The translations under genes and the position numbers were made by a program. 64,000 bases of DNA from a virus: the IMG/VR virus record IMGVR_UViG_3300042293_000555, positions 1 through 64,000 of that record, one strand, 5' to 3'. Positions 1 through 64,000 of the stretch are shown one piece after another; within the stretch, counting starts at the first letter, position 1, and each line of letters opens with the position of its first letter. The notes under the pieces were generated by a model. The model did no database searches and was not told where the DNA came from. It saw only the letters and a list, made by a program, of their open reading frames with translations.

Positions 1-134
1 TTTTCGATTTGATCTAAAGGAAGTATCCAATTATTCTCATCATCCTGCAAAGGTGTGAAGAATCTGTTATGGGCATATTGCTGCCCCTCCAGTGCTTCTT
101 TTTCATCATTGTCTAAGATTCCTACCTTTCTCAT
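1..134 (-). CDS. Small tail-fibre-associated protein, truncated at window edge
   Basis: Manual translation MRKVGILDNDEKEALEGQQYAHNRFFTPLQDDENNWILPLDQIE..., open to the edge; ATGA overlap with the stop of 131..433. Confidence 0.65.
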   Translation of the reverse strand, partial: MRKVGILDNDEKEALEGQQYAHNRFFTPLQDDENNWILPLDQIE

Positions 135-433
135 GCTAAGATTTCAGCATAATAGCCTAATTCTGAAAATGCAATATACATATACTGCAAAGCAACTTCC
201 AAAGACTGTGTTTCTGTTTCAAGAATCACAAAGTTGTAGGTCATATTTTGTATGTCGGTTGCAATTTCTTTGCCTGCCAAAAACGAATCAAAGTTAAGAT
301 AAGTTTTGTACGTGATAGTAAGGGAACCATCCAATTGGCAAGTGAAAACAATACGAACATAGACAGAGCTGAGCTCAATATCTGTACCTTGTACGTTTAT
401 TTGTGTTGTGTTTTTTGAGAGTAGTAGTGCCAT
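131..433 (-). CDS. Hypothetical protein downstream of tail fibre
   Basis: 100-aa ORF tightly packed in the operon. Confidence 0.6.
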   Translation of the reverse strand: MALLLSKNTTQINVQGTDIELSSVYVRIVFTCQLDGSLTITYKTYLNFDSFLAGKEIATDIQNMTYNFVILETETQSLEVALQYMYIAFSELGYYAEILA

Positions 434-434
434 T

Positions 435-1979
435 TTAGTTTATCTTTTTATATTTTAGAATTGAACCTTTGAGAGTGCGGGCCGTTGTTGCTGCTATGGC
501 AACATTCTGAGCAAATTGATATTTGAATATTGCGTTTGCTGATGCAGTAAAAGAGTATATAATTTTGATGCTTAGTAAAGAATCTAAATCTGCTGAAGGG
601 CAGCCCATTGATATTTGATTAGTATTAGCAACTCCTGCAGCGCTTGCAATAGTAACAACTGCTAAACCTGTAAGTCCTGTTGCAGTATATATTCCGTTAC
701 CTTTCATATTCCCAGCAGATACAGCAAGTCTACTTAAATAATCTGATGAAGTATTGTTACAAGAAATAACGATATCCATCTCAATCATGTATTGCCCACC
801 AGCCACAACAGAAAACTGCATATCAGTATCATCAACTAAAGTTATGCTATTTGTCACGTCTTGATTTTGTGGTTTTACAATGTAATTCCAGCCGCCTATT
901 GTTTTGTTTTTCCAAAGTGATGTTGCACTTTCATAAACTAAAGCATCATTATTTGCTGCACCTGCAATACTTACATTGTGCAATTCCTCAAGCTCATAGC
1001 CGTTATCAACTTTGACGTAGATTGAACCTTGTGTAATATGAGCATGAACAACATAACCAATTACAATTAAATGATTTGGTGCAACAGGTTTTACATTTGT
1101 AATATTACCCGCTGTTGTTGGGCTGAGATAAAGAATATCACCATCTGCCCAAGTTTCTGTCTGCAAAGAACCTGTTGTGTTTATACCCCTTACTAATCCG
1201 CTTACAGTAACAAAGCCTTCTTGATTGTTATTTATTGTTTCAGTAACTAAGCCAATTGTTTCAGCACTTAAAGCATTAGTTGTTGCAAGTGCCAAATCTA
1301 TTTTTAGCCTCTGCCCTTGTGCGCCTGTTATTCGCACTGCCTGATAGTTAGCTTCTAACAAATTTACGTTTGTAGCTGTTTTATTAACTACTCTCACAAT
1401 CTGCTCTTGCCCGATTTGTAGCGTTACATTTCCACCCTTTAGGCCTAAGTCCAGCGTTCCGTCTGTATTATTCCACGCAAGTTCGCCAGCTACAACAGAA
1501 TGTGCTGCTGCTGTATCAAAATTTATAAAATCATATTCTTGAATTGCCCAAACAGCTGCACCTGCAGTTGCATCAGAGCAAACATAAGTAGTGCCATTAT
1601 CTAATGTCCAAAGAGAACCAATTTGATAACCTGTTAAATCATCATCATTTACTGTAGGAACATTACTAAAATTATACAAAGATTGTCTAATATAAAGACC
1701 GCTTTGGTCCATCACATACAATCTGCCAGCTTCCCATTTTAATTGATAATCAAGCGAACAAATCATAGCAATACCTTTAGCACCACCAAGGTATTGATCT
1801 CTTCTTCCTGTTTTTAATCTTGAAGTGTTAGCAAAATAAAGACCTTGATTTATATCAAAGTTAATATCATTAGCACCTGATGCATTACCATTAGCTAAAA
1901 CACTTGCAAGATCTGCTGAAGCACTACCTGCTTCATAGTAGTCAAATTTACCAGTTAAAGGATTTAATTTATATGGCAT
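435..1979 (-). CDS. Tail fibre / receptor-binding protein
   Basis: G/T/A/N-rich modular beta protein with fibre-like segments (GELAWNNTDGTLDLGLKGG, WADGDILYLSPTTAG, LEELHNVSI..LVYESATSLWKN); located at the end of the tail module. Confidence 0.7.
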   Translation of the reverse strand: MPYKLNPLTGKFDYYEAGSASADLASVLANGNASGANDINFDINQGLYFANTSRLKTGRRDQYLGGAKGIAMICSLDYQLKWEAGRLYVMDQSGLYIRQSLYNFSNVPTVNDDDLTGYQIGSLWTLDNGTTYVCSDATAGAAVWAIQEYDFINFDTAAAHSVVAGELAWNNTDGTLDLGLKGGNVTLQIGQEQIVRVVNKTATNVNLLEANYQAVRITGAQGQRLKIDLALATTNALSAETIGLVTETINNNQEGFVTVSGLVRGINTTGSLQTETWADGDILYLSPTTAGNITNVKPVAPNHLIVIGYVVHAHITQGSIYVKVDNGYELEELHNVSIAGAANNDALVYESATSLWKNKTIGGWNYIVKPQNQDVTNSITLVDDTDMQFSVVAGGQYMIEMDIVISCNNTSSDYLSRLAVSAGNMKGNGIYTATGLTGLAVVTIASAAGVANTNQISMGCPSADLDSLLSIKIIYSFTASANAIFKYQFAQNVAIAATTARTLKGSILKYKKIN

Positions 1980-1980
1980 A

Positions 1981-2271
1981 TTAAGTAGTTGTTATATTTG
2001 TACAATTGTTATTTGCATCATAAGTAAATGCTTGAGTAAACATTAAAGTAGCACCTTCATAGTGTTCAGCAAGAGTTACATTATTATTAACATCATAAGT
2101 ATAATTAATTGAATTACCTGGAGTAGTATTCCAATTAGCATATAATGTATTTATGTATAATAATTGTATTCCACCTGAAAGTTTATTTATTTCAAAAATA
2201 ATAGCTGCACTACTTTCACAAGCACATTGCAATGCTCTATTCATTTGTTTGATTTCATCCCTGGTTTGCAT
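1981..2271 (-). CDS. Hypothetical tail-associated protein
   Basis: Likely start MQTRDEIK at 2271; two YD-like repeats (YTYDVNNN, FTYDANNN). Confidence 0.55.
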   Translation of the reverse strand: MQTRDEIKQMNRALQCACESSAAIIFEINKLSGGIQLLYINTLYANWNTTPGNSINYTYDVNNNVTLAEHYEGATLMFTQAFTYDANNNCTNITTT

Positions 2272-2488
2272 CTGTATCTTTATTTTTAAGTTTTTCAATA
2301 GTTCTTGAAATAGTGTAAACACCCATATCAGCAAACATTGCAAATAAAATTGCTTCAGTTATAAATCCTTCATTACAAGGTTTTGAACTAAACAGACAAA
2401 CAAGAAATGCTATCATAATAAGTATAGTCCAAATAACAGTCCTTAAAGGTCTTTGATATTTTTTAATTAACTCTAATGTCTTTTCCAT
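2255..2488 (-). CDS. Putative holin / small membrane protein
   Basis: 77 aa, two hydrophobic segments, charged C-terminus. Confidence 0.5.
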   Translation of the reverse strand: MEKTLELIKKYQRPLRTVIWTILIMIAFLVCLFSSKPCNEGFITEAILFAMFADMGVYTISRTIEKLKNKDTDANQG

Positions 2489-2491
2489 AGT

Positions 2492-4093
2492 TTAACAATT
2501 AACATTATCCATAAATTTATTATCTCCAATACTTGTACTACTTTCACATATCCATGATGCATCAATTTCTTTTTCAAAACAAAGTGTACAGACTTCATCT
2601 TCTGTTGTAATAGTTACTTGTAATTTTACAATTGCACTAACAGTAAATGATGATGTTCTACAAGGTTCAGAAAGCATTACAGTATAAGTATCACTTGGGC
2701 CTGATATATAAATAGGTATTAGATTACTTATACAAGAAAAAGGAGTACAAAGATTAGTTGGATAAGGTTGGTAATTACCTAAGTTTCCAGAAGTAGTATT
2801 AAACACAGATGCTTGAACAACAGCAACATTAGCAATAGTCAAACCAAATGAACCTAAATTAGTAAATTGATAATTAAATCTATAATTTACTTTATGTAGT
2901 GTAGTAAATGGTATTTGAATAACACTTAATATTTCTAATCCTGCTGAAATATTTAATCCTTCTAAATCTTCACAAGATGGAGTTCCACCACCTGGCTCAG
3001 GTACAGGACAATAAATTTCAATTTCAAAGTTAAAAAAACAACCATTAACATCTGTAATAGTACCTGTTACAATATCACCAGTCATTACTGTTTGACCTGG
3101 CCCCCATACACCTCCACCAATATATTGAAATGGTGCAATAATCCCACCATTAATTGTACCTACTACTGTGTAAGGTGCATTACCACCTGAAGGAGTTACA
3201 GTTACTGTAGCTTCACCTGTATTATTACCTAAATCATCAGTTAAACAAATAACTTCATCGTTATCTTTAATGTCAGCAAACATACAATCAAATGGACAAT
3301 CTATAATACCTTTTTGAACAGCAGTAACTCTACCAATAGCATCAACTACATAAACAGAAAAGTTTGTACCATTAGGTAATATACCACAAAGTATTCCACC
3401 ACTAATTAATATAATACCATTAACTGTACCTACAACTGTATATGGTGGTGTTCCACCTGATACTGTAACACAAAGTTCACCTGAATCATCAGGTTGACAA
3501 GACCAATTAGTAGCAATATCAAGTATACTTAATTGACAAGTACCATTATCAAAAGTAGCATTAGGATCATAGTTTTCAAAATTAGGATCAGTGCATCCAC
3601 CTAAATAAGTTATTTCTATACCATATTCTGCTTGACAACCATTCTCATCTAATACAGTTGTAACAATTCCTGTAGTTACAGATGTATTTGTAAAAGCTGG
3701 AGATACAGTTAAAACATTTCCAACCTCACTTATTAATATCCAATCAGCAGTAATGATATTCCAATTACTTGTGTAAGGTACATTAGTACCTGTAACTGTT
3801 GATGTAAAAATATATTGTACTTGATTTCCTACAGTAACTATTTGGTAAGCAATACTGATTTGAATATTACAAGGAGTTATATTAGGATTAGTGTTAGATT
3901 GTTCTGAACAAGGTAACTCTTCACCTTTCAAACAAGTTAAGTCAATAGGTACACAATCTAATCTATTAAGGTAAGACTTAATAAAATTTATGTTAGATGT
4001 ATCATCTTTACAAAGTAGTCCAAACTTTCTTCGGACTACTCTATCATACATTTCCTTGACTATGTTGCAGTTCCATTTCATATTAACAGCCAC
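2492..4093 (-). CDS. Cys-rich virion structural protein with Ig-like/SprB-type repeats
   Basis: SGGTPPYT and SGGNAPYT repeats, GCTDPNFENYDPNATFDNGTC motif; lies in the tail module. Confidence 0.55.
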   Translation of the reverse strand: MAVNMKWNCNIVKEMYDRVVRRKFGLLCKDDTSNINFIKSYLNRLDCVPIDLTCLKGEELPCSEQSNTNPNITPCNIQISIAYQIVTVGNQVQYIFTSTVTGTNVPYTSNWNIITADWILISEVGNVLTVSPAFTNTSVTTGIVTTVLDENGCQAEYGIEITYLGGCTDPNFENYDPNATFDNGTCQLSILDIATNWSCQPDDSGELCVTVSGGTPPYTVVGTVNGIILISGGILCGILPNGTNFSVYVVDAIGRVTAVQKGIIDCPFDCMFADIKDNDEVICLTDDLGNNTGEATVTVTPSGGNAPYTVVGTINGGIIAPFQYIGGGVWGPGQTVMTGDIVTGTITDVNGCFFNFEIEIYCPVPEPGGGTPSCEDLEGLNISAGLEILSVIQIPFTTLHKVNYRFNYQFTNLGSFGLTIANVAVVQASVFNTTSGNLGNYQPYPTNLCTPFSCISNLIPIYISGPSDTYTVMLSEPCRTSSFTVSAIVKLQVTITTEDEVCTLCFEKEIDASWICESSTSIGDNKFMDNVNC

Positions 4094-4949
4094 AATTTGA
4101 GCATGAATCAGACCCTCCTAATTCTTGGCACAATTTAGTAAATATTTCACATAACTCATCACAATTACACCCACAATTTGAGCCTTCAGTTAAAGTATAA
4201 TGTAACAGAAAAATATTAGTAGCAACTTTATTACAGTTCATTAGTTCTGTAACACGAGCACTTACTTTACAAGCAGTTTCACAATCAAAAAAGAAACAAG
4301 TAGACTCAGTAATAATATTTCCATTTGATGCATATCTTATTGTAAAAGAATAAACAGCATCTTGAAAATTAGTAAGTCCAAAGAATCTTGGGTCTATATA
4401 AATATCTGTTCCTGAGAAAAATACATTATCTATTGGAAAATGACCAAAATAAACTTCTGTATCAATACCATTAACTGTAACAATCATTTTTACAGGTCTA
4501 ATGTTAACCGGTAAATCTTCAATAGTATAAGTACAAATATCTTCAATAGCATCATAAGTATACCCTTGAGTAACAGTAGTTGCAAAGTTAGTTGTAAACC
4601 AAGCTTGAATAATTGGATACAATAATGTTATATCTCCTGTATTACACATATAATCTACTACATTATATGTAGTAGGGTCAAGTATATTCCAACTTTGTTG
4701 AGTATTAATGTTTTGAAAAATAATCTCTTTAATTACAGCAGTATCATCAACTGGAAAATTTAATGTCCATTGATTTGTATCAAGGTCATTTCCTGTAATT
4801 GATTGTACTTCAGTTTCATCAGTACAACAATTCATTGTACCACTTATTTGAAATTGAGTATAGTTACCAGGATTTAAAATAAAGTCTGAGATTAACTCAG
4901 ACTCTATCTTAATATGACCACAATTGGATGTTTTACTGAGTAAAATCAT
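4083..4949 (-). CDS. Virion structural protein (tail ring/hub-like)
   Basis: Position in the crAss-like structural block; Cys-rich C-terminus. Confidence 0.5.
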   Translation of the reverse strand: MILLSKTSNCGHIKIESELISDFILNPGNYTQFQISGTMNCCTDETEVQSITGNDLDTNQWTLNFPVDDTAVIKEIIFQNINTQQSWNILDPTTYNVVDYMCNTGDITLLYPIIQAWFTTNFATTVTQGYTYDAIEDICTYTIEDLPVNIRPVKMIVTVNGIDTEVYFGHFPIDNVFFSGTDIYIDPRFFGLTNFQDAVYSFTIRYASNGNIITESTCFFFDCETACKVSARVTELMNCNKVATNIFLLHYTLTEGSNCGCNCDELCEIFTKLCQELGGSDSCSNCGC

Positions 4950-5392
4950 TATGGATAAACTCTTATAATTAAACTAATACTTAATGTACTATCTGCTACT
5001 GTTCTTGCTCCTGCATTATCCATTGTAGCAGTAATAAACTTAAGTCTATTTGCAGTATCTCTAACAGCAGATGTTAATGCTATGCTGCCTGCTGGAGCTA
5101 AATCTGAACTTGTAAATGATGGTATAATAACTACCTTAGATGCAGTTGGGAATGCACCTGTAAGTGTAGCTAAATAAGTACCTGTTGCACTTCTTGTCCA
5201 AACTAATGTACCACCTAAAGTATTATTAAGTACAGTTGCAGCTGGAGCAGCAGTACCTGTTTGAGTAACAGTAGCTACATATTCTTTATAAGTACCTACA
5301 ACAGTTTGAAGTGCAGCAATATCAGTTCTTTGAGAAGAAGTAAATTGAAAAATCATTTTCTTAATCTCGTTATACAAATTTTTTGGTAACAT
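4949..5392 (-). CDS. Small structural protein (head/tail fibre-like)
   Basis: T/A-rich beta-strand protein in the structural operon. Confidence 0.45.
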   Translation of the reverse strand: MLPKNLYNEIKKMIFQFTSSQRTDIAALQTVVGTYKEYVATVTQTGTAAPAATVLNNTLGGTLVWTRSATGTYLATLTGAFPTASKVVIIPSFTSSDLAPAGSIALTSAVRDTANRLKFITATMDNAGARTVADSTLSISLIIRVYP

Positions 5393-5419
5393 AATTTTGT
5401 TGATTAAAAGTTACAAAAT

Positions 5420-5450
5420 AAAAAAGGAGAGAGAAAAAATCTCTCTCCTT
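5420..5450 (-). terminator. Intrinsic terminator
   Basis: AAGGAGAGAGA/TCTCTCTCCTT stem with U-tract on the minus strand. Confidence 0.75.
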
Positions 5451-5468
5451 ACAATAATAAATTATTGA

Positions 5469-6662
5469 TTATCCTAAACCATCTTCAGTTACATCATTAA
5501 TGTTAGTAGTGTATAACAATGTAGAACAATCACACTGAGCAAGGTCATCATCCAATGGATCAAAGAAACCAGTTACAAAAGCATCCAATATAGGAAGAAT
5601 ACCATTAAATACAAGGTTACTTGCAGTACATGGTACAGCAATAACAGTATTAAGTTGATTTTTATTATCTCCCCAACCTGCTATACTTTCATTAGAATAG
5701 GTTATATTAACTTGGTTGTAAATACCTGCATTAGTAGAGAACCTTTCAAAGTTACCTATTGCAGTACCTACCATTTCACCTACTCTGTAATCACCAGGCT
5801 TACCTTTGTATCCACCTGATTCATACTCCAACCATCCAATGTCCTTACCTTGACCTTCACCAAATGATGGTTCTTGAAACTCATCTGTAGTTGCTTCACA
5901 AGTAAGACCATCAATTAGAGATACTATAATTTTAAACTGCATCATTTTGTAATAACGCAATGGAATATTACAATAAAGATAAAGTTTAGATGCTACAGTT
6001 GTAAGACGTACACCTAAGCAATCACCTGGATTATCTATAATCCATTGAGCTACATCATCAGCATCTACTACAACAGGAGAACCTGGAGTTGTAGTGTAGT
6101 CAAGATAATTAGCAAGAAGGATACCATCAGTATCAGCATTAACTGCATCTACCAACAATTGAGCAAGTTGATTACAATCTCCTGAAGGACAATCACAACC
6201 TGCACCACAACATCCTGTTCTTACAGCAAATGTTTTTGCAAACTGATTAAAGCCATAGTTCATATAAGCTTGAGTGTTACCTCTAAACTCTACTTTGAAA
6301 GCATAATCAGAGTCACACTTAACATCAGTGAAATCAGTAATGTCAACAATGTTAGGTCTTTCAGGACTATAACATCTTAAAGTGTAAGCAGTAACACCTC
6401 TTTTTTGGATGTGTGTACCTGCTGAAAATCTTACATCATCTGCTACACCATCACCATTAGTGTCTACAGCTATAGCAATAAAGATAGATCTTTCATTAAC
6501 TACAGTAGCTGCACTAACAGATAAACCTGTGTCATAAGAAAATACTCCCATAGTACCTATACCAGCTGCAACAAGTTGTGTCAAAGTTTGACCTGCTGTT
6601 GTTACAGGAGCTACATCAGTTGGTGCTACAAGAACTTGAAATACATGATTATTTGCACTCAT
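5469..6662 (-). CDS. Virion structural protein (auxiliary capsid-like)
   Basis: 397 aa, third gene downstream of the major capsid gene, followed by a terminator. Confidence 0.55.
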   Translation of the reverse strand: MSANNHVFQVLVAPTDVAPVTTAGQTLTQLVAAGIGTMGVFSYDTGLSVSAATVVNERSIFIAIAVDTNGDGVADDVRFSAGTHIQKRGVTAYTLRCYSPERPNIVDITDFTDVKCDSDYAFKVEFRGNTQAYMNYGFNQFAKTFAVRTGCCGAGCDCPSGDCNQLAQLLVDAVNADTDGILLANYLDYTTTPGSPVVVDADDVAQWIIDNPGDCLGVRLTTVASKLYLYCNIPLRYYKMMQFKIIVSLIDGLTCEATTDEFQEPSFGEGQGKDIGWLEYESGGYKGKPGDYRVGEMVGTAIGNFERFSTNAGIYNQVNITYSNESIAGWGDNKNQLNTVIAVPCTASNLVFNGILPILDAFVTGFFDPLDDDLAQCDCSTLLYTTNINDVTEDGLG

Positions 6663-6675
6663 TTTTTATTGATTT

Positions 6676-7401
6676 TTAATTGTTCAAAAGATTTACTTTT
6701 GCTTGTTTGATTTGAAAATCAGGTATCTGCATTTGTCCTGTCATAATTAAAACAGCTATATCTACAATCTCTCTATGAGTCTGTTCAGGTAATTCACAAT
6801 CCTGACTAAGTGTAAGCACTGTACCATCAGGTAAATTGTAAGTTCCCCCTACATAATCTTGAGCATTTTGAATATAGGCAGGTTTCCTAATGTAATTAAA
6901 TTCACATATAGATTCAACAATAAAGGTTCCATCACTAAATACTCTAAGTCCATCTTCAAAAAATCTTACATTCACTTCTCTCCACTCAAATGAACTTGAA
7001 TCAAAAGGAGATTCTTCATGCATGTCATCATGTTGTTTGATTAAGAGTCTTGCTCTTACACCATCACATTCTCCTTTACTAAGACATGCATAACCTGAAA
7101 CATAAAATAAATAATTTTCAGGTAAATTACACTGATAAGAATTATCAACAACATTATATATTACAGCAGGTAGAGGAGTAAGGTTGTTTATCACTAATGT
7201 TCTAATGTCATCAATACTCCTCTGATTCACTTCAAACCCAAATCCGTTTTTAGTGCGGGGTTCTGCAATTGTCTTAATAAAGATTTCCTGTGCTTCATTC
7301 AAAACCCAATCAATTTCAGGTACTTTTAAATTTCTGTACTGTTGGGAATCTACCTTATTAAGTTTGACTTTTAAATCATAATGCATTGCCCTGATATCCA
7401 T
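6676..7401 (-). CDS. Head-tail ring / tail tubular protein (crAss-type)
   Basis: KLNKVDSQQY..EIDWVLNEAQ, YIRKP and CELPEQTHREIVDIAV, typical of crAss-like ring proteins. Confidence 0.7.
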   Translation of the reverse strand: MDIRAMHYDLKVKLNKVDSQQYRNLKVPEIDWVLNEAQEIFIKTIAEPRTKNGFGFEVNQRSIDDIRTLVINNLTPLPAVIYNVVDNSYQCNLPENYLFYVSGYACLSKGECDGVRARLLIKQHDDMHEESPFDSSSFEWREVNVRFFEDGLRVFSDGTFIVESICEFNYIRKPAYIQNAQDYVGGTYNLPDGTVLTLSQDCELPEQTHREIVDIAVLIMTGQMQIPDFQIKQAKVNLLNN

Positions 7402-7413
7402 ACTGTTTATCTG

Positions 7414-8217
7414 TTAATTTAACTTCTCAAGAATTTTAGCTTTAATTTCCTGATTCTGAGGATTACTAAAGTACTCAACAACATCATCAATACTGTGTCC
7501 AAGAATATCTCCCATATAGAATATACCTGCTCCTTCTTTGGTAAGTACATTTTTATAAAGAGCTTCTACAACCATACCTTTAATGTAAAGATGATTTTTA
7601 TCCATTTTACTAAACTTCAAGAAATCATTTAAATATTCTCCTTCAATGATTTCAGATATCTTAACATCTACAAATTCATTAGATTGCTTTCTTACTGAAA
7701 TGTCTAAGATAATTTGTACAAGAGATACCTTTTGTTCTTTGGTAAGTTTATCAAAAACTTTATATGCTTCTTTCTTCTTATTCAATTTATGAGCTTCAAT
7801 CTCAATGTGTTCTGATTCATCATACAAAATGTGAGTAGCTTGTGGCCATTCTCCATCTTGAAATTCTTTTTCAGAATTAGCTACAAATGGTGAAGCTTTG
7901 TAATTTTTTACCTTAATAAACTCTAATGGTTTTGTTATATCTAACACTAAAGTTCTATTAGGAAATCTTAGTTGTGCAGGTTTAGTTGCCCAAAATGGAT
8001 GTGGTGAGTTAGGATTAAAAGTATCACTTAAATCTATACCCATCAATTTACCATACTTATCTGCTTCTTCTTCTGTAAGTCCTGTATCTAATTTACCTGT
8101 TTTAGAATTATACAGTACTTGTGAACTATGGTCTTGAGTAAATGCATCTTTGCCTTCTTTACCATGCCATTTTTTAGTTTCAATTGGTCTTAACTCTACA
8201 ATATTCGGATTTCTCAT
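7414..8217 (-). CDS. Conserved crAss-like protein downstream of the major capsid gene
   Basis: Synteny; TGLTEEEA..PFW..ANS segments. Confidence 0.6.
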   Translation of the reverse strand: MRNPNIVELRPIETKKWHGKEGKDAFTQDHSSQVLYNSKTGKLDTGLTEEEADKYGKLMGIDLSDTFNPNSPHPFWATKPAQLRFPNRTLVLDITKPLEFIKVKNYKASPFVANSEKEFQDGEWPQATHILYDESEHIEIEAHKLNKKKEAYKVFDKLTKEQKVSLVQIILDISVRKQSNEFVDVKISEIIEGEYLNDFLKFSKMDKNHLYIKGMVVEALYKNVLTKEGAGIFYMGDILGHSIDDVVEYFSNPQNQEIKAKILEKLN

Positions 8218-8242
8218 ACGTATTATTCTGTTTATTAAATAT

Positions 8243-8273
8243 AAAAATAAAGGGGGAGGGATTAACTCCCCCT
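8243..8273 (-). terminator. Intrinsic terminator after the major capsid gene
   Basis: AGGGGGAG/CTCCCCCT stem with downstream U-rich tract on the minus strand. Confidence 0.75.
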
Positions 8274-8280
8274 ATTTATT

Positions 8281-9735
8281 CTAAGAACGTGAAAGTATTA
8301 ATTCACCACAACGAGAAACATCTTCCATGTGGATACCACACTGATCTTTAACGTGCATTTCATAATAGTCACCTGAGTGAGAAGCAAGCTTGTTGTTTAC
8401 AGGGCCATAAGGTGTAACCAAACCTGCTGTGTAAATCAATGACATACCACCTTTTTTCTTGATACGTTTTACATTAGATTCACCTTTTTCACCTGAGAAG
8501 TCAAGGAAAGTAAATCTCATTGATTCAGTAGGATAACCAGTAACAGGGTCAATTTCAAAGTTAATCTCTCTGTCATCATATAGTGGGTTGTGAACTAATT
8601 CAAGTTCAGCACCATTTGCCATACGATATTTGACATATTGATAACCTGCAACCAAACCATTTTCATGGTATTCAGAAGTACCTTTTTGGATAAACAACTG
8701 ATCAACAACTTGGATGAAACCTTTTTTCTCCATCCAATCCTGAATAGCACGATGGAAGATAATCATACCATATTCACCTGTAAATGCTTTGATTTTACGT
8801 TGTCCACCTGGCTTTACACGAGAGTAGAAAATGTCCATCAAATACTCTTCAATCAGAGTTGCAGTAAGGTGAGTATAACGATGTACGTGAGAGTCTTCAA
8901 GTTGTTCTTGAATACCAGGGCCTGAATAGATAGGTCTACCATTAGCACCAAGTACAGAATCTGTACTACGAGAATACCAATAACCTCTTTCAAGTTCCTT
9001 GTACCACTGCATCCAATATTCAACTTCAGCATACTTAATCCAAGTATCATGCATCTTACCCTGTGGATCAGGAACTTTAACTGCAAGTACTTGATTATGT
9101 GCATCACCTGTTACCTGATACTTTTTACGGAAACGTGAAAGTCTGTTTTTCAAAGTAATAGGAAGTGAGTACTGAGTAGAACCTGACTGTTCACCTGCTT
9201 CTTCATACTGAGAAAATAGCTTTGCCCATTGAGTACCCGGACTCAAGTAAGTAACAGGAAGAGAATCAGCAGGATTATCTGACATTAAACGTACTACATA
9301 AATCCAACCTTTACCATGTCTGTAAGGTTCTTCTTGAATACGAACCTGATACTTTTTATTAGTAGTACCTGGGTGAATAATATCACCTGGAACAAACCAA
9401 TTTTCATCAAGTTTAATTTTGAAGTTTTGTTTGAATCTACCTGGAGTAGTATTACTTGATGGTTCTACATTTTCAACAATAACCAATGGTCTTGTAGAAC
9501 CTGTTCTCAAACCCCATTCCCATTCATTAGATGTAATCTCTTCTTCCTTTGCAGTAGAAGACAAAATGTAAGTCATAGGATTATCTGAGTAACGAGTAGC
9601 TGTAAACAACTTAGTCATTACTGATTCAAATACGTGTGGCTTTGCAATTAAAGCTGCACCCAAGTGATTGAGGTCAGTCATATTTGCATGCCAAGGCATT
9701 TGCTTTGTAATCAGCTTATTATTTAATTGTGCCAT
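8281..9735 (-). CDS. Major capsid protein (crAss-like)
   Basis: 484 aa; TerL-portal-scaffold-MCP order; followed by a strong terminator; crAss-like segments (ENWFVPGDII, GPGIQEQLE, LVHNPLYDD). Confidence 0.85.
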   Translation of the reverse strand: MAQLNNKLITKQMPWHANMTDLNHLGAALIAKPHVFESVMTKLFTATRYSDNPMTYILSSTAKEEEITSNEWEWGLRTGSTRPLVIVENVEPSSNTTPGRFKQNFKIKLDENWFVPGDIIHPGTTNKKYQVRIQEEPYRHGKGWIYVVRLMSDNPADSLPVTYLSPGTQWAKLFSQYEEAGEQSGSTQYSLPITLKNRLSRFRKKYQVTGDAHNQVLAVKVPDPQGKMHDTWIKYAEVEYWMQWYKELERGYWYSRSTDSVLGANGRPIYSGPGIQEQLEDSHVHRYTHLTATLIEEYLMDIFYSRVKPGGQRKIKAFTGEYGMIIFHRAIQDWMEKKGFIQVVDQLFIQKGTSEYHENGLVAGYQYVKYRMANGAELELVHNPLYDDREINFEIDPVTGYPTESMRFTFLDFSGEKGESNVKRIKKKGGMSLIYTAGLVTPYGPVNNKLASHSGDYYEMHVKDQCGIHMEDVSRCGELILSRS

Positions 9736-9758
9736 TTTTTAATAATTTGTTTTAAAAT

Positions 9759-10829
9759 CTAAAAGTAATCTACCAAGCCTTTATTGTGAGAACCTTTTAT
9801 GCCATAATTAGAAGACTTAGAACTGTTTAGTCTTTGTTTAGTTTCCTTTATTACTTCAGTTTTAGCTTTAGCCTTAATGTCTTTAACATCAAAATCTGAA
9901 GAAATAATTTTAGCTAACAAAATCATTTTTTCTTTGTCTTTGAAAACATTTTGCAAATCATTTTGAAACTGAGTAAGAAATTGATTGTTACCAACTTTGA
10001 CTGCTGCTTTAGTCATATATGGATGTAAATCTTTCTTATCTTTTGGTGTAAGTGCCCAATCCTTAATTTCAGTATTGTTATCAATCACCTTTTTTAAATC
10101 TGTAATGAGTTGCTTTCTATTATCTTCTTGTTGTTTAGCTGCTACCTTTTGATTTGCTAACAACTTTTCTTTATACCTTTCTCCTTCTTGTTCAAGACTA
10201 TCACTATACTTTTCAGCATACTTACTCATCTTACCTGTTTCTTCTAACCACTGAATTTTATCATCAACCTCATCTTCATCCATTTCTTCATAAGTACGAT
10301 AATAGTACTCTAAAAACTTCTTCTGAGATTTTTCATTAGTAATATCAAGTTCAGGTACTTTAGAAGTTTCACTGTAAAACTTAAAAAACTCCTTAGTGTT
10401 ACCACCTTCTTTTTTGAACTTTAAAAATGCTTTTGCATCTTCATCAAGTTCATCCATAAAAGCCTGAATAGTTTCATCTAATCTTGCTTCTATTTCTTCT
10501 TCCTGTAACTCTAAGAATTTTTCTTCATCAATGTCATCTTCAGTTTCTACACTAATAATTCCTTTTGATTTAAGAGTCTTATATAAATCTGCCCATTGTG
10601 AATCACCACTAAAAGCTGTCTTTACTTCTTCATCCTGTTCAAAGAAATTATCTTGTTCTGTTTCTTTTTCTTCTTTATCGTCTAAGTTTTCTACATCTTC
10701 ATCAACTACTTCTTTTACCTTCTTTTCAGGCAAAACAGTTGGTTCAGATTTAACTTCAAAGAACTCTTCATTATTATCCCAATTAAAGTCTACTAATGAT
10801 GTTCCTGTTTCTTTTACTTCATTAATCAT
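9759..10829 (-). CDS. Capsid scaffolding-like protein
   Basis: Highly acidic, coiled-coil-like protein between portal and major capsid genes. Confidence 0.65.
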   Translation of the reverse strand: MINEVKETGTSLVDFNWDNNEEFFEVKSEPTVLPEKKVKEVVDEDVENLDDKEEKETEQDNFFEQDEEVKTAFSGDSQWADLYKTLKSKGIISVETEDDIDEEKFLELQEEEIEARLDETIQAFMDELDEDAKAFLKFKKEGGNTKEFFKFYSETSKVPELDITNEKSQKKFLEYYYRTYEEMDEDEVDDKIQWLEETGKMSKYAEKYSDSLEQEGERYKEKLLANQKVAAKQQEDNRKQLITDLKKVIDNNTEIKDWALTPKDKKDLHPYMTKAAVKVGNNQFLTQFQNDLQNVFKDKEKMILLAKIISSDFDVKDIKAKAKTEVIKETKQRLNSSKSSNYGIKGSHNKGLVDYF

Positions 10830-10836
10830 AATAACA

Positions 10837-10844
10837 CAAATTTA
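10837..10844 (-). promoter_or_regulatory. Possible Bacteroidota-type -7 promoter element (TAAATTTG)
   Basis: Matches TAnnTTTG in the intergenic gap, but lies only ~8 nt from the ATG. Confidence 0.35.
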
Positions 10845-10897
10845 AGTTTGAAAATTAAATATTTTTCAGTTTGAATCTGAAACTTTTTCTGACTTGT

Positions 10898-13333
10898 TTA
10901 ATTACCTTTTTTATTAATCTTCTTTTTCTCTAACTCTATTTTCTTAGCATCTGTTTCTTTTTGGTGTTCAAATTTCTTTTCATCAAGTGCTTGTTTTCTC
11001 ATTTTAAGATCTGCATTAACACCTTCTCTTGCAACTTCTATTACATCTATCTCTCCATCATTGTCAGCATCTTTATCCATTGCAAAACCTAAAGACATAA
11101 TAGTTTGTTTTTGAACCTCTCTATTTGTCTTCTCTTTTTCCTTCATCATTTCAGTTTCTCTATTGTATGCCATTACTTCTTTTTCATGTGCTAATGTCTG
11201 TTGTTGCATTTCCTGTTGTTTCTCTAACTGTTGCATTTGTGATTTTTCCATCTCTTCTCTTTTCTTAGCTTCAGAAGTTTCAAGCATTTCTTCAGCTTCT
11301 TGAACACCTTCAGCTCTAATAACTTTAACAACATCACTTAAGTCTATTTTCTGTGACTGCATAGCTGCATGAGCAAGTTGAGATACAAGTTCTTTTACTT
11401 CATGTGCTTTAGATGAGTTAGATATAAAAATACCATAACTTGAATTATCTAACAATTCTGCATCAATAGTAAGAAGTTGTCTTGAAAAGTCATCTAAGAT
11501 ATAGTAAAGTTTCTGATTAGGTTTTTCAGTATAGGCTACTTTAGCACATTCTACTAATCTTTGAAGTACATTTCTTTTAACAACATTGTGCAACTCAAAT
11601 ATAGGTTCTAAAATATGAGAACTCTGAACCATTGTTTGCTTAGTATTTGTTACAGCAGCATTAGGTCCAATTTGTCCTTCAGCTTCAGGGGGTAGACCAA
11701 TAGACACCCCAGCTCTCCTTTCAATATATTCAGCTAAGTTAATATATTTTTGAATATCAGAAGCTAAAGACATATCTATTTCTTTAACAGCATTAGTTAT
11801 ACTTCCATCACCTTTATTACCTTCTTCATTAGGATTCATAAATCCTATTTTAGAAGATTCCATAAAGTATAACCATTTCTCAGTATCAATACCTGCACTT
11901 TCAGGAATCATACCAATATTCATTAGCATTATCTTACCTTTATCTGATGCCATTAACAGTTCTATCCTATACATAATAATATTATAATAGTACTGATATG
12001 CTTTAATCCTATCAATAACAGAAGTAGGTAATGAGTTAGTACAATCCATTACTCCACCAATATAAGGCAACTTACAATAGTAAAGATTAGATATATCTTT
12101 AAACTGACCTGGTACAGGTCTAAGGGAAACATAAATACTTTGACCAATTTTATATCCTTCATAAACTTCAGGAATCCATTCCCAAGTTACTGAAATATCT
12201 CCTTGAGTTTTATTAATAGTGTAACCTTCATCTACAATAGACTCTTGTATTTCACCATTCTCATCAGTATATACCAAAAACCCTATCTTTCTTAAAGCCT
12301 TCCAAGTAGCATGCACTACCCTTACTGTCCAACCATCATCTTCTTTATTGATGTTAAAAGAAAAGTTAGCATCAATAACATGATTAACATTCTGAGTATA
12401 GTAAGAGTAAACCTTATCTATATCATCTTCTGAAAGCTCATCACCAAAATAAGATATTACTTGTGATGGTGACATTCTATATACACATACTGCCCATTCA
12501 CCATCTTCAATGTATTCAATATCAGGTGATTTATCATAATCAAAATATAGTGGATTAACTACTGTCATTACAGGTTCATCATTCATTATACCTACCCAAA
12601 AAATTTCTTTAGCAGATATATTAAGATGCTTAAAACCTAAGTTAAACTTAGTAGCTATATTTTCTTTTTGTACTAAATACTCAAGTAGTTGATGTGCAAG
12701 TGCTTCAGCAGGATCCTGATGTTCTCTTTGCATATACTTCCTAACTTCTTCAGGAGTTTTAGCTTCTAACTCCTGTTCTATTTGTTGCTGTATTTGCTGT
12801 TGTTGTTCAGGAGTAAGTTCTTTACCTTGAGCTTCTGCTTGTTTCTTCTGCTCTATCTCAGTTCTAATAGGTTTCATTATTTCTGAAATTACATAATCCC
12901 TAAGCATACCAAATTCAGTTTCCTCTCTTCTTGTAGTAGCTTCTTCATTAACTGCTAACACTTTCCAAGAAAAAGGTCTTTTCATTTCCATACCTAAAAG
13001 CACCTTTATCTTAGGTGATATAATATCCCTATTAACAAAGTTAGCAGGTAACTCACCTGCCTGTGCACCAAATGGTTTAATTACATATTCAAAATCCTTA
13101 ATATTAATAATATTATTAAAGAGATCGTAATTAACTTTCATTCTTTTATAATCTGATACACTGTTAGCATCAAATGTATCAAATCCTGAACCATTAAATC
13201 CTATCTGTGCAAAAGATCTTTTATCTAAAAAATCTAAATTCTGTTTATACCATTGTTTGTCATCTTCATCTTTTTTTGCTCTTGTAAGTCTATGTTTTGG
13301 CATAGCTACATTATAATTGCCTGTATTACTCAT
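10898..13333 (-). CDS. Portal protein
   Basis: 811 aa, adjacent to TerL; NYDLFNN, PKIKVLLG, WEWIPEVYEG; Q/E-rich coiled C-terminus. Confidence 0.85.
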   Translation of the reverse strand: MSNTGNYNVAMPKHRLTRAKKDEDDKQWYKQNLDFLDKRSFAQIGFNGSGFDTFDANSVSDYKRMKVNYDLFNNIINIKDFEYVIKPFGAQAGELPANFVNRDIISPKIKVLLGMEMKRPFSWKVLAVNEEATTRREETEFGMLRDYVISEIMKPIRTEIEQKKQAEAQGKELTPEQQQQIQQQIEQELEAKTPEEVRKYMQREHQDPAEALAHQLLEYLVQKENIATKFNLGFKHLNISAKEIFWVGIMNDEPVMTVVNPLYFDYDKSPDIEYIEDGEWAVCVYRMSPSQVISYFGDELSEDDIDKVYSYYTQNVNHVIDANFSFNINKEDDGWTVRVVHATWKALRKIGFLVYTDENGEIQESIVDEGYTINKTQGDISVTWEWIPEVYEGYKIGQSIYVSLRPVPGQFKDISNLYYCKLPYIGGVMDCTNSLPTSVIDRIKAYQYYYNIIMYRIELLMASDKGKIMLMNIGMIPESAGIDTEKWLYFMESSKIGFMNPNEEGNKGDGSITNAVKEIDMSLASDIQKYINLAEYIERRAGVSIGLPPEAEGQIGPNAAVTNTKQTMVQSSHILEPIFELHNVVKRNVLQRLVECAKVAYTEKPNQKLYYILDDFSRQLLTIDAELLDNSSYGIFISNSSKAHEVKELVSQLAHAAMQSQKIDLSDVVKVIRAEGVQEAEEMLETSEAKKREEMEKSQMQQLEKQQEMQQQTLAHEKEVMAYNRETEMMKEKEKTNREVQKQTIMSLGFAMDKDADNDGEIDVIEVAREGVNADLKMRKQALDEKKFEHQKETDAKKIELEKKKINKKGN

Positions 13334-15402
13334 GATTTTTTATACCAATTTTTAAATGAGTTTAGTAATGATGTTGCAGCTTTATTTTTACCTGTATCTT
13401 CATCCCACTTCTTTTCTCCTTCTTCTTCTAATTGAAACATGATCATCATAAATGCCATTACCCTATCAAAGTTTCCTTTCCTATTAAACAGTATTAATTC
13501 TTCCAAAAGTCCGGGATCTGAAATTGTGTCCAAATTTAATATTTTATTTCCAAATTCATCTACATCTCTCTCTCTTAATAACCATTGTTTTATATATTTT
13601 GCTCCTGCATCTTTTAATTGATCATTCATGTGAATGCCAAACACCCTTGCTACCTTAGAATTTCTAATATTTTTAGATATTACAGCATCAGGTTGTGCAG
13701 CTAATAAATGTAATTTTCTTTTCTTTTCAAAGTAAGATTTAACATCTCTTACCATATTCTCATGCATTATTTCTGCACTATAAAGTTCTGCTAACATCTC
13801 TACAACTCTATGTGTATCATCAGCAGTATTCATTCTTCCTACATAATTAGCCACTATCATATCTCTACTGTAAGAAAATGTAGAGTGACCTTTATAAACA
13901 TATACAGCACCTAATGATGAACCACTACTTTGATCCTGTTGATAAGGGTCATATCCAATCTTATATAAACCTTTAGGTGCATTAGGTATAGGGTATTCAA
14001 ATATTGTTGGTGCACCACTAAGATTAAGTGTTTTTGGTTTATAATGCCAAACAGGTTCTAACTCATTCTTTAAATCAGGTATAGCTCTTACCTTAGTATC
14101 TTCTCCTCTTATAAGACTTACTGCCTGTCCTTTCTTATCATGTAACTTTTCTCTTTCTACAATGTTTAATCTATTACGAAGTTCAGTAATAGGGAAGTCA
14201 TTAGTTGATACTGTAAGAAAAGCTTCACTTGGTTTTAATGGATATTCCTGTACTCTCTTTTGAATAACACCAGTACCATTAGAAGAGTTCTTTAATATCT
14301 TTGCTCTTTCTACCAACTCATATTCAGTAGCTTCTTCTACCTGAGAATTACCTTGTTTATCATAAAAACCATCCATATTCCAAAATATAGGATGAAAGAA
14401 TCCACACTTTGTATTCTCTGCATTGTCATCCCATACATTAGTAAATGGTAATAAGTTATAAGTAGCAGGGTCATAAAACATTTCAGCAAAATCAATAGTA
14501 CCACCTTCCATATCACCACCTGTACCAAATATAATAATCTGTCCTGTTATAAACTTACCTGCTTTTAGTGTAGGTTCAGTAGCCATATATGAACTTTTAA
14601 GATTAGGAAACTTACCTGCTTCTTCTAACAGTACATAAACAGCATCTTTACCACGAGCAGCATCAGGATTATCTGCAAAAGTAACTGCCATTACCTGAGA
14701 ACCATAACCTTTCTCAATGGATACACCATTAACTACTTCTTTAAATGATGCCTTTCTATGATCTTGTTTATCAATAAAATCTCTATTCTTTCTCCACCCG
14801 GTATGTTGATTTAAAAAGTTAATATAGTCACTTGCCATACCCATTGTTCCTTCAGGGTATAAATATTTCTTTTCAAATGCACCAATAATAGACAATGAAT
14901 CTCTTGTATTATTATACTTATTAACTACTTTAGAACCATTCTTATAAGAGTAACCTTTTCTTCTTGATTTACCTACAATAACATGTCTACCACCATCAAG
15001 AAATTCTTCTTCAATAGTAATTTGAAGATTAAGATCTTTATAATCCTGTAGTGTAATACCATTATAAGCTATCTCACTTGCCCAATAATAATTATAATCA
15101 CCATCCCAAAAGTCAGGAAAACCATCTAATTTCTTAGCTTTCCTACCTGCTGCATTTTTCTCTACCCTCATAATAGGACAGAAGTTAAGATAAAAGTAAT
15201 GATCACCTGTTATCTTAACTCCTCCTACATCATATCCTTCAACTGTCCTTCTAAGTTGTTCTTCCCAATATATCTGCCATGATGGTGAACCCCAAGGGTC
15301 AGGACAATAATAACCATATTTCTCAAAATGCCTTGCTTCTTCCCTAAATACTTCTGTATTAACCCAGTGTCCATTAGGATTTCTTACTGATTCTACTTTC
15401 AT
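13330..15402 (-). CDS. terL: Terminase large subunit
   Basis: ITGDHYFYLNF, KSRRKGYSY (Walker A variant), LLEEAGKF (Walker B), GTGG, nuclease IGYDPY and NFDRVMA. Confidence 0.92.
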   Translation of the reverse strand: MKVESVRNPNGHWVNTEVFREEARHFEKYGYYCPDPWGSPSWQIYWEEQLRRTVEGYDVGGVKITGDHYFYLNFCPIMRVEKNAAGRKAKKLDGFPDFWDGDYNYYWASEIAYNGITLQDYKDLNLQITIEEEFLDGGRHVIVGKSRRKGYSYKNGSKVVNKYNNTRDSLSIIGAFEKKYLYPEGTMGMASDYINFLNQHTGWRKNRDFIDKQDHRKASFKEVVNGVSIEKGYGSQVMAVTFADNPDAARGKDAVYVLLEEAGKFPNLKSSYMATEPTLKAGKFITGQIIIFGTGGDMEGGTIDFAEMFYDPATYNLLPFTNVWDDNAENTKCGFFHPIFWNMDGFYDKQGNSQVEEATEYELVERAKILKNSSNGTGVIQKRVQEYPLKPSEAFLTVSTNDFPITELRNRLNIVEREKLHDKKGQAVSLIRGEDTKVRAIPDLKNELEPVWHYKPKTLNLSGAPTIFEYPIPNAPKGLYKIGYDPYQQDQSSGSSLGAVYVYKGHSTFSYSRDMIVANYVGRMNTADDTHRVVEMLAELYSAEIMHENMVRDVKSYFEKKRKLHLLAAQPDAVISKNIRNSKVARVFGIHMNDQLKDAGAKYIKQWLLRERDVDEFGNKILNLDTISDPGLLEELILFNRKGNFDRVMAFMMIMFQLEEEGEKKWDEDTGKNKAATSLLNSFKNWYKKS

Positions 15403-15407
15403 ACAGT

Positions 15408-15854
15408 TTATTGTGCAGGAGCTGCTGTTACATATTTCAATCTATAAAGAGTGTGAGCTATAAGTTGACTCATTTCATCAACCTGATTTAGAATCCAAGT
15501 TTCCTTAAACATAGATTTAGCAGATTCTACCTGTTTATACAAACCTTCAAAGTAAGATACAAGATTAGATATACCTGATGCCTGAAATGACAGAGTAAGT
15601 TGACCATGTACTGCCATTACTGTTTCAGCAAATGTATCAAGTAAACCATCTAAAGCATCATAAAACATTCCAAGTGCTTCATGTGAAGCTGAAGATTTTA
15701 CTCTTTGCTCTATATGACTAATGTGAGCATCTTCTTTTGCTTTAAAAAGCATAGATATAAACTTAGAACATGACTCATGATGCTTCTGTGAAGAAGACTG
15801 TGAAACTTTGTTTGATGTAGAATCATCAAATGCATCAATAAAATTGTTTTTCAT
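15408..15854 (-). CDS. Ferritin/Dps-like four-helix protein
   Basis: HISH..HEALGMFYDALDGLLDTFAE..NQVDEM..TLYRL pattern of phage ferritin-like proteins. Confidence 0.6.
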   Translation of the reverse strand: MKNNFIDAFDDSTSNKVSQSSSQKHHESCSKFISMLFKAKEDAHISHIEQRVKSSASHEALGMFYDALDGLLDTFAETVMAVHGQLTLSFQASGISNLVSYFEGLYKQVESAKSMFKETWILNQVDEMSQLIAHTLYRLKYVTAAPAQ

Positions 15855-16405
15855 CTTTCAAATTGGTTTATCTCTTTACCAGCTTTGGTTTTAGAGGATT
15901 CATAAATTTCCTGCTCAACTCTTTCCTGTAAATCTGACATAGATCTAAGTACTTCATTAGCAGATTTTAATGCAGCAATAACTTCTCCAATCTTATACAC
16001 AGGTAATCCTTTATCATTTCTTTCACTAAAATCAACACTCTGAAAGAAATTAATAGTTTCTTCTATACCTGCTTTAACAGCCTTAAAATACCTCATAGAT
16101 GGTGAAGCATCAGATAACCATTGATTGTAAGTTTCAATAGCATTAAATATGAGTGTATCAGGTTCCCAACTTTCATCTTTCCATAAACCTTTTATCACCT
16201 TACTTTCTCTTTCATCTTCCTTATAACCTGAATAAGGATTATTCTTCTTAGGTGACACCACAAAATAAACATAAGAAAATTCTCTTATTGCATTATCCTT
16301 ATGCTTAGTAGTATCTCTATCCCATATTTCCTTAAAAGGAGATATAAGTAAAAGTTCTTTAACAGGTTTAACAAACGAATTATGTACTTCAAATATCTCT
16401 ACCAT
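15851..16405 (-). CDS. Conserved crAss-like protein upstream of TerL (possible small terminase)
   Basis: Likely start MVEIFEV; position; helical composition. Confidence 0.45.
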   Translation of the reverse strand: MVEIFEVHNSFVKPVKELLLISPFKEIWDRDTTKHKDNAIREFSYVYFVVSPKKNNPYSGYKEDERESKVIKGLWKDESWEPDTLIFNAIETYNQWLSDASPSMRYFKAVKAGIEETINFFQSVDFSERNDKGLPVYKIGEVIAALKSANEVLRSMSDLQERVEQEIYESSKTKAGKEINQFER

Positions 16406-16406
16406 G

Positions 16407-17189
16407 TTAAAAAATATTTTCTTCAGGAACATCAATATCTCTTAACCATGATGGTACATCAAAACTTGGACAAGCCTTATTTGCTACTTGATGATGCCCT
16501 AAGATTTTGATTTTAGGATGTAATTTTATAGTATCAAATACTTCTTTAATGAGAGTATTAGTCTGTTCAGGAGTACGTGTATCTTTTGGTATTTGCCAAT
16601 TAACTTTTTCAGCTCCACCAACATACACAATATGCCTACAATTATTATTAAACCCAAGTGCACCAAAAGTTACTTCAAATCCTTCTACTACAGCATTCTC
16701 ATTAACAGGATTAATAACAGTAGTAGAGCCATCAAGATGCACCATCTTATAATATCCACATTTAGACCAACCTCTACCTACCATGGTTCTAATAGGCTTA
16801 TTATTAATAAACTCTTGTGGAAGTGCATTCCTATTAGGGTAAGTTTTACCCTTATATCTTACACCACCTATAATATCAGCAGGCCCCATATGTGTTTCTT
16901 CAATAGCACCTTTAGTCCATTCTTGTCCTTCTCTTGAAGCAGTACAATGTATCATCAAATACATCAACTTATTACCCAATACAGAAGTCTTATTATTAAG
17001 TGCTTCCCATGTCATAGGTCCTACTACACCATCTTGTGATAAATTAGCAGCTTTTTGAAATTCTTTTACCGCAATAAGTGTAGAAGAATCAAACAAACTA
17101 TTAATAGGAAACTTGTAAAGTCCTGTTTCTCTAAGAGCTACCTGTAACTGTAATACAAACTCTCCTTTACTACCATATTCTAATCTCAT
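16407..17189 (-). CDS. Endolysin: N-acetylmuramoyl-L-alanine amidase with N-terminal peptidoglycan-binding domain
   Basis: AVKEFQ..DGVVGPMTW binding motif; IHCTA..GHHQVANKACPSF T7-type amidase Zn ligands. Confidence 0.9.
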   Translation of the reverse strand: MRLEYGSKGEFVLQLQVALRETGLYKFPINSLFDSSTLIAVKEFQKAANLSQDGVVGPMTWEALNNKTSVLGNKLMYLMIHCTASREGQEWTKGAIEETHMGPADIIGGVRYKGKTYPNRNALPQEFINNKPIRTMVGRGWSKCGYYKMVHLDGSTTVINPVNENAVVEGFEVTFGALGFNNNCRHIVYVGGAEKVNWQIPKDTRTPEQTNTLIKEVFDTIKLHPKIKILGHHQVANKACPSFDVPSWLRDIDVPEENIF

Positions 17190-17193
17190 AATT

Positions 17194-17490
17194 TTATTTT
17201 TTAATTACACCTTTAATAAACAACACCTGTTTTGAATTATCATTAAAAGTTACAGTAGCAGTCTTTGCAACTTCCATTGTTTTTTGACCAAGTTTTTCTA
17301 AATGCTTAGGAATATCTGTAGTGGTATATTTTAAAATAACCTCATTAGATCCTTTATTATACTTTGAAGTAGTACAACCACAAGCTACAGCTATTTCACT
17401 AATAGTTAATGCACCTGAGTATTTAAAAGTAGCTTCAATAGTAGTTTTAGGTTTAGCATTACCAAAATCATGAACTGTTTTATTCCACAT
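17194..17490 (-). CDS. Small Ig-like (DUF1573-like) protein
   Basis: HDFG..ACGCT..KTATVTF pattern. Confidence 0.55.
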   Translation of the reverse strand: MWNKTVHDFGNAKPKTTIEATFKYSGALTISEIAVACGCTTSKYNKGSNEVILKYTTTDIPKHLEKLGQKTMEVAKTATVTFNDNSKQVLFIKGVIKK

Positions 17491-17800
17491 CTCTAATAGT
17501 TTTTTTAAAGTTTTTCCAATTTGAAGCAGACATCATTACAGGATAACATTTACCATGACATTCCTTGTTACAGAGAGTAAGTGCAGGTATAGAGCACTGA
17601 CAAATCTTACATTGTCCTGCAAGATAACAATCTTTATCCATTACTTTCATCCTATATTCAAACTGTTCCTGAATATGTTTCCTTATTAGAAACTTAAATT
17701 TAGAATAATAGAGCTTTTCTCTTAGATGCCCTTGAAAATAATAGTAAACATCACTTAATGGTATTTCTCCTTTCAGCAACTTTTTTAAATGATTCTTCAT
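17480..17800 (-). CDS. Cys-rich (putative Zn-binding) hypothetical protein
   Basis: CYLAGQCKICQC..CNKECHGKCYP. Confidence 0.55.
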   Translation of the reverse strand: MKNHLKKLLKGEIPLSDVYYYFQGHLREKLYYSKFKFLIRKHIQEQFEYRMKVMDKDCYLAGQCKICQCSIPALTLCNKECHGKCYPVMMSASNWKNFKKTIRDVE

Positions 17801-18119
17801 ATTTGCTTACATAATTAGTTAATATATTCAATTGCTTTACATACATATCATCTTCCCTAATATTGTAATTTTGAGCTGCTCTAAAATCAACATCACACTT
17901 TACTTCCTTTAACTTAGCAAGTATAGGTGTAGGAAATATTTGAAAACTGCCAAAACCCTTTAACCTTATATTAGGTAAATCTTCACCAATCATCTTTTGT
18001 CTAAAATACTTAAAAGAATCAAGGACAGTAGAATGAAAATCATCTTCAGTCAAATTAGGGTATAATTGTTTTACCTTTTCATAATACTGACTAATCAGCT
18101 GATTTCTCTGTAGTGCCAT
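17751..18119 (-). CDS. IHF/HU-like DNA-binding protein
   Basis: NIRLKGFGSFQI HU/IHF signature. Confidence 0.65.
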   Translation of the reverse strand: MALQRNQLISQYYEKVKQLYPNLTEDDFHSTVLDSFKYFRQKMIGEDLPNIRLKGFGSFQIFPTPILAKLKEVKCDVDFRAAQNYNIREDDMYVKQLNILTNYVSKYEESFKKVAERRNTIK

Positions 18120-18462
18120 AATCCTTATTTATAACCTGTAAATAATAATCCTGACTTACATCATTAGGAATAAGCATCTGCAAAATAGTATTAGAGTTAG
18201 TGACAAATCCTTTAGCCTTTAAACTCTTAATGTAATTAGATAATCCTGCATCAGATAAATTAAGTTCAGACCTTATCTTCTTTTTAGCAGTAGAACCAAA
18301 CCTATCTTCAGCAATATCACCTTGCAACATCATAAAAGAAGCAAGTACTTCAATCTCCTTTGGTGTTAATTTATTACTGGGAATCAGGGCATTAATAATA
18401 GACAAATGTACAATGTAATAATCCTTGTTAGGTAATACTAACTTCTTACTTAGTGCTTTCAT
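18091..18462 (-). CDS. Winged-helix DNA-binding protein
   Basis: LTPKEIEVL..IRSELNLSDAGLSNYIKSLKAKGFV HTH; first gene of the late module. Confidence 0.7.
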   Translation of the reverse strand: MKALSKKLVLPNKDYYIVHLSIINALIPSNKLTPKEIEVLASFMMLQGDIAEDRFGSTAKKKIRSELNLSDAGLSNYIKSLKAKGFVTNSNTILQMLIPNDVSQDYYLQVINKDYGTTEKSAD

Positions 18463-18496
18463 ATCTTTCAGTTTTTTCTTTAATATTCTTTAGATA

Positions 18497-18504
18497 CAAA
18501 TGTA
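18497..18504 (-). promoter_or_regulatory. Bacteroidota-type -7 promoter element (TACATTTG) for the structural operon
   Basis: TAnnTTTG match ~35 nt upstream of the first minus-strand gene. Confidence 0.55.
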
Positions 18505-18542
18505 ATTCTTTTTCACTTGTAATTAAAGGGTTCTAAAAAATT

Positions 18543-18630
18543 TTTTATAAAATTTAAAAATAGGTGTGTTTCATTGATGTGTGAAAAAATTTTATAAAAT
18601 TTAAAAATTGGTCTGAATAATAAGTGTGTG
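18543..18630. repeat. Two imperfect direct repeats with 47-bp period
   Basis: TTTTATAAAATTTAAAAATWGGT...GTGTG at 18543 and 18590. Confidence 0.7.
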
Positions 18631-18635
18631 ATTCC

Positions 18636-18660
18636 CCTTAAAAAACACCCCCCTTAATTT
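18636..18660 (+). promoter_or_regulatory. Phage promoter-like motif, copy 1
   Basis: CCTTAAAAAACACCCCCCTTAATTT. Confidence 0.6.
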
Positions 18661-18723
18661 TTGGTTCAATTCAATACCCCTACCCTTCGGGATAGTGGTC
18701 TAAATTGAGCCACAAAATTAAAT

Positions 18724-18750
18724 GTCCTTAGCAGGACACTCCCCTTTATG
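18724..18750 (+). promoter_or_regulatory. Phage promoter-like motif, copy 2
   Basis: GTCCTTAGCAGGACACTCCCCTTTATG, ~40 nt before the ATG at 18791. Confidence 0.6.
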
Positions 18751-18790
18751 TTTGGTGATAATGTTGTCACCAATTAAACTTCCACCACAG

Positions 18791-19036
18791 ATGGCACAGT
18801 TTATTAGCATTGCAGAGTTCAAGCAGTTCACAGGTGTGAACTCTTTCAAAAGAGTATTAAACCCAACTACGGGTAAATACTCACTCTTATTGGACAATGG
18901 CAAGTTTGTCAAAGTCCAACAGGATTTGGACACAACCAAAGATATGGTCTTCATCATCGGTGACGATGAAGAAATCATTGATGGTTGCTTGATAAATTGC
19001 ACAAGCAAGTTCGAAGATACGGGTGACGTATTCTAA
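18791..19036 (+). CDS. Early small protein, paralog A
   Basis: Start MAQFISIAEFK inferred from alignment to 19799..20035 (shared SFKRVLN..TGKYSLL..KVQQDLD..GCL). Confidence 0.8.
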   Translation: MAQFISIAEFKQFTGVNSFKRVLNPTTGKYSLLLDNGKFVKVQQDLDTTKDMVFIIGDDEEIIDGCLINCTSKFEDTGDVF

Positions 19037-19045
19037 GAACTAAAT

Positions 19046-19107
19046 TACCCACATTCAGGCTCTGTTCCCTGTTAACTATCATTGTCATTGATAGGTGTGG
19101 GTATTTT
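19046..19107 (+). ncRNA. Three-way-junction structured element, copy A
   Basis: TACCCACA/TGTGGGTA; CAGG-CTCTGTTC-CCTG; CTATCA-TTGTCAT-TGATAG; followed by TTTT. Confidence 0.7.
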
Positions 19108-19142
19108 CAAATTATTATTTAATCTTTTAAATATATATCTCT

Positions 19143-19445
19143 ATGACAAAGTCAGAGATTCATAACCACAATGAGTTGGTTAATTGGGAAATCAGATCCC
19201 TCAATCTTCAATTACAAGCAATTGAAGAACAAATTGAAAAACTGGGAATGCAATTGGTTAGTCCTGAAATAATGGACAAACATTTGCATAATGAACAAGT
19301 CCGTGAAACTATTCACAGATTAAATGCTGAACTTGTTCAGCAAGAGTCTGAAGAAGAGTATGATAGGATAATGGTATTGATTAGTTACCAATATTCTTTG
19401 CTCATAGATGAGCAAAAAGTATGGAATGTAATTGATCTATTGTAA
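19143..19445 (+). CDS. Hypothetical coiled-coil protein
   Basis: 100-aa ORF followed by a terminator. Confidence 0.65.
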   Translation: MTKSEIHNHNELVNWEIRSLNLQLQAIEEQIEKLGMQLVSPEIMDKHLHNEQVRETIHRLNAELVQQESEEEYDRIMVLISYQYSLLIDEQKVWNVIDLL

Positions 19446-19450
19446 GTTTC

Positions 19451-19485
19451 AAGTATAAGGTGTTCTCGTAGCACCTTATACTTTT
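19451..19485 (+). terminator. Intrinsic terminator
   Basis: AAGTATAAGGTG/CACCTTATACTT stem plus U-tract. Confidence 0.75.
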
Positions 19486-19489
19486 CTCA

Positions 19490-19516
19490 GTCCTTAACTG
19501 GACACTCCCCTACTTA
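19490..19516 (+). promoter_or_regulatory. Phage promoter-like motif, copy 3
   Basis: GTCCTTAACTGGACACTCCCCTACTTA, directly after the terminator. Confidence 0.55.
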
Positions 19517-19557
19517 CACAAAAATAAGTGAACTCTAACGAGTTCACTTATTTTTTT

Positions 19558-19710
19558 ACACATTCACGCATACACTTGAAACTTGAAACGTGTACATATA
19601 TACATATATGTATACTTACTTTTAAACACATTCACTTGGAACTGAAAAATTATACATATTCATTTGAAACTTCTAAACACATTCACGTGAAACTGAAAAA
19701 CTACACCATT
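19558..19710. repeat. Cluster of degenerate direct repeats
   Basis: AAACACATTCACTTGGAACTGAAAAATTATAC (~19624) vs AAACACATTCACGTGAAACTGAAAAACTACAC (~19675); partial copies near 19560-19590 and 19657. Confidence 0.65.
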
Positions 19711-19733
19711 ATATATACATACACATTAAACAC

Positions 19734-19761
19734 TTCCATAGCTAAACACCCCCCTTAATTT
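19734..19761 (+). promoter_or_regulatory. Phage promoter-like motif, copy 4
   Basis: TTCCATAGCTAAACACCCCCCTTAATTT, ~38 nt before the ATG at 19799. Confidence 0.65.
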
Positions 19762-19798
19762 AGGATAGTAATTTTCACATTTCAAAAACCACAAGATT

Positions 19799-20035
19799 AT
19801 GAATTTCATTTCAGTTTCCGAGTTCAAAGAAGCAATTGGCGTTACTTCTTTCAAAAGAGTATTAAATTCCAACACAGGCAAATACTCTTTGCTTGCAGGC
19901 AAAGCATTTTACAAAGTCCAGCAGGACTTAGATCCATCTCTTGAGATGGCGTTTATGTTTGAAGATATCCTTGAAGAAGGATGCCTGGTCAACGTAGACA
20001 GAACTTCTCCATTAGAAACTTTAGACATATTCTAA
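19799..20035 (+). CDS. Early small protein, paralog B
   Basis: Clear paralog of 18791..19036. Confidence 0.8.
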   Translation: MNFISVSEFKEAIGVTSFKRVLNSNTGKYSLLAGKAFYKVQQDLDPSLEMAFMFEDILEEGCLVNVDRTSPLETLDIF

Positions 20036-20050
20036 AGCTAAAGTATTACA

Positions 20051-20129
20051 CTATTTCACATTCTCATATAGGCTCTGTACCCTATACAATTGCATAGTCA
20101 TTGCAAGTGAGATGTGAAATAGTTTTTTT
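20051..20129 (+). ncRNA. Three-way-junction structured element, copy B
   Basis: CTATTTCACA..TCTCA/TGAGA.TGTGAAATAG; TATAGG-CTCTGTAC-CCTATA; TTGCA-TAGTCAT-TGCAA; followed by T7. Confidence 0.7.
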
Positions 20130-20156
20130 AGTACAAGTTTAAAAAACGCTGCAAGT

Positions 20157-20243
20157 ATGGAAACATTAACATTTATACTCATTAGTGGAGTACTTATTAC
20201 ACTATTTGTAATAGGTACACCTTCAAGAATAAACACAAATTAA
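20157..20243 (+). CDS. Putative 28-aa single-TM peptide
   Basis: METLTFILISGVLITLFVIGTPSRINTN*, below the ORF-track cutoff. Confidence 0.4.
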   Translation: METLTFILISGVLITLFVIGTPSRINTN

Positions 20244-20316
20244 TTTGTGTTAACAATAATCCCTAAATGTTTAGTAATTCGGATAATATAAGCCGTAAAA
20301 TAAACATCTTTGTGTT

Positions 20317-20493
20317 AACATTAACAACATACTATGTTGGATTAAGATAAACCGTAAGGAATATCGTAGTAAGCTAAAAGTACTTATATGTTGTGCACAA
20401 ACATATAACGAAAGGGGTTAGTCCTACTGCTACAGGGAAAATGCATCCTATAAAATCCAAAGGAAATAATGTATGCTCTGTTAATGTTTTTTT
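20317..20493 (+). ncRNA. Unclassified multi-branched structured RNA (~175 nt)
   Basis: Nested stems AACATTAACA/TGTTAATGTT, CATAC/GTATG, TTGGATT/AATCCAA, GATA..CC-GTAA-GG..TATC, GTAGTA/TACTGC, TTATATGTT/AACATATAA; no ORF. Confidence 0.6.
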
Positions 20494-20506
20494 AATTACA
20501 ACAAAA

Positions 20507-20726
20507 GAAACTGTAGCTCATTGGTAGAGCACTGCAAGGGGAGATTAGACTACTTCCACAAAGGCATTGACTGATTTAAGTGAGTTATAATCCTACGGGA
20601 GTTATAACTATATACAGCACTTACTTCCTGAAAAAGGAATCTTATGAAAATAAGATTAAAGAATGCAATAAGTCGCAGGGGCTATGTGTCATCATAGAAT
20701 ACTGAGTTCGATTCTCAGCAGTTTCA
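20507..20726 (+). ncRNA. tRNA-like RNA with ~140-nt structured insert replacing the anticodon loop
   Basis: Acceptor GAAACTG/CAGTTTC+A; D arm GCTC-ATTGGTA-GAGC; T arm CTGAG-TTCGATT-CTCAG; CTGC/GCAG closes the insert; long variable arm CTATG/CATAG. Confidence 0.75.
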
Positions 20727-20763
20727 CAAATATTCATTTTTCATCATACTAAAACCTACAAGT

Positions 20764-20922
20764 ATGCTTTACACAACAAGTTTTTCAAATAATGGCAAAT
20801 TCTATGCTAATGTAGTAGTAGAAATTATTGAAACTACAGCAAAGTTTGTAAGAGTTATGTATCAGGAAAACAACCTGAAATTGACTCTCACCAAGAGAAT
20901 TGAAGAAATTCAATCTCTCTAA
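20764..20922 (+). CDS. 52-aa hypothetical protein
   Basis: MLYTTSFSNNGKFYANVVVEIIETTAKFVRVMYQENNLKLTLTKRIEEIQSL*, followed by a terminator. Confidence 0.55.
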   Translation: MLYTTSFSNNGKFYANVVVEIIETTAKFVRVMYQENNLKLTLTKRIEEIQSL

Positions 20923-20928
20923 ACATAC

Positions 20929-20959
20929 AATCTCTACTCACAAGAGTAGAGATTTTTTT
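20929..20959 (+). terminator. Intrinsic terminator
   Basis: AATCTCTACTC-ACAA-GAGTAGAGATT plus U-tract. Confidence 0.8.
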
Positions 20960-20988
20960 ATTTATTCATCATTTAAAAACTAAACACA

Positions 20989-21384
20989 ATGAAAACTATA
21001 GCAGCCACAATTCTTATAGTAGGATATATTATTCTATTATGTATTTTTGCAGATTCTATATCTGCACAACAACCAATAGCAGCATTTAGCTTATCAGAAC
21101 TCATTGAGAGTAATGATGAAGTAAAATGCTATTCTCATTATTACAATACTAATCCTGAAATTGTACAACTTAATTTAGAGTTGTATCAGGCAAAGTATAA
21201 AAAGGAATTACAGAAAAAAGGTTACAAGATAACCAAAGATGATTTTAACCTTATTCATATTCTTGTACCATTTACAAAGAATGGACATATTATGAGTTGG
21301 AAACAATTTATCAAATTTACTAACAAACACATAATAGGTGATAGTCCTGAAAAGACTACATTTCACTATGATGTTTTAAATTAA
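20989..21384 (+). CDS. Hypothetical protein with N-terminal signal/TM segment
   Basis: Hydrophobic N-terminus MKTIAATILIVGYIILLCIFA. Confidence 0.6.
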   Translation: MKTIAATILIVGYIILLCIFADSISAQQPIAAFSLSELIESNDEVKCYSHYYNTNPEIVQLNLELYQAKYKKELQKKGYKITKDDFNLIHILVPFTKNGHIMSWKQFIKFTNKHIIGDSPEKTTFHYDVLN

Positions 21385-21390
21385 ACTCAA

Positions 21391-21609
21391 ATGAATAAGC
21401 AAGAAGCATTAGCAGAAACTATCAGAAGATTTACAAATCTTTATGATGGTTGTGTAAGACAAGGAAATTCAGTTATGGCTGTAATTTCTTATTATGAAAA
21501 ACTACAAGCAAATAAACCTGTTCCTAAAGAAACAGGTTTAGGCAACATTGAAAATCGTTTCTTGGATTGTGCCATCCAAGATATTGAAGATGATATGTTT
21601 GATTACTAA
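21391..21609 (+). CDS. Hypothetical protein
   Basis: 72-aa ORF followed by a terminator. Confidence 0.6.
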   Translation: MNKQEALAETIRRFTNLYDGCVRQGNSVMAVISYYEKLQANKPVPKETGLGNIENRFLDCAIQDIEDDMFDY

Positions 21610-21611
21610 CT

Positions 21612-21650
21612 AAAATAACTCAATCCTATTATGGATTGAGTTATTTTTTT
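21612..21650 (+). terminator. Intrinsic terminator
   Basis: AAAATAACTCAATCC/GGATTGAGTTATTTT. Confidence 0.8.
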
Positions 21651-21870
21651 CTTTAGTCACTGAAACAGAACACATTACATTAATGATAGTATTACTATTA
21701 TTTTTCTCTAAAAAGGTTAAAAAGTTTTCTCCCCTCACACTCCCCTCTTTCAAAATACCTCATAAACCTCTGAAATTTTCAGGTTTCTTTAGTGAACTAA
21801 AGAAAGTTATTTCAACATTTATTCTGAAAATTAAGTTCCTTTCTTTTTTAAATAGTTATATTTTTAAGAG

Positions 21871-21897
21871 TTCCTTAACTAAACACCCCCCTTTATG
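21871..21897 (+). promoter_or_regulatory. Phage promoter-like motif, copy 5
   Basis: TTCCTTAACTAAACACCCCCCTTTATG, ~36 nt before the ATG at 21933. Confidence 0.65.
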
Positions 21898-21932
21898 TCG
21901 GATATTTACTTTAAACTTTAAACACACACATT

Positions 21933-22700
21933 ATGAAAACTCGTAAAAGCTATAAAATCAACTTAGCAGTATTAGATTTTCTAACAGCAATGTCAGTAGT
22001 AGAATCAAGGTTAAGATTCTTAGACCTTGCTGAAGTTTTATCTGAAGAAGGTAACAGTACTGCAGATTTCATTTCAGCATATCTTTATGCTTTTCAATCA
22101 GGAGAACAACAACATACAATGTTTTTACAAGAACATTATGCAGCTATTAAGAAATTTGCTGAAAGTTTTAACAGGTCATACTTTAATATTGAAGAATATG
22201 TACCTATTATAGTACCAAAGCTATTTGTATTTTGGGAAACTGATGCTATTAACAGAAGAGTTGATAAAAGGTATAATTATGTACCTACAATCTCTCTCAC
22301 AAAATGGCATAAGGCTGAATACAAACTTTCTTTACTTGATGACATCCATTATTTTGGTGTTATTGAGAAAGAATATTGGGAAAGAGTAAATGCAAGAGAT
22401 ATTGAGTTCAATGACAGACACGAAGGTGTACTGTCAATGCTACAACTTACTTACTTACGTAATGTAAGGGGAAATAAGTACAAATTGGAAAGAGAATCCA
22501 ATATTACACCTACATTACATCAAATGTGGAAAGGTGTATTGGAAAATGTTTCTATGATTCCTTTGACAATTGATAGTTCTAAATTATCTTTGTATAACAA
22601 TTTCCTTAGACAAGCTAAGGGATATGAAGATGCAGAGTATGATGTAATGAATTTTCATAATTGGAATACAGAGAAAGAACAACTTGAACAGGCAGTGTAA
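21933..22700 (+). CDS. Hypothetical early protein
   Basis: 255-aa ORF flanked by the promoter-like motif and a terminator. Confidence 0.7.
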   Translation: MKTRKSYKINLAVLDFLTAMSVVESRLRFLDLAEVLSEEGNSTADFISAYLYAFQSGEQQHTMFLQEHYAAIKKFAESFNRSYFNIEEYVPIIVPKLFVFWETDAINRRVDKRYNYVPTISLTKWHKAEYKLSLLDDIHYFGVIEKEYWERVNARDIEFNDRHEGVLSMLQLTYLRNVRGNKYKLERESNITPTLHQMWKGVLENVSMIPLTIDSSKLSLYNNFLRQAKGYEDAEYDVMNFHNWNTEKEQLEQAV

Positions 22701-22705
22701 AATAT

Positions 22706-22733
22706 AGTGTTAGGAGCAATCCTAACACTTTTT
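22706..22733 (+). terminator. Intrinsic terminator
   Basis: AGTGTTAGGA-GCAA-TCCTAACACT plus U-tract. Confidence 0.8.
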
Positions 22734-22757
22734 ATTTTTTAATTTAAATTCAAAGAA

Positions 22758-23054
22758 ATGAATGCAAGAAAAGAAATTGAAAGAGCATTTGGCTTAGGTG
22801 TAAAATGTGCAGCAATATCTATCTCGAATGAAGATTTGCAAATAGCAGCCAAACTTAAAATTGGTTATACTGAACAGGAAAAGCAAGAGTTTTTAAATAC
22901 AATTGATGTTGAGTATGATGCAGGTTATGGTACTCAAGAATTATTTGGTAGAGTGTGGTTAAATGATGGAACTTGGTTTTCCCGTTGGGAATATGATGGA
23001 AGTGAAGGATGGCAACATCATTTTTGTCCTAAAATACCTATTGAACTACAATGA
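22758..23054 (+). CDS. Conserved phage hypothetical protein
   Basis: YDAGYGTQELFGRVWLNDGTWFSRWEYDGSEGW motif typical of a widespread small phage family. Confidence 0.7.
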   Translation: MNARKEIERAFGLGVKCAAISISNEDLQIAAKLKIGYTEQEKQEFLNTIDVEYDAGYGTQELFGRVWLNDGTWFSRWEYDGSEGWQHHFCPKIPIELQ

Positions 23055-23347
23055 AAGTACTGTGTATAAATGATGATTTCAGTAAAGTCTTACAAACATT
23101 ATTGGAAGAATCTAAAGGACTTAATCTGACATTTCCCAAGAAAGGTGAAGAATACACTATAAGGGAAGTGTTGGATAATAATGGATTAGTAGTTTCTTAC
23201 CTATTGGTGGAAATTACTAATCCTACTTTTTTTATTCCTGTTTTAAACATTAGAAGAGAACTTTCATTTGCTGAATGGAGATTTTCTAAATTACATACTC
23301 AGGAATCTGTTGAAGAGTTTGTAGAAAATGCTATTTATTCACTTTAA
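23051..23347 (+). CDS. Hypothetical protein
   Basis: MKVLCIND..GEEYTIRE..FAEWRF; ATGA overlap. Confidence 0.65.
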   Translation: MKVLCINDDFSKVLQTLLEESKGLNLTFPKKGEEYTIREVLDNNGLVVSYLLVEITNPTFFIPVLNIRRELSFAEWRFSKLHTQESVEEFVENAIYSL

Positions 23348-23358
23348 ATCCATATATT

Positions 23359-23643
23359 ATGAAAAATGTTAAGAGTAAAGAAAACAACATTGTAAGAGTA
23401 CCGGATACTCTTGCTAAAGAATTAACTACATTAGCTGGAAAACAATGGAGTTATACTTCAAGGGGTAAACTTCGTTCACTCAGAAACAAGGCTATTAAAA
23501 AGCATAACAACTTTTTATTTTTACAAGCCTGCATCAACAAAGGTATAAAGGTAATTACAAGTTGGGAAAATAATCCTGATATGGTGATGCCAATGCCTTA
23601 CTTGGGTAAAAGAAATTTATTTGGAATTAAACTTGAAGAATAA
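23359..23643 (+). CDS. Hypothetical basic protein
   Basis: Operonic ORF. Confidence 0.55.
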   Translation: MKNVKSKENNIVRVPDTLAKELTTLAGKQWSYTSRGKLRSLRNKAIKKHNNFLFLQACINKGIKVITSWENNPDMVMPMPYLGKRNLFGIKLEE

Positions 23644-23867
23644 TGAACACATATTATGTATTATCAGAAAATGTAACAAGAATGTTTAGTTTCTTGTTCT
23701 TTGAATGTGAAGCATCTATAATCAATGTTTCATTATTTGGAGTAAATACAGAACTGAATCAAACTTATTATAAAATTGAATCTGATGATGAACACATTAA
23801 AGATTCTTATTGGTATAATAAGGTGATTTGGTCAAAAGAACCAATAGTAGACCCAATACCATTTTAA
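23643..23867 (+). CDS. Hypothetical protein
   Basis: TAATG overlap; ends DPIPF; followed by a terminator. Confidence 0.55.
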   Translation: MNTYYVLSENVTRMFSFLFFECEASIINVSLFGVNTELNQTYYKIESDDEHIKDSYWYNKVIWSKEPIVDPIPF

Positions 23868-23868
23868 C

Positions 23869-23899
23869 ATAGCAAGGGAGAAATCCCTTGTTATTTTTT
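23869..23899 (+). terminator. Intrinsic terminator
   Basis: ATAGCAAGGGA-GAAA-TCCCTTGTTAT plus U-tract. Confidence 0.75.
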
Positions 23900-23905
23900 C
23901 TGTAA

Positions 23906-23932
23906 TCCTTAACTAAACACCCCCCCTTATTT
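23906..23932 (+). promoter_or_regulatory. Phage promoter-like motif, copy 6
   Basis: TCCTTAACTAAACACCCCCCCTTATTT upstream of the tRNA pair. Confidence 0.65.
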
Positions 23933-24092
23933 TTGCTATTATTATTTTGCATTTCTTTGTGAATATTCAATAAAGCACTATATTTACAATATTACAGAAA
24001 AAGTTCTTACAAAAACAAATTTTAAACTTGCAGCGTTTAAAGGTTTGGTAAAATGTCAATTTGGATACCCTTATGAAAGTAAGGGTGTTTTT

Positions 24093-24172
24093 GATTCTGT
24101 AGCTTAATGGTAGAGTATCAAATACAGTGCACTTTAGTAGTTGAGATATTGGTTCAAGTCCAATCAGAATCA
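24093..24172 (+). ncRNA. tRNA-like RNA with extended, non-canonical anticodon arm
   Basis: Acceptor GATTCTG/CAGAATC+A; D arm GCTT/GAGT; T arm ATTGG-TTCAAGT-CCAAT; anticodon arm TCAAATAC-AGTGCACTTTA-GTAGTTGA with no 7-nt loop. Confidence 0.65.
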
Positions 24173-24229
24173 CAGGGTTTTAGGTTAATGAATGTTGTTA
24201 TCATTGAGAGGAGAAATCCTCTCTTTTTA

Positions 24230-24303
24230 GATTCTGTAGCTCAACTGAATAGAGCAACTATTTTCTAAGTAGTAGGTTTTAGGTTTGAATCCTAACAGAA
24301 TCA
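24230..24303 (+). tRNA. tRNA-Arg (UCU)
   Basis: Acceptor GATTCTG/CAGAATC; D arm GCTC/GAGC; anticodon stem ACTAT/GTAGT with loop TT-TCT-AA; T arm TTAGG-TTTGAAT-CCTAA; no encoded CCA; AGA is a frequent Arg codon in this window. Confidence 0.8.
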
Positions 24304-24411
24304 CAATTTCCATCTGTGTGTATTTAGTTTTGGCCATTGTAGTAATACAGTGGCTTTTTGTATGTCAACAATTTATTAAACATATTTATTAAACAATTCA
24401 ATCAAAAAATT

Positions 24412-25017
24412 ATGAGCAACGCAAGCAGAGAATCATCAGTAAAGGGAAAAGTTCTTTTCTCAAGACTTCACAAAGCAGCATATCAAAAAGAAGGCAGCTT
24501 GACATTGGAAGTCAAACAAATTATTACCAAAACATCTTATTATGCAGCAAAAAAATTTAATTCTGATCTTCAGGATGGACTTTTTGATGATTCTGCATTT
24601 GGTGCTGAAGAAAAAGAATACAAGAGTAATGAAACTCGTGTAGCTTGGATTCAAGTACCTGAAGGAAAAAATGAAGCAGAAATGAAGAGAATGCTTATTG
24701 CATTACCTAATTCCTGCATTTACAAAATTCTTTCTAATGCTCCAATTCTTGATTCAAATCAGAAAACAGCTATTGATAATGGTCTGAAAGATTTGGAAGA
24801 TTTTGCAAACTCTCAAGTAGCAAGATATCCAAAAGGTTCTGAGTTAGAAGGAGAAGTTATTCTTGATGATGCAGGTAAAGTGCAATATCGTAGAACTTTC
24901 TTCTCTAAGATTGCTAAAGAAGATATTGACCTTCGTGGAAACGGAGATGAATATGTAACTGATGCAATTTTAGAAGAATTACAAGGAGCAGGTATCTCTT
25001 ACGAACAAACAATTTAA
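24412..25017 (+). CDS. Hypothetical protein (possibly nucleic-acid binding)
   Basis: Likely start MSNASRE after an A-rich leader; 201 aa. Confidence 0.7.
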   Translation: MSNASRESSVKGKVLFSRLHKAAYQKEGSLTLEVKQIITKTSYYAAKKFNSDLQDGLFDDSAFGAEEKEYKSNETRVAWIQVPEGKNEAEMKRMLIALPNSCIYKILSNAPILDSNQKTAIDNGLKDLEDFANSQVARYPKGSELEGEVILDDAGKVQYRRTFFSKIAKEDIDLRGNGDEYVTDAILEELQGAGISYEQTI

Positions 25018-25021
25018 CTAA

Positions 25022-25120
25022 AAAACTTATCTCAAGTAAACTATTAAATGTAATATTCAAATGGAAATATCCAAATGAAGACTTACATTTATAGTTTGCT
25101 TGCTGATAGGTTTTCTTTTT
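25022..25120 (+). other. Long imperfect hairpin (~93 nt) before the polymerase gene
   Basis: AAAACTTATC/GATAGGTTTT, CAAGTAAACTA/TAGTTTGCTTG, TAAATGTAA/TTACATTTA, TTCA/TGAA, TGGA-AATA-TCCA; U-tract follows. Confidence 0.65.
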
Positions 25121-25150
25121 TATTTAGTCAGCCATTAATTATTACTCTAT

Positions 25151-27076
25151 ATGATAGACTATGTATATGACATTGAGTTATATTCAAATTTCTTTCTTTT
25201 ATGTGCACAAAACACTAAGACTAAAGAGAGAATATCTTTTGAAATATCTCAGAGAAAAGTAGAAACTGTTAAGTTAGTGGATTGGTTATCTACTAACATC
25301 AGGTTATTTGGATTTAACTGCATAGCCTATGATGGTAAAATACTACAAAAGTTATTAGAGCATACTTACTTAAAAGGTAAAGATTTAATAAAAGTACTGA
25401 AGAAGCATTCAGATAGACTGATATTAGATGAAACCTATGCTAAATTTTCTCGTAAGTTTACACAAAAACCTAATGTAGACTTATTTTTACTACATCATTT
25501 TGATAATGATGCAAGAAGAACTTCTCTAAAAGATTTAGAGTTTGTATTCAATATGCCTAATATTCAAGAGTTACCTTTTGATTATACTAAACCTGTTACT
25601 CTTGCACAAATGTCTATTCTTGTAGACTATTGTTGGAATGATATTGATGCTACTCAAATATTGTATGACAGATCTCAAGAAGCTTTATCATTAAGAGAAA
25701 GTTTATCTAATACTTATGGTGTAGATATGCTTTCTTGGAACTCACCTAAAATAGGTGAACAAAGTTTTGCATTTAAGTTAGCAGAAAGAATTGGTCCTGC
25801 AAAATTACAGAAGAAAAGTCCTCGTAAATCTATAGCTATTGGTGACATTATCTTCCCTTATATACAGTTTGAAACAGTAGGATTTCAAAAATTACTATCC
25901 TATTTGAAAAAAAAGGTAATCACTGATACTTACAAAGTTTTTAGTGAGTTACCATTTGAAGAACTAACAGAAATAGAAGGTCATTACAATGTATATAAAA
26001 CTAAAGGTGTACAAAAGAATCTCAATATTGTACACGATGGATTTGAGTTTGTATTTGGTACAGGTGGAGTACATGGTTGTATTGATCCAGGAGTATATCT
26101 TGTAGATGATGAACACACTATTGATGATATTGATGTATCTTCTTATTATCCTAACTTAGGTATCAAGAACAAATTATATCCTGAACATTTGGGTATAGAG
26201 TTTTGTGATGTTTATGGTGAGAGATATGAAGAACGTGGTATATATCCTAAAGGTAGTGTTACAAATACTTCTATCAAGCTTGAACTCAATGGAGTATATG
26301 GTAAGAGTAATTCTAAATTCTCACCATTCTATGACCCCAAGTATACTATGGCCATTACCATTAATGGACAGCTTTTACTTACAATGCTTGCTGAACAACT
26401 TATGAAAATTAGTCAGATACTTCAGATAAATACTGATGGTGTAACTATTAGAGTTCATAAATCACAAAAGGAAAATGTAAATGCTATCATTGAATGGTGG
26501 CAAAAACTTACTCAGCTTACTTTGGAAAGTGCAAGTTATTCTAAGATGGTTATCAAAGATGTATCTAATTACTTAGCTGTTTATACTAATAACAAGGTAA
26601 AGAGAAAGGGTGCTGCATTTAAAACTTTAACAGAACTTGAAATGCATGAGAATTTATCTTGTGTAGTAGTTCAGGAAGCTATATCAGCATATTACATTTC
26701 CAATACACCACCAATACAATATCTTATGCAAGAGTTAGAGAATGGTTTATCTAAATTTTACTCAAAAGTAAAAATACAGAGAGATCACAAACTTGTAGCA
26801 AGGTATGAAGATGAAGATATACCACAACAAAGAGTTACAAGATATCTTATTACAAATACAGGATGCTCTCTTATTAAAATTATGCCACCAATAAAGGTGA
26901 AAGAGAGAGAATCTGAAGTTGAAGCAGGTTGGAAGTGTACACCATGTAATAATTTGACTACAATGAATTTAGAAGAATTAAAACAGAATCTAAACTTAGA
27001 ATATTATCTCTTACAAATAAACAAAATCATAGATGGAATCTCTAACGGCAGGAAAAAGAAAAAAGCTGCAAAGTGA
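25151..27076 (+). CDS. polB: DNA polymerase family B
   Basis: Exo motifs DIELYSN, FNCIAYD, YCWND; pol motifs DIDVSSYYP, KLELNGVYGK, INTDG. Confidence 0.92.
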   Translation: MIDYVYDIELYSNFFLLCAQNTKTKERISFEISQRKVETVKLVDWLSTNIRLFGFNCIAYDGKILQKLLEHTYLKGKDLIKVLKKHSDRLILDETYAKFSRKFTQKPNVDLFLLHHFDNDARRTSLKDLEFVFNMPNIQELPFDYTKPVTLAQMSILVDYCWNDIDATQILYDRSQEALSLRESLSNTYGVDMLSWNSPKIGEQSFAFKLAERIGPAKLQKKSPRKSIAIGDIIFPYIQFETVGFQKLLSYLKKKVITDTYKVFSELPFEELTEIEGHYNVYKTKGVQKNLNIVHDGFEFVFGTGGVHGCIDPGVYLVDDEHTIDDIDVSSYYPNLGIKNKLYPEHLGIEFCDVYGERYEERGIYPKGSVTNTSIKLELNGVYGKSNSKFSPFYDPKYTMAITINGQLLLTMLAEQLMKISQILQINTDGVTIRVHKSQKENVNAIIEWWQKLTQLTLESASYSKMVIKDVSNYLAVYTNNKVKRKGAAFKTLTELEMHENLSCVVVQEAISAYYISNTPPIQYLMQELENGLSKFYSKVKIQRDHKLVARYEDEDIPQQRVTRYLITNTGCSLIKIMPPIKVKERESEVEAGWKCTPCNNLTTMNLEELKQNLNLEYYLLQINKIIDGISNGRKKKKAAK

Positions 27077-28130
27077 TGCTACACTTGCAATCTTAGACAA
27101 TTCCTTTACTGGAATTATTTGTATAGCACCAAGAGTAGGTAAAAGTAAGATTATATGTGATGCAATCAAACCTATGAAAACTAAAAAGTTTCTTATTACA
27201 GCACCATATAATACAATTTTAGAATCTTGGAAAAAAGAATTTGAAAAATGGAGAATGAATCCAAAAAATATTACACTTATTAATCAGAGAAGTTTAAGTA
27301 AAGAAGACTTATCTAAGTATGATGTAATAATATGTGATGAAGTACATACTCTTAGTGATGCACAAATGTTATTGTTAAAAGATTTTAAAGGAAGACTATT
27401 AGGTGCTTCAGGTTCTATTTCAAAAGAAACTGAAAAAACTTTAAAGTTAGAATTAGGTCTTCAGAAAATATTTGAATTTACTATAGAACAAGCTATAGAG
27501 ATGGGCATTGTTGCTGATTATGAAATTATCTTAGTACCTGTTACATTAGATGCTACTAACAAGTATATTGAAGCAGGCTCTAAAGATGCAAAGTTTCTTA
27601 CTACAGAATATGCTAATTATCAGTATCATACAGCACAATTTGAGAAGTTTAAGAAAATGGCTTGGAACAATAAGAAATTTGAATTTGTAAAAATGGCAGA
27701 AGCTTCAAGAAGAGCTGAACTTATTTACAAGTCAAGAACTAAAATTGAAAGAGTTAAAAAACTTATCAAAGACCAAGAGAGATGTCTTATATTTACTGCA
27801 AGAACAGAAGTTGCTGATGAGTTTGCTACAGGTTATCACTCTAAAGTAAATCCCAACATTCTTACTCAGTTTATGGATGGAGAACTCAATAAACTTGCTG
27901 TATGTGAGATGACTAATATGGGTGTAACTTTTCCTAATCTTAAGACAGGTATATTTCATCAGATGAGAAGTGGAGAAGAATCTGCTATTCAAAAGGTAAT
28001 GAGAATGTGTAATGTTGAAGAAGATGAAAAAGCTACTATTTATATAGTGTATTATGCAAATACTGTAGATGAAGAATGGACTAAGAAAGCTCTTATTGGT
28101 TTAAATCCTGATAAAATTAAGATAATCTAA
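27033..28130 (+). CDS. Superfamily 2 (DExH) helicase
   Basis: APRVGKS Walker A, ICDEVH, ASGS, GVTFPNL, QKVMR. Confidence 0.85.
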   Translation: MESLTAGKRKKLQSDATLAILDNSFTGIICIAPRVGKSKIICDAIKPMKTKKFLITAPYNTILESWKKEFEKWRMNPKNITLINQRSLSKEDLSKYDVIICDEVHTLSDAQMLLLKDFKGRLLGASGSISKETEKTLKLELGLQKIFEFTIEQAIEMGIVADYEIILVPVTLDATNKYIEAGSKDAKFLTTEYANYQYHTAQFEKFKKMAWNNKKFEFVKMAEASRRAELIYKSRTKIERVKKLIKDQERCLIFTARTEVADEFATGYHSKVNPNILTQFMDGELNKLAVCEMTNMGVTFPNLKTGIFHQMRSGEESAIQKVMRMCNVEEDEKATIYIVYYANTVDEEWTKKALIGLNPDKIKII

Positions 28131-28181
28131 CTTAATGACAGATGAAAATCGTTGTATTAGGGCATAATTAAGTTAGTAAAT

Positions 28182-28299
28182 TTCGGTGTAATTCAAATGG
28201 TTAAGAATAGGTGGTGCGGGAAATGTATTGATACCCAATCTATCAGACACAACTAATACAAGTAAAGTGTAAATACAGGTTCGAGTCCTGTCACCGAAA
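28182..28299 (+). ncRNA. tRNA-like RNA with expanded anticodon and variable arms
   Basis: Acceptor TTCGGTG/CACCGAA+A; D arm ATTC/GAAT with GG; T arm ACAGG-TTCGAGT-CCTGT; GGTGG..GGG-13nt-CCC..CTATC; ACAC-16nt-GTGT. Confidence 0.7.
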
Positions 28300-28301
28300 C
28301 T

Positions 28302-28472
28302 ATAAACAACTAATGATTAACACTAATAAATACACGAGTGCTTTTAGTCAGTTGTATCTCACAGTTCTCAAATGTTAGTGATTAGGTTAATGTATCTGTC
28401 GGCAGACATGGAGTGTATGGGTTTGGGCATACATAGATACCCTATTGAGAAGGCATTAGTTGTTTATTTTTT
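28302..28472 (+). ncRNA. Unclassified structured RNA directly after the tRNA-like element
   Basis: Perfect 14-bp closing stem ATAAACAACTAATG/CATTAGTTGTTTAT; inner CACTAA/TTAGTG, GTATCTGT/ATAGATAC, TGTATG/CATACA, TTCTCAA/TTGAGAA. Confidence 0.55.
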
Positions 28473-28494
28473 AACATTTTAAAACAATAATATT

Positions 28495-28719
28495 ATGGAA
28501 AAGATACCAACAGCAGAAGAATTTATAAAAGAAGCTCAGTCTAATCCAAGTAAAGGATGGACTGCACGTAAACTAATGATTGAATTTGCTAAACTTCATG
28601 TAGAAGCTGCATTAAAAGCTGCTGCTGAGAATGTACAAACAAATTATTTCTATACTGAAGATGATCCTATAGATAAAGACTCAATCCTCAATTCTTATCC
28701 ACCAAATTTAATCAAGTAA
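28495..28719 (+). CDS. Conserved small phage hypothetical protein
   Basis: IPTAEEF..MIEFAKLHVEAALKAA..IDKDSILNSYP. Confidence 0.65.
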   Translation: MEKIPTAEEFIKEAQSNPSKGWTARKLMIEFAKLHVEAALKAAAENVQTNYFYTEDDPIDKDSILNSYPPNLIK

Positions 28720-28720
28720 T

Positions 28721-28954
28721 ATGAAATACTTATTTATCCTAATATTATTAGTATTTACAAGCTGTGTAGATCAACAAGAGAGATTTAATAATCTCAAGAA
28801 AATGTATCCTAATTGTAAAGTAGAACCTTCTACAGGATTACTACAACAAGGTGGATATGACTTTTTAGTTATTGATAGTAATGAGCAAATGATTGCTGTC
28901 AAATTTCGTGAGCTTAGTACTACAAAGATTTCTTCACTTAGAAATGTAAGATAA
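28721..28954 (+). CDS. Putative lipoprotein
   Basis: MKYLFILILLVFTSC lipobox-like signal. Confidence 0.6.
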   Translation: MKYLFILILLVFTSCVDQQERFNNLKKMYPNCKVEPSTGLLQQGGYDFLVIDSNEQMIAVKFRELSTTKISSLRNVR

Positions 28955-29080
28955 TATGATGAAGGATATAAACGTGGTCAAATAGATTGTCAAAATGATT
29001 CATTACTTTGGAAAAAGATTATGAATAATGATGGTGAGATTATATTTCAAAAGATTAAATAACCCTTAAATACTGTAAAG

Positions 29081-29620
29081 ATGACAATTAACCAAGAGTT
29101 AGTTAAGTTTCTGCATAACTCAAATGTAGAGTGTGATTTAGCATTATTATACTTACTGTCCTTATATCATGGACTTACTACTGATGACCTTATACCTGAA
29201 GCTACTGTTAGAGCAGTAAATACTATAGGGATTGTTGAGAGAGATTACAAAACTAATACTCTCAATTGGCATATAGCATTATATGATGGACAAAGTACAG
29301 ATGGTGTATGGGAATGGGTAAATGAGTTTAGAAAACTCTTTGCTTCTAAGAACAAAGAAAGAGAAGGTAACAAGAAAGCTTGTGTTCAGAGAATGAAAAT
29401 GTTCTTTACTCAAAATCCTGACATTAGAAAACAGGATGTATTGGAAGCAACAATGATGTATCTTAGGTCAACAGATCCTAAATATGTCAAGATGGCAGAG
29501 AGATTTATCTTTGATGGACAAGGTAATTATAAAACTTCTCTACTTACTGATTGGGTAGATAGATTAAGAGAAATCAGAATGAAACAAATTGTTGACCCAA
29601 CTACTAAAATTATGAAGTAA
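29081..29620 (+). CDS. Replication-module protein (possible helicase loader/initiator)
   Basis: Translationally coupled (TAATG) to the DnaB-like helicase. Confidence 0.55.
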   Translation: MTINQELVKFLHNSNVECDLALLYLLSLYHGLTTDDLIPEATVRAVNTIGIVERDYKTNTLNWHIALYDGQSTDGVWEWVNEFRKLFASKNKEREGNKKACVQRMKMFFTQNPDIRKQDVLEATMMYLRSTDPKYVKMAERFIFDGQGNYKTSLLTDWVDRLREIRMKQIVDPTTKIMK

Positions 29621-30714
29621 TGAATTTTATTGAAGCTCTTAAATTAGGACAAGAAGGACAGAATAAAGGATTACCTACAGGATTAGCACCATTAGATAGA
29701 GCTTGTGATGGAATACAAAAGAAAGCTATTTATGGTGTAGCAGCAGGTCCAAAGGTTGGTAAAAGTACTTTAGTAGATTTTGCTTTTGTAATACACCCAA
29801 TATTACATTGTTTGGAACATAACATACCACTAACTGTAATTTATTTTTCTTATGAAATTGATAGAGTGAAAAAGGAATTTGACTTTGCTTCTTTTTTCTT
29901 TTTTAAAGATTATGGTATCTCTGAAATTACACATAATGGAGAAACTTATCTTTTATCAAGCAGATACTTACTTGGTAAGTTACAAGATAGAGAAGGAGAA
30001 GTCATTCCATTAACTGAAGAACATAAAACTATACTTGAAGATATTTATACCAATAGGATTATTCCATTATTTGGAGAATATAATTCTAAAGGTATAAAGT
30101 TAAAAGAAGGTGTAATTCAGTTTATGGAAGACAGAGATAATCCTACAGGTATGAGAAATACTATTCTTGAATATGCAAGAAAGAATGGTGAGTTTACTTT
30201 TCAAGAGTATGAAGCTACTGAAGATGGTAAAAAGGTAAAGAAAAATAGACTTTTAGGTTATGTCCATAAGGATAAACAAAAGAGAACTATTATCATTACT
30301 GACCACATCAGAAAACTTAAGAGAGAAAGAGGTTATTCAATGAAAGAGAATATGGATAAATGGATAGAATACAGTGTAGAACTGAGAAATTTCTGTCATT
30401 ATACATTTGTCCACATTGTTCACTTGAATAGATCTATCTCTAACATAGAAAGACTTAAGTTTAATGGAGAATATATCTATCCTACAGGTGAGGATGTTAA
30501 GGACTCAGGTAACTTGAGTGAAGAGTGTGATTATCTTTTTACACTTTTTAATCCTACTGATGAAAAATATGGGTTAACCACACACTTTGGACATCAGTTG
30601 CATGAGTATCCAAATTACAGGTCTATTCACTTAGTAGAATCACGAGATACAGAATGTCCACAACATCTTGCAGTACAGATGTATGGTAATATCAAACATT
30701 TTAAAACTTTATAA
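29620..30714 (+). CDS. Replicative DnaB-like (SF4) helicase
   Basis: LPTGL..LD, AGPKVGKST, YFSYEI, IITDHI, HLNR, DVKDSGNLSEECD. Confidence 0.85.
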   Translation: MNFIEALKLGQEGQNKGLPTGLAPLDRACDGIQKKAIYGVAAGPKVGKSTLVDFAFVIHPILHCLEHNIPLTVIYFSYEIDRVKKEFDFASFFFFKDYGISEITHNGETYLLSSRYLLGKLQDREGEVIPLTEEHKTILEDIYTNRIIPLFGEYNSKGIKLKEGVIQFMEDRDNPTGMRNTILEYARKNGEFTFQEYEATEDGKKVKKNRLLGYVHKDKQKRTIIITDHIRKLKRERGYSMKENMDKWIEYSVELRNFCHYTFVHIVHLNRSISNIERLKFNGEYIYPTGEDVKDSGNLSEECDYLFTLFNPTDEKYGLTTHFGHQLHEYPNYRSIHLVESRDTECPQHLAVQMYGNIKHFKTL

Positions 30715-30728
30715 ACAATTAGAAAGCA

Positions 30729-31436
30729 ATGGCAAAAATTATGATTATTTCAGAAAGCGGCTTTGGTAAATCTACCTCTATTTGTCCAAGTGAAGAACTT
30801 GGTATTAAGGGTTTAGATCACACCACCACTTTTATTGTAAATGTTAATAACAAAGACTTACCTGCAAGAGGTTGGAAAAAGTTATATAAACACATTCAAG
30901 GTAAAGATCTTAGTACCGGTAATTATGTAGAAACTAATGTAGGTTTAGACATAGCAGGTCTTATTGGTATTTTGAATGAGAAAAAACCTGAAATCACTAC
31001 TCTTGTTATTGATGATTTTCAATACATTATGTCAGATTACTACATGGAGAAAGCTAAAACAAGTGGCTTTGATAAATTTCAGGATATAGGTTACTTTATA
31101 GGTAAAATATTCTCTGCCATTCAAAAGTTTAAAGGTCATGTTATCATTCTTACACACCCTGAAGAAGTACAAGGCACTTATGGTACTACCTATAAAGCTA
31201 AAACAGCAGGTAAGATGGTAGATCAGTACATTACTATGGAAGGTAAGTTTGATATAGTACTCTATGGTGCTCAGGAGTTTGACAACAAAACTAAGAAAGC
31301 ATTAAAACAATTTGTTACTAATTTTGATGGTAGATATCCTGCTAAAAGTCCTGTAGGAATGTTTCCACTTACAATACCAAATGATTTAGGACTTGTTATT
31401 GACCTTGTAAACAAATACTACGATGGAGAAGAATAA
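30729..31436 (+). CDS. AAA_24/Sak4-like P-loop ATPase
   Basis: SESGFGKST, VIDDFQY, KTAGKMVD, AKSP. Confidence 0.8.
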   Translation: MAKIMIISESGFGKSTSICPSEELGIKGLDHTTTFIVNVNNKDLPARGWKKLYKHIQGKDLSTGNYVETNVGLDIAGLIGILNEKKPEITTLVIDDFQYIMSDYYMEKAKTSGFDKFQDIGYFIGKIFSAIQKFKGHVIILTHPEEVQGTYGTTYKAKTAGKMVDQYITMEGKFDIVLYGAQEFDNKTKKALKQFVTNFDGRYPAKSPVGMFPLTIPNDLGLVIDLVNKYYDGEE

Positions 31437-31567
31437 TATTTTTAAAACTATAAGAAAAGGTGTTAAAGTTTACACCTGTTCCCCAGTTACTGATGGAACA
31501 ATTAAAACTTCTAAAAGATAATTTGTATTTTTATAACCCAATTTTTAAATTTTAAACATTTCAAACC

Positions 31568-31861
31568 ATGTCACAAATCAAAGTTTCCGAGATTTTAAAT
31601 GATCTTACCAATGGTCTTACAAGAGAAGACATCAAAAAGAAGTACAACATGTCAACTGCTCAATTGAAAGCAGTATTTGCTCATCCTAAGTTGAAAGGTA
31701 GAAAGACTAAGAAAGCTGAAGAGCCTATTAATCTTATTGATGACCTTGATACTGCTGAAATTGCAACACCTACAGTTGCAGTAACTGTAACTACAATTGA
31801 AGAACCAGTTGAAGAAGTAGAAAGTATTACACCTGCAACTCTTGATGATCAGTTTGTATAA
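31568..31861 (+). CDS. Small HTH-like protein
   Basis: GLTREDIKKKYNMSTAQLKAVF; acidic tail. Confidence 0.6.
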   Translation: MSQIKVSEILNDLTNGLTREDIKKKYNMSTAQLKAVFAHPKLKGRKTKKAEEPINLIDDLDTAEIATPTVAVTVTTIEEPVEEVESITPATLDDQFV

Positions 31862-31873
31862 GGTAAAGTTAAT

Positions 31874-31898
31874 GGAGAGGAAGTAATTCCTCTCCTTT
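31874..31898 (+). terminator. Intrinsic terminator
   Basis: GGAGAGGAA-GTAA-TTCCTCTCC. Confidence 0.7.
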
Positions 31899-31932
31899 GT
31901 TATTCATTCATTCACTAAATTATATATTAAAA

Positions 31933-32712
31933 ATGAGTTACGGGTATAACAATGATGAAAAAGCATCTTCAAGTTTGAATTTTGGTCTAAATCAAAAAGC
32001 AGTAATGACCAAATTTGAATTTAACCCCAATGGTGGTAAAGAAGGTGCAGCACAGGAATGTCTTGATATTATCTTTGAGTTTCCTAATGGAACTACAAAG
32101 AATTACAGACAATTTCCAATTACAAAAGCTAAATCTAAAGATGGTAATGACATCACAGACCCAAGAGCTAAGGAAATGATTGCAGCATTCAATGAGTTTA
32201 ACTCAAAGATTACTCAGATTATGAAATGTTTTGTAACAGAAGAAGAAGTTAAACAAGGTTTAAGTACTGTATCTAATTTCAAATCTTTTTGTCAAGCATT
32301 GACTAATCTTCTTCCTTCTAATTGGAAAGAAATGTCTATTGATATTTTCTGTCAATATCAGTGGCAACCAAAAGGAGATTATGATGCTAAATTTGTAGAA
32401 ATAGCATCTAATGTCAAACAGGGTAAAGTATTTACAGCAGGTGTTGAAGGTTATTTTGATGCTGTTACTATAGATACTGAAACTAAAATTGCTACTTACA
32501 AAGGACAAGAATATCCTATTGTAGTAGAATTTAAGAAAGCTTCATTTACTATCAATGAAAGAGCTTATTCAGTTGCTGAACAAACAGGTTTAATTTATAT
32601 CGAAGATGAAAGTGGAGATCTCCATCCAATTTCAAGAACTGCATGGTTCATGAAAAGTAATTGGGCAAAGGCAGTAAATGGTGATACACCTATTCAATCA
32701 TCTTGGGAATAA
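31933..32712 (+). CDS. Putative ssDNA-binding protein
   Basis: Likely start MSYGYN; lies between the AAA ATPase and primase; aromatic C-terminal end. Confidence 0.45.
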   Translation: MSYGYNNDEKASSSLNFGLNQKAVMTKFEFNPNGGKEGAAQECLDIIFEFPNGTTKNYRQFPITKAKSKDGNDITDPRAKEMIAAFNEFNSKITQIMKCFVTEEEVKQGLSTVSNFKSFCQALTNLLPSNWKEMSIDIFCQYQWQPKGDYDAKFVEIASNVKQGKVFTAGVEGYFDAVTIDTETKIATYKGQEYPIVVEFKKASFTINERAYSVAEQTGLIYIEDESGDLHPISRTAWFMKSNWAKAVNGDTPIQSSWE

Positions 32713-32721
32713 ATTAAAACT

Positions 32722-33693
32722 ATGTACGGCTATCATACAGATATAACTAATACTAACATTGATGAGTTCTTTAATAGAATAAATCAAGAAGAAGTCTTCA
32801 AACACTTGTTTGGAGATTTTGAAATTGGTACTTATATTACATCTCCTTTTAGAGATGATGGTAGTCCTGGATGTTGGATACAATGGAGTGGTAAAAAACT
32901 ATATTTTACTGATTTTGCTTCAAATTGTGGCAGAGTTAATTTAGATGCTTTAGGTATAATTCAAAAGAAATATAATCTATCTGTTCGGAAAGCGATGGAC
33001 TTTATATTATCTTTTGACTTTACTAAAGAACCTGAATATCCTAAGTTTTCTCCCACTTCTATTGTATCTTCATCTAATAATTCTATTTTAGAATTTTGTC
33101 CAAAACCATTTGATGAGTATCATAAACTGTATTGGTCACAGTATGAGATAACTTCTACTCAACTTATCTTAGATAACATATTTGCTACTAAATGGTATAA
33201 GGTAAACAATCACACATTTAACCCTTATCCTGTAGAAACTACTTACACTATTAGTTATTCTACCAGCATAAAAATATGTAGACCAAAGGCTACATCTCAC
33301 AAATGGACAACAAATGCTACCAAAGATGTAATAGGTGGCACAAGATCTCTTCCATTCTTAGGTAAAAATCTTATAATTACCAAGTCGTACAAAGATTGGA
33401 GAGTACTTACAAATTTAGGATTTCATACAATGTATTTTCAAAATGAAGGTATGTTTCCTACAATGGAAAATCTTTACATTTACTTAGAAGCATTTGACAA
33501 TGTATACATCTTATTTGATAATGATGCAGCAGGTGTTAATGCTTCTTCTAAATTAAAAACTTACATAAATGATTCATTTACAGGTAAAGTAGAATCACTA
33601 CTATTACCTACAAAATCTAAAGACCCTGCTGATGCAATAAAAGCAGGTGAAAAACAAAAATTAATTTCATTTCTAAATCCGTTATTACAATGA
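32722..33693 (+). CDS. DNA primase (DnaG/TOPRIM, crAss-type)
   Basis: SPFRDDGSPGC, ITKSYKD, FDNDAAG, KDPAD. Confidence 0.85.
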   Translation: MYGYHTDITNTNIDEFFNRINQEEVFKHLFGDFEIGTYITSPFRDDGSPGCWIQWSGKKLYFTDFASNCGRVNLDALGIIQKKYNLSVRKAMDFILSFDFTKEPEYPKFSPTSIVSSSNNSILEFCPKPFDEYHKLYWSQYEITSTQLILDNIFATKWYKVNNHTFNPYPVETTYTISYSTSIKICRPKATSHKWTTNATKDVIGGTRSLPFLGKNLIITKSYKDWRVLTNLGFHTMYFQNEGMFPTMENLYIYLEAFDNVYILFDNDAAGVNASSKLKTYINDSFTGKVESLLLPTKSKDPADAIKAGEKQKLISFLNPLLQ

Positions 33694-34397
33694 GAAAAGT
33701 TAAAGTTTATTCAACAGTATCAGGTTTAAGACAATTTGATTCATCAGCAACTATTTGGGGAGAACTCAAATACGAGTTACAAAATGAAGGTTATTCATTT
33801 TCTAATATGACAGTTACTGAAAACAAAAGAAACAGTACCTTAATGTTAGATGAAGCAGAATTACCTGAAGAAGATTTTGTACTAATGCTTACACCACAGA
33901 AAACTAAAAGTGGTGCAATGAGTTATGGTGAAATCAGAGCACAGATTAAAGAAGCTTTTATGTCTTATGGAACAGCTGCTGCTACACACTTTAATGAAGG
34001 AAAGAACTATACCAATAAATCTAAAGATGAGTTAGAATTTCTTTTAAATTCTTGGTTAAAGAAAATACCTACAAGTAAACAAGTTGTACTACCTAAAGCA
34101 GAAGTATCTCCTGCACCTATTAAGGTAGATACCAGTTATACAGAAGACTTAGAAGATGATGAAGATGACTACGAAGATAATGAAGAAGATGAAGATTCTG
34201 ATGAAGTAGCAGAAGTTATTGAAGCTATTTCTAACCTTAACTGGAATGGAAGATATGATGACTTTAACCTTGCTATTGCTCTAATTAGAGGTGAGAAATC
34301 TGCTAAGAATCTAACTTCATATAATGTAGCATCTGTAAAAATTACTACATCTGAAGAAGATGCTTGGATTGCTAAGATGAGAAATAAAGGGTTATAA
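33690..34397 (+). CDS. Ubiquitin-like (beta-grasp) domain fused to a helical/acidic C-terminal region
   Basis: Residues 1-75: KVKVYST..TIWGELKYEL..LMLDEAELPEEDFVLMLTPQKTKSG, a beta-grasp pattern ending in Gly75; first gene before E2/JAB/E1. Confidence 0.65.
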   Translation: MRKVKVYSTVSGLRQFDSSATIWGELKYELQNEGYSFSNMTVTENKRNSTLMLDEAELPEEDFVLMLTPQKTKSGAMSYGEIRAQIKEAFMSYGTAAATHFNEGKNYTNKSKDELEFLLNSWLKKIPTSKQVVLPKAEVSPAPIKVDTSYTEDLEDDEDDYEDNEEDEDSDEVAEVIEAISNLNWNGRYDDFNLAIALIRGEKSAKNLTSYNVASVKITTSEEDAWIAKMRNKGL

Positions 34398-34417
34398 ATT
34401 GTTGCTTGCTCATTTTT

Positions 34418-34454
34418 AGAAGACTGTTATGTAATGTAGCAGTCTTCTTTTTTT
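34418..34454 (+). terminator. Intrinsic terminator/attenuator between Ubl and E2 genes
   Basis: AGAAGACTGTTAT/GTAGCAGTCTTCT plus U-tract. Confidence 0.7.
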
Positions 34455-34474
34455 ATTTAACTAATTCTAAAATT

Positions 34475-35734
34475 ATGATAAACGTAGGACATCTAATTCT
34501 TAGAGCATTTAAACAAAGAACTTTAGATAACATTTCAAAATTTTATAAACCTGTAGAAAATATTATAACTGAAAGATTTAGAAAAGTAAATTTAACACCT
34601 ATTTTTCCTTTCTATAATCAAGTAAAACAAGGTTTAGATGCTTGGGGTGGTGAATATGAGTTGACTTTAAATTATGAAATAAAGTCAATAGCTATAAATG
34701 ATGTAAATACTTTTCTTCATTATTGTCACAATAAGAAAAAGCATCATTTCAGTTATCCTTTGTATGACATTGTAAATTCAATTAACCTTAATGGTACTTT
34801 TACTAATAGTTTTATATTCTATAATCCAATACTACAAATTACATTACATTATCCTGAAGTAAAAATTGAAAATGAGAATAAGGAATTTCTAAATTTAAGA
34901 AATTTCTTTGTCAGATTTAATATTAGTCTTGATGGTAATGTTAGTGAGTTAACAGGTAATAAAACTACCTATACAACTGCTGAATATGATAAAAGATATA
35001 TTCATTCTCATTTACATACTCTTAGTACAAATTATAAATTAAAATTTGATAATTTTTGTTTGGGTACAGGACAACCTATATCTTTTGCTAAGATAATGCT
35101 TGAAGAAGTAATTAAATCTAAACAAGGTATTAATGATGCTATAAACTATTATTGTCAAAATATAAATGTAGTAGTTAATACTGAAAGTCTTGCTGGAACA
35201 CCTTATATCAGATTAAGTGGAGTATCAAATAATTATGTAGATTTTAATTCAAGTGATGTAAGTGTTTTATGTAGTTCTGTGTTTGATTATCTTAGTAAAA
35301 TGGATTTAAGTAAAATTAAATCTGATCTTTTTAAAATTGGTGCAGTAAGAGTAGTTAATAAAGATGTCAAACTTACTGATAAAGCAGATGTAGTATTGTT
35401 TATAGATCCTGTTTTATATGATTTTGATAAAGTAAAGTCTATACTTAATATTTCAAAATTTATATCTGTTAAATACAATGGTGTAGATGTTAAACTGTAC
35501 GAAGTTTCATCTGCAACATCTATTGTTGAACCTATTTTTATAAGGTTTAATGGTAAAAAGTTTTATTTTACAATAGATAATCCAGCTATTTATTCACCTG
35601 AAAAGTTACAAATAACTTTTTCACAACCATTTAAAAAATATGTTAGACAATTTATCAAAACTCTCTACTTATCAGCAGCAATTGTTGAACGAGAAACCAT
35701 TAAAGAAAGTACAATTGCCTTTCCTGAACCTTAA
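34475..35734 (+). CDS. Prokaryotic E2 (UBC-like) domain protein
   Basis: Likely start MINVGHL; HYPEV..YIHSHL..DNFCLGTG (HPN-like motif followed by CLG; Cys codon 35057-35059); gene context. Confidence 0.6.
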   Translation: MINVGHLILRAFKQRTLDNISKFYKPVENIITERFRKVNLTPIFPFYNQVKQGLDAWGGEYELTLNYEIKSIAINDVNTFLHYCHNKKKHHFSYPLYDIVNSINLNGTFTNSFIFYNPILQITLHYPEVKIENENKEFLNLRNFFVRFNISLDGNVSELTGNKTTYTTAEYDKRYIHSHLHTLSTNYKLKFDNFCLGTGQPISFAKIMLEEVIKSKQGINDAINYYCQNINVVVNTESLAGTPYIRLSGVSNNYVDFNSSDVSVLCSSVFDYLSKMDLSKIKSDLFKIGAVRVVNKDVKLTDKADVVLFIDPVLYDFDKVKSILNISKFISVKYNGVDVKLYEVSSATSIVEPIFIRFNGKKFYFTIDNPAIYSPEKLQITFSQPFKKYVRQFIKTLYLSAAIVERETIKESTIAFPEP

Positions 35735-36788
35735 TGGACAACCAAAAGTTATTTTATCTAATCTTTTATGGGAAAAAATGCAGTTTTTGTGTAACCATAT
35801 TAGTACTGTAGAGTGGAGTGGATGTATATTTTATGAAATTCATGGTGCATTAGATAAACCTGAAGAGTTACAAATCTTTGTACATGATATGATTCCTTTA
35901 GATAAAGGTACAACAGGATTTACAGAGTATAATTTTGATGGAAGAGTTATTGCATATATGACTGAAATGGAATATTTTGAATACAGGATAGGACATTTAC
36001 ATTCTCATCACAGTATGAAAACATTTTTCTCAGGCACTGATTTGGAAGAAGTAAATGAAAACTCTGAACACATTAAACCTTATCTCAGTATTATCATCAA
36101 TAATGCTTATGATTTTTCTTGTAAGTTAGCATTCAGGTTAAAAGTACTTAATCCTACTATCTATGAATATCAGGAGATTGATAATGTACCTAAACAACTT
36201 GTGATACAACAATCTGATGAGTATGTTGCTAATTATGATTGTTTAGTAATCACACCAAAGAAAGAATTTAGTGTAAATCCTTCTTTCTTAGCTCAGTTTA
36301 ATGAGATAATGAAACCAAAACCATCTAAATTTCCTACTTATATAGCTAATACTAAACCTATTGGGTTTAAAAGTGATCAACTTGAATTTGAATTTGATGA
36401 TTTCTTTGGTTCACTTGATTCTCCAACATCAGATAGGAAAGGTATTGATGAAGTGTCTGATAGTGGAATTACATTAGCAGAGTTTGAGAAATTCTATTGT
36501 TATTTACTTAGGTTAGGGTTAGATGTACCAGGAGATACTATGGAAAAAGTATTGGAAGATTTAGATGAATCAGCAAGAGCTGAAGATTTTAATTTAGAAC
36601 AGTTTGCATATAATCTAAAGAAAGATTTTCCTAAGAATTTTAAGAAGTTTTGGAATGTAAAAATATTAACTAAAAGAGAAGAAGCAAGTGAGTGGGAAGA
36701 ATTTACTGATGAACTTATGTTTGCATCAGATGAATTTCCAATCTTAGATTCTCTTTTGGAACTCTTAATGTCACCAAATCATGAGTAG
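35640..36788 (+). CDS. JAB/JAMM (MPN+) metallo-isopeptidase
   Basis: VEWSG Glu plus GHLHSHHSMKTFFSGTD = HxH-x7-S-x2-D JAMM motif. Confidence 0.85.
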   Translation: MLDNLSKLSTYQQQLLNEKPLKKVQLPFLNLNGQPKVILSNLLWEKMQFLCNHISTVEWSGCIFYEIHGALDKPEELQIFVHDMIPLDKGTTGFTEYNFDGRVIAYMTEMEYFEYRIGHLHSHHSMKTFFSGTDLEEVNENSEHIKPYLSIIINNAYDFSCKLAFRLKVLNPTIYEYQEIDNVPKQLVIQQSDEYVANYDCLVITPKKEFSVNPSFLAQFNEIMKPKPSKFPTYIANTKPIGFKSDQLEFEFDDFFGSLDSPTSDRKGIDEVSDSGITLAEFEKFYCYLLRLGLDVPGDTMEKVLEDLDESARAEDFNLEQFAYNLKKDFPKNFKKFWNVKILTKREEASEWEEFTDELMFASDEFPILDSLLELLMSPNHE

Positions 36789-37515
36789 AGAAAGATATCA
36801 AGATGCATTATGGTATAATAAACCTGTAAGAATATTAATTTTTGGAGCAGGTGGAATTGGCTCTTGGAGTTCATTCTTTCTAACAAGAGCAGGTTTTGAT
36901 GTTAGAATTTTTGACTTTGATAGAGTTGAAGAACATAATCTTGGTGGACAAATGTTTCTACATCAAGATATTGGAAAGTTAAAAATTGATGCTGTAAATA
37001 ATGTTGCCAGGTTATTTAACAATGATGATTATATGTTTAGGGGAATGAACTTTAAAGTAGGTTCTAATTTCTCTTTTAATGATAGAGGTGGATTCTATGA
37101 ATACAATCCAAGAATAGCCACTATTGTCATCAGTGCTTTTGATAATATGGAAGCAAGAAAAAATCTATTTACAGCATTTACAGCAGCAAATAATACTACA
37201 CCAATGTGGTTTATTGATGGTAGATTATTGATGGAGCAAATGAGAATTTACTGTATCAACAAATCTCATCAAAAATCTATCATAGATTACATTGATGCTC
37301 ACTTGTTTGATGATTCTGAAGTTGAAGAATTACCTTGTACAATGAAACAGGTTGGACATGGTGCAGCTATGATTGCTACTCACATTACAGGATTTGTTAC
37401 TAACATTGTTTCCAATGAATTTGTATGGAGAGAAGAAGTGTTTCAAGTACCTTATATGTGGGATTACATTATTCCAACTAATTCTGTCACTCAAAAATTA
37501 GCAAGTGAATTATGA
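36781..37515 (+). CDS. E1-like ThiF/MoeB adenylating enzyme
   Basis: GAGGIGS, DFDRVEEHNLGGQ, KIDA, SAFDNMEAR, IDGR; candidate catalytic Cys in ELPCTMK. Confidence 0.88.
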   Translation: MSRERYQDALWYNKPVRILIFGAGGIGSWSSFFLTRAGFDVRIFDFDRVEEHNLGGQMFLHQDIGKLKIDAVNNVARLFNNDDYMFRGMNFKVGSNFSFNDRGGFYEYNPRIATIVISAFDNMEARKNLFTAFTAANNTTPMWFIDGRLLMEQMRIYCINKSHQKSIIDYIDAHLFDDSEVEELPCTMKQVGHGAAMIATHITGFVTNIVSNEFVWREEVFQVPYMWDYIIPTNSVTQKLASEL

Positions 37516-37994
37516 TAGCAGATTTGCATCCTATCTTTAAAACAGATACTAATTATCCAAGATTAAAAGGTAGAAATTCACATTCTACAACAATGTATTC
37601 TCTTCATTTTGCAAAGTTTAATTTTCATAGTAAGACATCACTGGTATTTGTAAATAAACCTATAGCAAATTTGACTAACTTAAATGAACACTTTACAAAC
37701 AATAATTACTTTTATTATTTTAGTAAAAGTAACATAATAGTTTCTAAAGGATTAATCTTGGATAGTAATACATTAGAAGTACTTGTATTTGTACACATTA
37801 AACAAAGATATAGATGTTTTGGAGAAAACTGGTCAGCAATAACATATTACAGAAATTCAAGTCTTGTAATATATGTTGCAACAGAGTTAAATGTTAAAGT
37901 TGTTGAAAAATTACTACCTTTAAGTCAATTTATAAAAATAATTTTCTTACCAAAAGAAGACTTACAAAGGTTAGTATATGAAGAACACGAATAG
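37512..37994 (+). CDS. Hypothetical protein coupled to the E1 gene
   Basis: ATGA overlap with the E1 stop. Confidence 0.55.
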   Translation: MIADLHPIFKTDTNYPRLKGRNSHSTTMYSLHFAKFNFHSKTSLVFVNKPIANLTNLNEHFTNNNYFYYFSKSNIIVSKGLILDSNTLEVLVFVHIKQRYRCFGENWSAITYYRNSSLVIYVATELNVKVVEKLLPLSQFIKIIFLPKEDLQRLVYEEHE

Positions 37995-38039
37995 AACTAA
38001 GGGGCATAATGTAAATTAGGATATTTAATATAAAATAAT

Positions 38040-38047
38040 TATATTTG
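38040..38047 (+). promoter_or_regulatory. Bacteroidota-type -7 element (TATATTTG)
   Basis: TAnnTTTG upstream of the homing endonuclease. Confidence 0.5.
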
Positions 38048-38063
38048 TAAAAATATATTAATT

Positions 38064-38651
38064 ATGGCAAAAACTCCTAAAAACATTAAAGTTAAAACAT
38101 TTATTTATGTTTTGGCTGACCCTGACACTCTTGAAATAAAATATGTTGGTAAAACTGTTAAACCATTAAAAATTAGATTAACAGGTCATATTTATTCTTG
38201 TAAAAAAGAAAAAAATCATAGGACAAATTGGATAAAATCTATTCTTAAAAAAGGTAAAAAACCTATAATAAAAATGATAGATTATTGTACATGGGATGAA
38301 AGTCAAAAATTAGAATATGATTGGATTATTAAATTCAAGGACAAAGGATATGACCTTGTTAATTTAACAAATGGTGGTGAAGGCAATTTAGGATTAAAAC
38401 TTAGTAAAGAACGAAGAGATAATCTTATAATAGCTGTTTCTAAAAAAATTTATCAATATACTTTAAATGGAGTATTTATAAAAGAATTTAAAAATGCAGT
38501 AGATGCTGCTAAAGAATTAAATTTAAAACACTCTTCTAAAATTAATGCTGCTGCAAGAGGGGTTAGAGGTAAAGCTGCAAACTTTTTATGGTCTTATGAA
38601 AAACTTAATTTTTTAAAAAAATATAAAAATAGATATGATAAAAACAGGTAA
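38064..38651 (+). mobile_element. Free-standing GIY-YIG homing endonuclease with NUMOD1-like DNA-binding domain
   Basis: FIYVL..KYVGKT..RLTGH..E..NLTNGGEG; IYQYTLNGVFIKEFKNAVDAA..FLWSY. Confidence 0.85.
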
Positions 38652-39018
38652 TACAAACAGAACTAAAGGAAACAATGCTGAACGTCATTATGCCTCTAAA
38701 TTAAAAGAAGTATTTCCTGATTGTCTTACAAGTAGATATGCATCTAAAGCATTAGATGATGCAGGGGTTGATTTAGCAAATATTCCAATACTTGTACAGA
38801 TTAAAGCAGGAATACAAAAAGGAATGAAACCTGATGAAATCTTAAAGAATATTGAAAACAAGATTCCTAAGATGATGAGTGATTTTCCTAAAGTACTTAT
38901 ACATCATAAGCAGGGTAAACCAGGCAAGAAAAGAGATGAGTATTCTTCATTGGTAACTATGACTTTTGATGATTTTTTCACAATTATTAAATTAGCTTAT
39001 GATAATCAGAACAAGTAA
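38635..39018 (+). CDS. PD-(D/E)XK Holliday junction resolvase-like nuclease
   Basis: KGNNAER..GVDL..VQIK. Confidence 0.75.
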   Translation: MIKTGNTNRTKGNNAERHYASKLKEVFPDCLTSRYASKALDDAGVDLANIPILVQIKAGIQKGMKPDEILKNIENKIPKMMSDFPKVLIHHKQGKPGKKRDEYSSLVTMTFDDFFTIIKLAYDNQNK

Positions 39019-40063
39019 AGAAGAAATAGAACACTACATTGCTTCATCAGCAGTAAATCAAAGTAAGTTAAAATTATTGACAGTAAGTGCTCAAGCATTT
39101 CAAGAAGTTAAAGAACCTGAAATGTTCTTTGAAGAAAAAGAACACTTTGTTATAGGTAGAGCAGTAGATGATTGGATTACTCAAGGTGATGAGTATTTTA
39201 TTACACATTATCATTTAGGTGCTACAAGTAAACCATCAGATGTAATAATGTCTATTATTCAACAAACTTTTGCTACAAGAACTGTAGATGATTGGTTTGA
39301 ACAAAACTTATTACCTGCTATTGAAGCACATAATTATCAACCTAATTGGAAACCTGATACTAAGATTGCTAAAGTCAGTACTGAAGGTGAAAGATATTGG
39401 AAAGAATTATTGTATAGTCAAGGTAAAACTGTATTGAGTGTTGAGCAGTATACTAAGGTACAAAATATAGTATCTGAACTTTTTAATAACAGGTTTACTG
39501 AATCTTATTTTAGAAGTTCTGCTCAAAAACACATTTACTATCAACTACCTATTTATTTTGAACTCAATAATGTTCAATGTAAAGCTCTATTAGATATGGT
39601 TATTGTAAATCATGTTGAAAAAGAAATTACATTAATTGACATTAAAACTATTGGTGACTATACTAAAAACTTTGATTATCAATGTCTTAGAAGAAGATAT
39701 GATATTCAAATAGCTTGGTATATGAAAGCAATTCTACATTGGGCAAAAATAAATCACTTTGGTGATTACAATCTTAATTTTCCAAAATTCATTGTTGCAT
39801 CTTCTACTAAAGTTTGTGATTCTATAGTATTTAATTGTACACCATCTTTCTTAAATGTTGGAGCATTTGGTACTCTTAAATATCAGGATTATAAGGTTAA
39901 TGCTGAAGAAGAAGAAATGCAGTTTGTAGAATCTACAATGTATGGTTATACCCAATTACTTGAAATGTACAAGTGGCATGAAGAAAATGGTTGGAACTAT
40001 GATTATGAAATTGAAATGAAGAAAGGTGAATTTACAATTGACTCAAGTTTTAAAAGACAGTAA
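38999..40063 (+). CDS. PD-(D/E)XK exonuclease (RecE/exo VIII-like)
   Basis: NQSKLK, GRAVD, KALLDMV..IDIKT, YDIQIAWY. Confidence 0.8.
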   Translation: MIIRTSKEEIEHYIASSAVNQSKLKLLTVSAQAFQEVKEPEMFFEEKEHFVIGRAVDDWITQGDEYFITHYHLGATSKPSDVIMSIIQQTFATRTVDDWFEQNLLPAIEAHNYQPNWKPDTKIAKVSTEGERYWKELLYSQGKTVLSVEQYTKVQNIVSELFNNRFTESYFRSSAQKHIYYQLPIYFELNNVQCKALLDMVIVNHVEKEITLIDIKTIGDYTKNFDYQCLRRRYDIQIAWYMKAILHWAKINHFGDYNLNFPKFIVASSTKVCDSIVFNCTPSFLNVGAFGTLKYQDYKVNAEEEEMQFVESTMYGYTQLLEMYKWHEENGWNYDYEIEMKKGEFTIDSSFKRQ

Positions 40064-40064
40064 T

Positions 40065-40634
40065 ATGGATGGTGTGAAAATACAGCTTGGACAACTCACC
40101 ATGAATAAAACTGCAAGATTTATTAAACCTTGTTTAAAATTGTATGGTGAAGAGTTTAGGAAAAGAATAAGTTCTGTATTTAAGTTAGCTTATGGTATAG
40201 GAGATATGTATATAGATAAAAAGTATGAAAAACATATCTTTATTCTTATAGATACTTTTAAATGTTCTAAGCATTTCTTAAGTACTTTGGAATGGTTACA
40301 GGAACAAGATTGTTATGAAGATGATTATGCTTATGATAACTTAGTACATGGCAGATTGCATATGATAGTTATTAAGTTACCTGAAGGTATTGATTTACAG
40401 TTATTTCTAAAAGGTAAATACAGTAAAATGTATACTGATACAGAAATAATTTCAATGCTTGATGATGAAACTAAAAGCATTGTTATTAAAGATAAGAATT
40501 ATAAAGTTACTTTTGTAGAGAAAGTTAATGCTTTATTTAAATCTAATCTTAAAGTGTCTGATTTAACTGCTGAAACTGAACTTGATACTCCACCTAACAT
40601 TCCTTTTTCAGAAGAACAAGAAATTTTTATTTAA
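40065..40634 (+). CDS. Conserved crAss-like hypothetical protein
   Basis: Likely start MDGVKIQ; FLKGKYSKMY segment. Confidence 0.6.
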   Translation: MDGVKIQLGQLTMNKTARFIKPCLKLYGEEFRKRISSVFKLAYGIGDMYIDKKYEKHIFILIDTFKCSKHFLSTLEWLQEQDCYEDDYAYDNLVHGRLHMIVIKLPEGIDLQLFLKGKYSKMYTDTEIISMLDDETKSIVIKDKNYKVTFVEKVNALFKSNLKVSDLTAETELDTPPNIPFSEEQEIFI

Positions 40635-40639
40635 CTATG

Positions 40640-40662
40640 GGGGAAGGCAACTTCCCCTTTTT
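40640..40662 (+). terminator. Intrinsic terminator
   Basis: GGGGAAG-GCAA-CTTCCCC-TTTTT. Confidence 0.75.
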
Positions 40663-40675
40663 CAACTACTTACTT

Positions 40676-40930
40676 ATGTTTAAATTAGTAAAAACAAATT
40701 ATCAAAATCAAAATCATTATCTTTTACTTAATGGTACACCTATTGAAACTGGTCAAAATGGTTTTACATTAGAAGTATTAGGTGCAACATTTACTCCACC
40801 TAATGCACAAATACCTATTATTAATATAGATCAGATTGATTCAATGATTTTAGAAGATACTGATTTACAAGATTGGGAAGTAGAAGTAGACAGTGATTTA
40901 AACATTTATTTAAAATCTCAACAATTATGA
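40676..40930 (+). CDS. Hypothetical protein
   Basis: Likely start MFKLVK, after the terminator. Confidence 0.55.
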   Translation: MFKLVKTNYQNQNHYLLLNGTPIETGQNGFTLEVLGATFTPPNAQIPIINIDQIDSMILEDTDLQDWEVEVDSDLNIYLKSQQL

Positions 40931-41559
40931 AACAGATACTAAAAGTTATCTTTGCACTTATGTTATTAGTAACATTTGAAAGTTGCACACAACAAAAACA
41001 ACCTATCATTCCTGTTATTCCTCAAACAGATGACACTATTAAGGATGATATTGAAGAAGTAAGAGCTATGGTTATAGGACATAAGACTGAATCTAAAGTC
41101 AATAAAAAACCTAAACAAAAACTTTCTTCAAGGGAAAAATATATTAAAAGATTTTTACCTACAGCTATTGCAGAATCTAAAAAGTATGGTATTCCTGTAT
41201 CTATTAAACTTGCTCAAGGTATAGTAGAATCTGATGCAGGAAATTCTTCATTAGCTACAAAACACAACATACATTTTTGTATTAAAGACCCTAAAAATGG
41301 TAAAGGAAGTATTAAACATCATGATGATGACCCTAATGATCATTTTTATACTTACAAAAGTGCATGGTATTCATTTAGACATCATTCTAAGTTTCTAAAA
41401 ACTCATAGTAGATATGCATTTTTATTTAAGATTCCTAAAACCAATTATAAAGCTTGGGCCAAAGGTTTAAAGAAAGCTGGATATGCTACTCATCCACACT
41501 ATGCTGAATCATTAATTTCAGTTATTGAAACTCACAAGCTTTATAAGTATGACCAATAA
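40927..41559 (+). CDS. GH73 glucosaminidase/muramidase with lipoprotein-like signal
   Basis: YGIPVSIKLAQGIVESDAG, HNIHFCIK, GYATHPHYA; N-terminal LLVTFESC. Confidence 0.85.
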   Translation: MKQILKVIFALMLLVTFESCTQQKQPIIPVIPQTDDTIKDDIEEVRAMVIGHKTESKVNKKPKQKLSSREKYIKRFLPTAIAESKKYGIPVSIKLAQGIVESDAGNSSLATKHNIHFCIKDPKNGKGSIKHHDDDPNDHFYTYKSAWYSFRHHSKFLKTHSRYAFLFKIPKTNYKAWAKGLKKAGYATHPHYAESLISVIETHKLYKYDQ

Positions 41560-41587
41560 TTAATTAATCAAATAATCAATATTTACA

Positions 41588-41776
41588 ATGACATTAGCAC
41601 AATTAAAAATTGAAGCACAAAAGTTGATTGCAGATTTTCCTCACCTTGAAAGAGAAGTATCAGAATTTTATCATTTAGCTAAAGATGAAATAGAACAAGG
41701 AGAATCTGAACAACATGAATGTAATCTTGCATATAATGATATGATGAGTTTACTAACTGAAGAACATGATATTTGA
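41588..41776 (+). CDS. Hypothetical protein
   Basis: 62-aa operonic ORF. Confidence 0.55.
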   Translation: MTLAQLKIEAQKLIADFPHLEREVSEFYHLAKDEIEQGESEQHECNLAYNDMMSLLTEEHDI

Positions 41777-41957
41777 GCCACAAAATAGAATAGAGGTAAT
41801 CACTCCTAAAGGTAAAGGGTTTATATGGTTAGTAACAGAATATGGTACTGAAACATCTAAACTCTTTACTGTTATACAAGATAATGGTGAAATATGGGAA
41901 TGGCAAAACAAGGATGTAAAAGTATTAAATAACATTACATTTAATAGAATAACATGA
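41766..41957 (+). CDS. Conserved small phage protein
   Basis: VITPKGKG..YG..NGEIW..N pattern. Confidence 0.6.
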   Translation: MIFEPQNRIEVITPKGKGFIWLVTEYGTETSKLFTVIQDNGEIWEWQNKDVKVLNNITFNRIT

Positions 41958-42646
41958 AAAACTTACACTTAATACCAACAGAGAAAGCAAGTAAGTTGTT
42001 TATACACAATGCTTTTAATGATTTAAGATTTGATATTAGAGAATTAAAACATGATAATAACCAAAACATCTACATCACTTCTGATGAAGAAATTAAAGAA
42101 GGAGATTACTTCTATTCTTTATTTCAAGGGGAAGAAAGAATATTAAAATACAATAAACTTGTAATACCTTTTCCTAAAGATAAAAAAATCATCCTAACAA
42201 CAGACCAAGACTTAGATGGTGTACAATCTATTGATGATGAGTTTTTAGAATGGTTTGTTAAGAATCCAAGTTGTGAGTTTGTTGAGGTTGGAAAATTATA
42301 TAAAAATGGTTATGGAAATTGGTATAGAAACGATAGTCATTTTATATCATCTGAAACTAAGTACAAAATCATCATTCCAAAAGAAGAACCTAAACAAGAA
42401 ACACTTGAAGAAGCTGCTGAAAAATATCATAATAAAATATCTAAAAAAAGAAATACTCAATTAGGTGTACCTTCAGAAGATTTTATTGAAGGTGCTAAAT
42501 GGCAATCTGAAAGAATGTATAGTGTGGAAGATTTAAAAAAAGCAATAGATTTAGCAAGAGTATTCAGTAAAATTACTGAAAATAATGGGTATGACGAGTT
42601 CGAGTATACCCCTATTGAAATTATTCAACAATTTAAAAACAAATAA
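41954..42646 (+). CDS. Modular hypothetical protein
   Basis: NIYITSDEEIKEGD..KIILTTDQDL..ETLEEAAE..FIEGAKWQ..MYS. Confidence 0.65.
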   Translation: MKNLHLIPTEKASKLFIHNAFNDLRFDIRELKHDNNQNIYITSDEEIKEGDYFYSLFQGEERILKYNKLVIPFPKDKKIILTTDQDLDGVQSIDDEFLEWFVKNPSCEFVEVGKLYKNGYGNWYRNDSHFISSETKYKIIIPKEEPKQETLEEAAEKYHNKISKKRNTQLGVPSEDFIEGAKWQSERMYSVEDLKKAIDLARVFSKITENNGYDEFEYTPIEIIQQFKNK

Positions 42647-42647
42647 T

Positions 42648-42839
42648 ATGACAGCAGTAGAATGGTTAGCAGAACAAATGATGCATCCACAAATACATCC
42701 ACAAATATTTAATCCATACATTGAACAAGCCCTCGAACTCGAAAAGCAGCAGATAATTGATTTTGGAGTTTGGTATTCAGGAATGGAACAAGAAAAAGTA
42801 AAAAAAGCATTTGAAAGATTTAAAAACGAAACAGAATGA
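42648..42839 (+). CDS. Small hypothetical protein
   Basis: MTAVEWL..EQALELEKQQII. Confidence 0.55.
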   Translation: MTAVEWLAEQMMHPQIHPQIFNPYIEQALELEKQQIIDFGVWYSGMEQEKVKKAFERFKNETE

Positions 42840-43897
42840 TTAATGCAAAAATAGTAGCAGATTCTTTAAGTCCACAAGGACATAGAATTACAACTATGGA
42901 AGTTGTATTTCCAAGATTTATTTTAGCAGAATTGAATACTCACAGAATGTTGTCAAAAAATTCAGCATCAAGTAGAGCTATTCCATTTGAAAAAATGGTT
43001 AAATCAGTTCAAGAAAATCCTTTTATTCCTATTGCTTGGCAAAAGCATCATAAGGGAATGCAGGGTAGTGAGTATAAAACAGGAAGTTCTGAAATACAAT
43101 TATGTATAAATAAATGGTTAGATGCCAGAGATAATGCAGTTCAATCTGCTAAACTATTAAATCAGTCAGAATTAGTAACTAAACAACTTTGTAACAGATT
43201 ACTTGAACCCTTTATGTGGCACAAAGTACTGATTACAGCAACTGAATGGAGTAATTTCTTTGAGTTGAGATGTCCTTTGTACTCATTATATAGTCCTCAT
43301 GGTGAACATTTATTTAAAAGTAAAAAAGATGCTATAGAGTATTTTAAAGGTACAGGATACAATGATGATGAAATTGAAAATTGGACAGATTTAGATTGGT
43401 TACAAATCAACAAAGGTCAATCTGAAATACACATGATGCAATTAGCTGAATGTATGTGGGATGCTATGAATGAATCTACTCCTAAGCAATTGAAAGCAGG
43501 TGAATGGCATATTCCTTATGGTGATACTATTAATGTTTTAGGAGATACTGATTTTAAAGAAGATGTATTAACTAAAATTAAAATAGCAACAGCAAGATGT
43601 GCAAGAGTGAGTTATACAACAGTAGGAGAAGATAGTAAAGAAATACCTTATGAAAAAGATATTGCTTTACATGATTCTTTAATTGCAAGTGGTCACATGA
43701 GTCCAACAGAACACATTGCCAGAGCTATGTCTGATGAAGAGTATTATACTTTCATAAGAGGTAAAGTTGATACTTATGAACCAACAAGATATTCTACTGT
43801 AGCAGACTTAACAATAAATGAAGTTCCAGGTACAGAAAAACTTTTTGGTTGGTGTAATAATTTTAGAGGATTTATTCAATATAGATATATGATTTAA
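42836..43897 (+). CDS. thyX: Flavin-dependent thymidylate synthase
   Basis: ELNTHRMLSKNSASSRAIP, KQLCNRLLEP, ARCARVSY, HMSPTEH. Confidence 0.85.
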   Translation: MINAKIVADSLSPQGHRITTMEVVFPRFILAELNTHRMLSKNSASSRAIPFEKMVKSVQENPFIPIAWQKHHKGMQGSEYKTGSSEIQLCINKWLDARDNAVQSAKLLNQSELVTKQLCNRLLEPFMWHKVLITATEWSNFFELRCPLYSLYSPHGEHLFKSKKDAIEYFKGTGYNDDEIENWTDLDWLQINKGQSEIHMMQLAECMWDAMNESTPKQLKAGEWHIPYGDTINVLGDTDFKEDVLTKIKIATARCARVSYTTVGEDSKEIPYEKDIALHDSLIASGHMSPTEHIARAMSDEEYYTFIRGKVDTYEPTRYSTVADLTINEVPGTEKLFGWCNNFRGFIQYRYMI

Positions 43898-43905
43898 TTA
43901 TTTCT

Positions 43906-43913
43906 TATATTTG
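43906..43913 (+). promoter_or_regulatory. Bacteroidota-type -7 element (TATATTTG)
   Basis: TAnnTTTG upstream of the aaRS paralog. Confidence 0.5.
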
Positions 43914-43944
43914 TAAATTCAATAACAATTTAAATTAATAAATA

Positions 43945-44790
43945 ATGAAAAAGCATTCTCTTCATTCTTCATTTTATCCACACATTGATTCAGAAAAATT
44001 CACTAAAGTTGTTAAGAAATTACGAGCATTCTTTAGTGATAAAGGATTCTTAGAAACTCACACTCAAAACAGACTCAGTATTTTAGCAGCTTGTGAAGAT
44101 CCTTTTAATATTAGAACTTTTGAGTATGAGAACCAAGTATGGCCTCTTCCTCAAACAGGTCAAATGTGGTTGGAACATGATTTGTTAAATAATCCTGAAT
44201 CAATAGGATATTTTTGTGTAAGTACATCTTACAGAAATGAAAAAGAACCTATTGAAGGAAGACATTGTATGATTTTTCCAATGTTTGAATTTGAATTTCA
44301 TGGTAACTTAAGTGATTTATGGATTGTTGAAGTTGAACTTCTTAATTATTTAGGATTTAAACAACATGAAGTAGCAAACTATGAAGAAGTTTGTAAGAAA
44401 TATAATGTAAGTATTATTGATTCTTTTATTGAAGGAAGAATGAATCAAGAAGGAAAGGATGCTATACTTTTAATGAATTTTCCAGAAAGAACTAACCCAT
44501 TCTGGAATATGAAAAGGTTAAATGATGTTGCAAGAAAAATTGATGTTATCTTACATGGTCAAGAAACTATTGGTTCTGCTGAAAGAAGTACTGATAAAGA
44601 ACAAATGCGTGAAACATTTTTTACTATTGAAGGAGGAAAATATGCTGAAAAGTTATTTGAACTCTTTGGTTACAACAGAGTAATAGCTGAGTTAGATGAG
44701 TTTTTAGAGAACAAATTCTTCCCAAGAGTAGGTGGTGGAATAGGTATCACAAGACTTATCAGAGCTATGGAAATTAGTAAATTACTGTAA
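43945..44790 (+). CDS. Class IIb aaRS (Asp/Asn/Lys) catalytic-domain-only paralog; possible asparagine synthetase
   Basis: Motif 1 LRAFFSDKGFLE, LPQTGQMWLE, motif 2 SYRNE..GRH..FEFE, motif 3 GGGIGITRL; 281 aa leaves no room for an OB anticodon domain. Confidence 0.8.
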   Translation: MKKHSLHSSFYPHIDSEKFTKVVKKLRAFFSDKGFLETHTQNRLSILAACEDPFNIRTFEYENQVWPLPQTGQMWLEHDLLNNPESIGYFCVSTSYRNEKEPIEGRHCMIFPMFEFEFHGNLSDLWIVEVELLNYLGFKQHEVANYEEVCKKYNVSIIDSFIEGRMNQEGKDAILLMNFPERTNPFWNMKRLNDVARKIDVILHGQETIGSAERSTDKEQMRETFFTIEGGKYAEKLFELFGYNRVIAELDEFLENKFFPRVGGGIGITRLIRAMEISKLL

Positions 44791-44791
44791 T

Positions 44792-45175
44792 ATGATAAAA
44801 TTCACTAAGAAGTTCAGTAAATATGAATTAATTGTAGGCACTAATAGTGTTGACATATTTAATCATTTTAATGTAAGTAAATTACATGGACTTACTAAAG
44901 AAGCAGCATTAGCTTATAAAGAAACTCCCAATGATGCTTACATTATGGGTATGTGTAATTATAGTCCTGCAAATAAGTTTCCCTATGTATTTATTAATAC
45001 TAATAGATTAAAAGGTGGATACAAAGATGCTACAGCAATTATGCATGAAACTGTACATTTAAGTTTACTTTTACACAATTGGAATGTTGAAAATAAAGAA
45101 GAAGAGATAGTAACTGATGCTGAAAAATATGCAAATCAAATACTATCTCTCATTAAGCTGAGTAACCTAATTTGA
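44792..45175 (+). CDS. Small zincin-like metallopeptidase
   Basis: IMHETVH..EE HExxH motif. Confidence 0.6.
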   Translation: MIKFTKKFSKYELIVGTNSVDIFNHFNVSKLHGLTKEAALAYKETPNDAYIMGMCNYSPANKFPYVFINTNRLKGGYKDATAIMHETVHLSLLLHNWNVENKEEEIVTDAEKYANQILSLIKLSNLI

Positions 45176-45192
45176 TCACTAAATTAATTTTT

Positions 45193-45720
45193 ATGAAATA
45201 TGTATTGGCAGTTTGGTTTACGTTCTCCACTGTTTATTGTAACACCTACACAAAAGAAGTGGAAATGGTGTTGGAAAAAAAAGAATTTGTAAATTGGTTA
45301 ATTAATTCTAAACCTAAACATACTTGGAATGATGTTGATTGGTTAGCTAAAATGATGATGTCAGAAGTTGCTGATTCTACTGATAAAGAATCTATTTATC
45401 TTGTTGGTGCAGTAGCAGTTAATCACACAACATTATTTGGTTATACTTTATTTGAAGCATTACACAGAAAACAAGCATTTTCAGGTTTAAATAATGAAGC
45501 ATACCATTGGTGGAGAGCTGAACCTACAACAGTACATAAACAAATAGCTATTGACTTAATAACCAATGGTGTACAAGAAAGAGCTTGTAATGTTTTTGCA
45601 TTTTGTAATATGTCACTTATATCTAAGCATGCACATAATTGGTTTAGTTCTTTTAAACTTTATAAAAAAATAGGTCAAGTTTCTTTTTTCTCTTATGAAA
45701 AAGCTGTAAGTTTGCCTTAA
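45193..45720 (+). CDS. SleB/Hydrolase_2-like cell-wall hydrolase with signal peptide
   Basis: DVDWLAKMMMSE..VGAVAVN..QAFSG..KIGQVSFF. Confidence 0.6.
   Translation: MKYVLAVWFTFSTVYCNTYTKEVEMVLEKKEFVNWLINSKPKHTWNDVDWLAKMMMSEVADSTDKESIYLVGAVAVNHTTLFGYTLFEALHRKQAFSGLNNEAYHWWRAEPTTVHKQIAIDLITNGVQERACNVFAFCNMSLISKHAHNWFSSFKLYKKIGQVSFFSYEKAVSLP
45707..45714 (+). promoter_or_regulatory. Bacteroidota-type -7 element (TAAGTTTG)
   Basis: TAnnTTTG upstream of the dUTPase. Confidence 0.4.
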
Positions 45721-45731
45721 ATCAACTTATT

Positions 45732-46238
45732 ATGTACGTAGAAATTAAGAAGAAACACGAAGATGTAAAAATACCTACCTATGCTACAGCAGGTAGTGCA
45801 GGATTTGACCTATATGCAGATTCCTTTTTAAAGTTATATTCAGGTAATACAGAAGTTCTTTTAAAAGATGTAATGAGATTTAGCATCAGCAAAGGATATA
45901 TTGTTCTAAGACCATTTGAAAGAATCTTAATTGGAACAGGGTTGTATATGGCTATTCCTGAAGGATATGAATTACAAATTAGAGATAAAAGTGGAATTGC
46001 TTTAAAACAAGGTTTAAAAGTAATGAACTCACCGGGTACTGTAGATTCAGATTATAGAGATGAAATTGGTGTAATTATAGGTAATCTTAGCAATGCTTTA
46101 ATGAGAATTAACCTTAATGAAAAAATTGCACAAGCTGTACTTGCTAAACATGAAACTGCTGATTGGATTGAAACAGTAGATTTAACTCCTACTAATACTG
46201 AAAGAGTAGGTGGTTTTGGAAGTACAGGGTTAAAATAA
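45732..46238 (+). CDS. dut: Trimeric dUTPase
   Basis: SAGFDL, RDKSG, NSPGTVDSDYRDEI, IAQ, RVGGFGSTG. Confidence 0.93.
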   Translation: MYVEIKKKHEDVKIPTYATAGSAGFDLYADSFLKLYSGNTEVLLKDVMRFSISKGYIVLRPFERILIGTGLYMAIPEGYELQIRDKSGIALKQGLKVMNSPGTVDSDYRDEIGVIIGNLSNALMRINLNEKIAQAVLAKHETADWIETVDLTPTNTERVGGFGSTGLK

Positions 46239-46269
46239 ATAATAAATTGTCCTGCGTCTTATAATTGTG

Positions 46270-46298
46270 AAAGGTTGGTAGAAATATCAACCTTTTTT
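46270..46298 (+). terminator. Intrinsic terminator
   Basis: AAAGGTTGGTA-GAAA-TATCAACCTTT. Confidence 0.7.
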
Positions 46299-46311
46299 AA
46301 ACCTTACTTCA

Positions 46312-47004
46312 ATGACATACAAAAATGTACTTATAGTTGTATTGATTTTTATTATTGCATTTATCAACAGATGTAAACAAGATACTTCATTAAAAACTAT
46401 ACAAGAATTAAAATTACAAAATCAATTATTGACTGATACTGTAGTTCATTTTAAAGATGCCAATGGAAAACAGTCTTCTAAAATTAGAGTATTAGAAGTA
46501 ACTAATATGAATCAGATTAAAAATCTTGATTCTCAGAAAAACTTAGTTACATTATTACAAAGTGAAGTTGCATTATATAAGAAAAAGTTACAAAGCAGTG
46601 TTGGTATTACAACTATTACAGAATTTGATACTATATTTAAGACTGATAGTTTTCACTTGGTTACTAACAGTAAGGATACAATTTCTATTCAATCTTTCCA
46701 TTTTAAACACTCTGACAGTTGGATAAAAATAAATATTAAGGGGGATTCCTTGAATACTCAATTCTCAGTAAAGGTTGATAATCAATACTCTGTATCAATT
46801 GTTAAAGCTAAAAAAGGATTTGATGCAATTGTTAAAAATTCTAATCCTTATTCTACCACTACTGAAATCTTAGCTACAAAACTTAGTTTACCTAAACCTA
46901 AGAAATTTGGTATAGGACTTGTAGTAGGATATGGTATAACCTTTCCTTTAAAACCTTCACCATTTATAGGTGTAGGTTTGTCCTATAACATCATAAGATT
47001 TTAG
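46312..47004 (+). CDS. Membrane-anchored protein, candidate spanin
   Basis: N-terminal TM, coiled coil, C-terminal amphipathic beta strands KKFGIGLVVGYG..FIGVGLSYNIIRF. Confidence 0.5.
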   Translation: MTYKNVLIVVLIFIIAFINRCKQDTSLKTIQELKLQNQLLTDTVVHFKDANGKQSSKIRVLEVTNMNQIKNLDSQKNLVTLLQSEVALYKKKLQSSVGITTITEFDTIFKTDSFHLVTNSKDTISIQSFHFKHSDSWIKINIKGDSLNTQFSVKVDNQYSVSIVKAKKGFDAIVKNSNPYSTTTEILATKLSLPKPKKFGIGLVVGYGITFPLKPSPFIGVGLSYNIIRF

Positions 47005-47026
47005 TAACTTTCCTCTCTATATATTT

Positions 47027-47058
47027 AAAGGTCTTCCCTACAAAGGAAGACCTTTTTT
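47027..47058. terminator. Probably bidirectional terminator at the convergence of modules
   Basis: AAAGGTCTTCC/GGAAGACCTTT between convergent genes. Confidence 0.75.
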
Positions 47059-47060
47059 AT

Positions 47061-50000
47061 TTACTTAGTCAAGTCATCATCTTGTGATTGTTCTTTTTCC
47101 AATGCTTCCATCTTTTTCTTCTTTTCTAAAAGAATTTTTTGAGATTGTTCTTTAAAACTTGATCTTCTTTCCATCCTTTCTTTAGGTGTTACTTTTTCAG
47201 GTTTTACAGATTTCTTAGCATTTTTACTGGTAGTATCTTTAATATCTTTAGGTAGTGGATGTCTACGATTAACTAAAGCATCAATTTGTTTCTTTGAAAG
47301 TTCTTTACCTTCAGGAAGATTTTCAAGTTCTTTTCTATAATCTTCTCTTTGTGCACTAACTACTTTTCTTTCAATTCTTTCTTCATCCCAAGCTACCTGA
47401 TCAAAAATTGGTTCAGTAAATACTCTTTCTGATTCTTTACCAAATCCCATATATGAATCTCTAAACAAACTTGGAAGTATAATTTTACGAAATTTTTCTC
47501 CTTGATCTGAATTTGATACCTGACCATCAAACCATTTTCCTGCAGATTTTAAAAATTTATTTACATCAGTAATATAAGTCATTACTCCATTATTAGAAAC
47601 CATGTTTTTATATAAATCTATAGGATTAGTATACATTGTTGCTGATTGAGATAATTGTAATCCCCTATTTACTAATAAATTATGCCATTTTCTTTTATTA
47701 GAATCTTCTTCATCGTCATCATCCCACAGTGTTGCATGAGCAAGAATTGTAAATGATATCCAAGCTAAGGTCATAGACAAATCTGCCATAAGAGATTTCA
47801 TATTTCTTAAATCTCTTTCAGTAAACTTACCATCACTAAGTAATTTTTCATATCCTGAATTTTCATTTATAAGTTCTCTACCTGAAAGTAGGTTAATAGG
47901 TGTAGCTATAAATTTTCTCATTAGTAACTTAAGAGTAAGTATTGATGATTGTGCTATATTAAGATTTGATCTTACACCAAATATTGATGCTAAACCTAAC
48001 CCTGCTACTGCTCCTATACCTATACCCCATCCACCACCAATCATCATTACCCCTGTAAGTGCTCCATGTATTGCACCTGATGCTTTAGTGTGTGACCACA
48101 ATCTACCTTTTTTACCTTTCTGTCCTGTTACAAGGTCATCATGTTCAAAAGCAATTCTACCATAAATTTGCATAGAAAGCCAAGTTTTAAACATAATTAA
48201 TGCTTTACCTACAACATTGGATTTTAACATCATACCACGTAATTGATCATAGTTACCATGTGCAGTTACAATAGCATCAGTTACCTTAGTTCTAAATAAA
48301 GTATAAGTTTCACCTTTATTCTGTTCCCAAGCAAGTATATTTTCTTCAGTTCTAAAATCAGGTTTTAATTTACCATCAACATTTAATGCATCCCATACAT
48401 TACTTTCTTTACCACTAATACCTTTAATAGGTGTATCTAACATAATTGCAACCATCAAGGGAGTCTGATTCATATACTCAGTCCTTTTAGTTAATTGCAT
48501 TGGTGTAATTGCATTGACTTTTGAAAAAGGTGTTTTTGTACTTGCTTTCTGTAACTCATTAGTAGCATCCTGAAGAATATCAAATTTGTTAATTAACAAA
48601 CTTGCTTTCTTTGCACCATTAGGTGTTACCCTTGATTTATTACCAAGTATACCTTTTATAAAACTACCTGATACAATATGTGCTGCTCTATAAAAATGTT
48701 TAGATTGAAAATGATCACCTGTTGATGCAATTATTAAGTTAGCAATTTGTCCTTCTATAAAGTTAGTAATTGCTGATTTAATACTAAAACCTAAGTTGAT
48801 AAATGTAATATGACTTAATAAGTTAGTAAAAACTGCTTCGAAAGATGCTCTTTTACCTAATGATTCTCTTATATCTTCTAACTCTTTTTTCAATACCGGA
48901 TTTGATTCTTCATTAATCATTTTATCAAGCTCTTTCTTGAGTTTCTGATCTTTAAAAGTAAGTAATCTTCCTGAAACTATACCCATAAGTTTACCAGTAA
49001 GTCCTTTTCTCTCATTTAAAGGTAGAGTACTTGCAGTAAGATGTATATCACCTTGATTACCTAACACTACTCTATTATACCAATCTTCAAATTGAGAAAT
49101 TGCCTTATTTCTAAGACCTTTTATTTCTGTTTTACCATTTATTTTAAGAGTTTCTGACATAGAAGTTTTTACACTTTTACCTGTTTTACCATAATGATTT
49201 TTTAAAATATTAATGTAAGGCAACATTTCTTGTCTTGCATTATATTCATGAGCCATCTTAGAATAGTATTTGATAATTTTAGGTAAATTAACTGAATGTT
49301 CTTCTACAATGTTTGCCATTATAGCTTTTTCAATAATTTGTCCTACAGGAATACTTTCACCATATTTCTTTTTTAATTCTACACCATCACTAAGCTCTAA
49401 TAAATCAGTAAGGTATTTAACAGCTTTAGATGACAGTTCTGAATAAGCAATAGATGATTTATGATTAACTGGTTTACCATGCAATTTAGCAAACTTAATC
49501 ATTTCAACTCTTGATCTTTTATCAACTTCTTGTTTGTTGTCACTGATAAATGCAGAATTTACTTTTGGTTCACGTTGATTGGTAATTATATCAACATTGT
49601 CATAAGTGTTTGATTCTTGTGCATTTATACCAAATCCCATTTTTAATTCCTGATAATATGCTGCTGCCATTTTTATCAACTTCTTAAAGAAACTGATATT
49701 AGGGTCAGCATAAATTTCAGTAATTGCTTTTTTTACCATAGGTAATGAGTTGGAGAACAACCTTGATCTAATTTCTTCAGGAAATTGTTTCATGATGTTG
49801 TCCATCTCTTCAGAAATCAAATCATAGTATTCCTTTAACTCAGAATGAGCTTCAATTACTTTAAATGATTCATCATAATACCCAGTAGGGGTAGTAGTTT
49901 CTTCCATTACATAAGTATCAGAATCTGCACTAAGTTTTCTATTGGTTACAGCTTTAAATTTTCTTGGTATAGAGTAGTTATATTTATAAGTAGGGTTAAC

Positions 50001-51614
50001 TACTAAACCTTTATAGGTTATAAAACTTGTACTGTTAATATTAGCAGAAGAAATAAATGGATTGTGAGCCATTATATCCATTTGTAATTGATCAAAATCT
50101 TTCATTTCCAATTCACTCTCAAGACCTACACCCCTTTGTTCTAAAAATGTTTCAGTATAAAGTTGTTTCCATTTTAAGAAATTTCTAATACTCTTCTTTT
50201 GCCCTTCCAATTCTTCTTTATAACCTATAGCACTGATGTTAGATTTTACATTATCAGTATAACCATCATCATCTTTAAAAAACTCAGCAAATTCAGGAAA
50301 CTCATCCTGTATTTCCTGCATTCTTCCTAAGTCAAAAGTTATTGTATTTTCTCTAAACCAAGTTTTCTTTTTATCAAAAGCTCTTAGTAACCTTTTACTT
50401 CTTGCACCTATCTCTTCAGTGTTAAATGCTATATTGACTTCCTGATTATATTGAGCCATAAATGAATCTTTAAAGTCAGAAAAATCACTTGTATATCTTT
50501 GAGTCAACTTACCACTTCTCTTACCTGTTTTAGATCTTTGAAAAAATAAATCAAAAGATACCTGTTTACCTAAAAATAAACCTGAGAGAGTTTGCTTTAA
50601 TTGTTTCAATACTTTCTCTGCTTTAACTAATGCTGCATTGTGTCTTTCTTCAAATGACTTATATTCACCAATGTGTTCTGCCCAGTTAGCTTGAAAAGCA
50701 TCCATAATTACCTGTGGCAGAGTACCATTATTACTAAATATACCTTTAGATATATCCATTAACAACATATCTATCATATTTGCATCAGGTAATGCTTTTA
50801 CAATTTCATCATAAGTCATAGTATCATACATCTTCTTAACTCTTGGATTAGAGTTTACAACAGTTGTTACTATTTCCTTATATGTTCCATTTAACTGAAC
50901 CTCATGTTTTTTAAAATCAGCTGCAATTTGATTAAGTATTTGTTGTACTTCATCAGGTAATACTGTAGCTCTTTTAGTAACAGGGTCATATATCTCATGA
51001 TCAAAAAATAAAGGATGAGAATCAATGTTAATACCATCAATAGTTTGATTTGTTTGGGTAATCTCCATTGCCTTATAGAAGTTAATAATTCTTTTAGCTT
51101 CTTCAGCATTCTCAAATATCTCTTTATTTGCTACAGGGTCATCACCCAACTTACCTGAGTTTAACAGCTCATACACTCTTTGAAAATCTTCAAGTGCCTG
51201 ATACCTTAATTCAGCTAAAGTAAGTGGATTCTCTTTACTTAACTTACTTATTTCAGCTTCTAATTCAACAATCCTATTTTGCAGTTTTACCTGTAACTTA
51301 CCATATCTCTTAGCAGTATTAGGATCACTATCTTTAATTTGTTCAATAGTTGTATTAAGATTTGAAATTCTATTTTTATACAGAGTTACTAAAGACTTTT
51401 TAAAATCTTTAGTTTTTTCAAAGTTTGTTTTGAAATCCATATCTTCATCTGCATCTTCTTCAAAACTAAAATCATCATCTTCTACACTAAAAGGACTAAA
51501 AGATTCTCTTGCCATAAGAATCTTAATTTTATTCTGAACACCTTTATCTTTCAGTAATAGTTTAAACTGTTTTTCAGTATAAACTTTTCCCATAAATTCA
51601 TAAGTACAGCCCAT
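47061..51614 (-). CDS. Large virion cargo/ejection protein with TM segments
   Basis: ~1517 aa, mostly helical; hydrophobic GVMMIGGGWGIGIGAVAGLGLASIFG and MTLAWISFTILA; in the RNAP cargo cluster. Confidence 0.65.
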   Translation of the reverse strand: MGCTYEFMGKVYTEKQFKLLLKDKGVQNKIKILMARESFSPFSVEDDDFSFEEDADEDMDFKTNFEKTKDFKKSLVTLYKNRISNLNTTIEQIKDSDPNTAKRYGKLQVKLQNRIVELEAEISKLSKENPLTLAELRYQALEDFQRVYELLNSGKLGDDPVANKEIFENAEEAKRIINFYKAMEITQTNQTIDGINIDSHPLFFDHEIYDPVTKRATVLPDEVQQILNQIAADFKKHEVQLNGTYKEIVTTVVNSNPRVKKMYDTMTYDEIVKALPDANMIDMLLMDISKGIFSNNGTLPQVIMDAFQANWAEHIGEYKSFEERHNAALVKAEKVLKQLKQTLSGLFLGKQVSFDLFFQRSKTGKRSGKLTQRYTSDFSDFKDSFMAQYNQEVNIAFNTEEIGARSKRLLRAFDKKKTWFRENTITFDLGRMQEIQDEFPEFAEFFKDDDGYTDNVKSNISAIGYKEELEGQKKSIRNFLKWKQLYTETFLEQRGVGLESELEMKDFDQLQMDIMAHNPFISSANINSTSFITYKGLVVNPTYKYNYSIPRKFKAVTNRKLSADSDTYVMEETTTPTGYYDESFKVIEAHSELKEYYDLISEEMDNIMKQFPEEIRSRLFSNSLPMVKKAITEIYADPNISFFKKLIKMAAAYYQELKMGFGINAQESNTYDNVDIITNQREPKVNSAFISDNKQEVDKRSRVEMIKFAKLHGKPVNHKSSIAYSELSSKAVKYLTDLLELSDGVELKKKYGESIPVGQIIEKAIMANIVEEHSVNLPKIIKYYSKMAHEYNARQEMLPYINILKNHYGKTGKSVKTSMSETLKINGKTEIKGLRNKAISQFEDWYNRVVLGNQGDIHLTASTLPLNERKGLTGKLMGIVSGRLLTFKDQKLKKELDKMINEESNPVLKKELEDIRESLGKRASFEAVFTNLLSHITFINLGFSIKSAITNFIEGQIANLIIASTGDHFQSKHFYRAAHIVSGSFIKGILGNKSRVTPNGAKKASLLINKFDILQDATNELQKASTKTPFSKVNAITPMQLTKRTEYMNQTPLMVAIMLDTPIKGISGKESNVWDALNVDGKLKPDFRTEENILAWEQNKGETYTLFRTKVTDAIVTAHGNYDQLRGMMLKSNVVGKALIMFKTWLSMQIYGRIAFEHDDLVTGQKGKKGRLWSHTKASGAIHGALTGVMMIGGGWGIGIGAVAGLGLASIFGVRSNLNIAQSSILTLKLLMRKFIATPINLLSGRELINENSGYEKLLSDGKFTERDLRNMKSLMADLSMTLAWISFTILAHATLWDDDDEEDSNKRKWHNLLVNRGLQLSQSATMYTNPIDLYKNMVSNNGVMTYITDVNKFLKSAGKWFDGQVSNSDQGEKFRKIILPSLFRDSYMGFGKESERVFTEPIFDQVAWDEERIERKVVSAQREDYRKELENLPEGKELSKKQIDALVNRRHPLPKDIKDTTSKNAKKSVKPEKVTPKERMERRSSFKEQSQKILLEKKKKMEALEKEQSQDDDLTK

Positions 51615-51615
51615 G

Positions 51616-54600
51616 TTAATCACATTTAGTTTTTATAATTCCTTTTTGAATAAGTTCCTGTATTTGTTCTTCTATTTCCTGTTCTTCAGTAAGTTGAGTT
51701 TCTTCACTAACCATTGCTTTAACTATCTCTACATTATCAGGAGTATTAGACATCAGCAATTTAAATAAATTTTCATTCACATCCTTATTATCACTGTAAT
51801 TATTAATTAAATCCAATAACTTTTTAATCTCTGTAAGTCCTTTTTCATCTGCTTCATATTCAGTATCATTCTGTATTGTTTCTATAGCATCTATTAAGGC
51901 TTCCTGTTCCTGATCACTTAAATCTTCTTTACTACTAAGTTTATCTATTGTTAATCTTGCATTTGAAATATTCTTTAAAATCCCATCAACTTTATTCATC
52001 AACTTATCTAAAGAATTTGCTGCATCACCTGTAAAAAAGTAATATGTAAGTGACTTATATAAATTATCAAATTCTTCAGGACTTACTTTAGTTGGTAATG
52101 GAGTAACAAACTTTTTAAATCCTTCTACATCTTGATTAGAACCTAATATATGTATTTGTTCAGGTTCAAATACTATTATAAATTTTTCATCAGTATATAT
52201 GTCACCTAATGGATTTTGTATTAACAATCCATCTACATCAATGTCATCATTAGCTAAATTATTAAAAATATTTATACTTTGATAGTTTACTGGTTTAGGT
52301 TCAAAATCATTTATTAGTTCAATGGCTTCATTTATTTCACTTTTAGGTGCATTGTTATTTCTTAATTCATTTATATTATTTTGTAATTTTGATAACTGAT
52401 TTTTATTATAATAAAAATTTTCTTTATCAGTTGATGTTTTAAAAAGTTTAGAACTTTCTCCATACTTTACATCTTTAATATTTACAATAGCAGTAGTTCT
52501 ACTTTCTTCAGATTTATTTGTTACATTATTAGGGTAAAATACATATTTGCCATTTATATCTGTTGTAAAATAAATACCTTTTCCACGATTAGTTTTTCTA
52601 AATTCAGATAAAGGTTTTCCTCCAAAATGATAAACAATATCTTTTACTTTACTATTAGGAAATATAGTATCTAAATATTGAGAATATTGTTCAGCAGTAC
52701 CAATAGAAGATAATTCAGAATTAGTATCAAATAATTCTTGTACTCCTGGTTTAACTTCATTTCCAAACTTACTATACTTAACTGATGCACCTTTATATGG
52801 TTTAACAGTAGTAGGTTGATAAACTACTTTGCTACCTTCTACAATGGGTGCTCCTGTTAAATCAGATAATTCTTTTAGTTTTTCAAAATCTTCGTTAGAA
52901 AGAGTCAGATTATTATTACCTTCATTATAATAATCATAATTATCAAGTAACTCAATTTTATCAATGTTGTGTTGAGTAGCATTAATAAATAATTCATCAT
53001 AAGAATATCTTAACTCATCATCTAAGGTTAATCTAATAGCATACTGACCTTGATTTGTATATCTTTTCTTTTTACCTTTATAATCAATTAATGCACTACC
53101 TATATCTTGTAAGTAACTTTCCATTATAGGTGAATCTCCTTTAAAAGAAAGCTTGATAGCACCATGTGGAACACTTTTTGATTTACTTGAATAAGTAGCT
53201 AATTCCATTGGAATATTCTTACTCATTAAATCAATAAATAATTGTATTGCATCTGAAAGAGTTTTTGCTCCTGCATTATTCATATATGCACCAATATGAT
53301 GATGCACCCCACCAAAATCAGATACTTTCCATTGATTTTTTAATTGTTGAAATACTTTGGTTTCATTAGTTTTAAATTTAGTTATTACTGATAAATAGTT
53401 TTGAGCTGAATTATTAATGAATAAATCTGCATCAATATTTTTTATTAATTCATCAAAAACTAAAACTTTTTCTTGAATAAGTTTATCATCACTTGAATCA
53501 TCTCTTCTTGTACGAGTTTTAACTAATGTATTTTTTTCTTCTTCATTAAAAAAAATATTAATAATGGTATTTATTGATGCAATATCTTTTTCTTGAAACA
53601 ATTGAGGATATAATTGCCTAAACTCACTATGTTTTTTATCTGTAAATACATTATGTAATAATAGTAATTTTTCTAAAAAATTAGCTCTTCCCTTATTTGT
53701 TAATTTGTGTAATGAAGGCATTGTTTTAAAAACATGAAGTACATTTTCTACTCTACCTAAAAATGTAATATGTTCATAATGCATATTGATGTATTCTTCA
53801 GATTGAGGTCTATTTTCATATTTTAAAGGAGAATATTCCAATAAATTTATCCTATGACCATATTGCATCATTTGTGCAAAATGTTTTAATCTAAAATCCT
53901 TATCTAAAGCAGCAATGTTTATATCAGTATAATTAATAGATTTTTCTTCAAGTTTAAAATCATGAATTTTATTATACTCTTTACTGATTAAAGAAGCTAA
54001 AAACTTTCTGATGTTATTTATAAACTCTAAAGCCTTTTGAAATAATGTCTTGTTTTCAGTTATTGTTTTTAAATCAATTTTACCTGTAACAAGTCTTGCA
54101 ATAGTTTCTACTATTGCTTCTTCTATTTGTCCTTTTTCATCTAACTCAGGATATAACTCTTTAACTTCTGCAAGTACTTGTTTACCATAAGTAGAAGTCT
54201 GAATTTCATTTGATAAACTTTTATACAGCTTAGAGTTATCTTCTTTAACCTGTTCAATAAATGGGTGTGCAAATTCATGCCAAGCAGTTTCAGGAGTAAC
54301 CTTAGCTAAGTTAATATAAACTCTACCATCTTCAAACTTACCTGAATATGGTAAAGAATTATCATTTACAGTTTCATAAGGAATACTAAACTTATCACTT
54401 AATGTTTTTAAAATATCTTCTACATTATTAGGGTCAATACTACCTTTATCAAACTTAGAATATTTAACACCATTGATGTTATCTATCTGTTTGAATACTA
54501 ATTTATTAGGTACTATTTTATTACCATCTTCAAAGAATAATTTCTCATTCCATTGAGGGTCATTGGCAAAGTACTTTGACTTTGCCTGACCTTTCAATTC

Positions 54601-54720
54601 TGTATGTAGTTTTCTAAATTGTTTTAAATCTTTTACATTTAGAAACTCATCAATAACTCCTTTAGTTCTAAGGAATGATTTAGCATTTGCTTCTGATGTT
54701 TTAAATGGTTTACAACTCAT
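51616..54720 (-). CDS. Polyvalent cargo protein: zincin metallopeptidase plus ART-like domain
   Basis: WHEFAHPF..EEAIV zincin; IVYHFGG..GKGIYFT..KFIIVFEPEQIHILGS ADP-ribosyltransferase-like pattern. Confidence 0.6.
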   Translation of the reverse strand: MSCKPFKTSEANAKSFLRTKGVIDEFLNVKDLKQFRKLHTELKGQAKSKYFANDPQWNEKLFFEDGNKIVPNKLVFKQIDNINGVKYSKFDKGSIDPNNVEDILKTLSDKFSIPYETVNDNSLPYSGKFEDGRVYINLAKVTPETAWHEFAHPFIEQVKEDNSKLYKSLSNEIQTSTYGKQVLAEVKELYPELDEKGQIEEAIVETIARLVTGKIDLKTITENKTLFQKALEFINNIRKFLASLISKEYNKIHDFKLEEKSINYTDINIAALDKDFRLKHFAQMMQYGHRINLLEYSPLKYENRPQSEEYINMHYEHITFLGRVENVLHVFKTMPSLHKLTNKGRANFLEKLLLLHNVFTDKKHSEFRQLYPQLFQEKDIASINTIINIFFNEEEKNTLVKTRTRRDDSSDDKLIQEKVLVFDELIKNIDADLFINNSAQNYLSVITKFKTNETKVFQQLKNQWKVSDFGGVHHHIGAYMNNAGAKTLSDAIQLFIDLMSKNIPMELATYSSKSKSVPHGAIKLSFKGDSPIMESYLQDIGSALIDYKGKKKRYTNQGQYAIRLTLDDELRYSYDELFINATQHNIDKIELLDNYDYYNEGNNNLTLSNEDFEKLKELSDLTGAPIVEGSKVVYQPTTVKPYKGASVKYSKFGNEVKPGVQELFDTNSELSSIGTAEQYSQYLDTIFPNSKVKDIVYHFGGKPLSEFRKTNRGKGIYFTTDINGKYVFYPNNVTNKSEESRTTAIVNIKDVKYGESSKLFKTSTDKENFYYNKNQLSKLQNNINELRNNNAPKSEINEAIELINDFEPKPVNYQSINIFNNLANDDIDVDGLLIQNPLGDIYTDEKFIIVFEPEQIHILGSNQDVEGFKKFVTPLPTKVSPEEFDNLYKSLTYYFFTGDAANSLDKLMNKVDGILKNISNARLTIDKLSSKEDLSDQEQEALIDAIETIQNDTEYEADEKGLTEIKKLLDLINNYSDNKDVNENLFKLLMSNTPDNVEIVKAMVSEETQLTEEQEIEEQIQELIQKGIIKTKCD

Positions 54721-54734
54721 AGTTTATTATTATT

Positions 54735-57700
54735 TTAAATACCACATTCATTTGTTTCTAATGTCCAAGGTTCCTCAGACAAAGATAATTCTTTTTCAGT
54801 AGCAGGAGAAAAAGTTTCTAAATCTAAATAGTCATCAGGATTAAATACATCTTTAATGACAGTAAGTTTCTTCTTAGCTCTTGACAATGCTACATATAAT
54901 GCCTGATTCTTAGACTTAGTAGAAGTACCATTTGATAAAATATCATTCTTAAATACATAAACATTATTAAATTCAGAACCTTGAGCTTTGTGTGAAGTCA
55001 ATGCATAACCATATTCAACAGATCTAAATGCTGTTTTATTTTTCTCATACATTGTTTTCTTAACTCTATCAGCTTCTCCTCTTGGTAATTTTGAATAATA
55101 GTTATACAATGATTTTTGAGCTGCTTGAAAAGCTTTAAAATCTAATGATTCATCATTAACTCTAATGTTAAACTCCATTCCATCAGCAGACTTAATAGTA
55201 AGGTCATAAGCCATATATGTACTGTAAGACTCTTTGTTTGTTTTAGTATCATAGTAAGCTATAGCAATACCATTAGGTACTTCATTTACCTTAGTTACTT
55301 CAAAGTGTTGTCCATTATATACACCTATTTCTTCTCCAAACTGATTCTTTAATTTCTCATCAGTAAATTGAGGAGATATCATTTCACCAACATTGAATTT
55401 ACGTTTAGCACCCTGTTCACCAAACAACATTACTCTTGCCTTACCATTCCAATATTTTCTGATTACATTAGAGAATGCTATAACCTTAGTTCCCCACTTA
55501 TCTTTTTTCAAATCAGCCTCTATTGCTGCATCAATTTGATCACTATCTTTAAATTGAACTTCATCACTATGCAACTTAGCTTCTTTACCTTCAAGTACAT
55601 CCTTAACAATTGCATTACTTCTAACATTAGCTGCAACCATATTAGCTACTGTAAGTATCATTGAGTCTTTTTCTTGCCTCATTGATTTACTTAAGTGTGC
55701 AGTATAATTACCTGAATATGCAGTAAATGTAGGAGAATCTTGTCCTTCAAGTTTACTATATTTTTCTCTTATTGGTGGTAACTGTGCATTATCACCCATG
55801 AAGATAATCTTAGCATTAGGTGCAACAAGTTTTTGAACTTTAGATAAATGTGCTAAAAACTCTTCATCAATCATAGAACATTCATCTATGATAATTAATT
55901 GTGCTCCACTCAATGGTGACTTACTTACATCAAAATATTTATCAATCATAAATGTACCTGATGCATCATCTAATTTTAATCCAATCATTGAAGCTATTGT
56001 AGAAATAGTTGCTCTACTACCTATTGATTTCTTAAGAACTTCTTTTGCATTATGTCCAATAGCACCACCTACTACTTTTAATCCTGGATTATTACTCAAT
56101 AACTTTTTCATGATAGTGGTTTTACCTGTACCACCACCACCTGTTAATACATAAGTTTTTGCTGATTTATCTTTAAGAAAATTATTCATTGAATCCAAAG
56201 CATTACTTTGTTCTTCATTGGCAAATACCTTTGGAAATAATTCATAAGCTGTAAATGCACCTGATTCTTCAACTTCATTATTCAAATCAGTATCCTTATC
56301 ATCAGACAAATCAACTTTCTTTTGAGTAAGGATTACAGGTGGAGTATAATCTTTAAGTTTTTCAGCAAGTTCTGTTGGAGATTTTGTATCAAACTTAGCA
56401 AGCATAGCTTCAAACTTATCAATATTTTTATTGATAAAGTCAATTTCTTCAGGCACTGCAACAGCACCTGCTTCTTTAAAGTAGCTCTGAACAAATGGAT
56501 AATTGTTGTAGTCTTCCAAATTAACATCTTTAATTAACTTTGACCATTCTTCATAGTCATTGATAATCATATCATCAATGTTTAATACTAAGTCTTTAGC
56601 TTCAACCATAAAGTTGATTTCTTCTATATCAGCATTCTTCTTAGCTTCATTTGTTTTTTCAAATGACTTAACAATTTCTGCAAATCTAATCTTTGCTTCT
56701 TCCATTGTTGGGGCAACATCAATGAGTGAACCATCATCTGCTAAAATCTCATATTCATTATCTTCATTTAAGAAAATACTAAACTTAGAAGTATCCCATA
56801 CTGTAGTATCAATATCTATTTCTGCTGCTTCAACATCAGCTTTAGCATCCTTCATTACATTGAAAATCTCTTTAATAGCATTAGCAGTAATACTACCTTC
56901 ACCAACTGCAATACCTAAATCACTAAACATTTGTTTAATGAAATCAAAGAACTTATCTACCAAATTCTTATTACCTGCACCATAATCTATTGCTGCCATT
57001 TCTGTCTGAAACTCAGGTTCAGTCATCATCATTTCTACAAACTCCAAGATGTCAGTAACTCCATAAAGTACTTTTGCTTCAAATTGTTTTAATAATATAT
57101 TTTCATCCTTTTTAGCAGCTTCAATTTCAGTAGCTGTTTTTATACTCTTCTGTTTTTTAATTTTCTCCATTACAGTATTGATACCATCAACACCATACTT
57201 TTTTTCTAACCCTAACCTTGCAGCTTTATAGATTTTTAATAAATCTGTAATGTGCTGTGGTATTTCACCAAGAGAATTGTTGAGAGTACCATCAGGATTA
57301 AGATACTTAAGTAGTTGATTATCAGTAATAGAGTGAACAGTTTCTTTAAGGAATACTCTAATCAGTTCATTTTTATCAGCTTGAGCAGTTCTTGGTGGTA
57401 TAGTAATAGTGTTAGTGCCAGGATTATATTTACCCTTAGCAATAGTTTCACTTACTACAATCTTAGTTTCATTATTTACAAATGGTAAAATTGCTTGAGC
57501 AAGTTTCTTTAAGTCAGGACTAATAGATTTATCAGCAATCATATTCTTAATAACAGTACTGATATTGTCTATACCTAACCCAAATCTTTCTTTACTCACC
57601 ATATTAGTAGCTTCTCCTGCTACAGGTAATGGTGTTTTAGGAGCTTTAACCTTTGTTTTCTTACGTGTAGTAATTAAAGATTTAACTGCCCTTGCTGATG

Positions 57701-60700
57701 CATCATATTCACTCATACCATTTATACCTGCAACTATAATCTTATGATACTCTGTACCATGCAATCCCCATAAATGATTTTCACCATTAACCCTTAACAC
57801 TATAAATGGTGGTGTTACTTCAGCAGTAGCTTTAAGGTCAGCAAAAGTAAACTTATCTTTCTTAATCAATTTTAACTTTTGTTCTTCATCAAGATTAACT
57901 AAGTTATCAAGTTTAGGAAGAATATTAGTATTATTTTGTGCAAATTGTACAGCAAATCTACTTGGTACATAGTTTTCACTTCCAACTTCTTCAGATGTAA
58001 TACCAAACTTAGCTGCTGCATCACCATTAAGATCAAGAGAAGCTAATGCATCAGAGAATCCCATTCTTTTTAAATAATCTATAGGAATGAACTTAGCAAA
58101 TTGAATTACTTCCTGTACACCACCTTCAAGAATAGCATAGTTAATCATGTCTTGAGCTAACATCCTTGTATTATAAGTTTCACCATTAAATGATGGCAAG
58201 GATATTTTAGATTCCATTAACTGAAGTAATGCATTAGTCATATAACTTTCATCAAAGTTAGCTGCTGCTGCATTATTAAATTTAATCAATGAAGGTTTAC
58301 CGGGTACAGTAGATGTTTCATATTCCATTACTTGGAACAATTTGTTATTTGCAAAGTAAGGTATTTTCATCAACTTCTGAACATAAGAAGCTAATGATAC
58401 TTTGTTATCTTCTCTTGAATCAAAGAACAACCTATGTCTTTCTCCCTGTGCAGTATTGTTCTCAAACAGTGTTGATTCTGCTGCAACAGTATTCATAAAT
58501 TTCTTTATCTCTTTGAGAATCAATTGTTTTCTTTCAATTTTCTTAGACTCACTTACTTCTCCTAAACTTAGAATTGAGAATATTTCTTTGTTTAATGCTG
58601 CTACTACTTTTGAATTATAAGGAAAATGTTTCTCCCACAATCCATTAGCAAAACTTAAACCTGCAATAGCAATATGTCCACTGATAGTAGTAGGTTTAAC
58701 CCAAACATTGTCACCTAAATTTACAAATTCTTCTTTAGTCAACATCTCAGGTGTACGTGATGTAGTTGGAGATGCAATTTCACCAATCAATGCTCCTGCA
58801 TTTTTAATTGACTTATTCTTGAACAAAGATTTTATAGACTCAAGTTTTTCCTGTACTTCAGGTAAAGATTTACCTAAACCTTTAGAATCTATATTGATAG
58901 ATGTCTGTACTGATCTAAGTTTTAAACCATACTCTTGAAGTAGTTGAAATCTCTGTAATACTTCCTGTTGGAATAATGCTGAATGATTTGTAAGCTGACC
59001 AAGCATTGTTGCATTAGTTAATGCTTCACCATTACCTTCAACAGGTTTAGCAAGAGAGAAACCATACTTTTTAGCAAGAGCATTAAGTACTTTTATTTCT
59101 TTATCAGGATCATATTCTGCAAGATTAGATGAAGCATTATTCATCATCTTTACATAATCTCTAACAATAGGTTGGGATAAGAATAAGAATTGAATAGAGT
59201 TACCATCTGCACCTTTATCAAATCCTAACAATGCCATAACCTTAGATATATCTAATGTTATACCATTAATATTTACCTTACCCATTACCTGTTCTTTCTC
59301 ATTATCTACTGCAATATTTTGAAGTTCCATCAGTACTTCAGCAATAGGTCTTTGTAAACTACTATAATCTTCAAGAATTTTTGCAAAAGCAGGATTAATA
59401 GATGCCTGACCTTCTATAAAATCATCAGCAAAGTTTTCATTATCTTTTATCAAATCAGCAGCATCATCACCTTCTTTAGTATTCAATGCTTTCAACCTTG
59501 CAATAATAAATTCTACTTTACTGACTTTCAATGTTTTAGGTTCACCTAATTTACCATGAGATGTAAGTTCACCAAAAGTAAGTTCTAAAGGTGTTTCTTC
59601 ATCTGCCATCAATATAAGTTGATTACCATTAGCTTTAGCCTGCTCAAATAAAGAATGAGAAGTTACATCTAAAGAATAAGCACCTGTACCTACTTTACCT
59701 GATGCACCTAAAAACATTTTACCTTTCTGATACTCAGAGTTCAGTGGACTAAAATTAGTATCATCTTTTTCTCCTTCCAAAATATCATCAATCATTTGGG
59801 CCTGTTGTTTAGCAAAAGCAATTGACAACACACCATTGATTTTCTTTTGAACTTCTGCATTAGAAGAAGTAAAGATTGATTTATGAATTTTAATCAGTTC
59901 ATTCTGAATAAGTTTTTCTTCTAACCTACTTACATTCTTAGAGTTTTTATTTAATGGAATAATAGTACCACTATCTAATGATGTAGTCCATAAGTTATAA
60001 GCAGTTTCTTTATCTACGTCAAAGTCAAGACCTTTTTGTTCAGTCATGTTTGCAGGTAAAATCATCAAATCACCACTCTCTTCAGGAAGGAATCCAACAA
60101 TTTCAAACTGTGATGCAGATACGTGACCTGAAGTAGGAATCCTAAAAGAAGTTATTGACATTAATTCTTCAGCAATCTTACCTTTCTTAAGTCTGAATCC
60201 TAAATTTGTTTCATCAACATACTTATATCCTTTACCAGATGGATCTTTTTCCATCAGATTAATGAGATTACCTTCACTATCTCTAAACTTAGCAGGCACA
60301 AGTACTTGAGCTGAAATAAAGTTACCTTTGTCATCAAAGGTTGCAGGTTTTAAACTACCACTCCATTTATCAGTCCATACAATTCTATTTTCTTTAACAT
60401 CATCAAGATTGTATTTAAACTTATAACCTTCTTCACTACCTGCTACAAATGAGTTTCCAGGAAACTTCATCTTAACAATTCTACTTTGAACAATAGATAC
60501 TAACAGTGATTCAAATCTATTAGAGTTAGCAGACATCCAAATAGGCATCTCAAATTTAAAGTCAGTAACCTTACCATCTTCATCATAGATATAAGATATT
60601 TGTAAAGCATCAATGTCTTGTTTACCATAACCTTTATCAATAGCTTCCTGTACTAAAAGTTTCTGTACTTTAACAGCAGTTGCTACAACATCAGTAGGTT

Positions 60701-63700
60701 TAAAAGTAACAGGGTCAACTCCCAACTCTTCACAAAGTTGTGTTTGTTTAAGTTTTACCAAATCTGCAAACAGATTAGTAAATTGTTCCTGTAACTGTTT
60801 ACCTGAATAAGTTTGACCATTTAACTTAAATCCTTCAATATCCATAATACCATTACCAAATAATACTTTGGTAAGCTGAGTACCCATACTTACAGTATCT
60901 TCTTTTCTTTTGAAAGATTTAAAAGGTACATCTAACTGAATCTTAAAGTCTTTTCTATTAAGTGTAAGAGATGATTCAAGAATTTTATCTACATCAAATT
61001 CAAGTTCATCTTTCTTACCTTCTTTTGGTTTCTTATGTTCAATAGCAGTGCCATCAGGATTAAATACTTTTAATGCATTGTTGTTTGCACCAACTTTATT
61101 ACCTGATTCATAAGATGCTCTTACATGTTTACCAGTCTTCTTTTCTACTGCTTCCAAAGTTTCTCTGATAACATCCAACTCCATACCTTTAGTAAGTTGT
61201 GGAATAAGTGGATAAGATGATGTCTTAATATACATCATTCTCATTACATCTTGTTCAGCATCATATATTTGACCTGTATATACAGGTTTAATAGGTTGTA
61301 ATACTTTCTTTACTACTGCTCTTTGAGCTTCAGTCATATCTTCTAATGGTGTACCATCAGCAAATAATTTCTTAGCTACCGCTATTTCCTGTGGAGTAAT
61401 ATTGATTGCAGCATCAGCTACCCTACCCATATTTTCTAATATGTGTAAGTGTTCCTGCCAGGTAGTATACTCCTGTGCATTAGTAGCTTCCATATAAAAG
61501 TAATTGTTTGACTTAGGATACTTAGCATTAAAGAACTTAATAGCTGATGCTTTAGCTGCTTTTAACTTTTGAGTTTCTAATTCATCTTTACCTTTTACAG
61601 GCATAGCCATAATCTTGTTATACTCTTCTCTGTCAAATGCTTTATTATCCAACAACTTAGTTAAGAACTCAATGTTGTCAGCTATCTTATATCTGTCATC
61701 TAAGAATATTTGAATATACTGCTCATTCTCAGACTTATTAATTTTAGAACCTGGAGCTATCATTGCAGCTAATCTCTTACCTACATTTACAAAGGTTTCT
61801 TTAACCTGAGTCATTGCAGGATCATTTGGATTAGCTTTATAGTATACAGCAGGGTCACCAATAACTGTCATAAACATATTGGCATTAGCTATAATCTGAT
61901 TAATCTCAAAGTCAAAAGCTGCAATTAGAGTATTGGAAATCTTTGAATCTTTGTCCTTAGCTTTTTTAATCTTCTCTAAATATTCTTTTTCAACAAAATC
62001 CAATTCTCCAAACTCATTCAATATTCCACCTTCTTTCCAATTATCCAATTTCTCATTAACTGATGACTGTACAAATGATTGAATAGCAGGAAGTATTTGA
62101 GATTTATAAGCATCAAGGTCTTTGAGAGTAGTGCTACTGTTATTGATAAATTCTCTAAGGTTTACTTTTTTACCATTAGTAAGAGTAATCTCTAAATCAT
62201 TTAACTTAGGTAAAAAGAATAACATACCAGCACCATTATCATAACTCTTGATATTGGTTTTCTTATTCTTCTCTTTATAAGCAAACATTCTTGTAATTTC
62301 AGGTAGAGCAATTTGCTCATACAACAGTTCCAAGATATCTTCATGTACTCCTACATTTCCTTCACCATCAACATTATAGAAATTAGAATTAGTTAAATCA
62401 AAAGCAGGTGCTTTAACAACAACCATTGTTGACTTATCTGACATTGTTGGGAAAAAGAATCTTGATACTCTTAAAGGAATAGCTAATAACTTTTTACCTG
62501 TACTGTAAGTCTTAGTTGTTGAACCCTGTTTCATATCTTGAAACATAGTAATCTTAGTAGCTTCATGGTCAGTATCACTTAATGTTGTGATATCATTATC
62601 CTTATAACTCTTCTTACCTTTTTCAGTAATAGCTGTCAGACCCAAGTGAGATATACCAAACTTAGAACCTAAACCAAAATCACCATTTGGATCCATCAAA
62701 CTTAACCAAAGAGATTGTTTTGAAAAAGACAATGATTGAAGTTGTGTAAGGATGTCATCAGTTATCTTCTTTCTTTCTTGAGGTGATTTACTGGAAGCAT
62801 CCTTCAACTCATTGAATCTGTCAGTAACATATTTCAATGCAGTAAATCCATAAATAGATTTTTTACCATCTCTAAATGAATTAGTTACAATGTTTTTAGA
62901 ATACTTTGACTGAAGATATGCAAGTGTTGATCTGATTGCACCATCATCTAAAGGATTACCTGTAAGGTTAGTTTCTGATGTAAGGTCAGTTTCAACATTT
63001 CCATTTTTTACTCCCTGACACCAAGCTGCAAGTTTACCAATTGCACCTTTAGTATTATCACTCTTCATAAAGAATCCTGTAGCTGTCAATAACTCACCAT
63101 CACTAAATATTTTATTAGTAAAGATTTGTTCTATTGCTGCATCAGCTAATTCAATACCAAAATAAGATAACCATATTTGTACTTCACTAACAGCTTCTGC
63201 TCTCTCTTCTTTAGTCAACTTCATGTAACCCTTAACTGCTCTTCCTACAACGTGTTCTTGAAATGGTACAATAGTAAGAACACTTTCACCCTTTTCATTC
63301 TTATTAAGGGTTACACTATAAGGTGAACCATTCATTGTCATCTTCTTAGTGGTATCAAGTTTGTTACCTATCTGAGCTAAGAACTTACTGTGAGCAGGAT
63401 TATTAGGATTAAGTGTAACTGTACCTGATTTACCTACACCAAGTTTACTTTTTACAATTTCAACTAATGGTTTATTATCTACATTTGCTAAATCTTTTGG
63501 ACCTGCAAACCAAGAGTCATACTCTTCTAACAAATTATTTGCAACACCTGTATCAACAATGTATTCTCCATCTTCTTCAGTGATAAGTGGATTACTTACT
63601 GCAAATAAATTATTATTCCAAGTAGATGCAATCTTCTTAACAATAGCTGATTGATTGGTATCTGTTACCCTAAGTGTATACTTACCTGTATTAAGGTCAA

Positions 63701-64000
63701 AAGAATACATGGCAAACTCCATCTTCAAAGAGTGAGTGCCCATCTTATTTGCAAATGAATTTTGAATCTGTTTATCAGCAGCTCTTAATTTTACAATAGC
63801 TTCTTTTAACCAAGGATGTGTATCAATGTACAAATCTTCAAGTATCTTCATCTGTATATCAAAGTCTACAGGTTGATCAGCAAGAAATGCTTGTATAGTA
63901 TTGAATACAGTATCAAAGTCTACAAAGGTTGTTACACCAAATGCACCTAATACAGGTAATCCTGTTTTACTATTAATGTTGGTAATCTTTGCTAAGAATA
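54735..64000 (-). CDS. Giant virion RNA polymerase polyprotein with C-terminal SF1B (RecD/Dda-like) helicase; 5' end outside the window
   Basis: RIPTSG and GLDFDVDK (DFDxD at ~60012-60026), AVDNEK; helicase GGGGTGKTT, IIDECSM, GDNAQLPP, YALTSHKAQGSEF, YVALSRAK; frame has no stop from 63851 to the window end. Confidence 0.88.
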   Translation of the reverse strand, partial: FLAKITNINSKTGLPVLGAFGVTTFVDFDTVFNTIQAFLADQPVDFDIQMKILEDLYIDTHPWLKEAIVKLRAADKQIQNSFANKMGTHSLKMEFAMYSFDLNTGKYTLRVTDTNQSAIVKKIASTWNNNLFAVSNPLITEEDGEYIVDTGVANNLLEEYDSWFAGPKDLANVDNKPLVEIVKSKLGVGKSGTVTLNPNNPAHSKFLAQIGNKLDTTKKMTMNGSPYSVTLNKNEKGESVLTIVPFQEHVVGRAVKGYMKLTKEERAEAVSEVQIWLSYFGIELADAAIEQIFTNKIFSDGELLTATGFFMKSDNTKGAIGKLAAWCQGVKNGNVETDLTSETNLTGNPLDDGAIRSTLAYLQSKYSKNIVTNSFRDGKKSIYGFTALKYVTDRFNELKDASSKSPQERKKITDDILTQLQSLSFSKQSLWLSLMDPNGDFGLGSKFGISHLGLTAITEKGKKSYKDNDITTLSDTDHEATKITMFQDMKQGSTTKTYSTGKKLLAIPLRVSRFFFPTMSDKSTMVVVKAPAFDLTNSNFYNVDGEGNVGVHEDILELLYEQIALPEITRMFAYKEKNKKTNIKSYDNGAGMLFFLPKLNDLEITLTNGKKVNLREFINNSSTTLKDLDAYKSQILPAIQSFVQSSVNEKLDNWKEGGILNEFGELDFVEKEYLEKIKKAKDKDSKISNTLIAAFDFEINQIIANANMFMTVIGDPAVYYKANPNDPAMTQVKETFVNVGKRLAAMIAPGSKINKSENEQYIQIFLDDRYKIADNIEFLTKLLDNKAFDREEYNKIMAMPVKGKDELETQKLKAAKASAIKFFNAKYPKSNNYFYMEATNAQEYTTWQEHLHILENMGRVADAAINITPQEIAVAKKLFADGTPLEDMTEAQRAVVKKVLQPIKPVYTGQIYDAEQDVMRMMYIKTSSYPLIPQLTKGMELDVIRETLEAVEKKTGKHVRASYESGNKVGANNNALKVFNPDGTAIEHKKPKEGKKDELEFDVDKILESSLTLNRKDFKIQLDVPFKSFKRKEDTVSMGTQLTKVLFGNGIMDIEGFKLNGQTYSGKQLQEQFTNLFADLVKLKQTQLCEELGVDPVTFKPTDVVATAVKVQKLLVQEAIDKGYGKQDIDALQISYIYDEDGKVTDFKFEMPIWMSANSNRFESLLVSIVQSRIVKMKFPGNSFVAGSEEGYKFKYNLDDVKENRIVWTDKWSGSLKPATFDDKGNFISAQVLVPAKFRDSEGNLINLMEKDPSGKGYKYVDETNLGFRLKKGKIAEELMSITSFRIPTSGHVSASQFEIVGFLPEESGDLMILPANMTEQKGLDFDVDKETAYNLWTTSLDSGTIIPLNKNSKNVSRLEEKLIQNELIKIHKSIFTSSNAEVQKKINGVLSIAFAKQQAQMIDDILEGEKDDTNFSPLNSEYQKGKMFLGASGKVGTGAYSLDVTSHSLFEQAKANGNQLILMADEETPLELTFGELTSHGKLGEPKTLKVSKVEFIIARLKALNTKEGDDAADLIKDNENFADDFIEGQASINPAFAKILEDYSSLQRPIAEVLMELQNIAVDNEKEQVMGKVNINGITLDISKVMALLGFDKGADGNSIQFLFLSQPIVRDYVKMMNNASSNLAEYDPDKEIKVLNALAKKYGFSLAKPVEGNGEALTNATMLGQLTNHSALFQQEVLQRFQLLQEYGLKLRSVQTSINIDSKGLGKSLPEVQEKLESIKSLFKNKSIKNAGALIGEIASPTTSRTPEMLTKEEFVNLGDNVWVKPTTISGHIAIAGLSFANGLWEKHFPYNSKVVAALNKEIFSILSLGEVSESKKIERKQLILKEIKKFMNTVAAESTLFENNTAQGERHRLFFDSREDNKVSLASYVQKLMKIPYFANNKLFQVMEYETSTVPGKPSLIKFNNAAAANFDESYMTNALLQLMESKISLPSFNGETYNTRMLAQDMINYAILEGGVQEVIQFAKFIPIDYLKRMGFSDALASLDLNGDAAAKFGITSEEVGSENYVPSRFAVQFAQNNTNILPKLDNLVNLDEEQKLKLIKKDKFTFADLKATAEVTPPFIVLRVNGENHLWGLHGTEYHKIIVAGINGMSEYDASARAVKSLITTRKKTKVKAPKTPLPVAGEATNMVSKERFGLGIDNISTVIKNMIADKSISPDLKKLAQAILPFVNNETKIVVSETIAKGKYNPGTNTITIPPRTAQADKNELIRVFLKETVHSITDNQLLKYLNPDGTLNNSLGEIPQHITDLLKIYKAARLGLEKKYGVDGINTVMEKIKKQKSIKTATEIEAAKKDENILLKQFEAKVLYGVTDILEFVEMMMTEPEFQTEMAAIDYGAGNKNLVDKFFDFIKQMFSDLGIAVGEGSITANAIKEIFNVMKDAKADVEAAEIDIDTTVWDTSKFSIFLNEDNEYEILADDGSLIDVAPTMEEAKIRFAEIVKSFEKTNEAKKNADIEEINFMVEAKDLVLNIDDMIINDYEEWSKLIKDVNLEDYNNYPFVQSYFKEAGAVAVPEEIDFINKNIDKFEAMLAKFDTKSPTELAEKLKDYTPPVILTQKKVDLSDDKDTDLNNEVEESGAFTAYELFPKVFANEEQSNALDSMNNFLKDKSAKTYVLTGGGGTGKTTIMKKLLSNNPGLKVVGGAIGHNAKEVLKKSIGSRATISTIASMIGLKLDDASGTFMIDKYFDVSKSPLSGAQLIIIDECSMIDEEFLAHLSKVQKLVAPNAKIIFMGDNAQLPPIREKYSKLEGQDSPTFTAYSGNYTAHLSKSMRQEKDSMILTVANMVAANVRSNAIVKDVLEGKEAKLHSDEVQFKDSDQIDAAIEADLKKDKWGTKVIAFSNVIRKYWNGKARVMLFGEQGAKRKFNVGEMISPQFTDEKLKNQFGEEIGVYNGQHFEVTKVNEVPNGIAIAYYDTKTNKESYSTYMAYDLTIKSADGMEFNIRVNDESLDFKAFQAAQKSLYNYYSKLPRGEADRVKKTMYEKNKTAFRSVEYGYALTSHKAQGSEFNNVYVFKNDILSNGTSTKSKNQALYVALSRAKKKLTVIKDVFNPDDYLDLETFSPATEKELSLSEEPWTLETNECGI

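What the first reader, a model, noticed from the sequence alone, without database searches (positions are those of the whole stretch)
28127..28299. tRNA-like RNA whose enlarged anticodon and variable loops are complementary, with a competing leader
Seen: the anticodon-position loop AAATGTATTGATA contains TGTATT, complementary to AATACA in the variable-arm loop AACTAATACAAGTAAA. The upstream hairpin (CTAACTTAAT/ATTAAGTTAG, 28127-28176) carries TTGTATTAG (28152-28160), a perfect 9-nt complement of CTAATACAA (28253-28261). Inference: an intramolecular kissing loop with an alternative leader pairing, i.e. a conformational or processing switch on a tRNA frame.
Basis: partly seen in the sequence, partly recalled or inferred. 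Interest (0 to 1): 0.7.

Follow-up and report, generated by a model that had tools for sequence, protein, structure and literature searches.

The report
Self-locked tRNA look-alike in phage
This lake-water phage carries a 118-base gene shaped like a transfer RNA, but the tips of its two lengthened lower arms pair with each other instead of offering an anticodon; 33 distinct versions from other uncultured phages keep that pairing through matching mutations, so it is a real, selected RNA whose job is still unknown.

Summary
In this one sequence the 6-nt loop-loop match is only marginal (p about 0.06 on shuffled loops). Pattern scans then found 49 loci with 33 distinct sequences of the same 116-119-nt RNA in uncultured phage contigs of 1-322 kb. 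About half lie within 1 kb of ordinary tRNA genes.

Across this family the loop-loop helix (28224-28229 with 28255-28260) is paired in 99% of cells. Four of its six pairs show changes on both sides. Acceptor, D, T and both long arms also covary, as does the R15:Y48 tertiary pair. The kissing loop is therefore supported.

The leader half of the claim is not. The 9-nt leader complement exists only in this phage; 30 other upstream flanks reach only 4-6 nt.

No copy has a usable anticodon, and the 'intron-bearing tRNA-Leu' call from ARAGORN is a forced fit. The gene sits in a 946-bp block that is present or absent among near-identical phages.

I found no such family in Rfam 15 or in the papers I searched. 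The closest known design is phage T4 RNA C. This scan's earlier notes report similar RNAs in other phages. Function is inferred only: most likely a non-decoding tRNA mimic.

The parts
28182..28299 (+). Whole tRNA-shaped RNA gene (118 nt), with discriminator A at 28299 and no encoded CCA
   Evidence: Rfam tRNA 38.3 bits. The family model R1 scores 135.4 bits and finds it as the only copy in the 85,045-bp genome.
28182..28188 (+). Acceptor stem 5' strand TTCGGTG, pairing with CACCGAA at 28292-28298
   Evidence: Six of 7 pairs show changes on both sides across the family. In this copy all 7 positions differ from the consensus AGUCAGG/CCUGACU yet still pair.
28191..28208 (+). D arm: stem ATTC/GAAT and loop AAATGGTTAA with G18G19
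   Evidence: Two of 4 pairs change on both sides. The second D-loop base (A or G) covaries perfectly with the base before the T stem (T or C): 28 A:T and 5 G:C. This matches the R15:Y48 Levitt pair.
28210..28244 (+). Lengthened anticodon-position arm (X): GGTGG/CTATC stem, 3x3 internal loop TGC/AAT, GGG/CCC stem, 13-nt loop
   Evidence: RNAalifold predicts it independently. Pair 28213-28241 varies GC 21, GU 10, AU 2. A lake variant carries T28241C, which turns G.U into G-C.
28224..28229 (+). X-loop strand of the kissing helix, TGTATT
   Evidence: Helix 5: 99% paired, and 4 of 6 pairs change on both sides.
28247..28270 (+). Long variable-position arm (Y): ACAC/GTGT stem, inner helix ACT/AGT, 6-nt loop
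   Evidence: The outer stem is invariant. The inner helix shows two pairs with changes on both sides (L088 GCC/GGU, L110 AUU/AAU).
28255..28260 (+). Y-loop strand of the kissing helix, AATACA (the whole hairpin loop)
   Evidence: every one of the 33 sequences keeps a 6-9-bp X-Y duplex.
28275..28291 (+). T arm ACAGG TTCGAGT CCTGT
   Evidence: All 5 pairs change on both sides somewhere in the family.
28127..28176 (+). Upstream 10-bp hairpin whose 30-nt loop holds TTGTATTAG (28152-28160), complementary to 28253-28261. It is specific to this phage.
   Evidence: It is not found upstream of other family members. The hairpin starts exactly at the left edge of the 946-bp indel.
28127..29072 (+). Accessory block holding the hairpin, the RNA gene, a further structured stretch and two small ORFs (74 and 77 aa)
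   Evidence: A contig from run X13 joins 28126 to 29073, with 18 other letters in between. Relatives whose helicase is 61-70% identical run from the helicase straight into the 179-aa gene. The 98%-identical contig L075 is identical over 27945-29500.

Best explanation
It is a phage gene for a non-decoding, tRNA-shaped small RNA, one member of a tightly conserved family in uncultured phages. Shown here: the top half of a tRNA (acceptor stem, D arm, T arm, the R15:Y48 tertiary pair and discriminator A) is maintained through compensating changes. The bottom half is two lengthened hairpins, one at the anticodon position and one at the variable-arm position. The loops of these two hairpins form a 6-bp helix that also covaries. 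No copy offers a 7-nt anticodon loop with U33. Inferred: the RNA is made and trimmed like a tRNA, by RNase P at the 5' end and by 3' trimming plus CCA addition, because half of the copies sit in tRNA arrays and none encodes CCA. The loop-loop lock then freezes a rigid lower half that cannot reach a codon, and the near-invariant unpaired bases are a recognition surface. My preferred function, at about 35% odds, is a tRNA mimic that occupies or misleads a host tRNA-binding factor, such as a tRNA-cleaving defence enzyme or a tRNA-handling enzyme. This rests on the gene being a phage-only accessory that is gained and lost between near-identical phages. The 9-nt leader complement is peculiar to this phage and is probably chance or a local quirk of the precursor.
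For: Rfam tRNA scores 38.3 bits with a 61-nt replacement of the anticodon arm. Scans gave 49 loci and 33 distinct sequences. In the alignment, 98.7% of cells are paired, 20 of 37 pairs change on both sides, and 0 of 500 shuffles reach this; slid controls give 31-41% paired. The kissing helix is 99% paired, with 4 of 6 pairs changed on both sides. RNAalifold gives the same nested fold. R15:Y48 covaries perfectly, 28 A:U and 5 G:C. Family members score 128-148 bits with model R1, while every other tRNA or tRNA-like hit scores 40 bits or less. In 24 of 47 loci a canonical tRNA lies within 1 kb. The gene lies in a 946-bp indel and is absent from full-length relatives. The core pattern has no match in 185,579 prokaryote species genomes. 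No cultured-phage record covers more than 25% of it, and the matches lie over the T arm and acceptor 3' strand. Phage tRNAs are already known to counter defence systems that destroy tRNA (PMC11555353).
Against: There is no RNA evidence: no RNA run holds the stretch, so expression, ends, CCA addition and charging are untested. The function is inference only. No conserved neighbouring protein points to a partner. Covariation cannot tell pairing within one molecule from pairing between two. The compensating events in the kissing helix come from few lineages (L105/L109, L115, plus three one-sided changes). Most members are more than 90% alike, so part of the conservation may reflect recent spread. 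Helices GGG/CCC and ACAC/GTGT never vary, so they are not tested by covariation.
Confidence: 0.8

Rival explanations
1. Intron-bearing decoding tRNA. The extra 26-44 nt would be an intervening sequence, as in the 'enigmatic introns' of Lak megaphage tRNAs, and its removal would give a working tRNA-Leu(CAG).
For: With its intron option ARAGORN calls tRNA-Leu(cag) with a 26-nt intron. Phage tRNAs with unexplained introns have been reported (bioRxiv 10.1101/356790).
Against: ARAGORN with the intron option calls a tRNA in 81 of 300 versions whose central 65 nt were shuffled. Its anticodon stem has a G.A mismatch and competes with GGTGG/CTATC, which covariation supports. Its 'anticodon' would read CAG here but CGG in most members. 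The supposed intron is the best conserved part of the gene and pairs with the variable arm. No family member lacks the insert. No choice of 7 loop bases gives U33 (read).
Confidence: 0.03
2. Leader-controlled conformational or processing switch. In the precursor, TTGTATTAG (28152-28160) would capture the variable-arm loop and block the kissing loop until RNase P removes the leader.
For: There is a perfect 9-nt complement displayed in the 30-nt loop of a 10-bp hairpin. It arises in 0.5% of shuffles of the flank. It is retained in the 98%-identical contig L075.
Against: It is absent from 30 other distinct upstream flanks, where the longest complement is 4-6 nt at shuffle frequencies of 0.2-1.0. 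The flank is part of a block unique to this phage lineage. The only second copy is identical, so there is no test by variation. About 60 flanks were examined in all, and one outlier at this level is expected by chance about one time in four.
Confidence: 0.1
3. Dedicated amino-acid carrier. The RNA would be charged by a synthetase that ignores the anticodon, with LeuRS as the best fit (A73, mostly A15:U48, long extra arm). It would then donate the amino acid to a non-ribosomal acceptor, or titrate the synthetase.
For: Discriminator A is kept in 31 of 33 sequences, the top half is intact, and the acceptor stem sequence is free to vary, as expected for LeuRS-type recognition. The identity rules themselves come from my own knowledge of E. 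coli tRNA-Leu.
Against: The D stem has 4 pairs, unlike class II tRNAs. The closest canonical tRNAs by model R1 are class I types: Ile in L095 and Lys in L090, at 34-37 bits. No transferase gene is linked. Charging is untested.
Confidence: 0.12
4. The loops pair between molecules, giving head-to-tail dimers or chains, or pair with another RNA, rather than within one molecule.
For: Covariation is equally compatible with pairing in trans. Six-nt loops fully complementary to each other are classic dimerisation elements (general knowledge).
Against: Both partners lie 25 nt apart on one molecule, on arms leaving the same junction. A conserved 3x3 internal loop with an invariant G and two invariant A could supply the bend needed for pairing in cis, as the kink in the lysine riboswitch P2 does for its L2-L3 kiss (my knowledge, not tested).
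Confidence: 0.1
5. Decaying tRNA pseudogene, or chance AT-rich complementarity.
For: In the single sequence the 6-nt match has p about 0.06. The whole-element fold has z = -1.4.
Against: There are 33 distinct sequences with 91% mean column identity and compensating changes in every variable helix. The element is spread over unrelated contigs of 1-322 kb.
Confidence: 0.01

Closest known systems
Phage T4 RNA C (species 1 RNA, rnaC; NC_000866 70908-71046)
   Same: It is a small phage RNA with a tRNA-type T arm and paired ends, encoded beside tRNA genes. It carries two long arms in place of the anticodon region. The loop of one arm (UUGACG) is fully complementary to the 6-nt loop of the other (CGUCAA). 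Both strings are invariant in five T4-like phages, although the flanking stems change. Its role is still unknown (PMC3014915, PMC9697503).
   Different: There is no detectable sequence relationship: model R1 gives 16.1 bits, E 0.19, over part of rnaC. T4 RNA C is 139 nt and has no canonical D arm. Its loop pairing shows conservation but no covariation in my five sequences. The hosts are enterobacteria.
Class II tRNAs (Leu, Ser, bacterial Tyr; Rfam RF00005)
   Same: Shared features are the acceptor, D and T arms, U8, G18G19, the T-loop, the R15:Y48 pair, a long extra arm between the anticodon arm and the T arm, and discriminator A.
   Different: There is no 7-nt anticodon loop and no U33. The 'anticodon' bases vary together with the extra-arm loop. 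The anticodon arm is about 6 layers too long. The D stem has 4 pairs rather than 3.
Lak megaphage tRNAs with 'enigmatic introns' (bioRxiv 10.1101/356790)
   Same: These are oversized tRNA-like genes in phages of Bacteroidota-type hosts. Their inserts are highly conserved and unexplained.
   Different: In those genes, removing the insert is reported to leave a typed tRNA, and copies without the insert exist. Here no copy lacks the insert and none yields an anticodon. The sequences were not compared.
Loop-loop locked junction RNAs (purine riboswitch L2-L3, lysine riboswitch L2-L3)
   Same: Two helices leaving one junction are tied together by pairing of their terminal loops. This is a resemblance in design only, recalled from my own knowledge.
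   Different: Those are cis-acting ligand sensors in mRNA leaders. This is a free-standing gene on a tRNA frame, and there is no evidence of a ligand.

Membership tests
tRNA (Rfam RF00005) | Cloverleaf with acceptor, D and T arms scoring above the curated cut-off | tested here: met
   38.3 bits against a cut-off of 29. All three arms covary.
tRNA (Rfam RF00005) | 5-bp anticodon stem closing a 7-nt loop with U33 and an anticodon kept among orthologues | tested here: not met
   The stem encloses 25 nt, and no 7-nt choice gives U33. The loop bases at the anticodon position read GUA, AUA or GCU and change together with the other loop.
tRNA (Rfam RF00005) | Aminoacylation and use on the ribosome | not testable with these tools
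   No RNA or biochemical data are available. No RNA run is listed.
Intron-containing tRNA | Removing the insert leaves a canonical anticodon arm with the same anticodon in all homologues | tested here: not met
   The ARAGORN model gives CAG here and CGG in most members, and it is called in 27% of shuffles.
Intron-containing tRNA | Insert-free alleles or spliced RNA exist | tested here: inconclusive
   None of the 33 distinct sequences lacks the insert, but every scan pattern required part of the insert. There are no RNA data.
T4 RNA C-type phage small RNA | Sequence or profile homology to rnaC | tested here: not met
   Model R1 scores 16.1 bits, E 0.19, on rnaC. blastn with the element found only T-arm matches in 50,697 phage records.
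T4 RNA C-type phage small RNA | tRNA-like ends and T arm, plus two long arms with mutually complementary loops | tested here: met
   Here. In T4: UUGACG and CGUCAA are invariant in 5 phages.
T4 RNA C-type phage small RNA | Encoded within the phage tRNA cluster | tested here: inconclusive
   Met for 24 of 47 family loci. This copy lies alone, 4 kb from the phage's tRNA pair.
tmRNA | tRNA-like ends enclosing a tag reading frame and pseudoknots, with a G3:U70 pair | tested here: not met
   ARAGORN and Rfam report no tmRNA. Only 61-65 nt lie between the D and T arms. Pair 3:70 is U:A or U:G.
Class II tRNA | Long variable arm, R15:Y48 pair and a 3-bp D stem | tested here: inconclusive
   The long arm and the 15:48 covariation are met. 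The D stem has 4 pairs.

The most novel reading that the evidence does not exclude
This family, T4 RNA C and the other oversized tRNA-like genes seen beside them may form one widespread class of phage 'anticodon-locked' tRNA mimics. Their intact top half would engage a host tRNA-binding machine, and their sealed bottom half would make them uncleavable and undecodable. In other words, they would be RNA decoys or inhibitors aimed at tRNA-targeting immunity or at a tRNA-handling enzyme.
Probability: 0.25. Interest if true: 0.85.

Novelty: new variant of a known kind. Interest (0 to 1): 0.62.

Why it matters
Phage tRNA genes are usually read as codon-usage helpers. More recently they have been read as spare parts against defence systems that cut tRNA. 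This element is a tRNA-derived gene that cannot decode, yet it is kept almost letter for letter in many unrelated phages. Its tertiary contact is proven by compensating mutations, which is rare for an RNA known only from metagenomes.

It gives a compact, testable model of 118 nt with one 6-bp lock and clear mutants. The same design, two complementary loops on a tRNA frame, is visible in T4 RNA C, whose role has been unknown for decades. T4 is tractable, so the question could be opened experimentally there.

It also shows that standard tRNA finders and whole-genome Rfam scans miss such genes.

Tried and rejected
Expression: no RNA holder is listed among public runs, so nothing can be said about expression.

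Standard finders: whole-window Rfam scans at the gathering and E-value thresholds missed the element. Only a 471-nt scan found it.

Synteny: the locus in helicase relatives lacks the element.

Linked genes: homologues of the downstream 74-aa ORF in 46 loci are not linked to any such RNA.

Exact 3'-end pattern: it found only the near-identical contig.

Cultured phages: blastn gave only T-arm matches.

Prokaryote genomes: the genome-contig scan gave 0 matches.

Tandem duplicate: the idea that 28300-28495 is a decayed copy of the element was rejected. The local alignment scored 34.5 against a shuffle mean of 31, and 53 of 200 shuffles did as well.

Neighbouring proteins: clustering found no family shared beyond near-identical contigs.

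Other RNA classes downstream: I considered a theta or HDV-like ribozyme, or another known RNA, next to the gene. There are no Rfam matches with E up to 10 apart from tRNA and one chance hit.

Archaeal-type splice motif: rejected by eye, because the two 3-nt loops face each other instead of being staggered across a 4-bp helix.

Descent from tRNA-Tyr: I considered this because the X loop holds UGUA opposite UAC, the discriminator is A, and no tRNA-Tyr appears among about 50 neighbouring tRNAs. I dropped it. The top half scores best against class I Ile and Lys tRNAs, and the absence of Tyr is not significant.

Variant contigs: contigs from four lake runs gave no variation inside the block, apart from the unrelated-flank homologue and the indel.

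Full report
**What is in the window.** The stretch 28182-28299 (+) has four canonical tRNA features:
- a perfect 7-bp acceptor stem (TTCGGTG/CACCGAA, or 8 bp counting the base before it);
- U8 and A9;
- a 4-bp D stem with a GG-containing loop;
- a textbook T arm (ACAGG TTCGAGT CCTGT) and discriminator A.

Between the D and T arms lie 65 nt instead of about 22. They form:
- a GGTGG/CTATC stem;
- a 3x3 internal loop;
- a GGG/CCC stem;
- a 13-nt loop;
- a second hairpin with an ACAC/GTGT stem, an inner ACT/AGT helix and a 6-nt loop AATACA.

Rfam's tRNA model scores 38.3 bits (cut-off 29) when only 471 nt are scanned. It treats the 61 central bases as a local insertion. Whole-window scans missed the element, and ARAGORN reports it only with the intron option. 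RNAfold gives the cloverleaf with both loops open but an unremarkable energy, z = -1.4.

**Is the complementarity more than chance in this one sequence?** Barely. With both loops shuffled, a 6-nt complement or longer appears in 6.2% of trials. The 9-nt leader match appears in 0.5% of shuffles of the 100-nt upstream flank. The 9-mer is not enriched in the window.

**Genomic setting.** The window belongs to an 85,045-bp IMG/VR virus record with direct terminal repeats and 30.7% G+C. Runs labelled lake-water and freshwater metagenomes hold it. The element lies between a helicase gene (27033-28130) and two small ORFs. In 25 relatives whose helicase is 61-70% identical, the helicase runs straight into the 179-aa gene that here starts at 29081. 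Two full-length relatives have no family member anywhere. A contig from run X13 joins 28126 to 29073 with 18 unrelated letters in between. The 946-bp block is therefore an indel in the living population. It holds the leader hairpin, the RNA gene, a further structured stretch and two small ORFs. The 98%-identical contig L075 has no difference at all over 27945-29500, although its flanks differ by 1-3%.

**Finding the family.** The same read-laying run showed 40x-deep short contigs that match 28209-28292 with eight differences. Their flanks are quite different and look like another tRNA's D arm and acceptor strand. That suggested the central domain is conserved elsewhere.
- An exact-pattern scan for the X hairpin (GGGAAATGTATTGATACCC) hit 16 further viral contigs of 4-322 kb.
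- Three further scans followed. The last of these, on metagenome contigs, left both loops unconstrained.
- In total this gave 49 loci and, with the window's own copy, 33 distinct 116-119-nt sequences.

A covariance model built from them scores members at 128-148 bits and everything else, ordinary tRNAs included, at 40 bits or less. The window's genome has one copy. The core pattern is absent from 185,579 prokaryote species genomes. No cultured-phage record covers more than a quarter of the element, and the listed matches lie over its T arm and acceptor 3' strand. A canonical tRNA gene lies within 1 kb in 24 of 47 loci, and several copies sit inside tRNA arrays. No protein family recurs next to the element.

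**Covariation.** On the 33-sequence alignment I counted the cloverleaf plus the proposed loop-loop helix, written as a pseudoknot.

| Measure | Result |
|---|---|
| Cells paired, whole structure | 98.7% |
| Pairs with changes on both sides | 20 of 37 |
| Shuffles reaching this | 0 of 500 |
| Cells paired when partners are slid by 1-3 columns | 31-41% |
| Acceptor stem, pairs changed on both sides | 6 of 7 |
| T stem, pairs changed on both sides | 5 of 5 |
| D stem, pairs changed on both sides | 2 of 4 |
| Inner Y helix, pairs changed on both sides | 2 of 3 |

- **Window copy.** It is striking in that all seven acceptor positions and two D-stem pairs differ from the consensus yet still pair. 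Its central domain is consensus-like.
- **Kissing helix (28224-28229 with 28255-28260).** It is 99% paired, and four of its six pairs change on both sides.
  - L105 has UAUACU opposite AGUAUA.
  - L109 has UAUACU opposite AGUGUA.
  - L115 has CGCUUU opposite AAGGCA.
  - L096, L097 and L113 have a U.G pair.
  - L099 has a G.U pair.
- **No retrieval bias.** These variants came from the scan that did not constrain the loops, so the pairing is not an artefact of how the sequences were retrieved.
- **Independent checks.** RNAalifold returns the same nested fold on its own. Every sequence keeps a 6-9-bp X-Y duplex.
- **Tertiary pair.** The second D-loop base and the base before the T stem covary perfectly, 28 A:U and 5 G:C. 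This is the R15:Y48 Levitt pair, so the L-shaped core is also under selection.

The GGG/CCC and ACAC/GTGT helices never vary, so covariation does not test them.

**What it is not.**
- **Not a decoding tRNA.**
  - No 7-nt window of the X loop has U33.
  - The arm is about six layers too long.
  - The bases at the would-be anticodon change together with the Y loop.
- **Not ARAGORN's tRNA-Leu(CAG) with a 26-nt intron.**
  - That model needs a mismatched stem that competes with a covarying one.
  - It would read CGG in most members.
  - ARAGORN returns such calls for 27% of sequences whose central region was shuffled.
- **Not a tmRNA or any other Rfam family**.
- **Downstream stretch not part of the family.** The region 28297-28472, closed by a 19-nt 89% inverted repeat, does not belong to it, because the flanks of other members are unrelated. 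The idea that it is a decayed duplicate of the element is not supported.

**The leader.** The 9-nt complement is confined to this phage lineage. Thirty other distinct upstream flanks and about thirty downstream flanks show only 4-6-nt complements, plus two of 8 nt, all at chance frequencies. The hairpin starts exactly at the left edge of the indel block. The 'competing leader' is therefore not a property of the RNA family. It may act in this phage's precursor, but nothing here tests that.

**Closest known.** RNA C has a T arm and paired ends. One arm's loop reads UUGACG and the other arm's 6-nt loop reads CGUCAA, a perfect complement. Both strings are invariant in five T4-like phages of four genera, while the stems around UUGACG are rebuilt. 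The design is therefore shared. There is no detectable homology: 16 bits with my model. Two papers state that the roles of RNA C and RNA D remain unknown (PMC3014915, PMC9697503). Lak megaphage tRNAs with 'enigmatic introns' are another reported oddity (bioRxiv 10.1101/356790), but I did not compare their sequences. I found no description of this family in Rfam 15 or in seven full-text searches. A 2023 catalogue of about 10,000 candidate viral RNAs mentions tRNA-like candidates (PMC10690425) and might contain it; I could not check. Earlier AI notes of this scan report similar self-locked tRNA mimics in other phage genomes. They are not independent evidence, but they agree with this reading.

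**How it most likely works.**
- *Shown:* a tRNA top half plus a sealed bottom half, both under purifying selection, in a phage-only accessory gene.
- *Inferred:* it is transcribed with, and processed like, tRNAs. The loop-loop helix, helped by a bend at the conserved 3x3 internal loop, makes a rigid lower body that cannot decode. The near-invariant unpaired bases are read by a partner.

I put about 35% on a mimic or decoy that engages a host tRNA-binding factor. The gain-and-loss pattern is typical of counter-defence genes, and phage tRNAs are known to counter tRNA-degrading defence (PMC11555353). I put about 12% on an amino-acid carrier or synthetase ligand, and about 10% each on pairing in trans and on a leader-dependent role. 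None of these is tested.

**Verdict.** The kissing-loop inference is supported by covariation. The leader switch is not conserved. The element is a member of an apparently uncatalogued phage RNA family whose nearest described analogue is T4 RNA C.

Noticed in passing
window 24093-24172 and 24230-24304; L075/L002 1-340: The first is an 80-nt tRNA (Rfam 48.4 bits) with an 8-bp anticodon-type stem and an 11-nt loop, which ARAGORN calls only as 'Stop(tta)' with an 8-nt intron. In the 98%-identical contig the same slot holds a 73-nt tRNA with different D and anticodon arms. In the neighbouring tRNA-Arg(TCT), all five anticodon-stem pairs are replaced while the loop is kept. The tRNA genes are local hot spots of change between near-identical phages.
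   Followed up: partly
window 20507-20726: Another tRNA frame: acceptor GAAACTG/CAGTTTC, canonical D and T arms, and a long extra arm with loop TGTCAT. It carries about 140 nt inside the anticodon stem. Rfam did not hit it in a 2.4-kb scan.
   Followed up: partly
window 28297-28472: A structured stretch directly after the element, closed by a 19-nt 89% inverted repeat, with inner hairpins. It is not conserved next to other family members and has no Rfam match.
   Followed up: partly
window 28127-29072: A 946-bp block that is present or absent among near-identical lake phages. It is replaced by 18 unrelated letters in a contig from run X13. There is zero divergence over 27945-29500 between two contigs that differ by 1-3% on either side, which suggests recent transfer or a sweep.
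   Followed up: yes
L079 6803-6926 and 7060-7219; L084 3540-3634, 3757-3854, 3931-4051; L108 7672-7799; L093 11476-11595; L102 11734-11852; L095 2424-2544, 3332-3446: Further oversized tRNA-like hits (95-160 nt, 20-37 bits with model R1) lie beside family members in phage tRNA arrays. These may be other tRNA-shaped RNA families.
   Followed up: no
L125 1409-1547 (T4 rnaC), L126-L129: In T4 RNA C the loop UUGACG is complementary to the loop CGUCAA. Both are invariant across Tequatrovirus, Kanagawavirus, Moonvirus and Karamvirus phages, while the stem around UUGACG is rebuilt.
   Followed up: partly
L083 1734-1808 and L119: An amber-suppressor-type tRNA (anticodon CTA) lies 83 nt downstream of the family member in one phage lineage. 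ARAGORN also flags tRNAs with 4-base anticodons in L082 and L103.
   Followed up: no
alignment A1 columns 51 and 73 (window 28231 and 28253): Two independent changes (L093 A to G, L110 C to U) each create a pair that would extend the loop-loop helix to 9 bp at the expense of the inner Y helix. This may be an alternative register.
   Followed up: no

What the first reader, a model, noticed from the sequence alone, without database searches (positions are those of the whole stretch)
33690..37515. Phage-encoded ubiquitin-like conjugation operon: Ubl, E2, JAB, E1
Seen: four consecutive co-oriented genes coupled to the primase. (i) A 75-aa beta-grasp-like domain ending KTKSG. (ii) A protein with YIHSHL..FCLG, resembling the E2 HPN..CL active site. 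(iii) An intact JAMM motif (E..HSH-x7-S-x2-D). (iv) A ThiF/E1 with nucleotide-binding motifs and a lone PC cysteine but no CxxC Zn pairs. No thiamine, molybdopterin or sulfur-relay genes are nearby. Knowledge: bacterial E1-E2-JAB-Ubl operons exist (PRTRC, Bil/Bub, CBASS Cap2/Cap3), and some conjugate proteins in anti-phage defence. Inference: the virus carries its own writer and eraser set inside the replication module, to tag host or phage proteins or to jam host Ubl/CBASS immunity. I know of no functional description of this in crAss-like phages but cannot check the literature. The Ubl and E2 assignments are less certain than JAB and E1.
Basis: partly seen in the sequence, partly recalled or inferred. 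Interest (0 to 1): 0.92.

Follow-up and report, generated by a model that had tools for sequence, protein, structure and literature searches.

The report
Ubiquitin-like tagging genes in freshwater phage
A complete 85-kb freshwater crAss-like phage carries, next to its DNA primase gene, its own ubiquitin-like protein (made as a precursor), a trimming protease, an activating enzyme and a probable transfer enzyme; kits of this kind have so far been studied only in cells and in bacterial anti-phage defence, and tagging by the phage kit has not been shown.

Summary
All four co-oriented genes and every named residue are at the stated coordinates.

- **ORF 33690-34397:** its first 75 residues model as a ubiquitin/SUMO-like beta-grasp. 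They end in K-S-G, invariant in all relatives aligned, including the Fpv3, DAC15 and crAss001-like phages.
- **ORF 36781-37515:** a minimal ThiF/E1 adenylation domain with an invariant Cys186 and no CxxC pairs.
- **ORF 35640-36788:** carries a complete, invariant JAMM motif.

The order primase-Ubl-E2-like-JAB-E1 is conserved across deeply diverged phages. So is a terminator-like hairpin after the Ubl gene. JAB and E1 co-occur in 74 and 75 phage records. The cassette is missing from the five other Crassvirales genomes tested. The phage genome has no sulfur-relay genes.

Best reading (about 0.55): a phage-borne Ubl conjugation cascade with the gene order of bacterial Bil operons, but built from different protein families. 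It is not PRTRC. The E2 role, the targets and the biological purpose are inferred.

I found no paper describing it. This scan has noted the same cassette before on many other phage genomes.

The parts
32722..33693 (+). DnaG/Toprim-type primase. Its stop overlaps the start of the Ubl gene by 4 nt (ATGA). This is context, not part of the cascade.
   Evidence: phrog_12622 DNA primase 1.2e-44 and Pfam Toprim_2. Overlap. The primase precedes the Ubl gene in every related locus that reaches that far upstream.
33690..33914 (+). Ubiquitin-like beta-grasp domain, residues 1-75 of the 235-aa precursor. It ends K71-T-K-S-G75, with the Gly75 codon at 33912-33914.
   Evidence: In the AF2 model, blocks 1-70 have pLDDT 84-92 and a beta-beta-alpha-beta-beta order. 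Foldseek against the PDB returns SUMO1, ubiquitin, ISG15 and B. fragilis ubiquitin at probability 1.0, with target TM 0.55-0.70 over about 75 residues. L67, P69, T72, K73, S74 and G75 are invariant in 27 homologues. K-S-G is also invariant in Fpv3, DAC15 and PhiCrAssBcn13.
33915..34397 (+). C-terminal part of the precursor (residues 76-235). It holds helices with a near-invariant H-F-N-x-G-K-N-Y-T-N-K motif (residues 100-110), a disordered acidic tract and a helical tail. Presumably released when the Ubl is cut off; function unknown.
   Evidence: Alignment A1 shows N106 and T108 invariant, and F101, N102, Y107, N109 and K110 at 90% or more. The model has pLDDT 85-87 for residues 81-120 and below 50 for 127-166. 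No Pfam family; phrog_15560, of unknown function.
34418..34458 (+). Intrinsic-terminator-like hairpin (14-bp stem at 34418-34448) followed by a T-run, between the Ubl gene and the E2-like gene.
   Evidence: Consensus scan and sequence. A strong hairpin plus T-run sits in the same intergenic position in all ten related loci folded (L001-L005, L007-L009, L012, L016), with unrelated stem sequences.
34475..35734 (+). E2-like protein, 419 aa. Residues about 34-251 model as a UBC/UEV/RWD-like fold. They carry invariant N133, Y175, H177, S178, H179, C195 (codon 35057-35059), G197, E237, S238, G241 and P243. Residues about 259-419 form a fast-evolving C-terminal domain that may recognise targets.
35640..36788 (+). 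JAB/MPN+ (JAMM) metallopeptidase in residues about 36-170, followed by a C-terminal helical region. JAMM residues are E58, H121, H123, S131 and D134.
   Evidence: The motif is invariant in 12 phage homologues. It aligns with the CSN5 JAMM motif. All 8 members tested hit Pfam Prok-JAB below threshold, best 0.0045. PADLOC JAB scores 0.025. Some GenBank homologues are annotated as 'metalloprotease domain containing protein'.
36781..37515 (+). Minimal E1-like (ThiF/MoeB superfamily) adenylation enzyme, 244 aa. It has the nucleotide loop G22-x-G-G-x-G27, D45, K68, D121, R126 and invariant C186 (codon 37336-37338). There are no Zn-binding CxxC pairs, no second adenylation domain, no separate Cys domain and no rhodanese domain.
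   Evidence: Pfam ThiF 3.9e-15, 56.1 bits against a cut-off of 28.1. Best solved relatives are UBA5 at 5.8e-11, then PaaA and MccB. Invariant columns in 42 sequences. Cysteine count.
37512..37994 (+). 160-aa ORF whose start overlaps the E1 stop (ATGA). Function unknown and only found in close relatives. It may be an accessory gene; membership of the cassette is not established.
   Evidence: Overlap. No Pfam, NCBIfam or PHROG family. About 30% identity matches only in L005, L006, L009 and L010.

Best explanation
The four genes form a phage-encoded ubiquitin-like (Ubl) protein-conjugation cascade. It is expressed with the replication genes.

1. **Precursor.** The 235-aa product of 33690-34397 is a precursor.
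2. **Processing.** The JAMM peptidase (35640-36788) cuts after the invariant Gly75. This frees a 75-residue ubiquitin-fold protein ending K-S-G, plus a 160-residue C-terminal fragment of unknown role.
3. **Activation.** The minimal ThiF-type E1 (36781-37515), probably a homodimer like ThiF, MoeB and UBA5, uses ATP to adenylate Gly75. It may hold the Ubl as a thioester on the invariant Cys186.
4. **Transfer.** The Ubl passes to Cys195 of the 419-aa E2-like protein (34475-35734). Its variable C-terminal domain would select the target, since no E3 is present, and the Ubl is joined to target lysines.
5. **Reversal.** The JAB peptidase could also reverse the tag.
6. **Dosage.** A conserved terminator after the Ubl gene would make the tag more abundant than its enzymes.

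**Shown here:** the folds and families of the Ubl, JAB and E1; the conserved catalytic residues; the conserved gene order; co-occurrence; and the absence of sulfur-relay genes.

**Inferred:** the cleavage site, the thioester relay, a catalytic role for the E2-like protein, protein targets, and the biological purpose. The patchy distribution favours host takeover or counter-defence over a core replication role.
For: **Ubl.** The model is a beta-grasp and its top structural matches are SUMO, ubiquitin and ISG15. K-S-G is invariant, and the sequence after it is variable or extended.

**JAB.** The full JAMM motif is invariant and aligns with CSN5.

**E1.** Pfam ThiF scores above its cut-off and UBA5 is the best solved relative. 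ATP and Mg residues and Cys186 are invariant in 42 sequences.

**E2-like.**
- The model is confident.
- UBC, UEV and RWD chains fill most of the top 50 of an all-against-PDB structural search, covering 80-90% of those domains.
- In the second look they stand clear of the next hits, at 5.2, 4.9 and 4.0 against 2.9.
- The invariant H-S-H and Cys195 lie in the loop between the beta-meander and the next helix. Classical E2s place HPN and the catalytic Cys there.

**Context.**
- The order primase-Ubl-E2-like-JAB-E1 is seen in 13 IMG/VR loci where the contig reaches that far (some contigs are truncated), plus Fpv3, DAC15, PhiCrAssBcn13 and MAG contigs.
- E1 is in 75 phage records and JAB in 74, with a near-identical taxon breakdown.
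- The order Ubl-E2-DUB-E1 equals that of BilABCD operons, which do conjugate proteins (PMC10557695).
- A JAB peptidase cutting a Ubl fusion after a conserved Gly is shown for BubCD on BubAB (PMC11601596).
- The whole genome has no rhodanese, cysteine desulfurase, ThiG or ThiS match.
Against: - Foldseek finds nothing in the PDB.
- No HMM or profile links the protein to UQ_con, prokaryotic E2 families or a Cap2-type E2 alignment.
- H177, H179, C195 and E237 could instead be a metal site.
- The E1 lacks the separate Cys domain and the second adenylation domain of Bil E1s. A conserved crossover-loop Cys is also typical of the sulfur-carrier enzymes ThiF and MoeB.
- The Ubl ends in a single Gly (S-G), not G-G.
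- The terminator between the Ubl gene and the three enzyme genes could mean separate transcription units.
- No conjugate, cleavage or thioester has been observed for any member of this family.
Confidence: 0.55

Rival explanations
1. Ubl activation without a catalytic E2. JAB and E1 process and adenylate the Ubl as above. The 419-aa protein is a non-catalytic UEV/RWD-like adaptor or a metal-binding scaffold. Ligation would be done directly by the E1, as in urmylation or MccB/PaaA-type C-terminal chemistry. Alternatively the activated Ubl is used non-covalently.
For: Many of the best structural matches are non-catalytic UEV and RWD domains, such as Tsg101, BRISC subunits, Spc24/25 and FANCL. There is no sequence-profile link to active E2 families. 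PaaA and MccB are among the solved relatives of the E1. The invariant H, H, C and E could bind a metal.
Against: The Cys, and an H-x-H at the position of HPN, are at least 90% conserved across 150 highly diverged sequences with 13% mean column identity. That is not expected of a passive adaptor. The gene sits in the E2 position of the Bil gene order.
Confidence: 0.2
2. Sulfur-carrier pathway. The beta-grasp protein is a ThiS/MoaD/CysO-like carrier. JAB trims it (as Mec+ does), the ThiF-like enzyme adenylates it, and it is converted to a thiocarboxylate. That sulfur would supply a phage-specific thio-modification of a nucleotide, tRNA or cofactor. The 419-aa protein would use Cys195 in sulfur transfer.
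For: GenBank homologues are annotated 'thiamine biosynthesis protein ThiF'. The best NCBIfam hit is a ThiF model. Operons of Ubl, JAB and E1 for sulfur incorporation are known (Iyer et al. 2006, PMC1779556). A conserved crossover-loop Cys is used by ThiF and MoeB (my knowledge).
Against: That ThiF model scores 58 bits against a cut-off of 159. The complete genome has no rhodanese, cysteine desulfurase, ThiG or ThiS-family match. The Ubl's top 50 structural matches are ubiquitin, SUMO and ISG15 types, with no ThiS or MoaD chain named among them. It ends S-G rather than G-G. An E2-fold protein is always present.
Confidence: 0.12
3. The genes are neighbours without a shared pathway. They would be independent accessory replication-module proteins that happen to resemble Ubl-system parts.
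For: A terminator-like hairpin separates the Ubl gene from the other three. The Ubl and E2-like genes are too diverged for tblastn to trace in most records.
Against: The same four families keep the same order in phages whose capsid proteins share only about 25% identity. JAB and E1 co-occur in 74 and 75 records. E1 is missing from all five other Crassvirales genomes tested. Only the E1 family was searched there; absence of the other three genes was not checked. Start and stop codons overlap.
Confidence: 0.03

Closest known systems
BilABCD (Bil, types I and II): bacterial anti-phage ubiquitination operons (PMC10557695; summarised in PMC11601596)
   Same: Same four roles in the same gene order, Ubl-E2-JAB peptidase-E1. 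No E3 is present. The Ubl has a conserved Gly followed by extra residues that the JAB must remove. The E2 is proposed to pick the target itself.
   Different: - Here the genes sit in a lytic phage's replication module, not in a bacterial defence island.
- The E1 is a single 244-aa adenylation domain, not the IAD-AAD-CYS architecture with Zn sites.
- The E2-like protein has its conserved His residues before the Cys, whereas Bil has a His after it. It is also 419 aa long with an extra C-terminal domain.
- The extension after the Gly is a conserved 160-residue domain, against up to nine residues in type II Bil.
- No HMM-level similarity was found.
Type I Bub (BubAB/BubCD/BubE, formerly 6E.1; PMC11601596)
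   Different: - In Bub the Ubl is fused to the E2, and the JAB to the E1.
- Bub works through serine oxyesters and has a DUF6527 serine protease.
- Here the four proteins are separate, the fusion partner is a different domain, and both E1 and E2-like keep an invariant Cys.
PRTRC (ParB-related, ThiF-related cassette; NCBIfam TIGR03734-03742) of plasmids and ICEs
   Same: A mobile-element cassette with a small beta-grasp protein (PRTRC_C) and a ThiF-type enzyme. PRTRC_ThiF is the second-best NCBIfam hit of the phage E1, at 1.4e-11.
   Different: - All scores are far below the curated cut-offs: ThiF 44.2 against 144.75, and A 12.8 against 101.8. There is no hit to B or C.
- A real PRTRC cassette from a Flavobacteriales genome (L021) shows no similarity to the phage Ubl, E2-like or JAB proteins.
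Type II CBASS Cap2 (E2-E1 fusion) and Cap3 (JAB)
   Same: An E1 adenylation domain, an E2 fold and a JAB peptidase act together on a protein C-terminus. The phage E1 weakly matches PADLOC E1-E2 models, best 2.5e-8.
   Different: CBASS has no Ubl, since the cyclase itself is conjugated, and its E2 and E1 are fused. A profile of the phage E2-like family does not match an alignment of Cap2-type E2 domains.
Lambda/T1 tail-assembly proteins TAPI (Ubl plus C-terminal domain) and TAPK (JAB plus NlpC/P60) (Iyer et al. 2006, PMC1779556)
   Same: A phage-encoded beta-grasp domain with a conserved C-terminal Gly, fused to a further domain and paired with a JAB peptidase predicted to release it.
   Different: That system has no E1 or E2 and sits in the tail module. 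It is about processing only, not activation or conjugation.
ThiS-ThiF, MoaD-MoeB and CysO-Mec+ sulfur-carrier systems
   Same: A beta-grasp protein with a C-terminal Gly, a ThiF-superfamily adenylating enzyme with a crossover-loop Cys, and in some systems a JAB trimming peptidase.
   Different: The genome has no sulfur donor or acceptor enzymes. The terminus is S-G, not G-G. The fold is closer to ubiquitin and SUMO. An E2-fold partner is present.

Membership tests
E1-like / ThiF-MoeB superfamily (Pfam PF00899) | Score above the curated Pfam cut-off, with the nucleotide-binding GxGxxG loop and the Mg/ATP-binding Asp and Arg | tested here: met
   56.1 bits against a cut-off of 28.1. G22, G24, G25, G27, D45, K68, D121 and R126 are invariant in 42 sequences. 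UBA5 matches at 5.8e-11.
E1-like / ThiF-MoeB superfamily (Pfam PF00899) | ATP-dependent adenylation of the Ubl C-terminal Gly and thioester formation on the conserved Cys | not testable with these tools
   Cys186 is invariant. No biochemical data exist.
JAB/MPN+ (JAMM) metallopeptidases | The E ... H-x-H-x7-S-x2-D metal-binding and catalytic motif | tested here: met
   E58, H121, H123, S131 and D134 are present and invariant in homologues. The stretch from H121 to D134 aligns with CSN5's JAMM motif.
JAB/MPN+ (JAMM) metallopeptidases | Score above the curated cut-off of a JAB family model | tested here: not met
   Prok-JAB scores 17.2 bits against a cut-off of 25. All 8 members tested match it below threshold. 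PADLOC JAB scores 0.025. The domain is a divergent member recognised by motif.
Ubiquitin-like beta-grasp modifiers | Beta-grasp fold of about 75 residues | tested here: met
   AF2 model with pLDDT 84-92. Foldseek probability 1.0 to SUMO1, ubiquitin and ISG15, with target TM up to 0.70.
Ubiquitin-like beta-grasp modifiers | Conserved C-terminal Gly that is exposed for activation | tested here: inconclusive
   Gly75 is invariant and marks the end of the fold. It is internal to the 235-aa product, and cleavage is only inferred.
UBC/E2 ubiquitin-conjugating enzymes | UBC fold: an N-terminal helix, a four-stranded meander and C-terminal helices | tested here: inconclusive
UBC/E2 ubiquitin-conjugating enzymes | A catalytic Cys in the loop after the meander, preceded by an HPN-type motif | tested here: inconclusive
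   C195, preceded by H177-S-H179, lies between the last strand and helix 201-215 and is at least 90% conserved. The equivalence to HPN and the catalytic Cys is judged by position only, not by a residue-level structural alignment.
UBC/E2 ubiquitin-conjugating enzymes | A sequence-profile match to UQ_con or a prokaryotic E2 family | tested here: not met
   No Pfam, NCBIfam or PADLOC hit for the window protein or for 55 family members. A profile against PDB sequences finds nothing at E<=10. hhalign against a Prok-E2_B (Cap2-type) alignment gives probability 0.2%.
BilABCD | Gene order Ubl-E2-JAB-E1 with no E3 | tested here: met
   Order. The Bil order is as stated in PMC10557695.
BilABCD | A multidomain E1 (inactive plus active adenylation domains and a mobile Cys domain) | tested here: not met
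   The E1 is 244 aa, with one adenylation domain covering residues 16-201.
BilABCD | Residence in bacterial genomes as an anti-phage defence | tested here: not met
   The cassette lies in a complete 85,045-bp virus genome with terminal repeats, between the primase and recombination genes.
PRTRC | Scores above the NCBIfam cut-offs for PRTRC_ThiF, A, B and C | tested here: not met
   44.2 against 144.75 for ThiF; 12.8 against 101.8 for A; no hit for B or C. Direct comparisons with the PRTRC proteins of L021 are negative.
ThiS/MoaD sulfur-carrier systems | A ThiS/MoaD-family carrier with associated sulfurtransferase or thiazole/molybdopterin synthase genes | tested here: not met
   No PF02597, PF00581, PF00266 or PF05690 match in the whole genome, while the control genomes matched.

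The most novel reading that the evidence does not exclude
A widespread group of lytic Bacteroidota phages encodes a complete, self-contained ubiquitin-like conjugation system. The group includes this freshwater phage, the FpV4 group and the cultured gut crAss-like phages crAss001 and DAC15. The phages would use the system during infection to tag host proteins (defence, replication or transcription factors) or their own proteins. This would be a virus-side counterpart of the bacterial Bil, Bub and CBASS conjugation defences. It would be built from a new E2 family and the smallest known conjugating E1, and would release a second functional protein from the Ubl precursor.
Probability: 0.4. Interest if true: 0.9.

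Novelty: new variant of a known kind. Interest (0 to 1): 0.78.

Why it matters
- **A reversed role.** Ubl conjugation in prokaryotes is currently known as a cellular and anti-phage activity (Bil, Bub, type II CBASS). A complete writer-and-eraser set carried by lytic phages would reverse that picture. Phages would be using protein tagging for takeover or counter-defence.
- **Directly testable.** The same cassette is present in cultured phage-host pairs. These are crAss001-like phages on Bacteroides intestinalis, DAC15 on B. thetaiotaomicron and FpV4 on Flavobacterium psychrophilum.
- **Biochemical interest.** The parts are a 244-aa E1 without Zn sites or a Cys domain, an unclassified E2-like family with more than 1000 diverged clusters, and a Ubl precursor with a conserved second domain.
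- **Annotation.** The public label 'thiamine biosynthesis protein' on these phage genes is probably misleading. Only the E1 and, in some records, the protease carry any name.

Tried and rejected
- Complex prediction (E1 dimer + Ubl 1-75 + E2-like 36-256) was not available; nothing was folded.
The contexts of distant E2-like family members could not be read.

**E2-like protein: searches that found nothing**
- Foldseek against the PDB: no match at E<=0.001.
- Profile of 150 sequences against PDB sequences: 0 hits at E<=10.
- Pfam on 55 members: no relevant family.
- ESM Atlas: poor model and no usable hit.
- BFVD: only uncharacterised phage proteins.
- hhalign against a 5-sequence Cap2-type E2 alignment: probability 0.2%.

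**PRTRC link rejected**
- A real PRTRC cassette was fetched (L021).
- Its 456-aa protein did not match the E2-like profile, PRTRC_C did not match the Ubl profile, and PRTRC_B did not match JAB.

**Locus searches that failed or added nothing**
- The same tool with P0098 and P0100 found no relatives.
- With the JAB alignment it returned the same close set.
- Megablast of the cassette against the phage collection: no match.

**Expression**
- No RNA holder is listed among the public runs.

**Literature**
- crAss-like+ThiF, crAss+PRTRC and F. psychrophilum+phage+ThiF each returned 0 papers.
- crAss-like+ubiquitin and the broader term sets returned nothing on a phage cassette.
- The Yutin 2018 paper could not be fetched under the id I tried.

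Full report
**What is there.** The window holds four co-oriented ORFs directly after a DnaG/Toprim-type primase:

| ORF | Length |
|---|---|
| 33690-34397 | 235 aa |
| 34475-35734 | 419 aa |
| 35640-36788 | 382 aa |
| 36781-37515 | 244 aa |

The primase stop overlaps the first start (ATGA). JAB and E1 overlap by 8 nt, and E1 overlaps the next ORF by 4 nt.

**The phage.**
- The window is part of a complete 85,045-bp virus record with direct terminal repeats.
- It has a crAss-type capsid, portal, terminase and DNA polymerase, and 1520-aa and 3038-aa ORFs.
- Its capsid protein is 62% identical to that of Flavobacterium phage FpV4 (Fipvunavirus) and 23-32% identical to Crassvirales capsids.
- Near-identical DNA occurs in lake and freshwater metagenomes from several years.

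**E1.**
- Pfam ThiF scores 56.1 bits against a cut-off of 28.1.
- The best solved relatives are UBA5 (5.8e-11), PaaA and MccB.
- In 42 diverged homologues, the GxGGxG loop, D45, K68, D121, N122, R126, D146, R148 and Cys186 are invariant.
- The usual Arg of the N-L-x-R-Q motif is Gly here. An invariant Arg5 near the N-terminus may supply the arginine finger, as in MoeB (my knowledge; inference).
- The protein has two cysteines and no CxxC. At 244 aa it has no room for a second adenylation domain, a Cys domain or a rhodanese domain.

**JAB.**
- E58, H121-x-H123, S131 and D134 form a complete JAMM motif. It is invariant in 12 phage homologues and aligns with CSN5's motif from H121 to D134.
- Model scores are below threshold: Prok-JAB 17.2 against 25, though all 8 members tested hit it. 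It is a divergent JAB recognised mainly by motif.
- In Fpv1-type phages the gene is split at the H-x-H codons by a roughly 1-kb insert. The insert carries an endonuclease gene and matches the group I intron model (43.4 bits, E 1.9e-9, just under the gathering score). Homing elements typically sit in the most conserved part of a gene (my knowledge).

**Ubl.**
- The AF2 model of the 235-aa protein has a confident N-terminal beta-beta-alpha-beta-beta domain, with pLDDT 84-92.
- Foldseek matches it to SUMO1, ubiquitin, ISG15 and the B. fragilis ubiquitin at probability 1.0.
- The domain ends at Gly75. L67, P69, T72, K73, S74 and G75 are invariant in 27 homologues.
- K-S-G is also invariant in Fpv3, DAC15 and a crAss001-like phage.
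- A second conserved helical domain follows (H-F-N-x-G-K-N-Y-T-N-K), then a disordered acidic tract and a helical tail.

**E2-like protein.**
- *Family.* It belongs to a large family (1125 cluster representatives at E<=0.001) with no Pfam, NCBIfam, PHROG-function or PADLOC assignment.
- *Conserved residues.* N133, Y175, H177, S178, H179, C195, G197, E237, S238, G241 and P243 are conserved in at least 90% of 150 sequences, although mean column identity is only 13%.
- *Model.* It is confident, with mean pLDDT 81 and 87-98 over residues 121-250. It reads as a helix, a long antiparallel meander, a loop carrying H-S-H and Cys195, then two helices. That is the order of elements in a UBC domain.
- *Negative searches.* Foldseek finds nothing in the PDB. 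A profile search of PDB sequences finds nothing.
- *Second look.* Tsg101 UEV, UBC9 and 7zw0_sj score 5.2, 4.9 and 4.0, and the next chain scores 2.9.
- *Profile test.* The family profile does not match an alignment of Cap2-type E2 domains.

**Conservation of the unit.**
- The order primase-Ubl-E2-like-JAB-E1 is found in 13 IMG/VR loci where the contig reaches that far, in Fpv3, DAC15 and PhiCrAssBcn13, and in Chitinophagales and Flavobacteriales MAG contigs.
- In the phage collection, E1 matches 75 records and JAB 74, with a near-identical taxon breakdown.
- E1 is absent from the five other Crassvirales genomes tested: p-crAssphage-type Carjivirus, cr8_1, cr4_1, IAS virus and cr116_1. The cassette is therefore an accessory module, not a core replication function.
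- A terminator-like hairpin with a T-run follows the Ubl gene (34418-34458). An equivalent hairpin with an unrelated sequence sits at the same place in all ten relatives folded. This suggests the tag is made in excess of its enzymes, or that the enzymes form a separate transcription unit.

**Sulfur route.** The complete genome has no rhodanese, cysteine desulfurase, ThiG or ThiS-family match, while the control genomes matched. The ThiF equivalog model scores 58 bits against a cut-off of 159. The public annotation 'thiamine biosynthesis protein' is probably a naming artefact.

**Mechanism proposed.**
1. JAB cuts the precursor after Gly75.
2. E1 adenylates Gly75 and may take it onto Cys186.
3. 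The Ubl moves to Cys195 of the E2-like protein.
4. That protein's variable C-terminal domain selects targets.
5. JAB may also remove the tag.

Precedents exist for the cut and for the order. BubCD's JAB domain cuts BubAB right after a conserved Gly (PMC11601596). Bil operons have the order Ubl-E2-DUB-E1 and conjugate proteins without an E3 (PMC10557695). Everything from cleavage onward is inference.

**Comparison with known systems.**
- It works most like Bil but fails Bil's defining E1 architecture, and it sits in a phage.
- It shares the cleavable Ubl fusion with Bub but not Bub's fusions or serine chemistry.
- It is not PRTRC. NCBIfam scores are far below cut-off. A real PRTRC cassette shows no similarity to three of the four proteins.
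- Iyer et al. 2006 described Ubl/E2/JAB/E1 operons in bacteria, and a JAB plus Ubl pair in phage tail modules, but no phage cascade.

**Novelty.**
- Nine full-text searches found no paper on this cassette in phages (one search covers PRTRC generally). Subscription papers and supplements were not searched.
- An Asgard-virus preprint reports E1-like genes only.
- This scan has already noted the same cassette on many other phage genomes: 112 notes in at least 88 genomes. Two further notes cover this genome. Those are AI notes, not independent evidence.
- I class it as a new variant of a known kind.

Noticed in passing
L032 (Flavobacterium phage Fpv1, NC_031914.1) 1740-2770; equivalent to window ~35994-36008: In Fpv1-type phages the JAB gene is split exactly at the JAMM H-x-H codons by a roughly 1,056-nt insert. 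The insert carries an endonuclease gene on the opposite strand. Its 5' part matches Rfam Intron_gpI (43.4 bits, E 1.9e-9, gathering score 50). Fpv3 and FpV4 have the uninterrupted gene. PHROGs holds the two halves as separate families (phrog_21448 and phrog_16107).
   Followed up: partly
window 34418-34458, and the same intergenic spot in L001-L005, L007-L009, L012, L016: A strong hairpin plus T-run after the Ubl gene is conserved in position in all relatives folded, but not in sequence. It could set the ratio of tag to enzymes, or mark the end of the primase-Ubl transcript.
   Followed up: partly
window 33915-34397: The part of the Ubl precursor after Gly75 has its own near-invariant motif (H-F-N-x-G-K-N-Y-T-N-K, residues 100-110), an acidic disordered tract and a conserved helical tail. 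No family or fold was assigned. It may be a second functional product released by cleavage.
   Followed up: no
window 38064-38651: A GIY-YIG plus NUMOD1 homing-endonuclease-type ORF sits between the 160-aa ORF and a small conserved ORF (38635-39018) that precedes a PD-(D/E)XK nuclease. It is present in only one related locus (L015), so it is probably a recent insertion.
   Followed up: no
L002 (DAC15) 5698-6708 and L003 (PhiCrAssBcn13) 5599-6702: The E1 homologues of the gut Steigviridae phages are 336-367 aa. They carry an acidic N-terminal extension of about 120 residues that the window and the Fpv phages lack.
   Followed up: no
L021 (Flavobacteriales genome G085, contig 66) 8023-13262, minus strand: A PRTRC cassette reads, in order of transcription: RadD-like helicase, topoisomerase-C-terminal-like protein, PRTRC_C (73 aa), a 456-aa protein without any NCBIfam family, PRTRC_B (237 aa) and PRTRC_ThiF. 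The small-protein, large-unknown, mid-size-protein, ThiF layout resembles the phage cassette in outline. No sequence similarity was detectable.
   Followed up: partly
window 47061-63851, minus strand: Three very large ORFs of 1520, 1034 and 3038 aa. The first had no PHROG match and the other two were not searched. They fit the giant virion proteins of crAss-like phages by size and position only.
   Followed up: no
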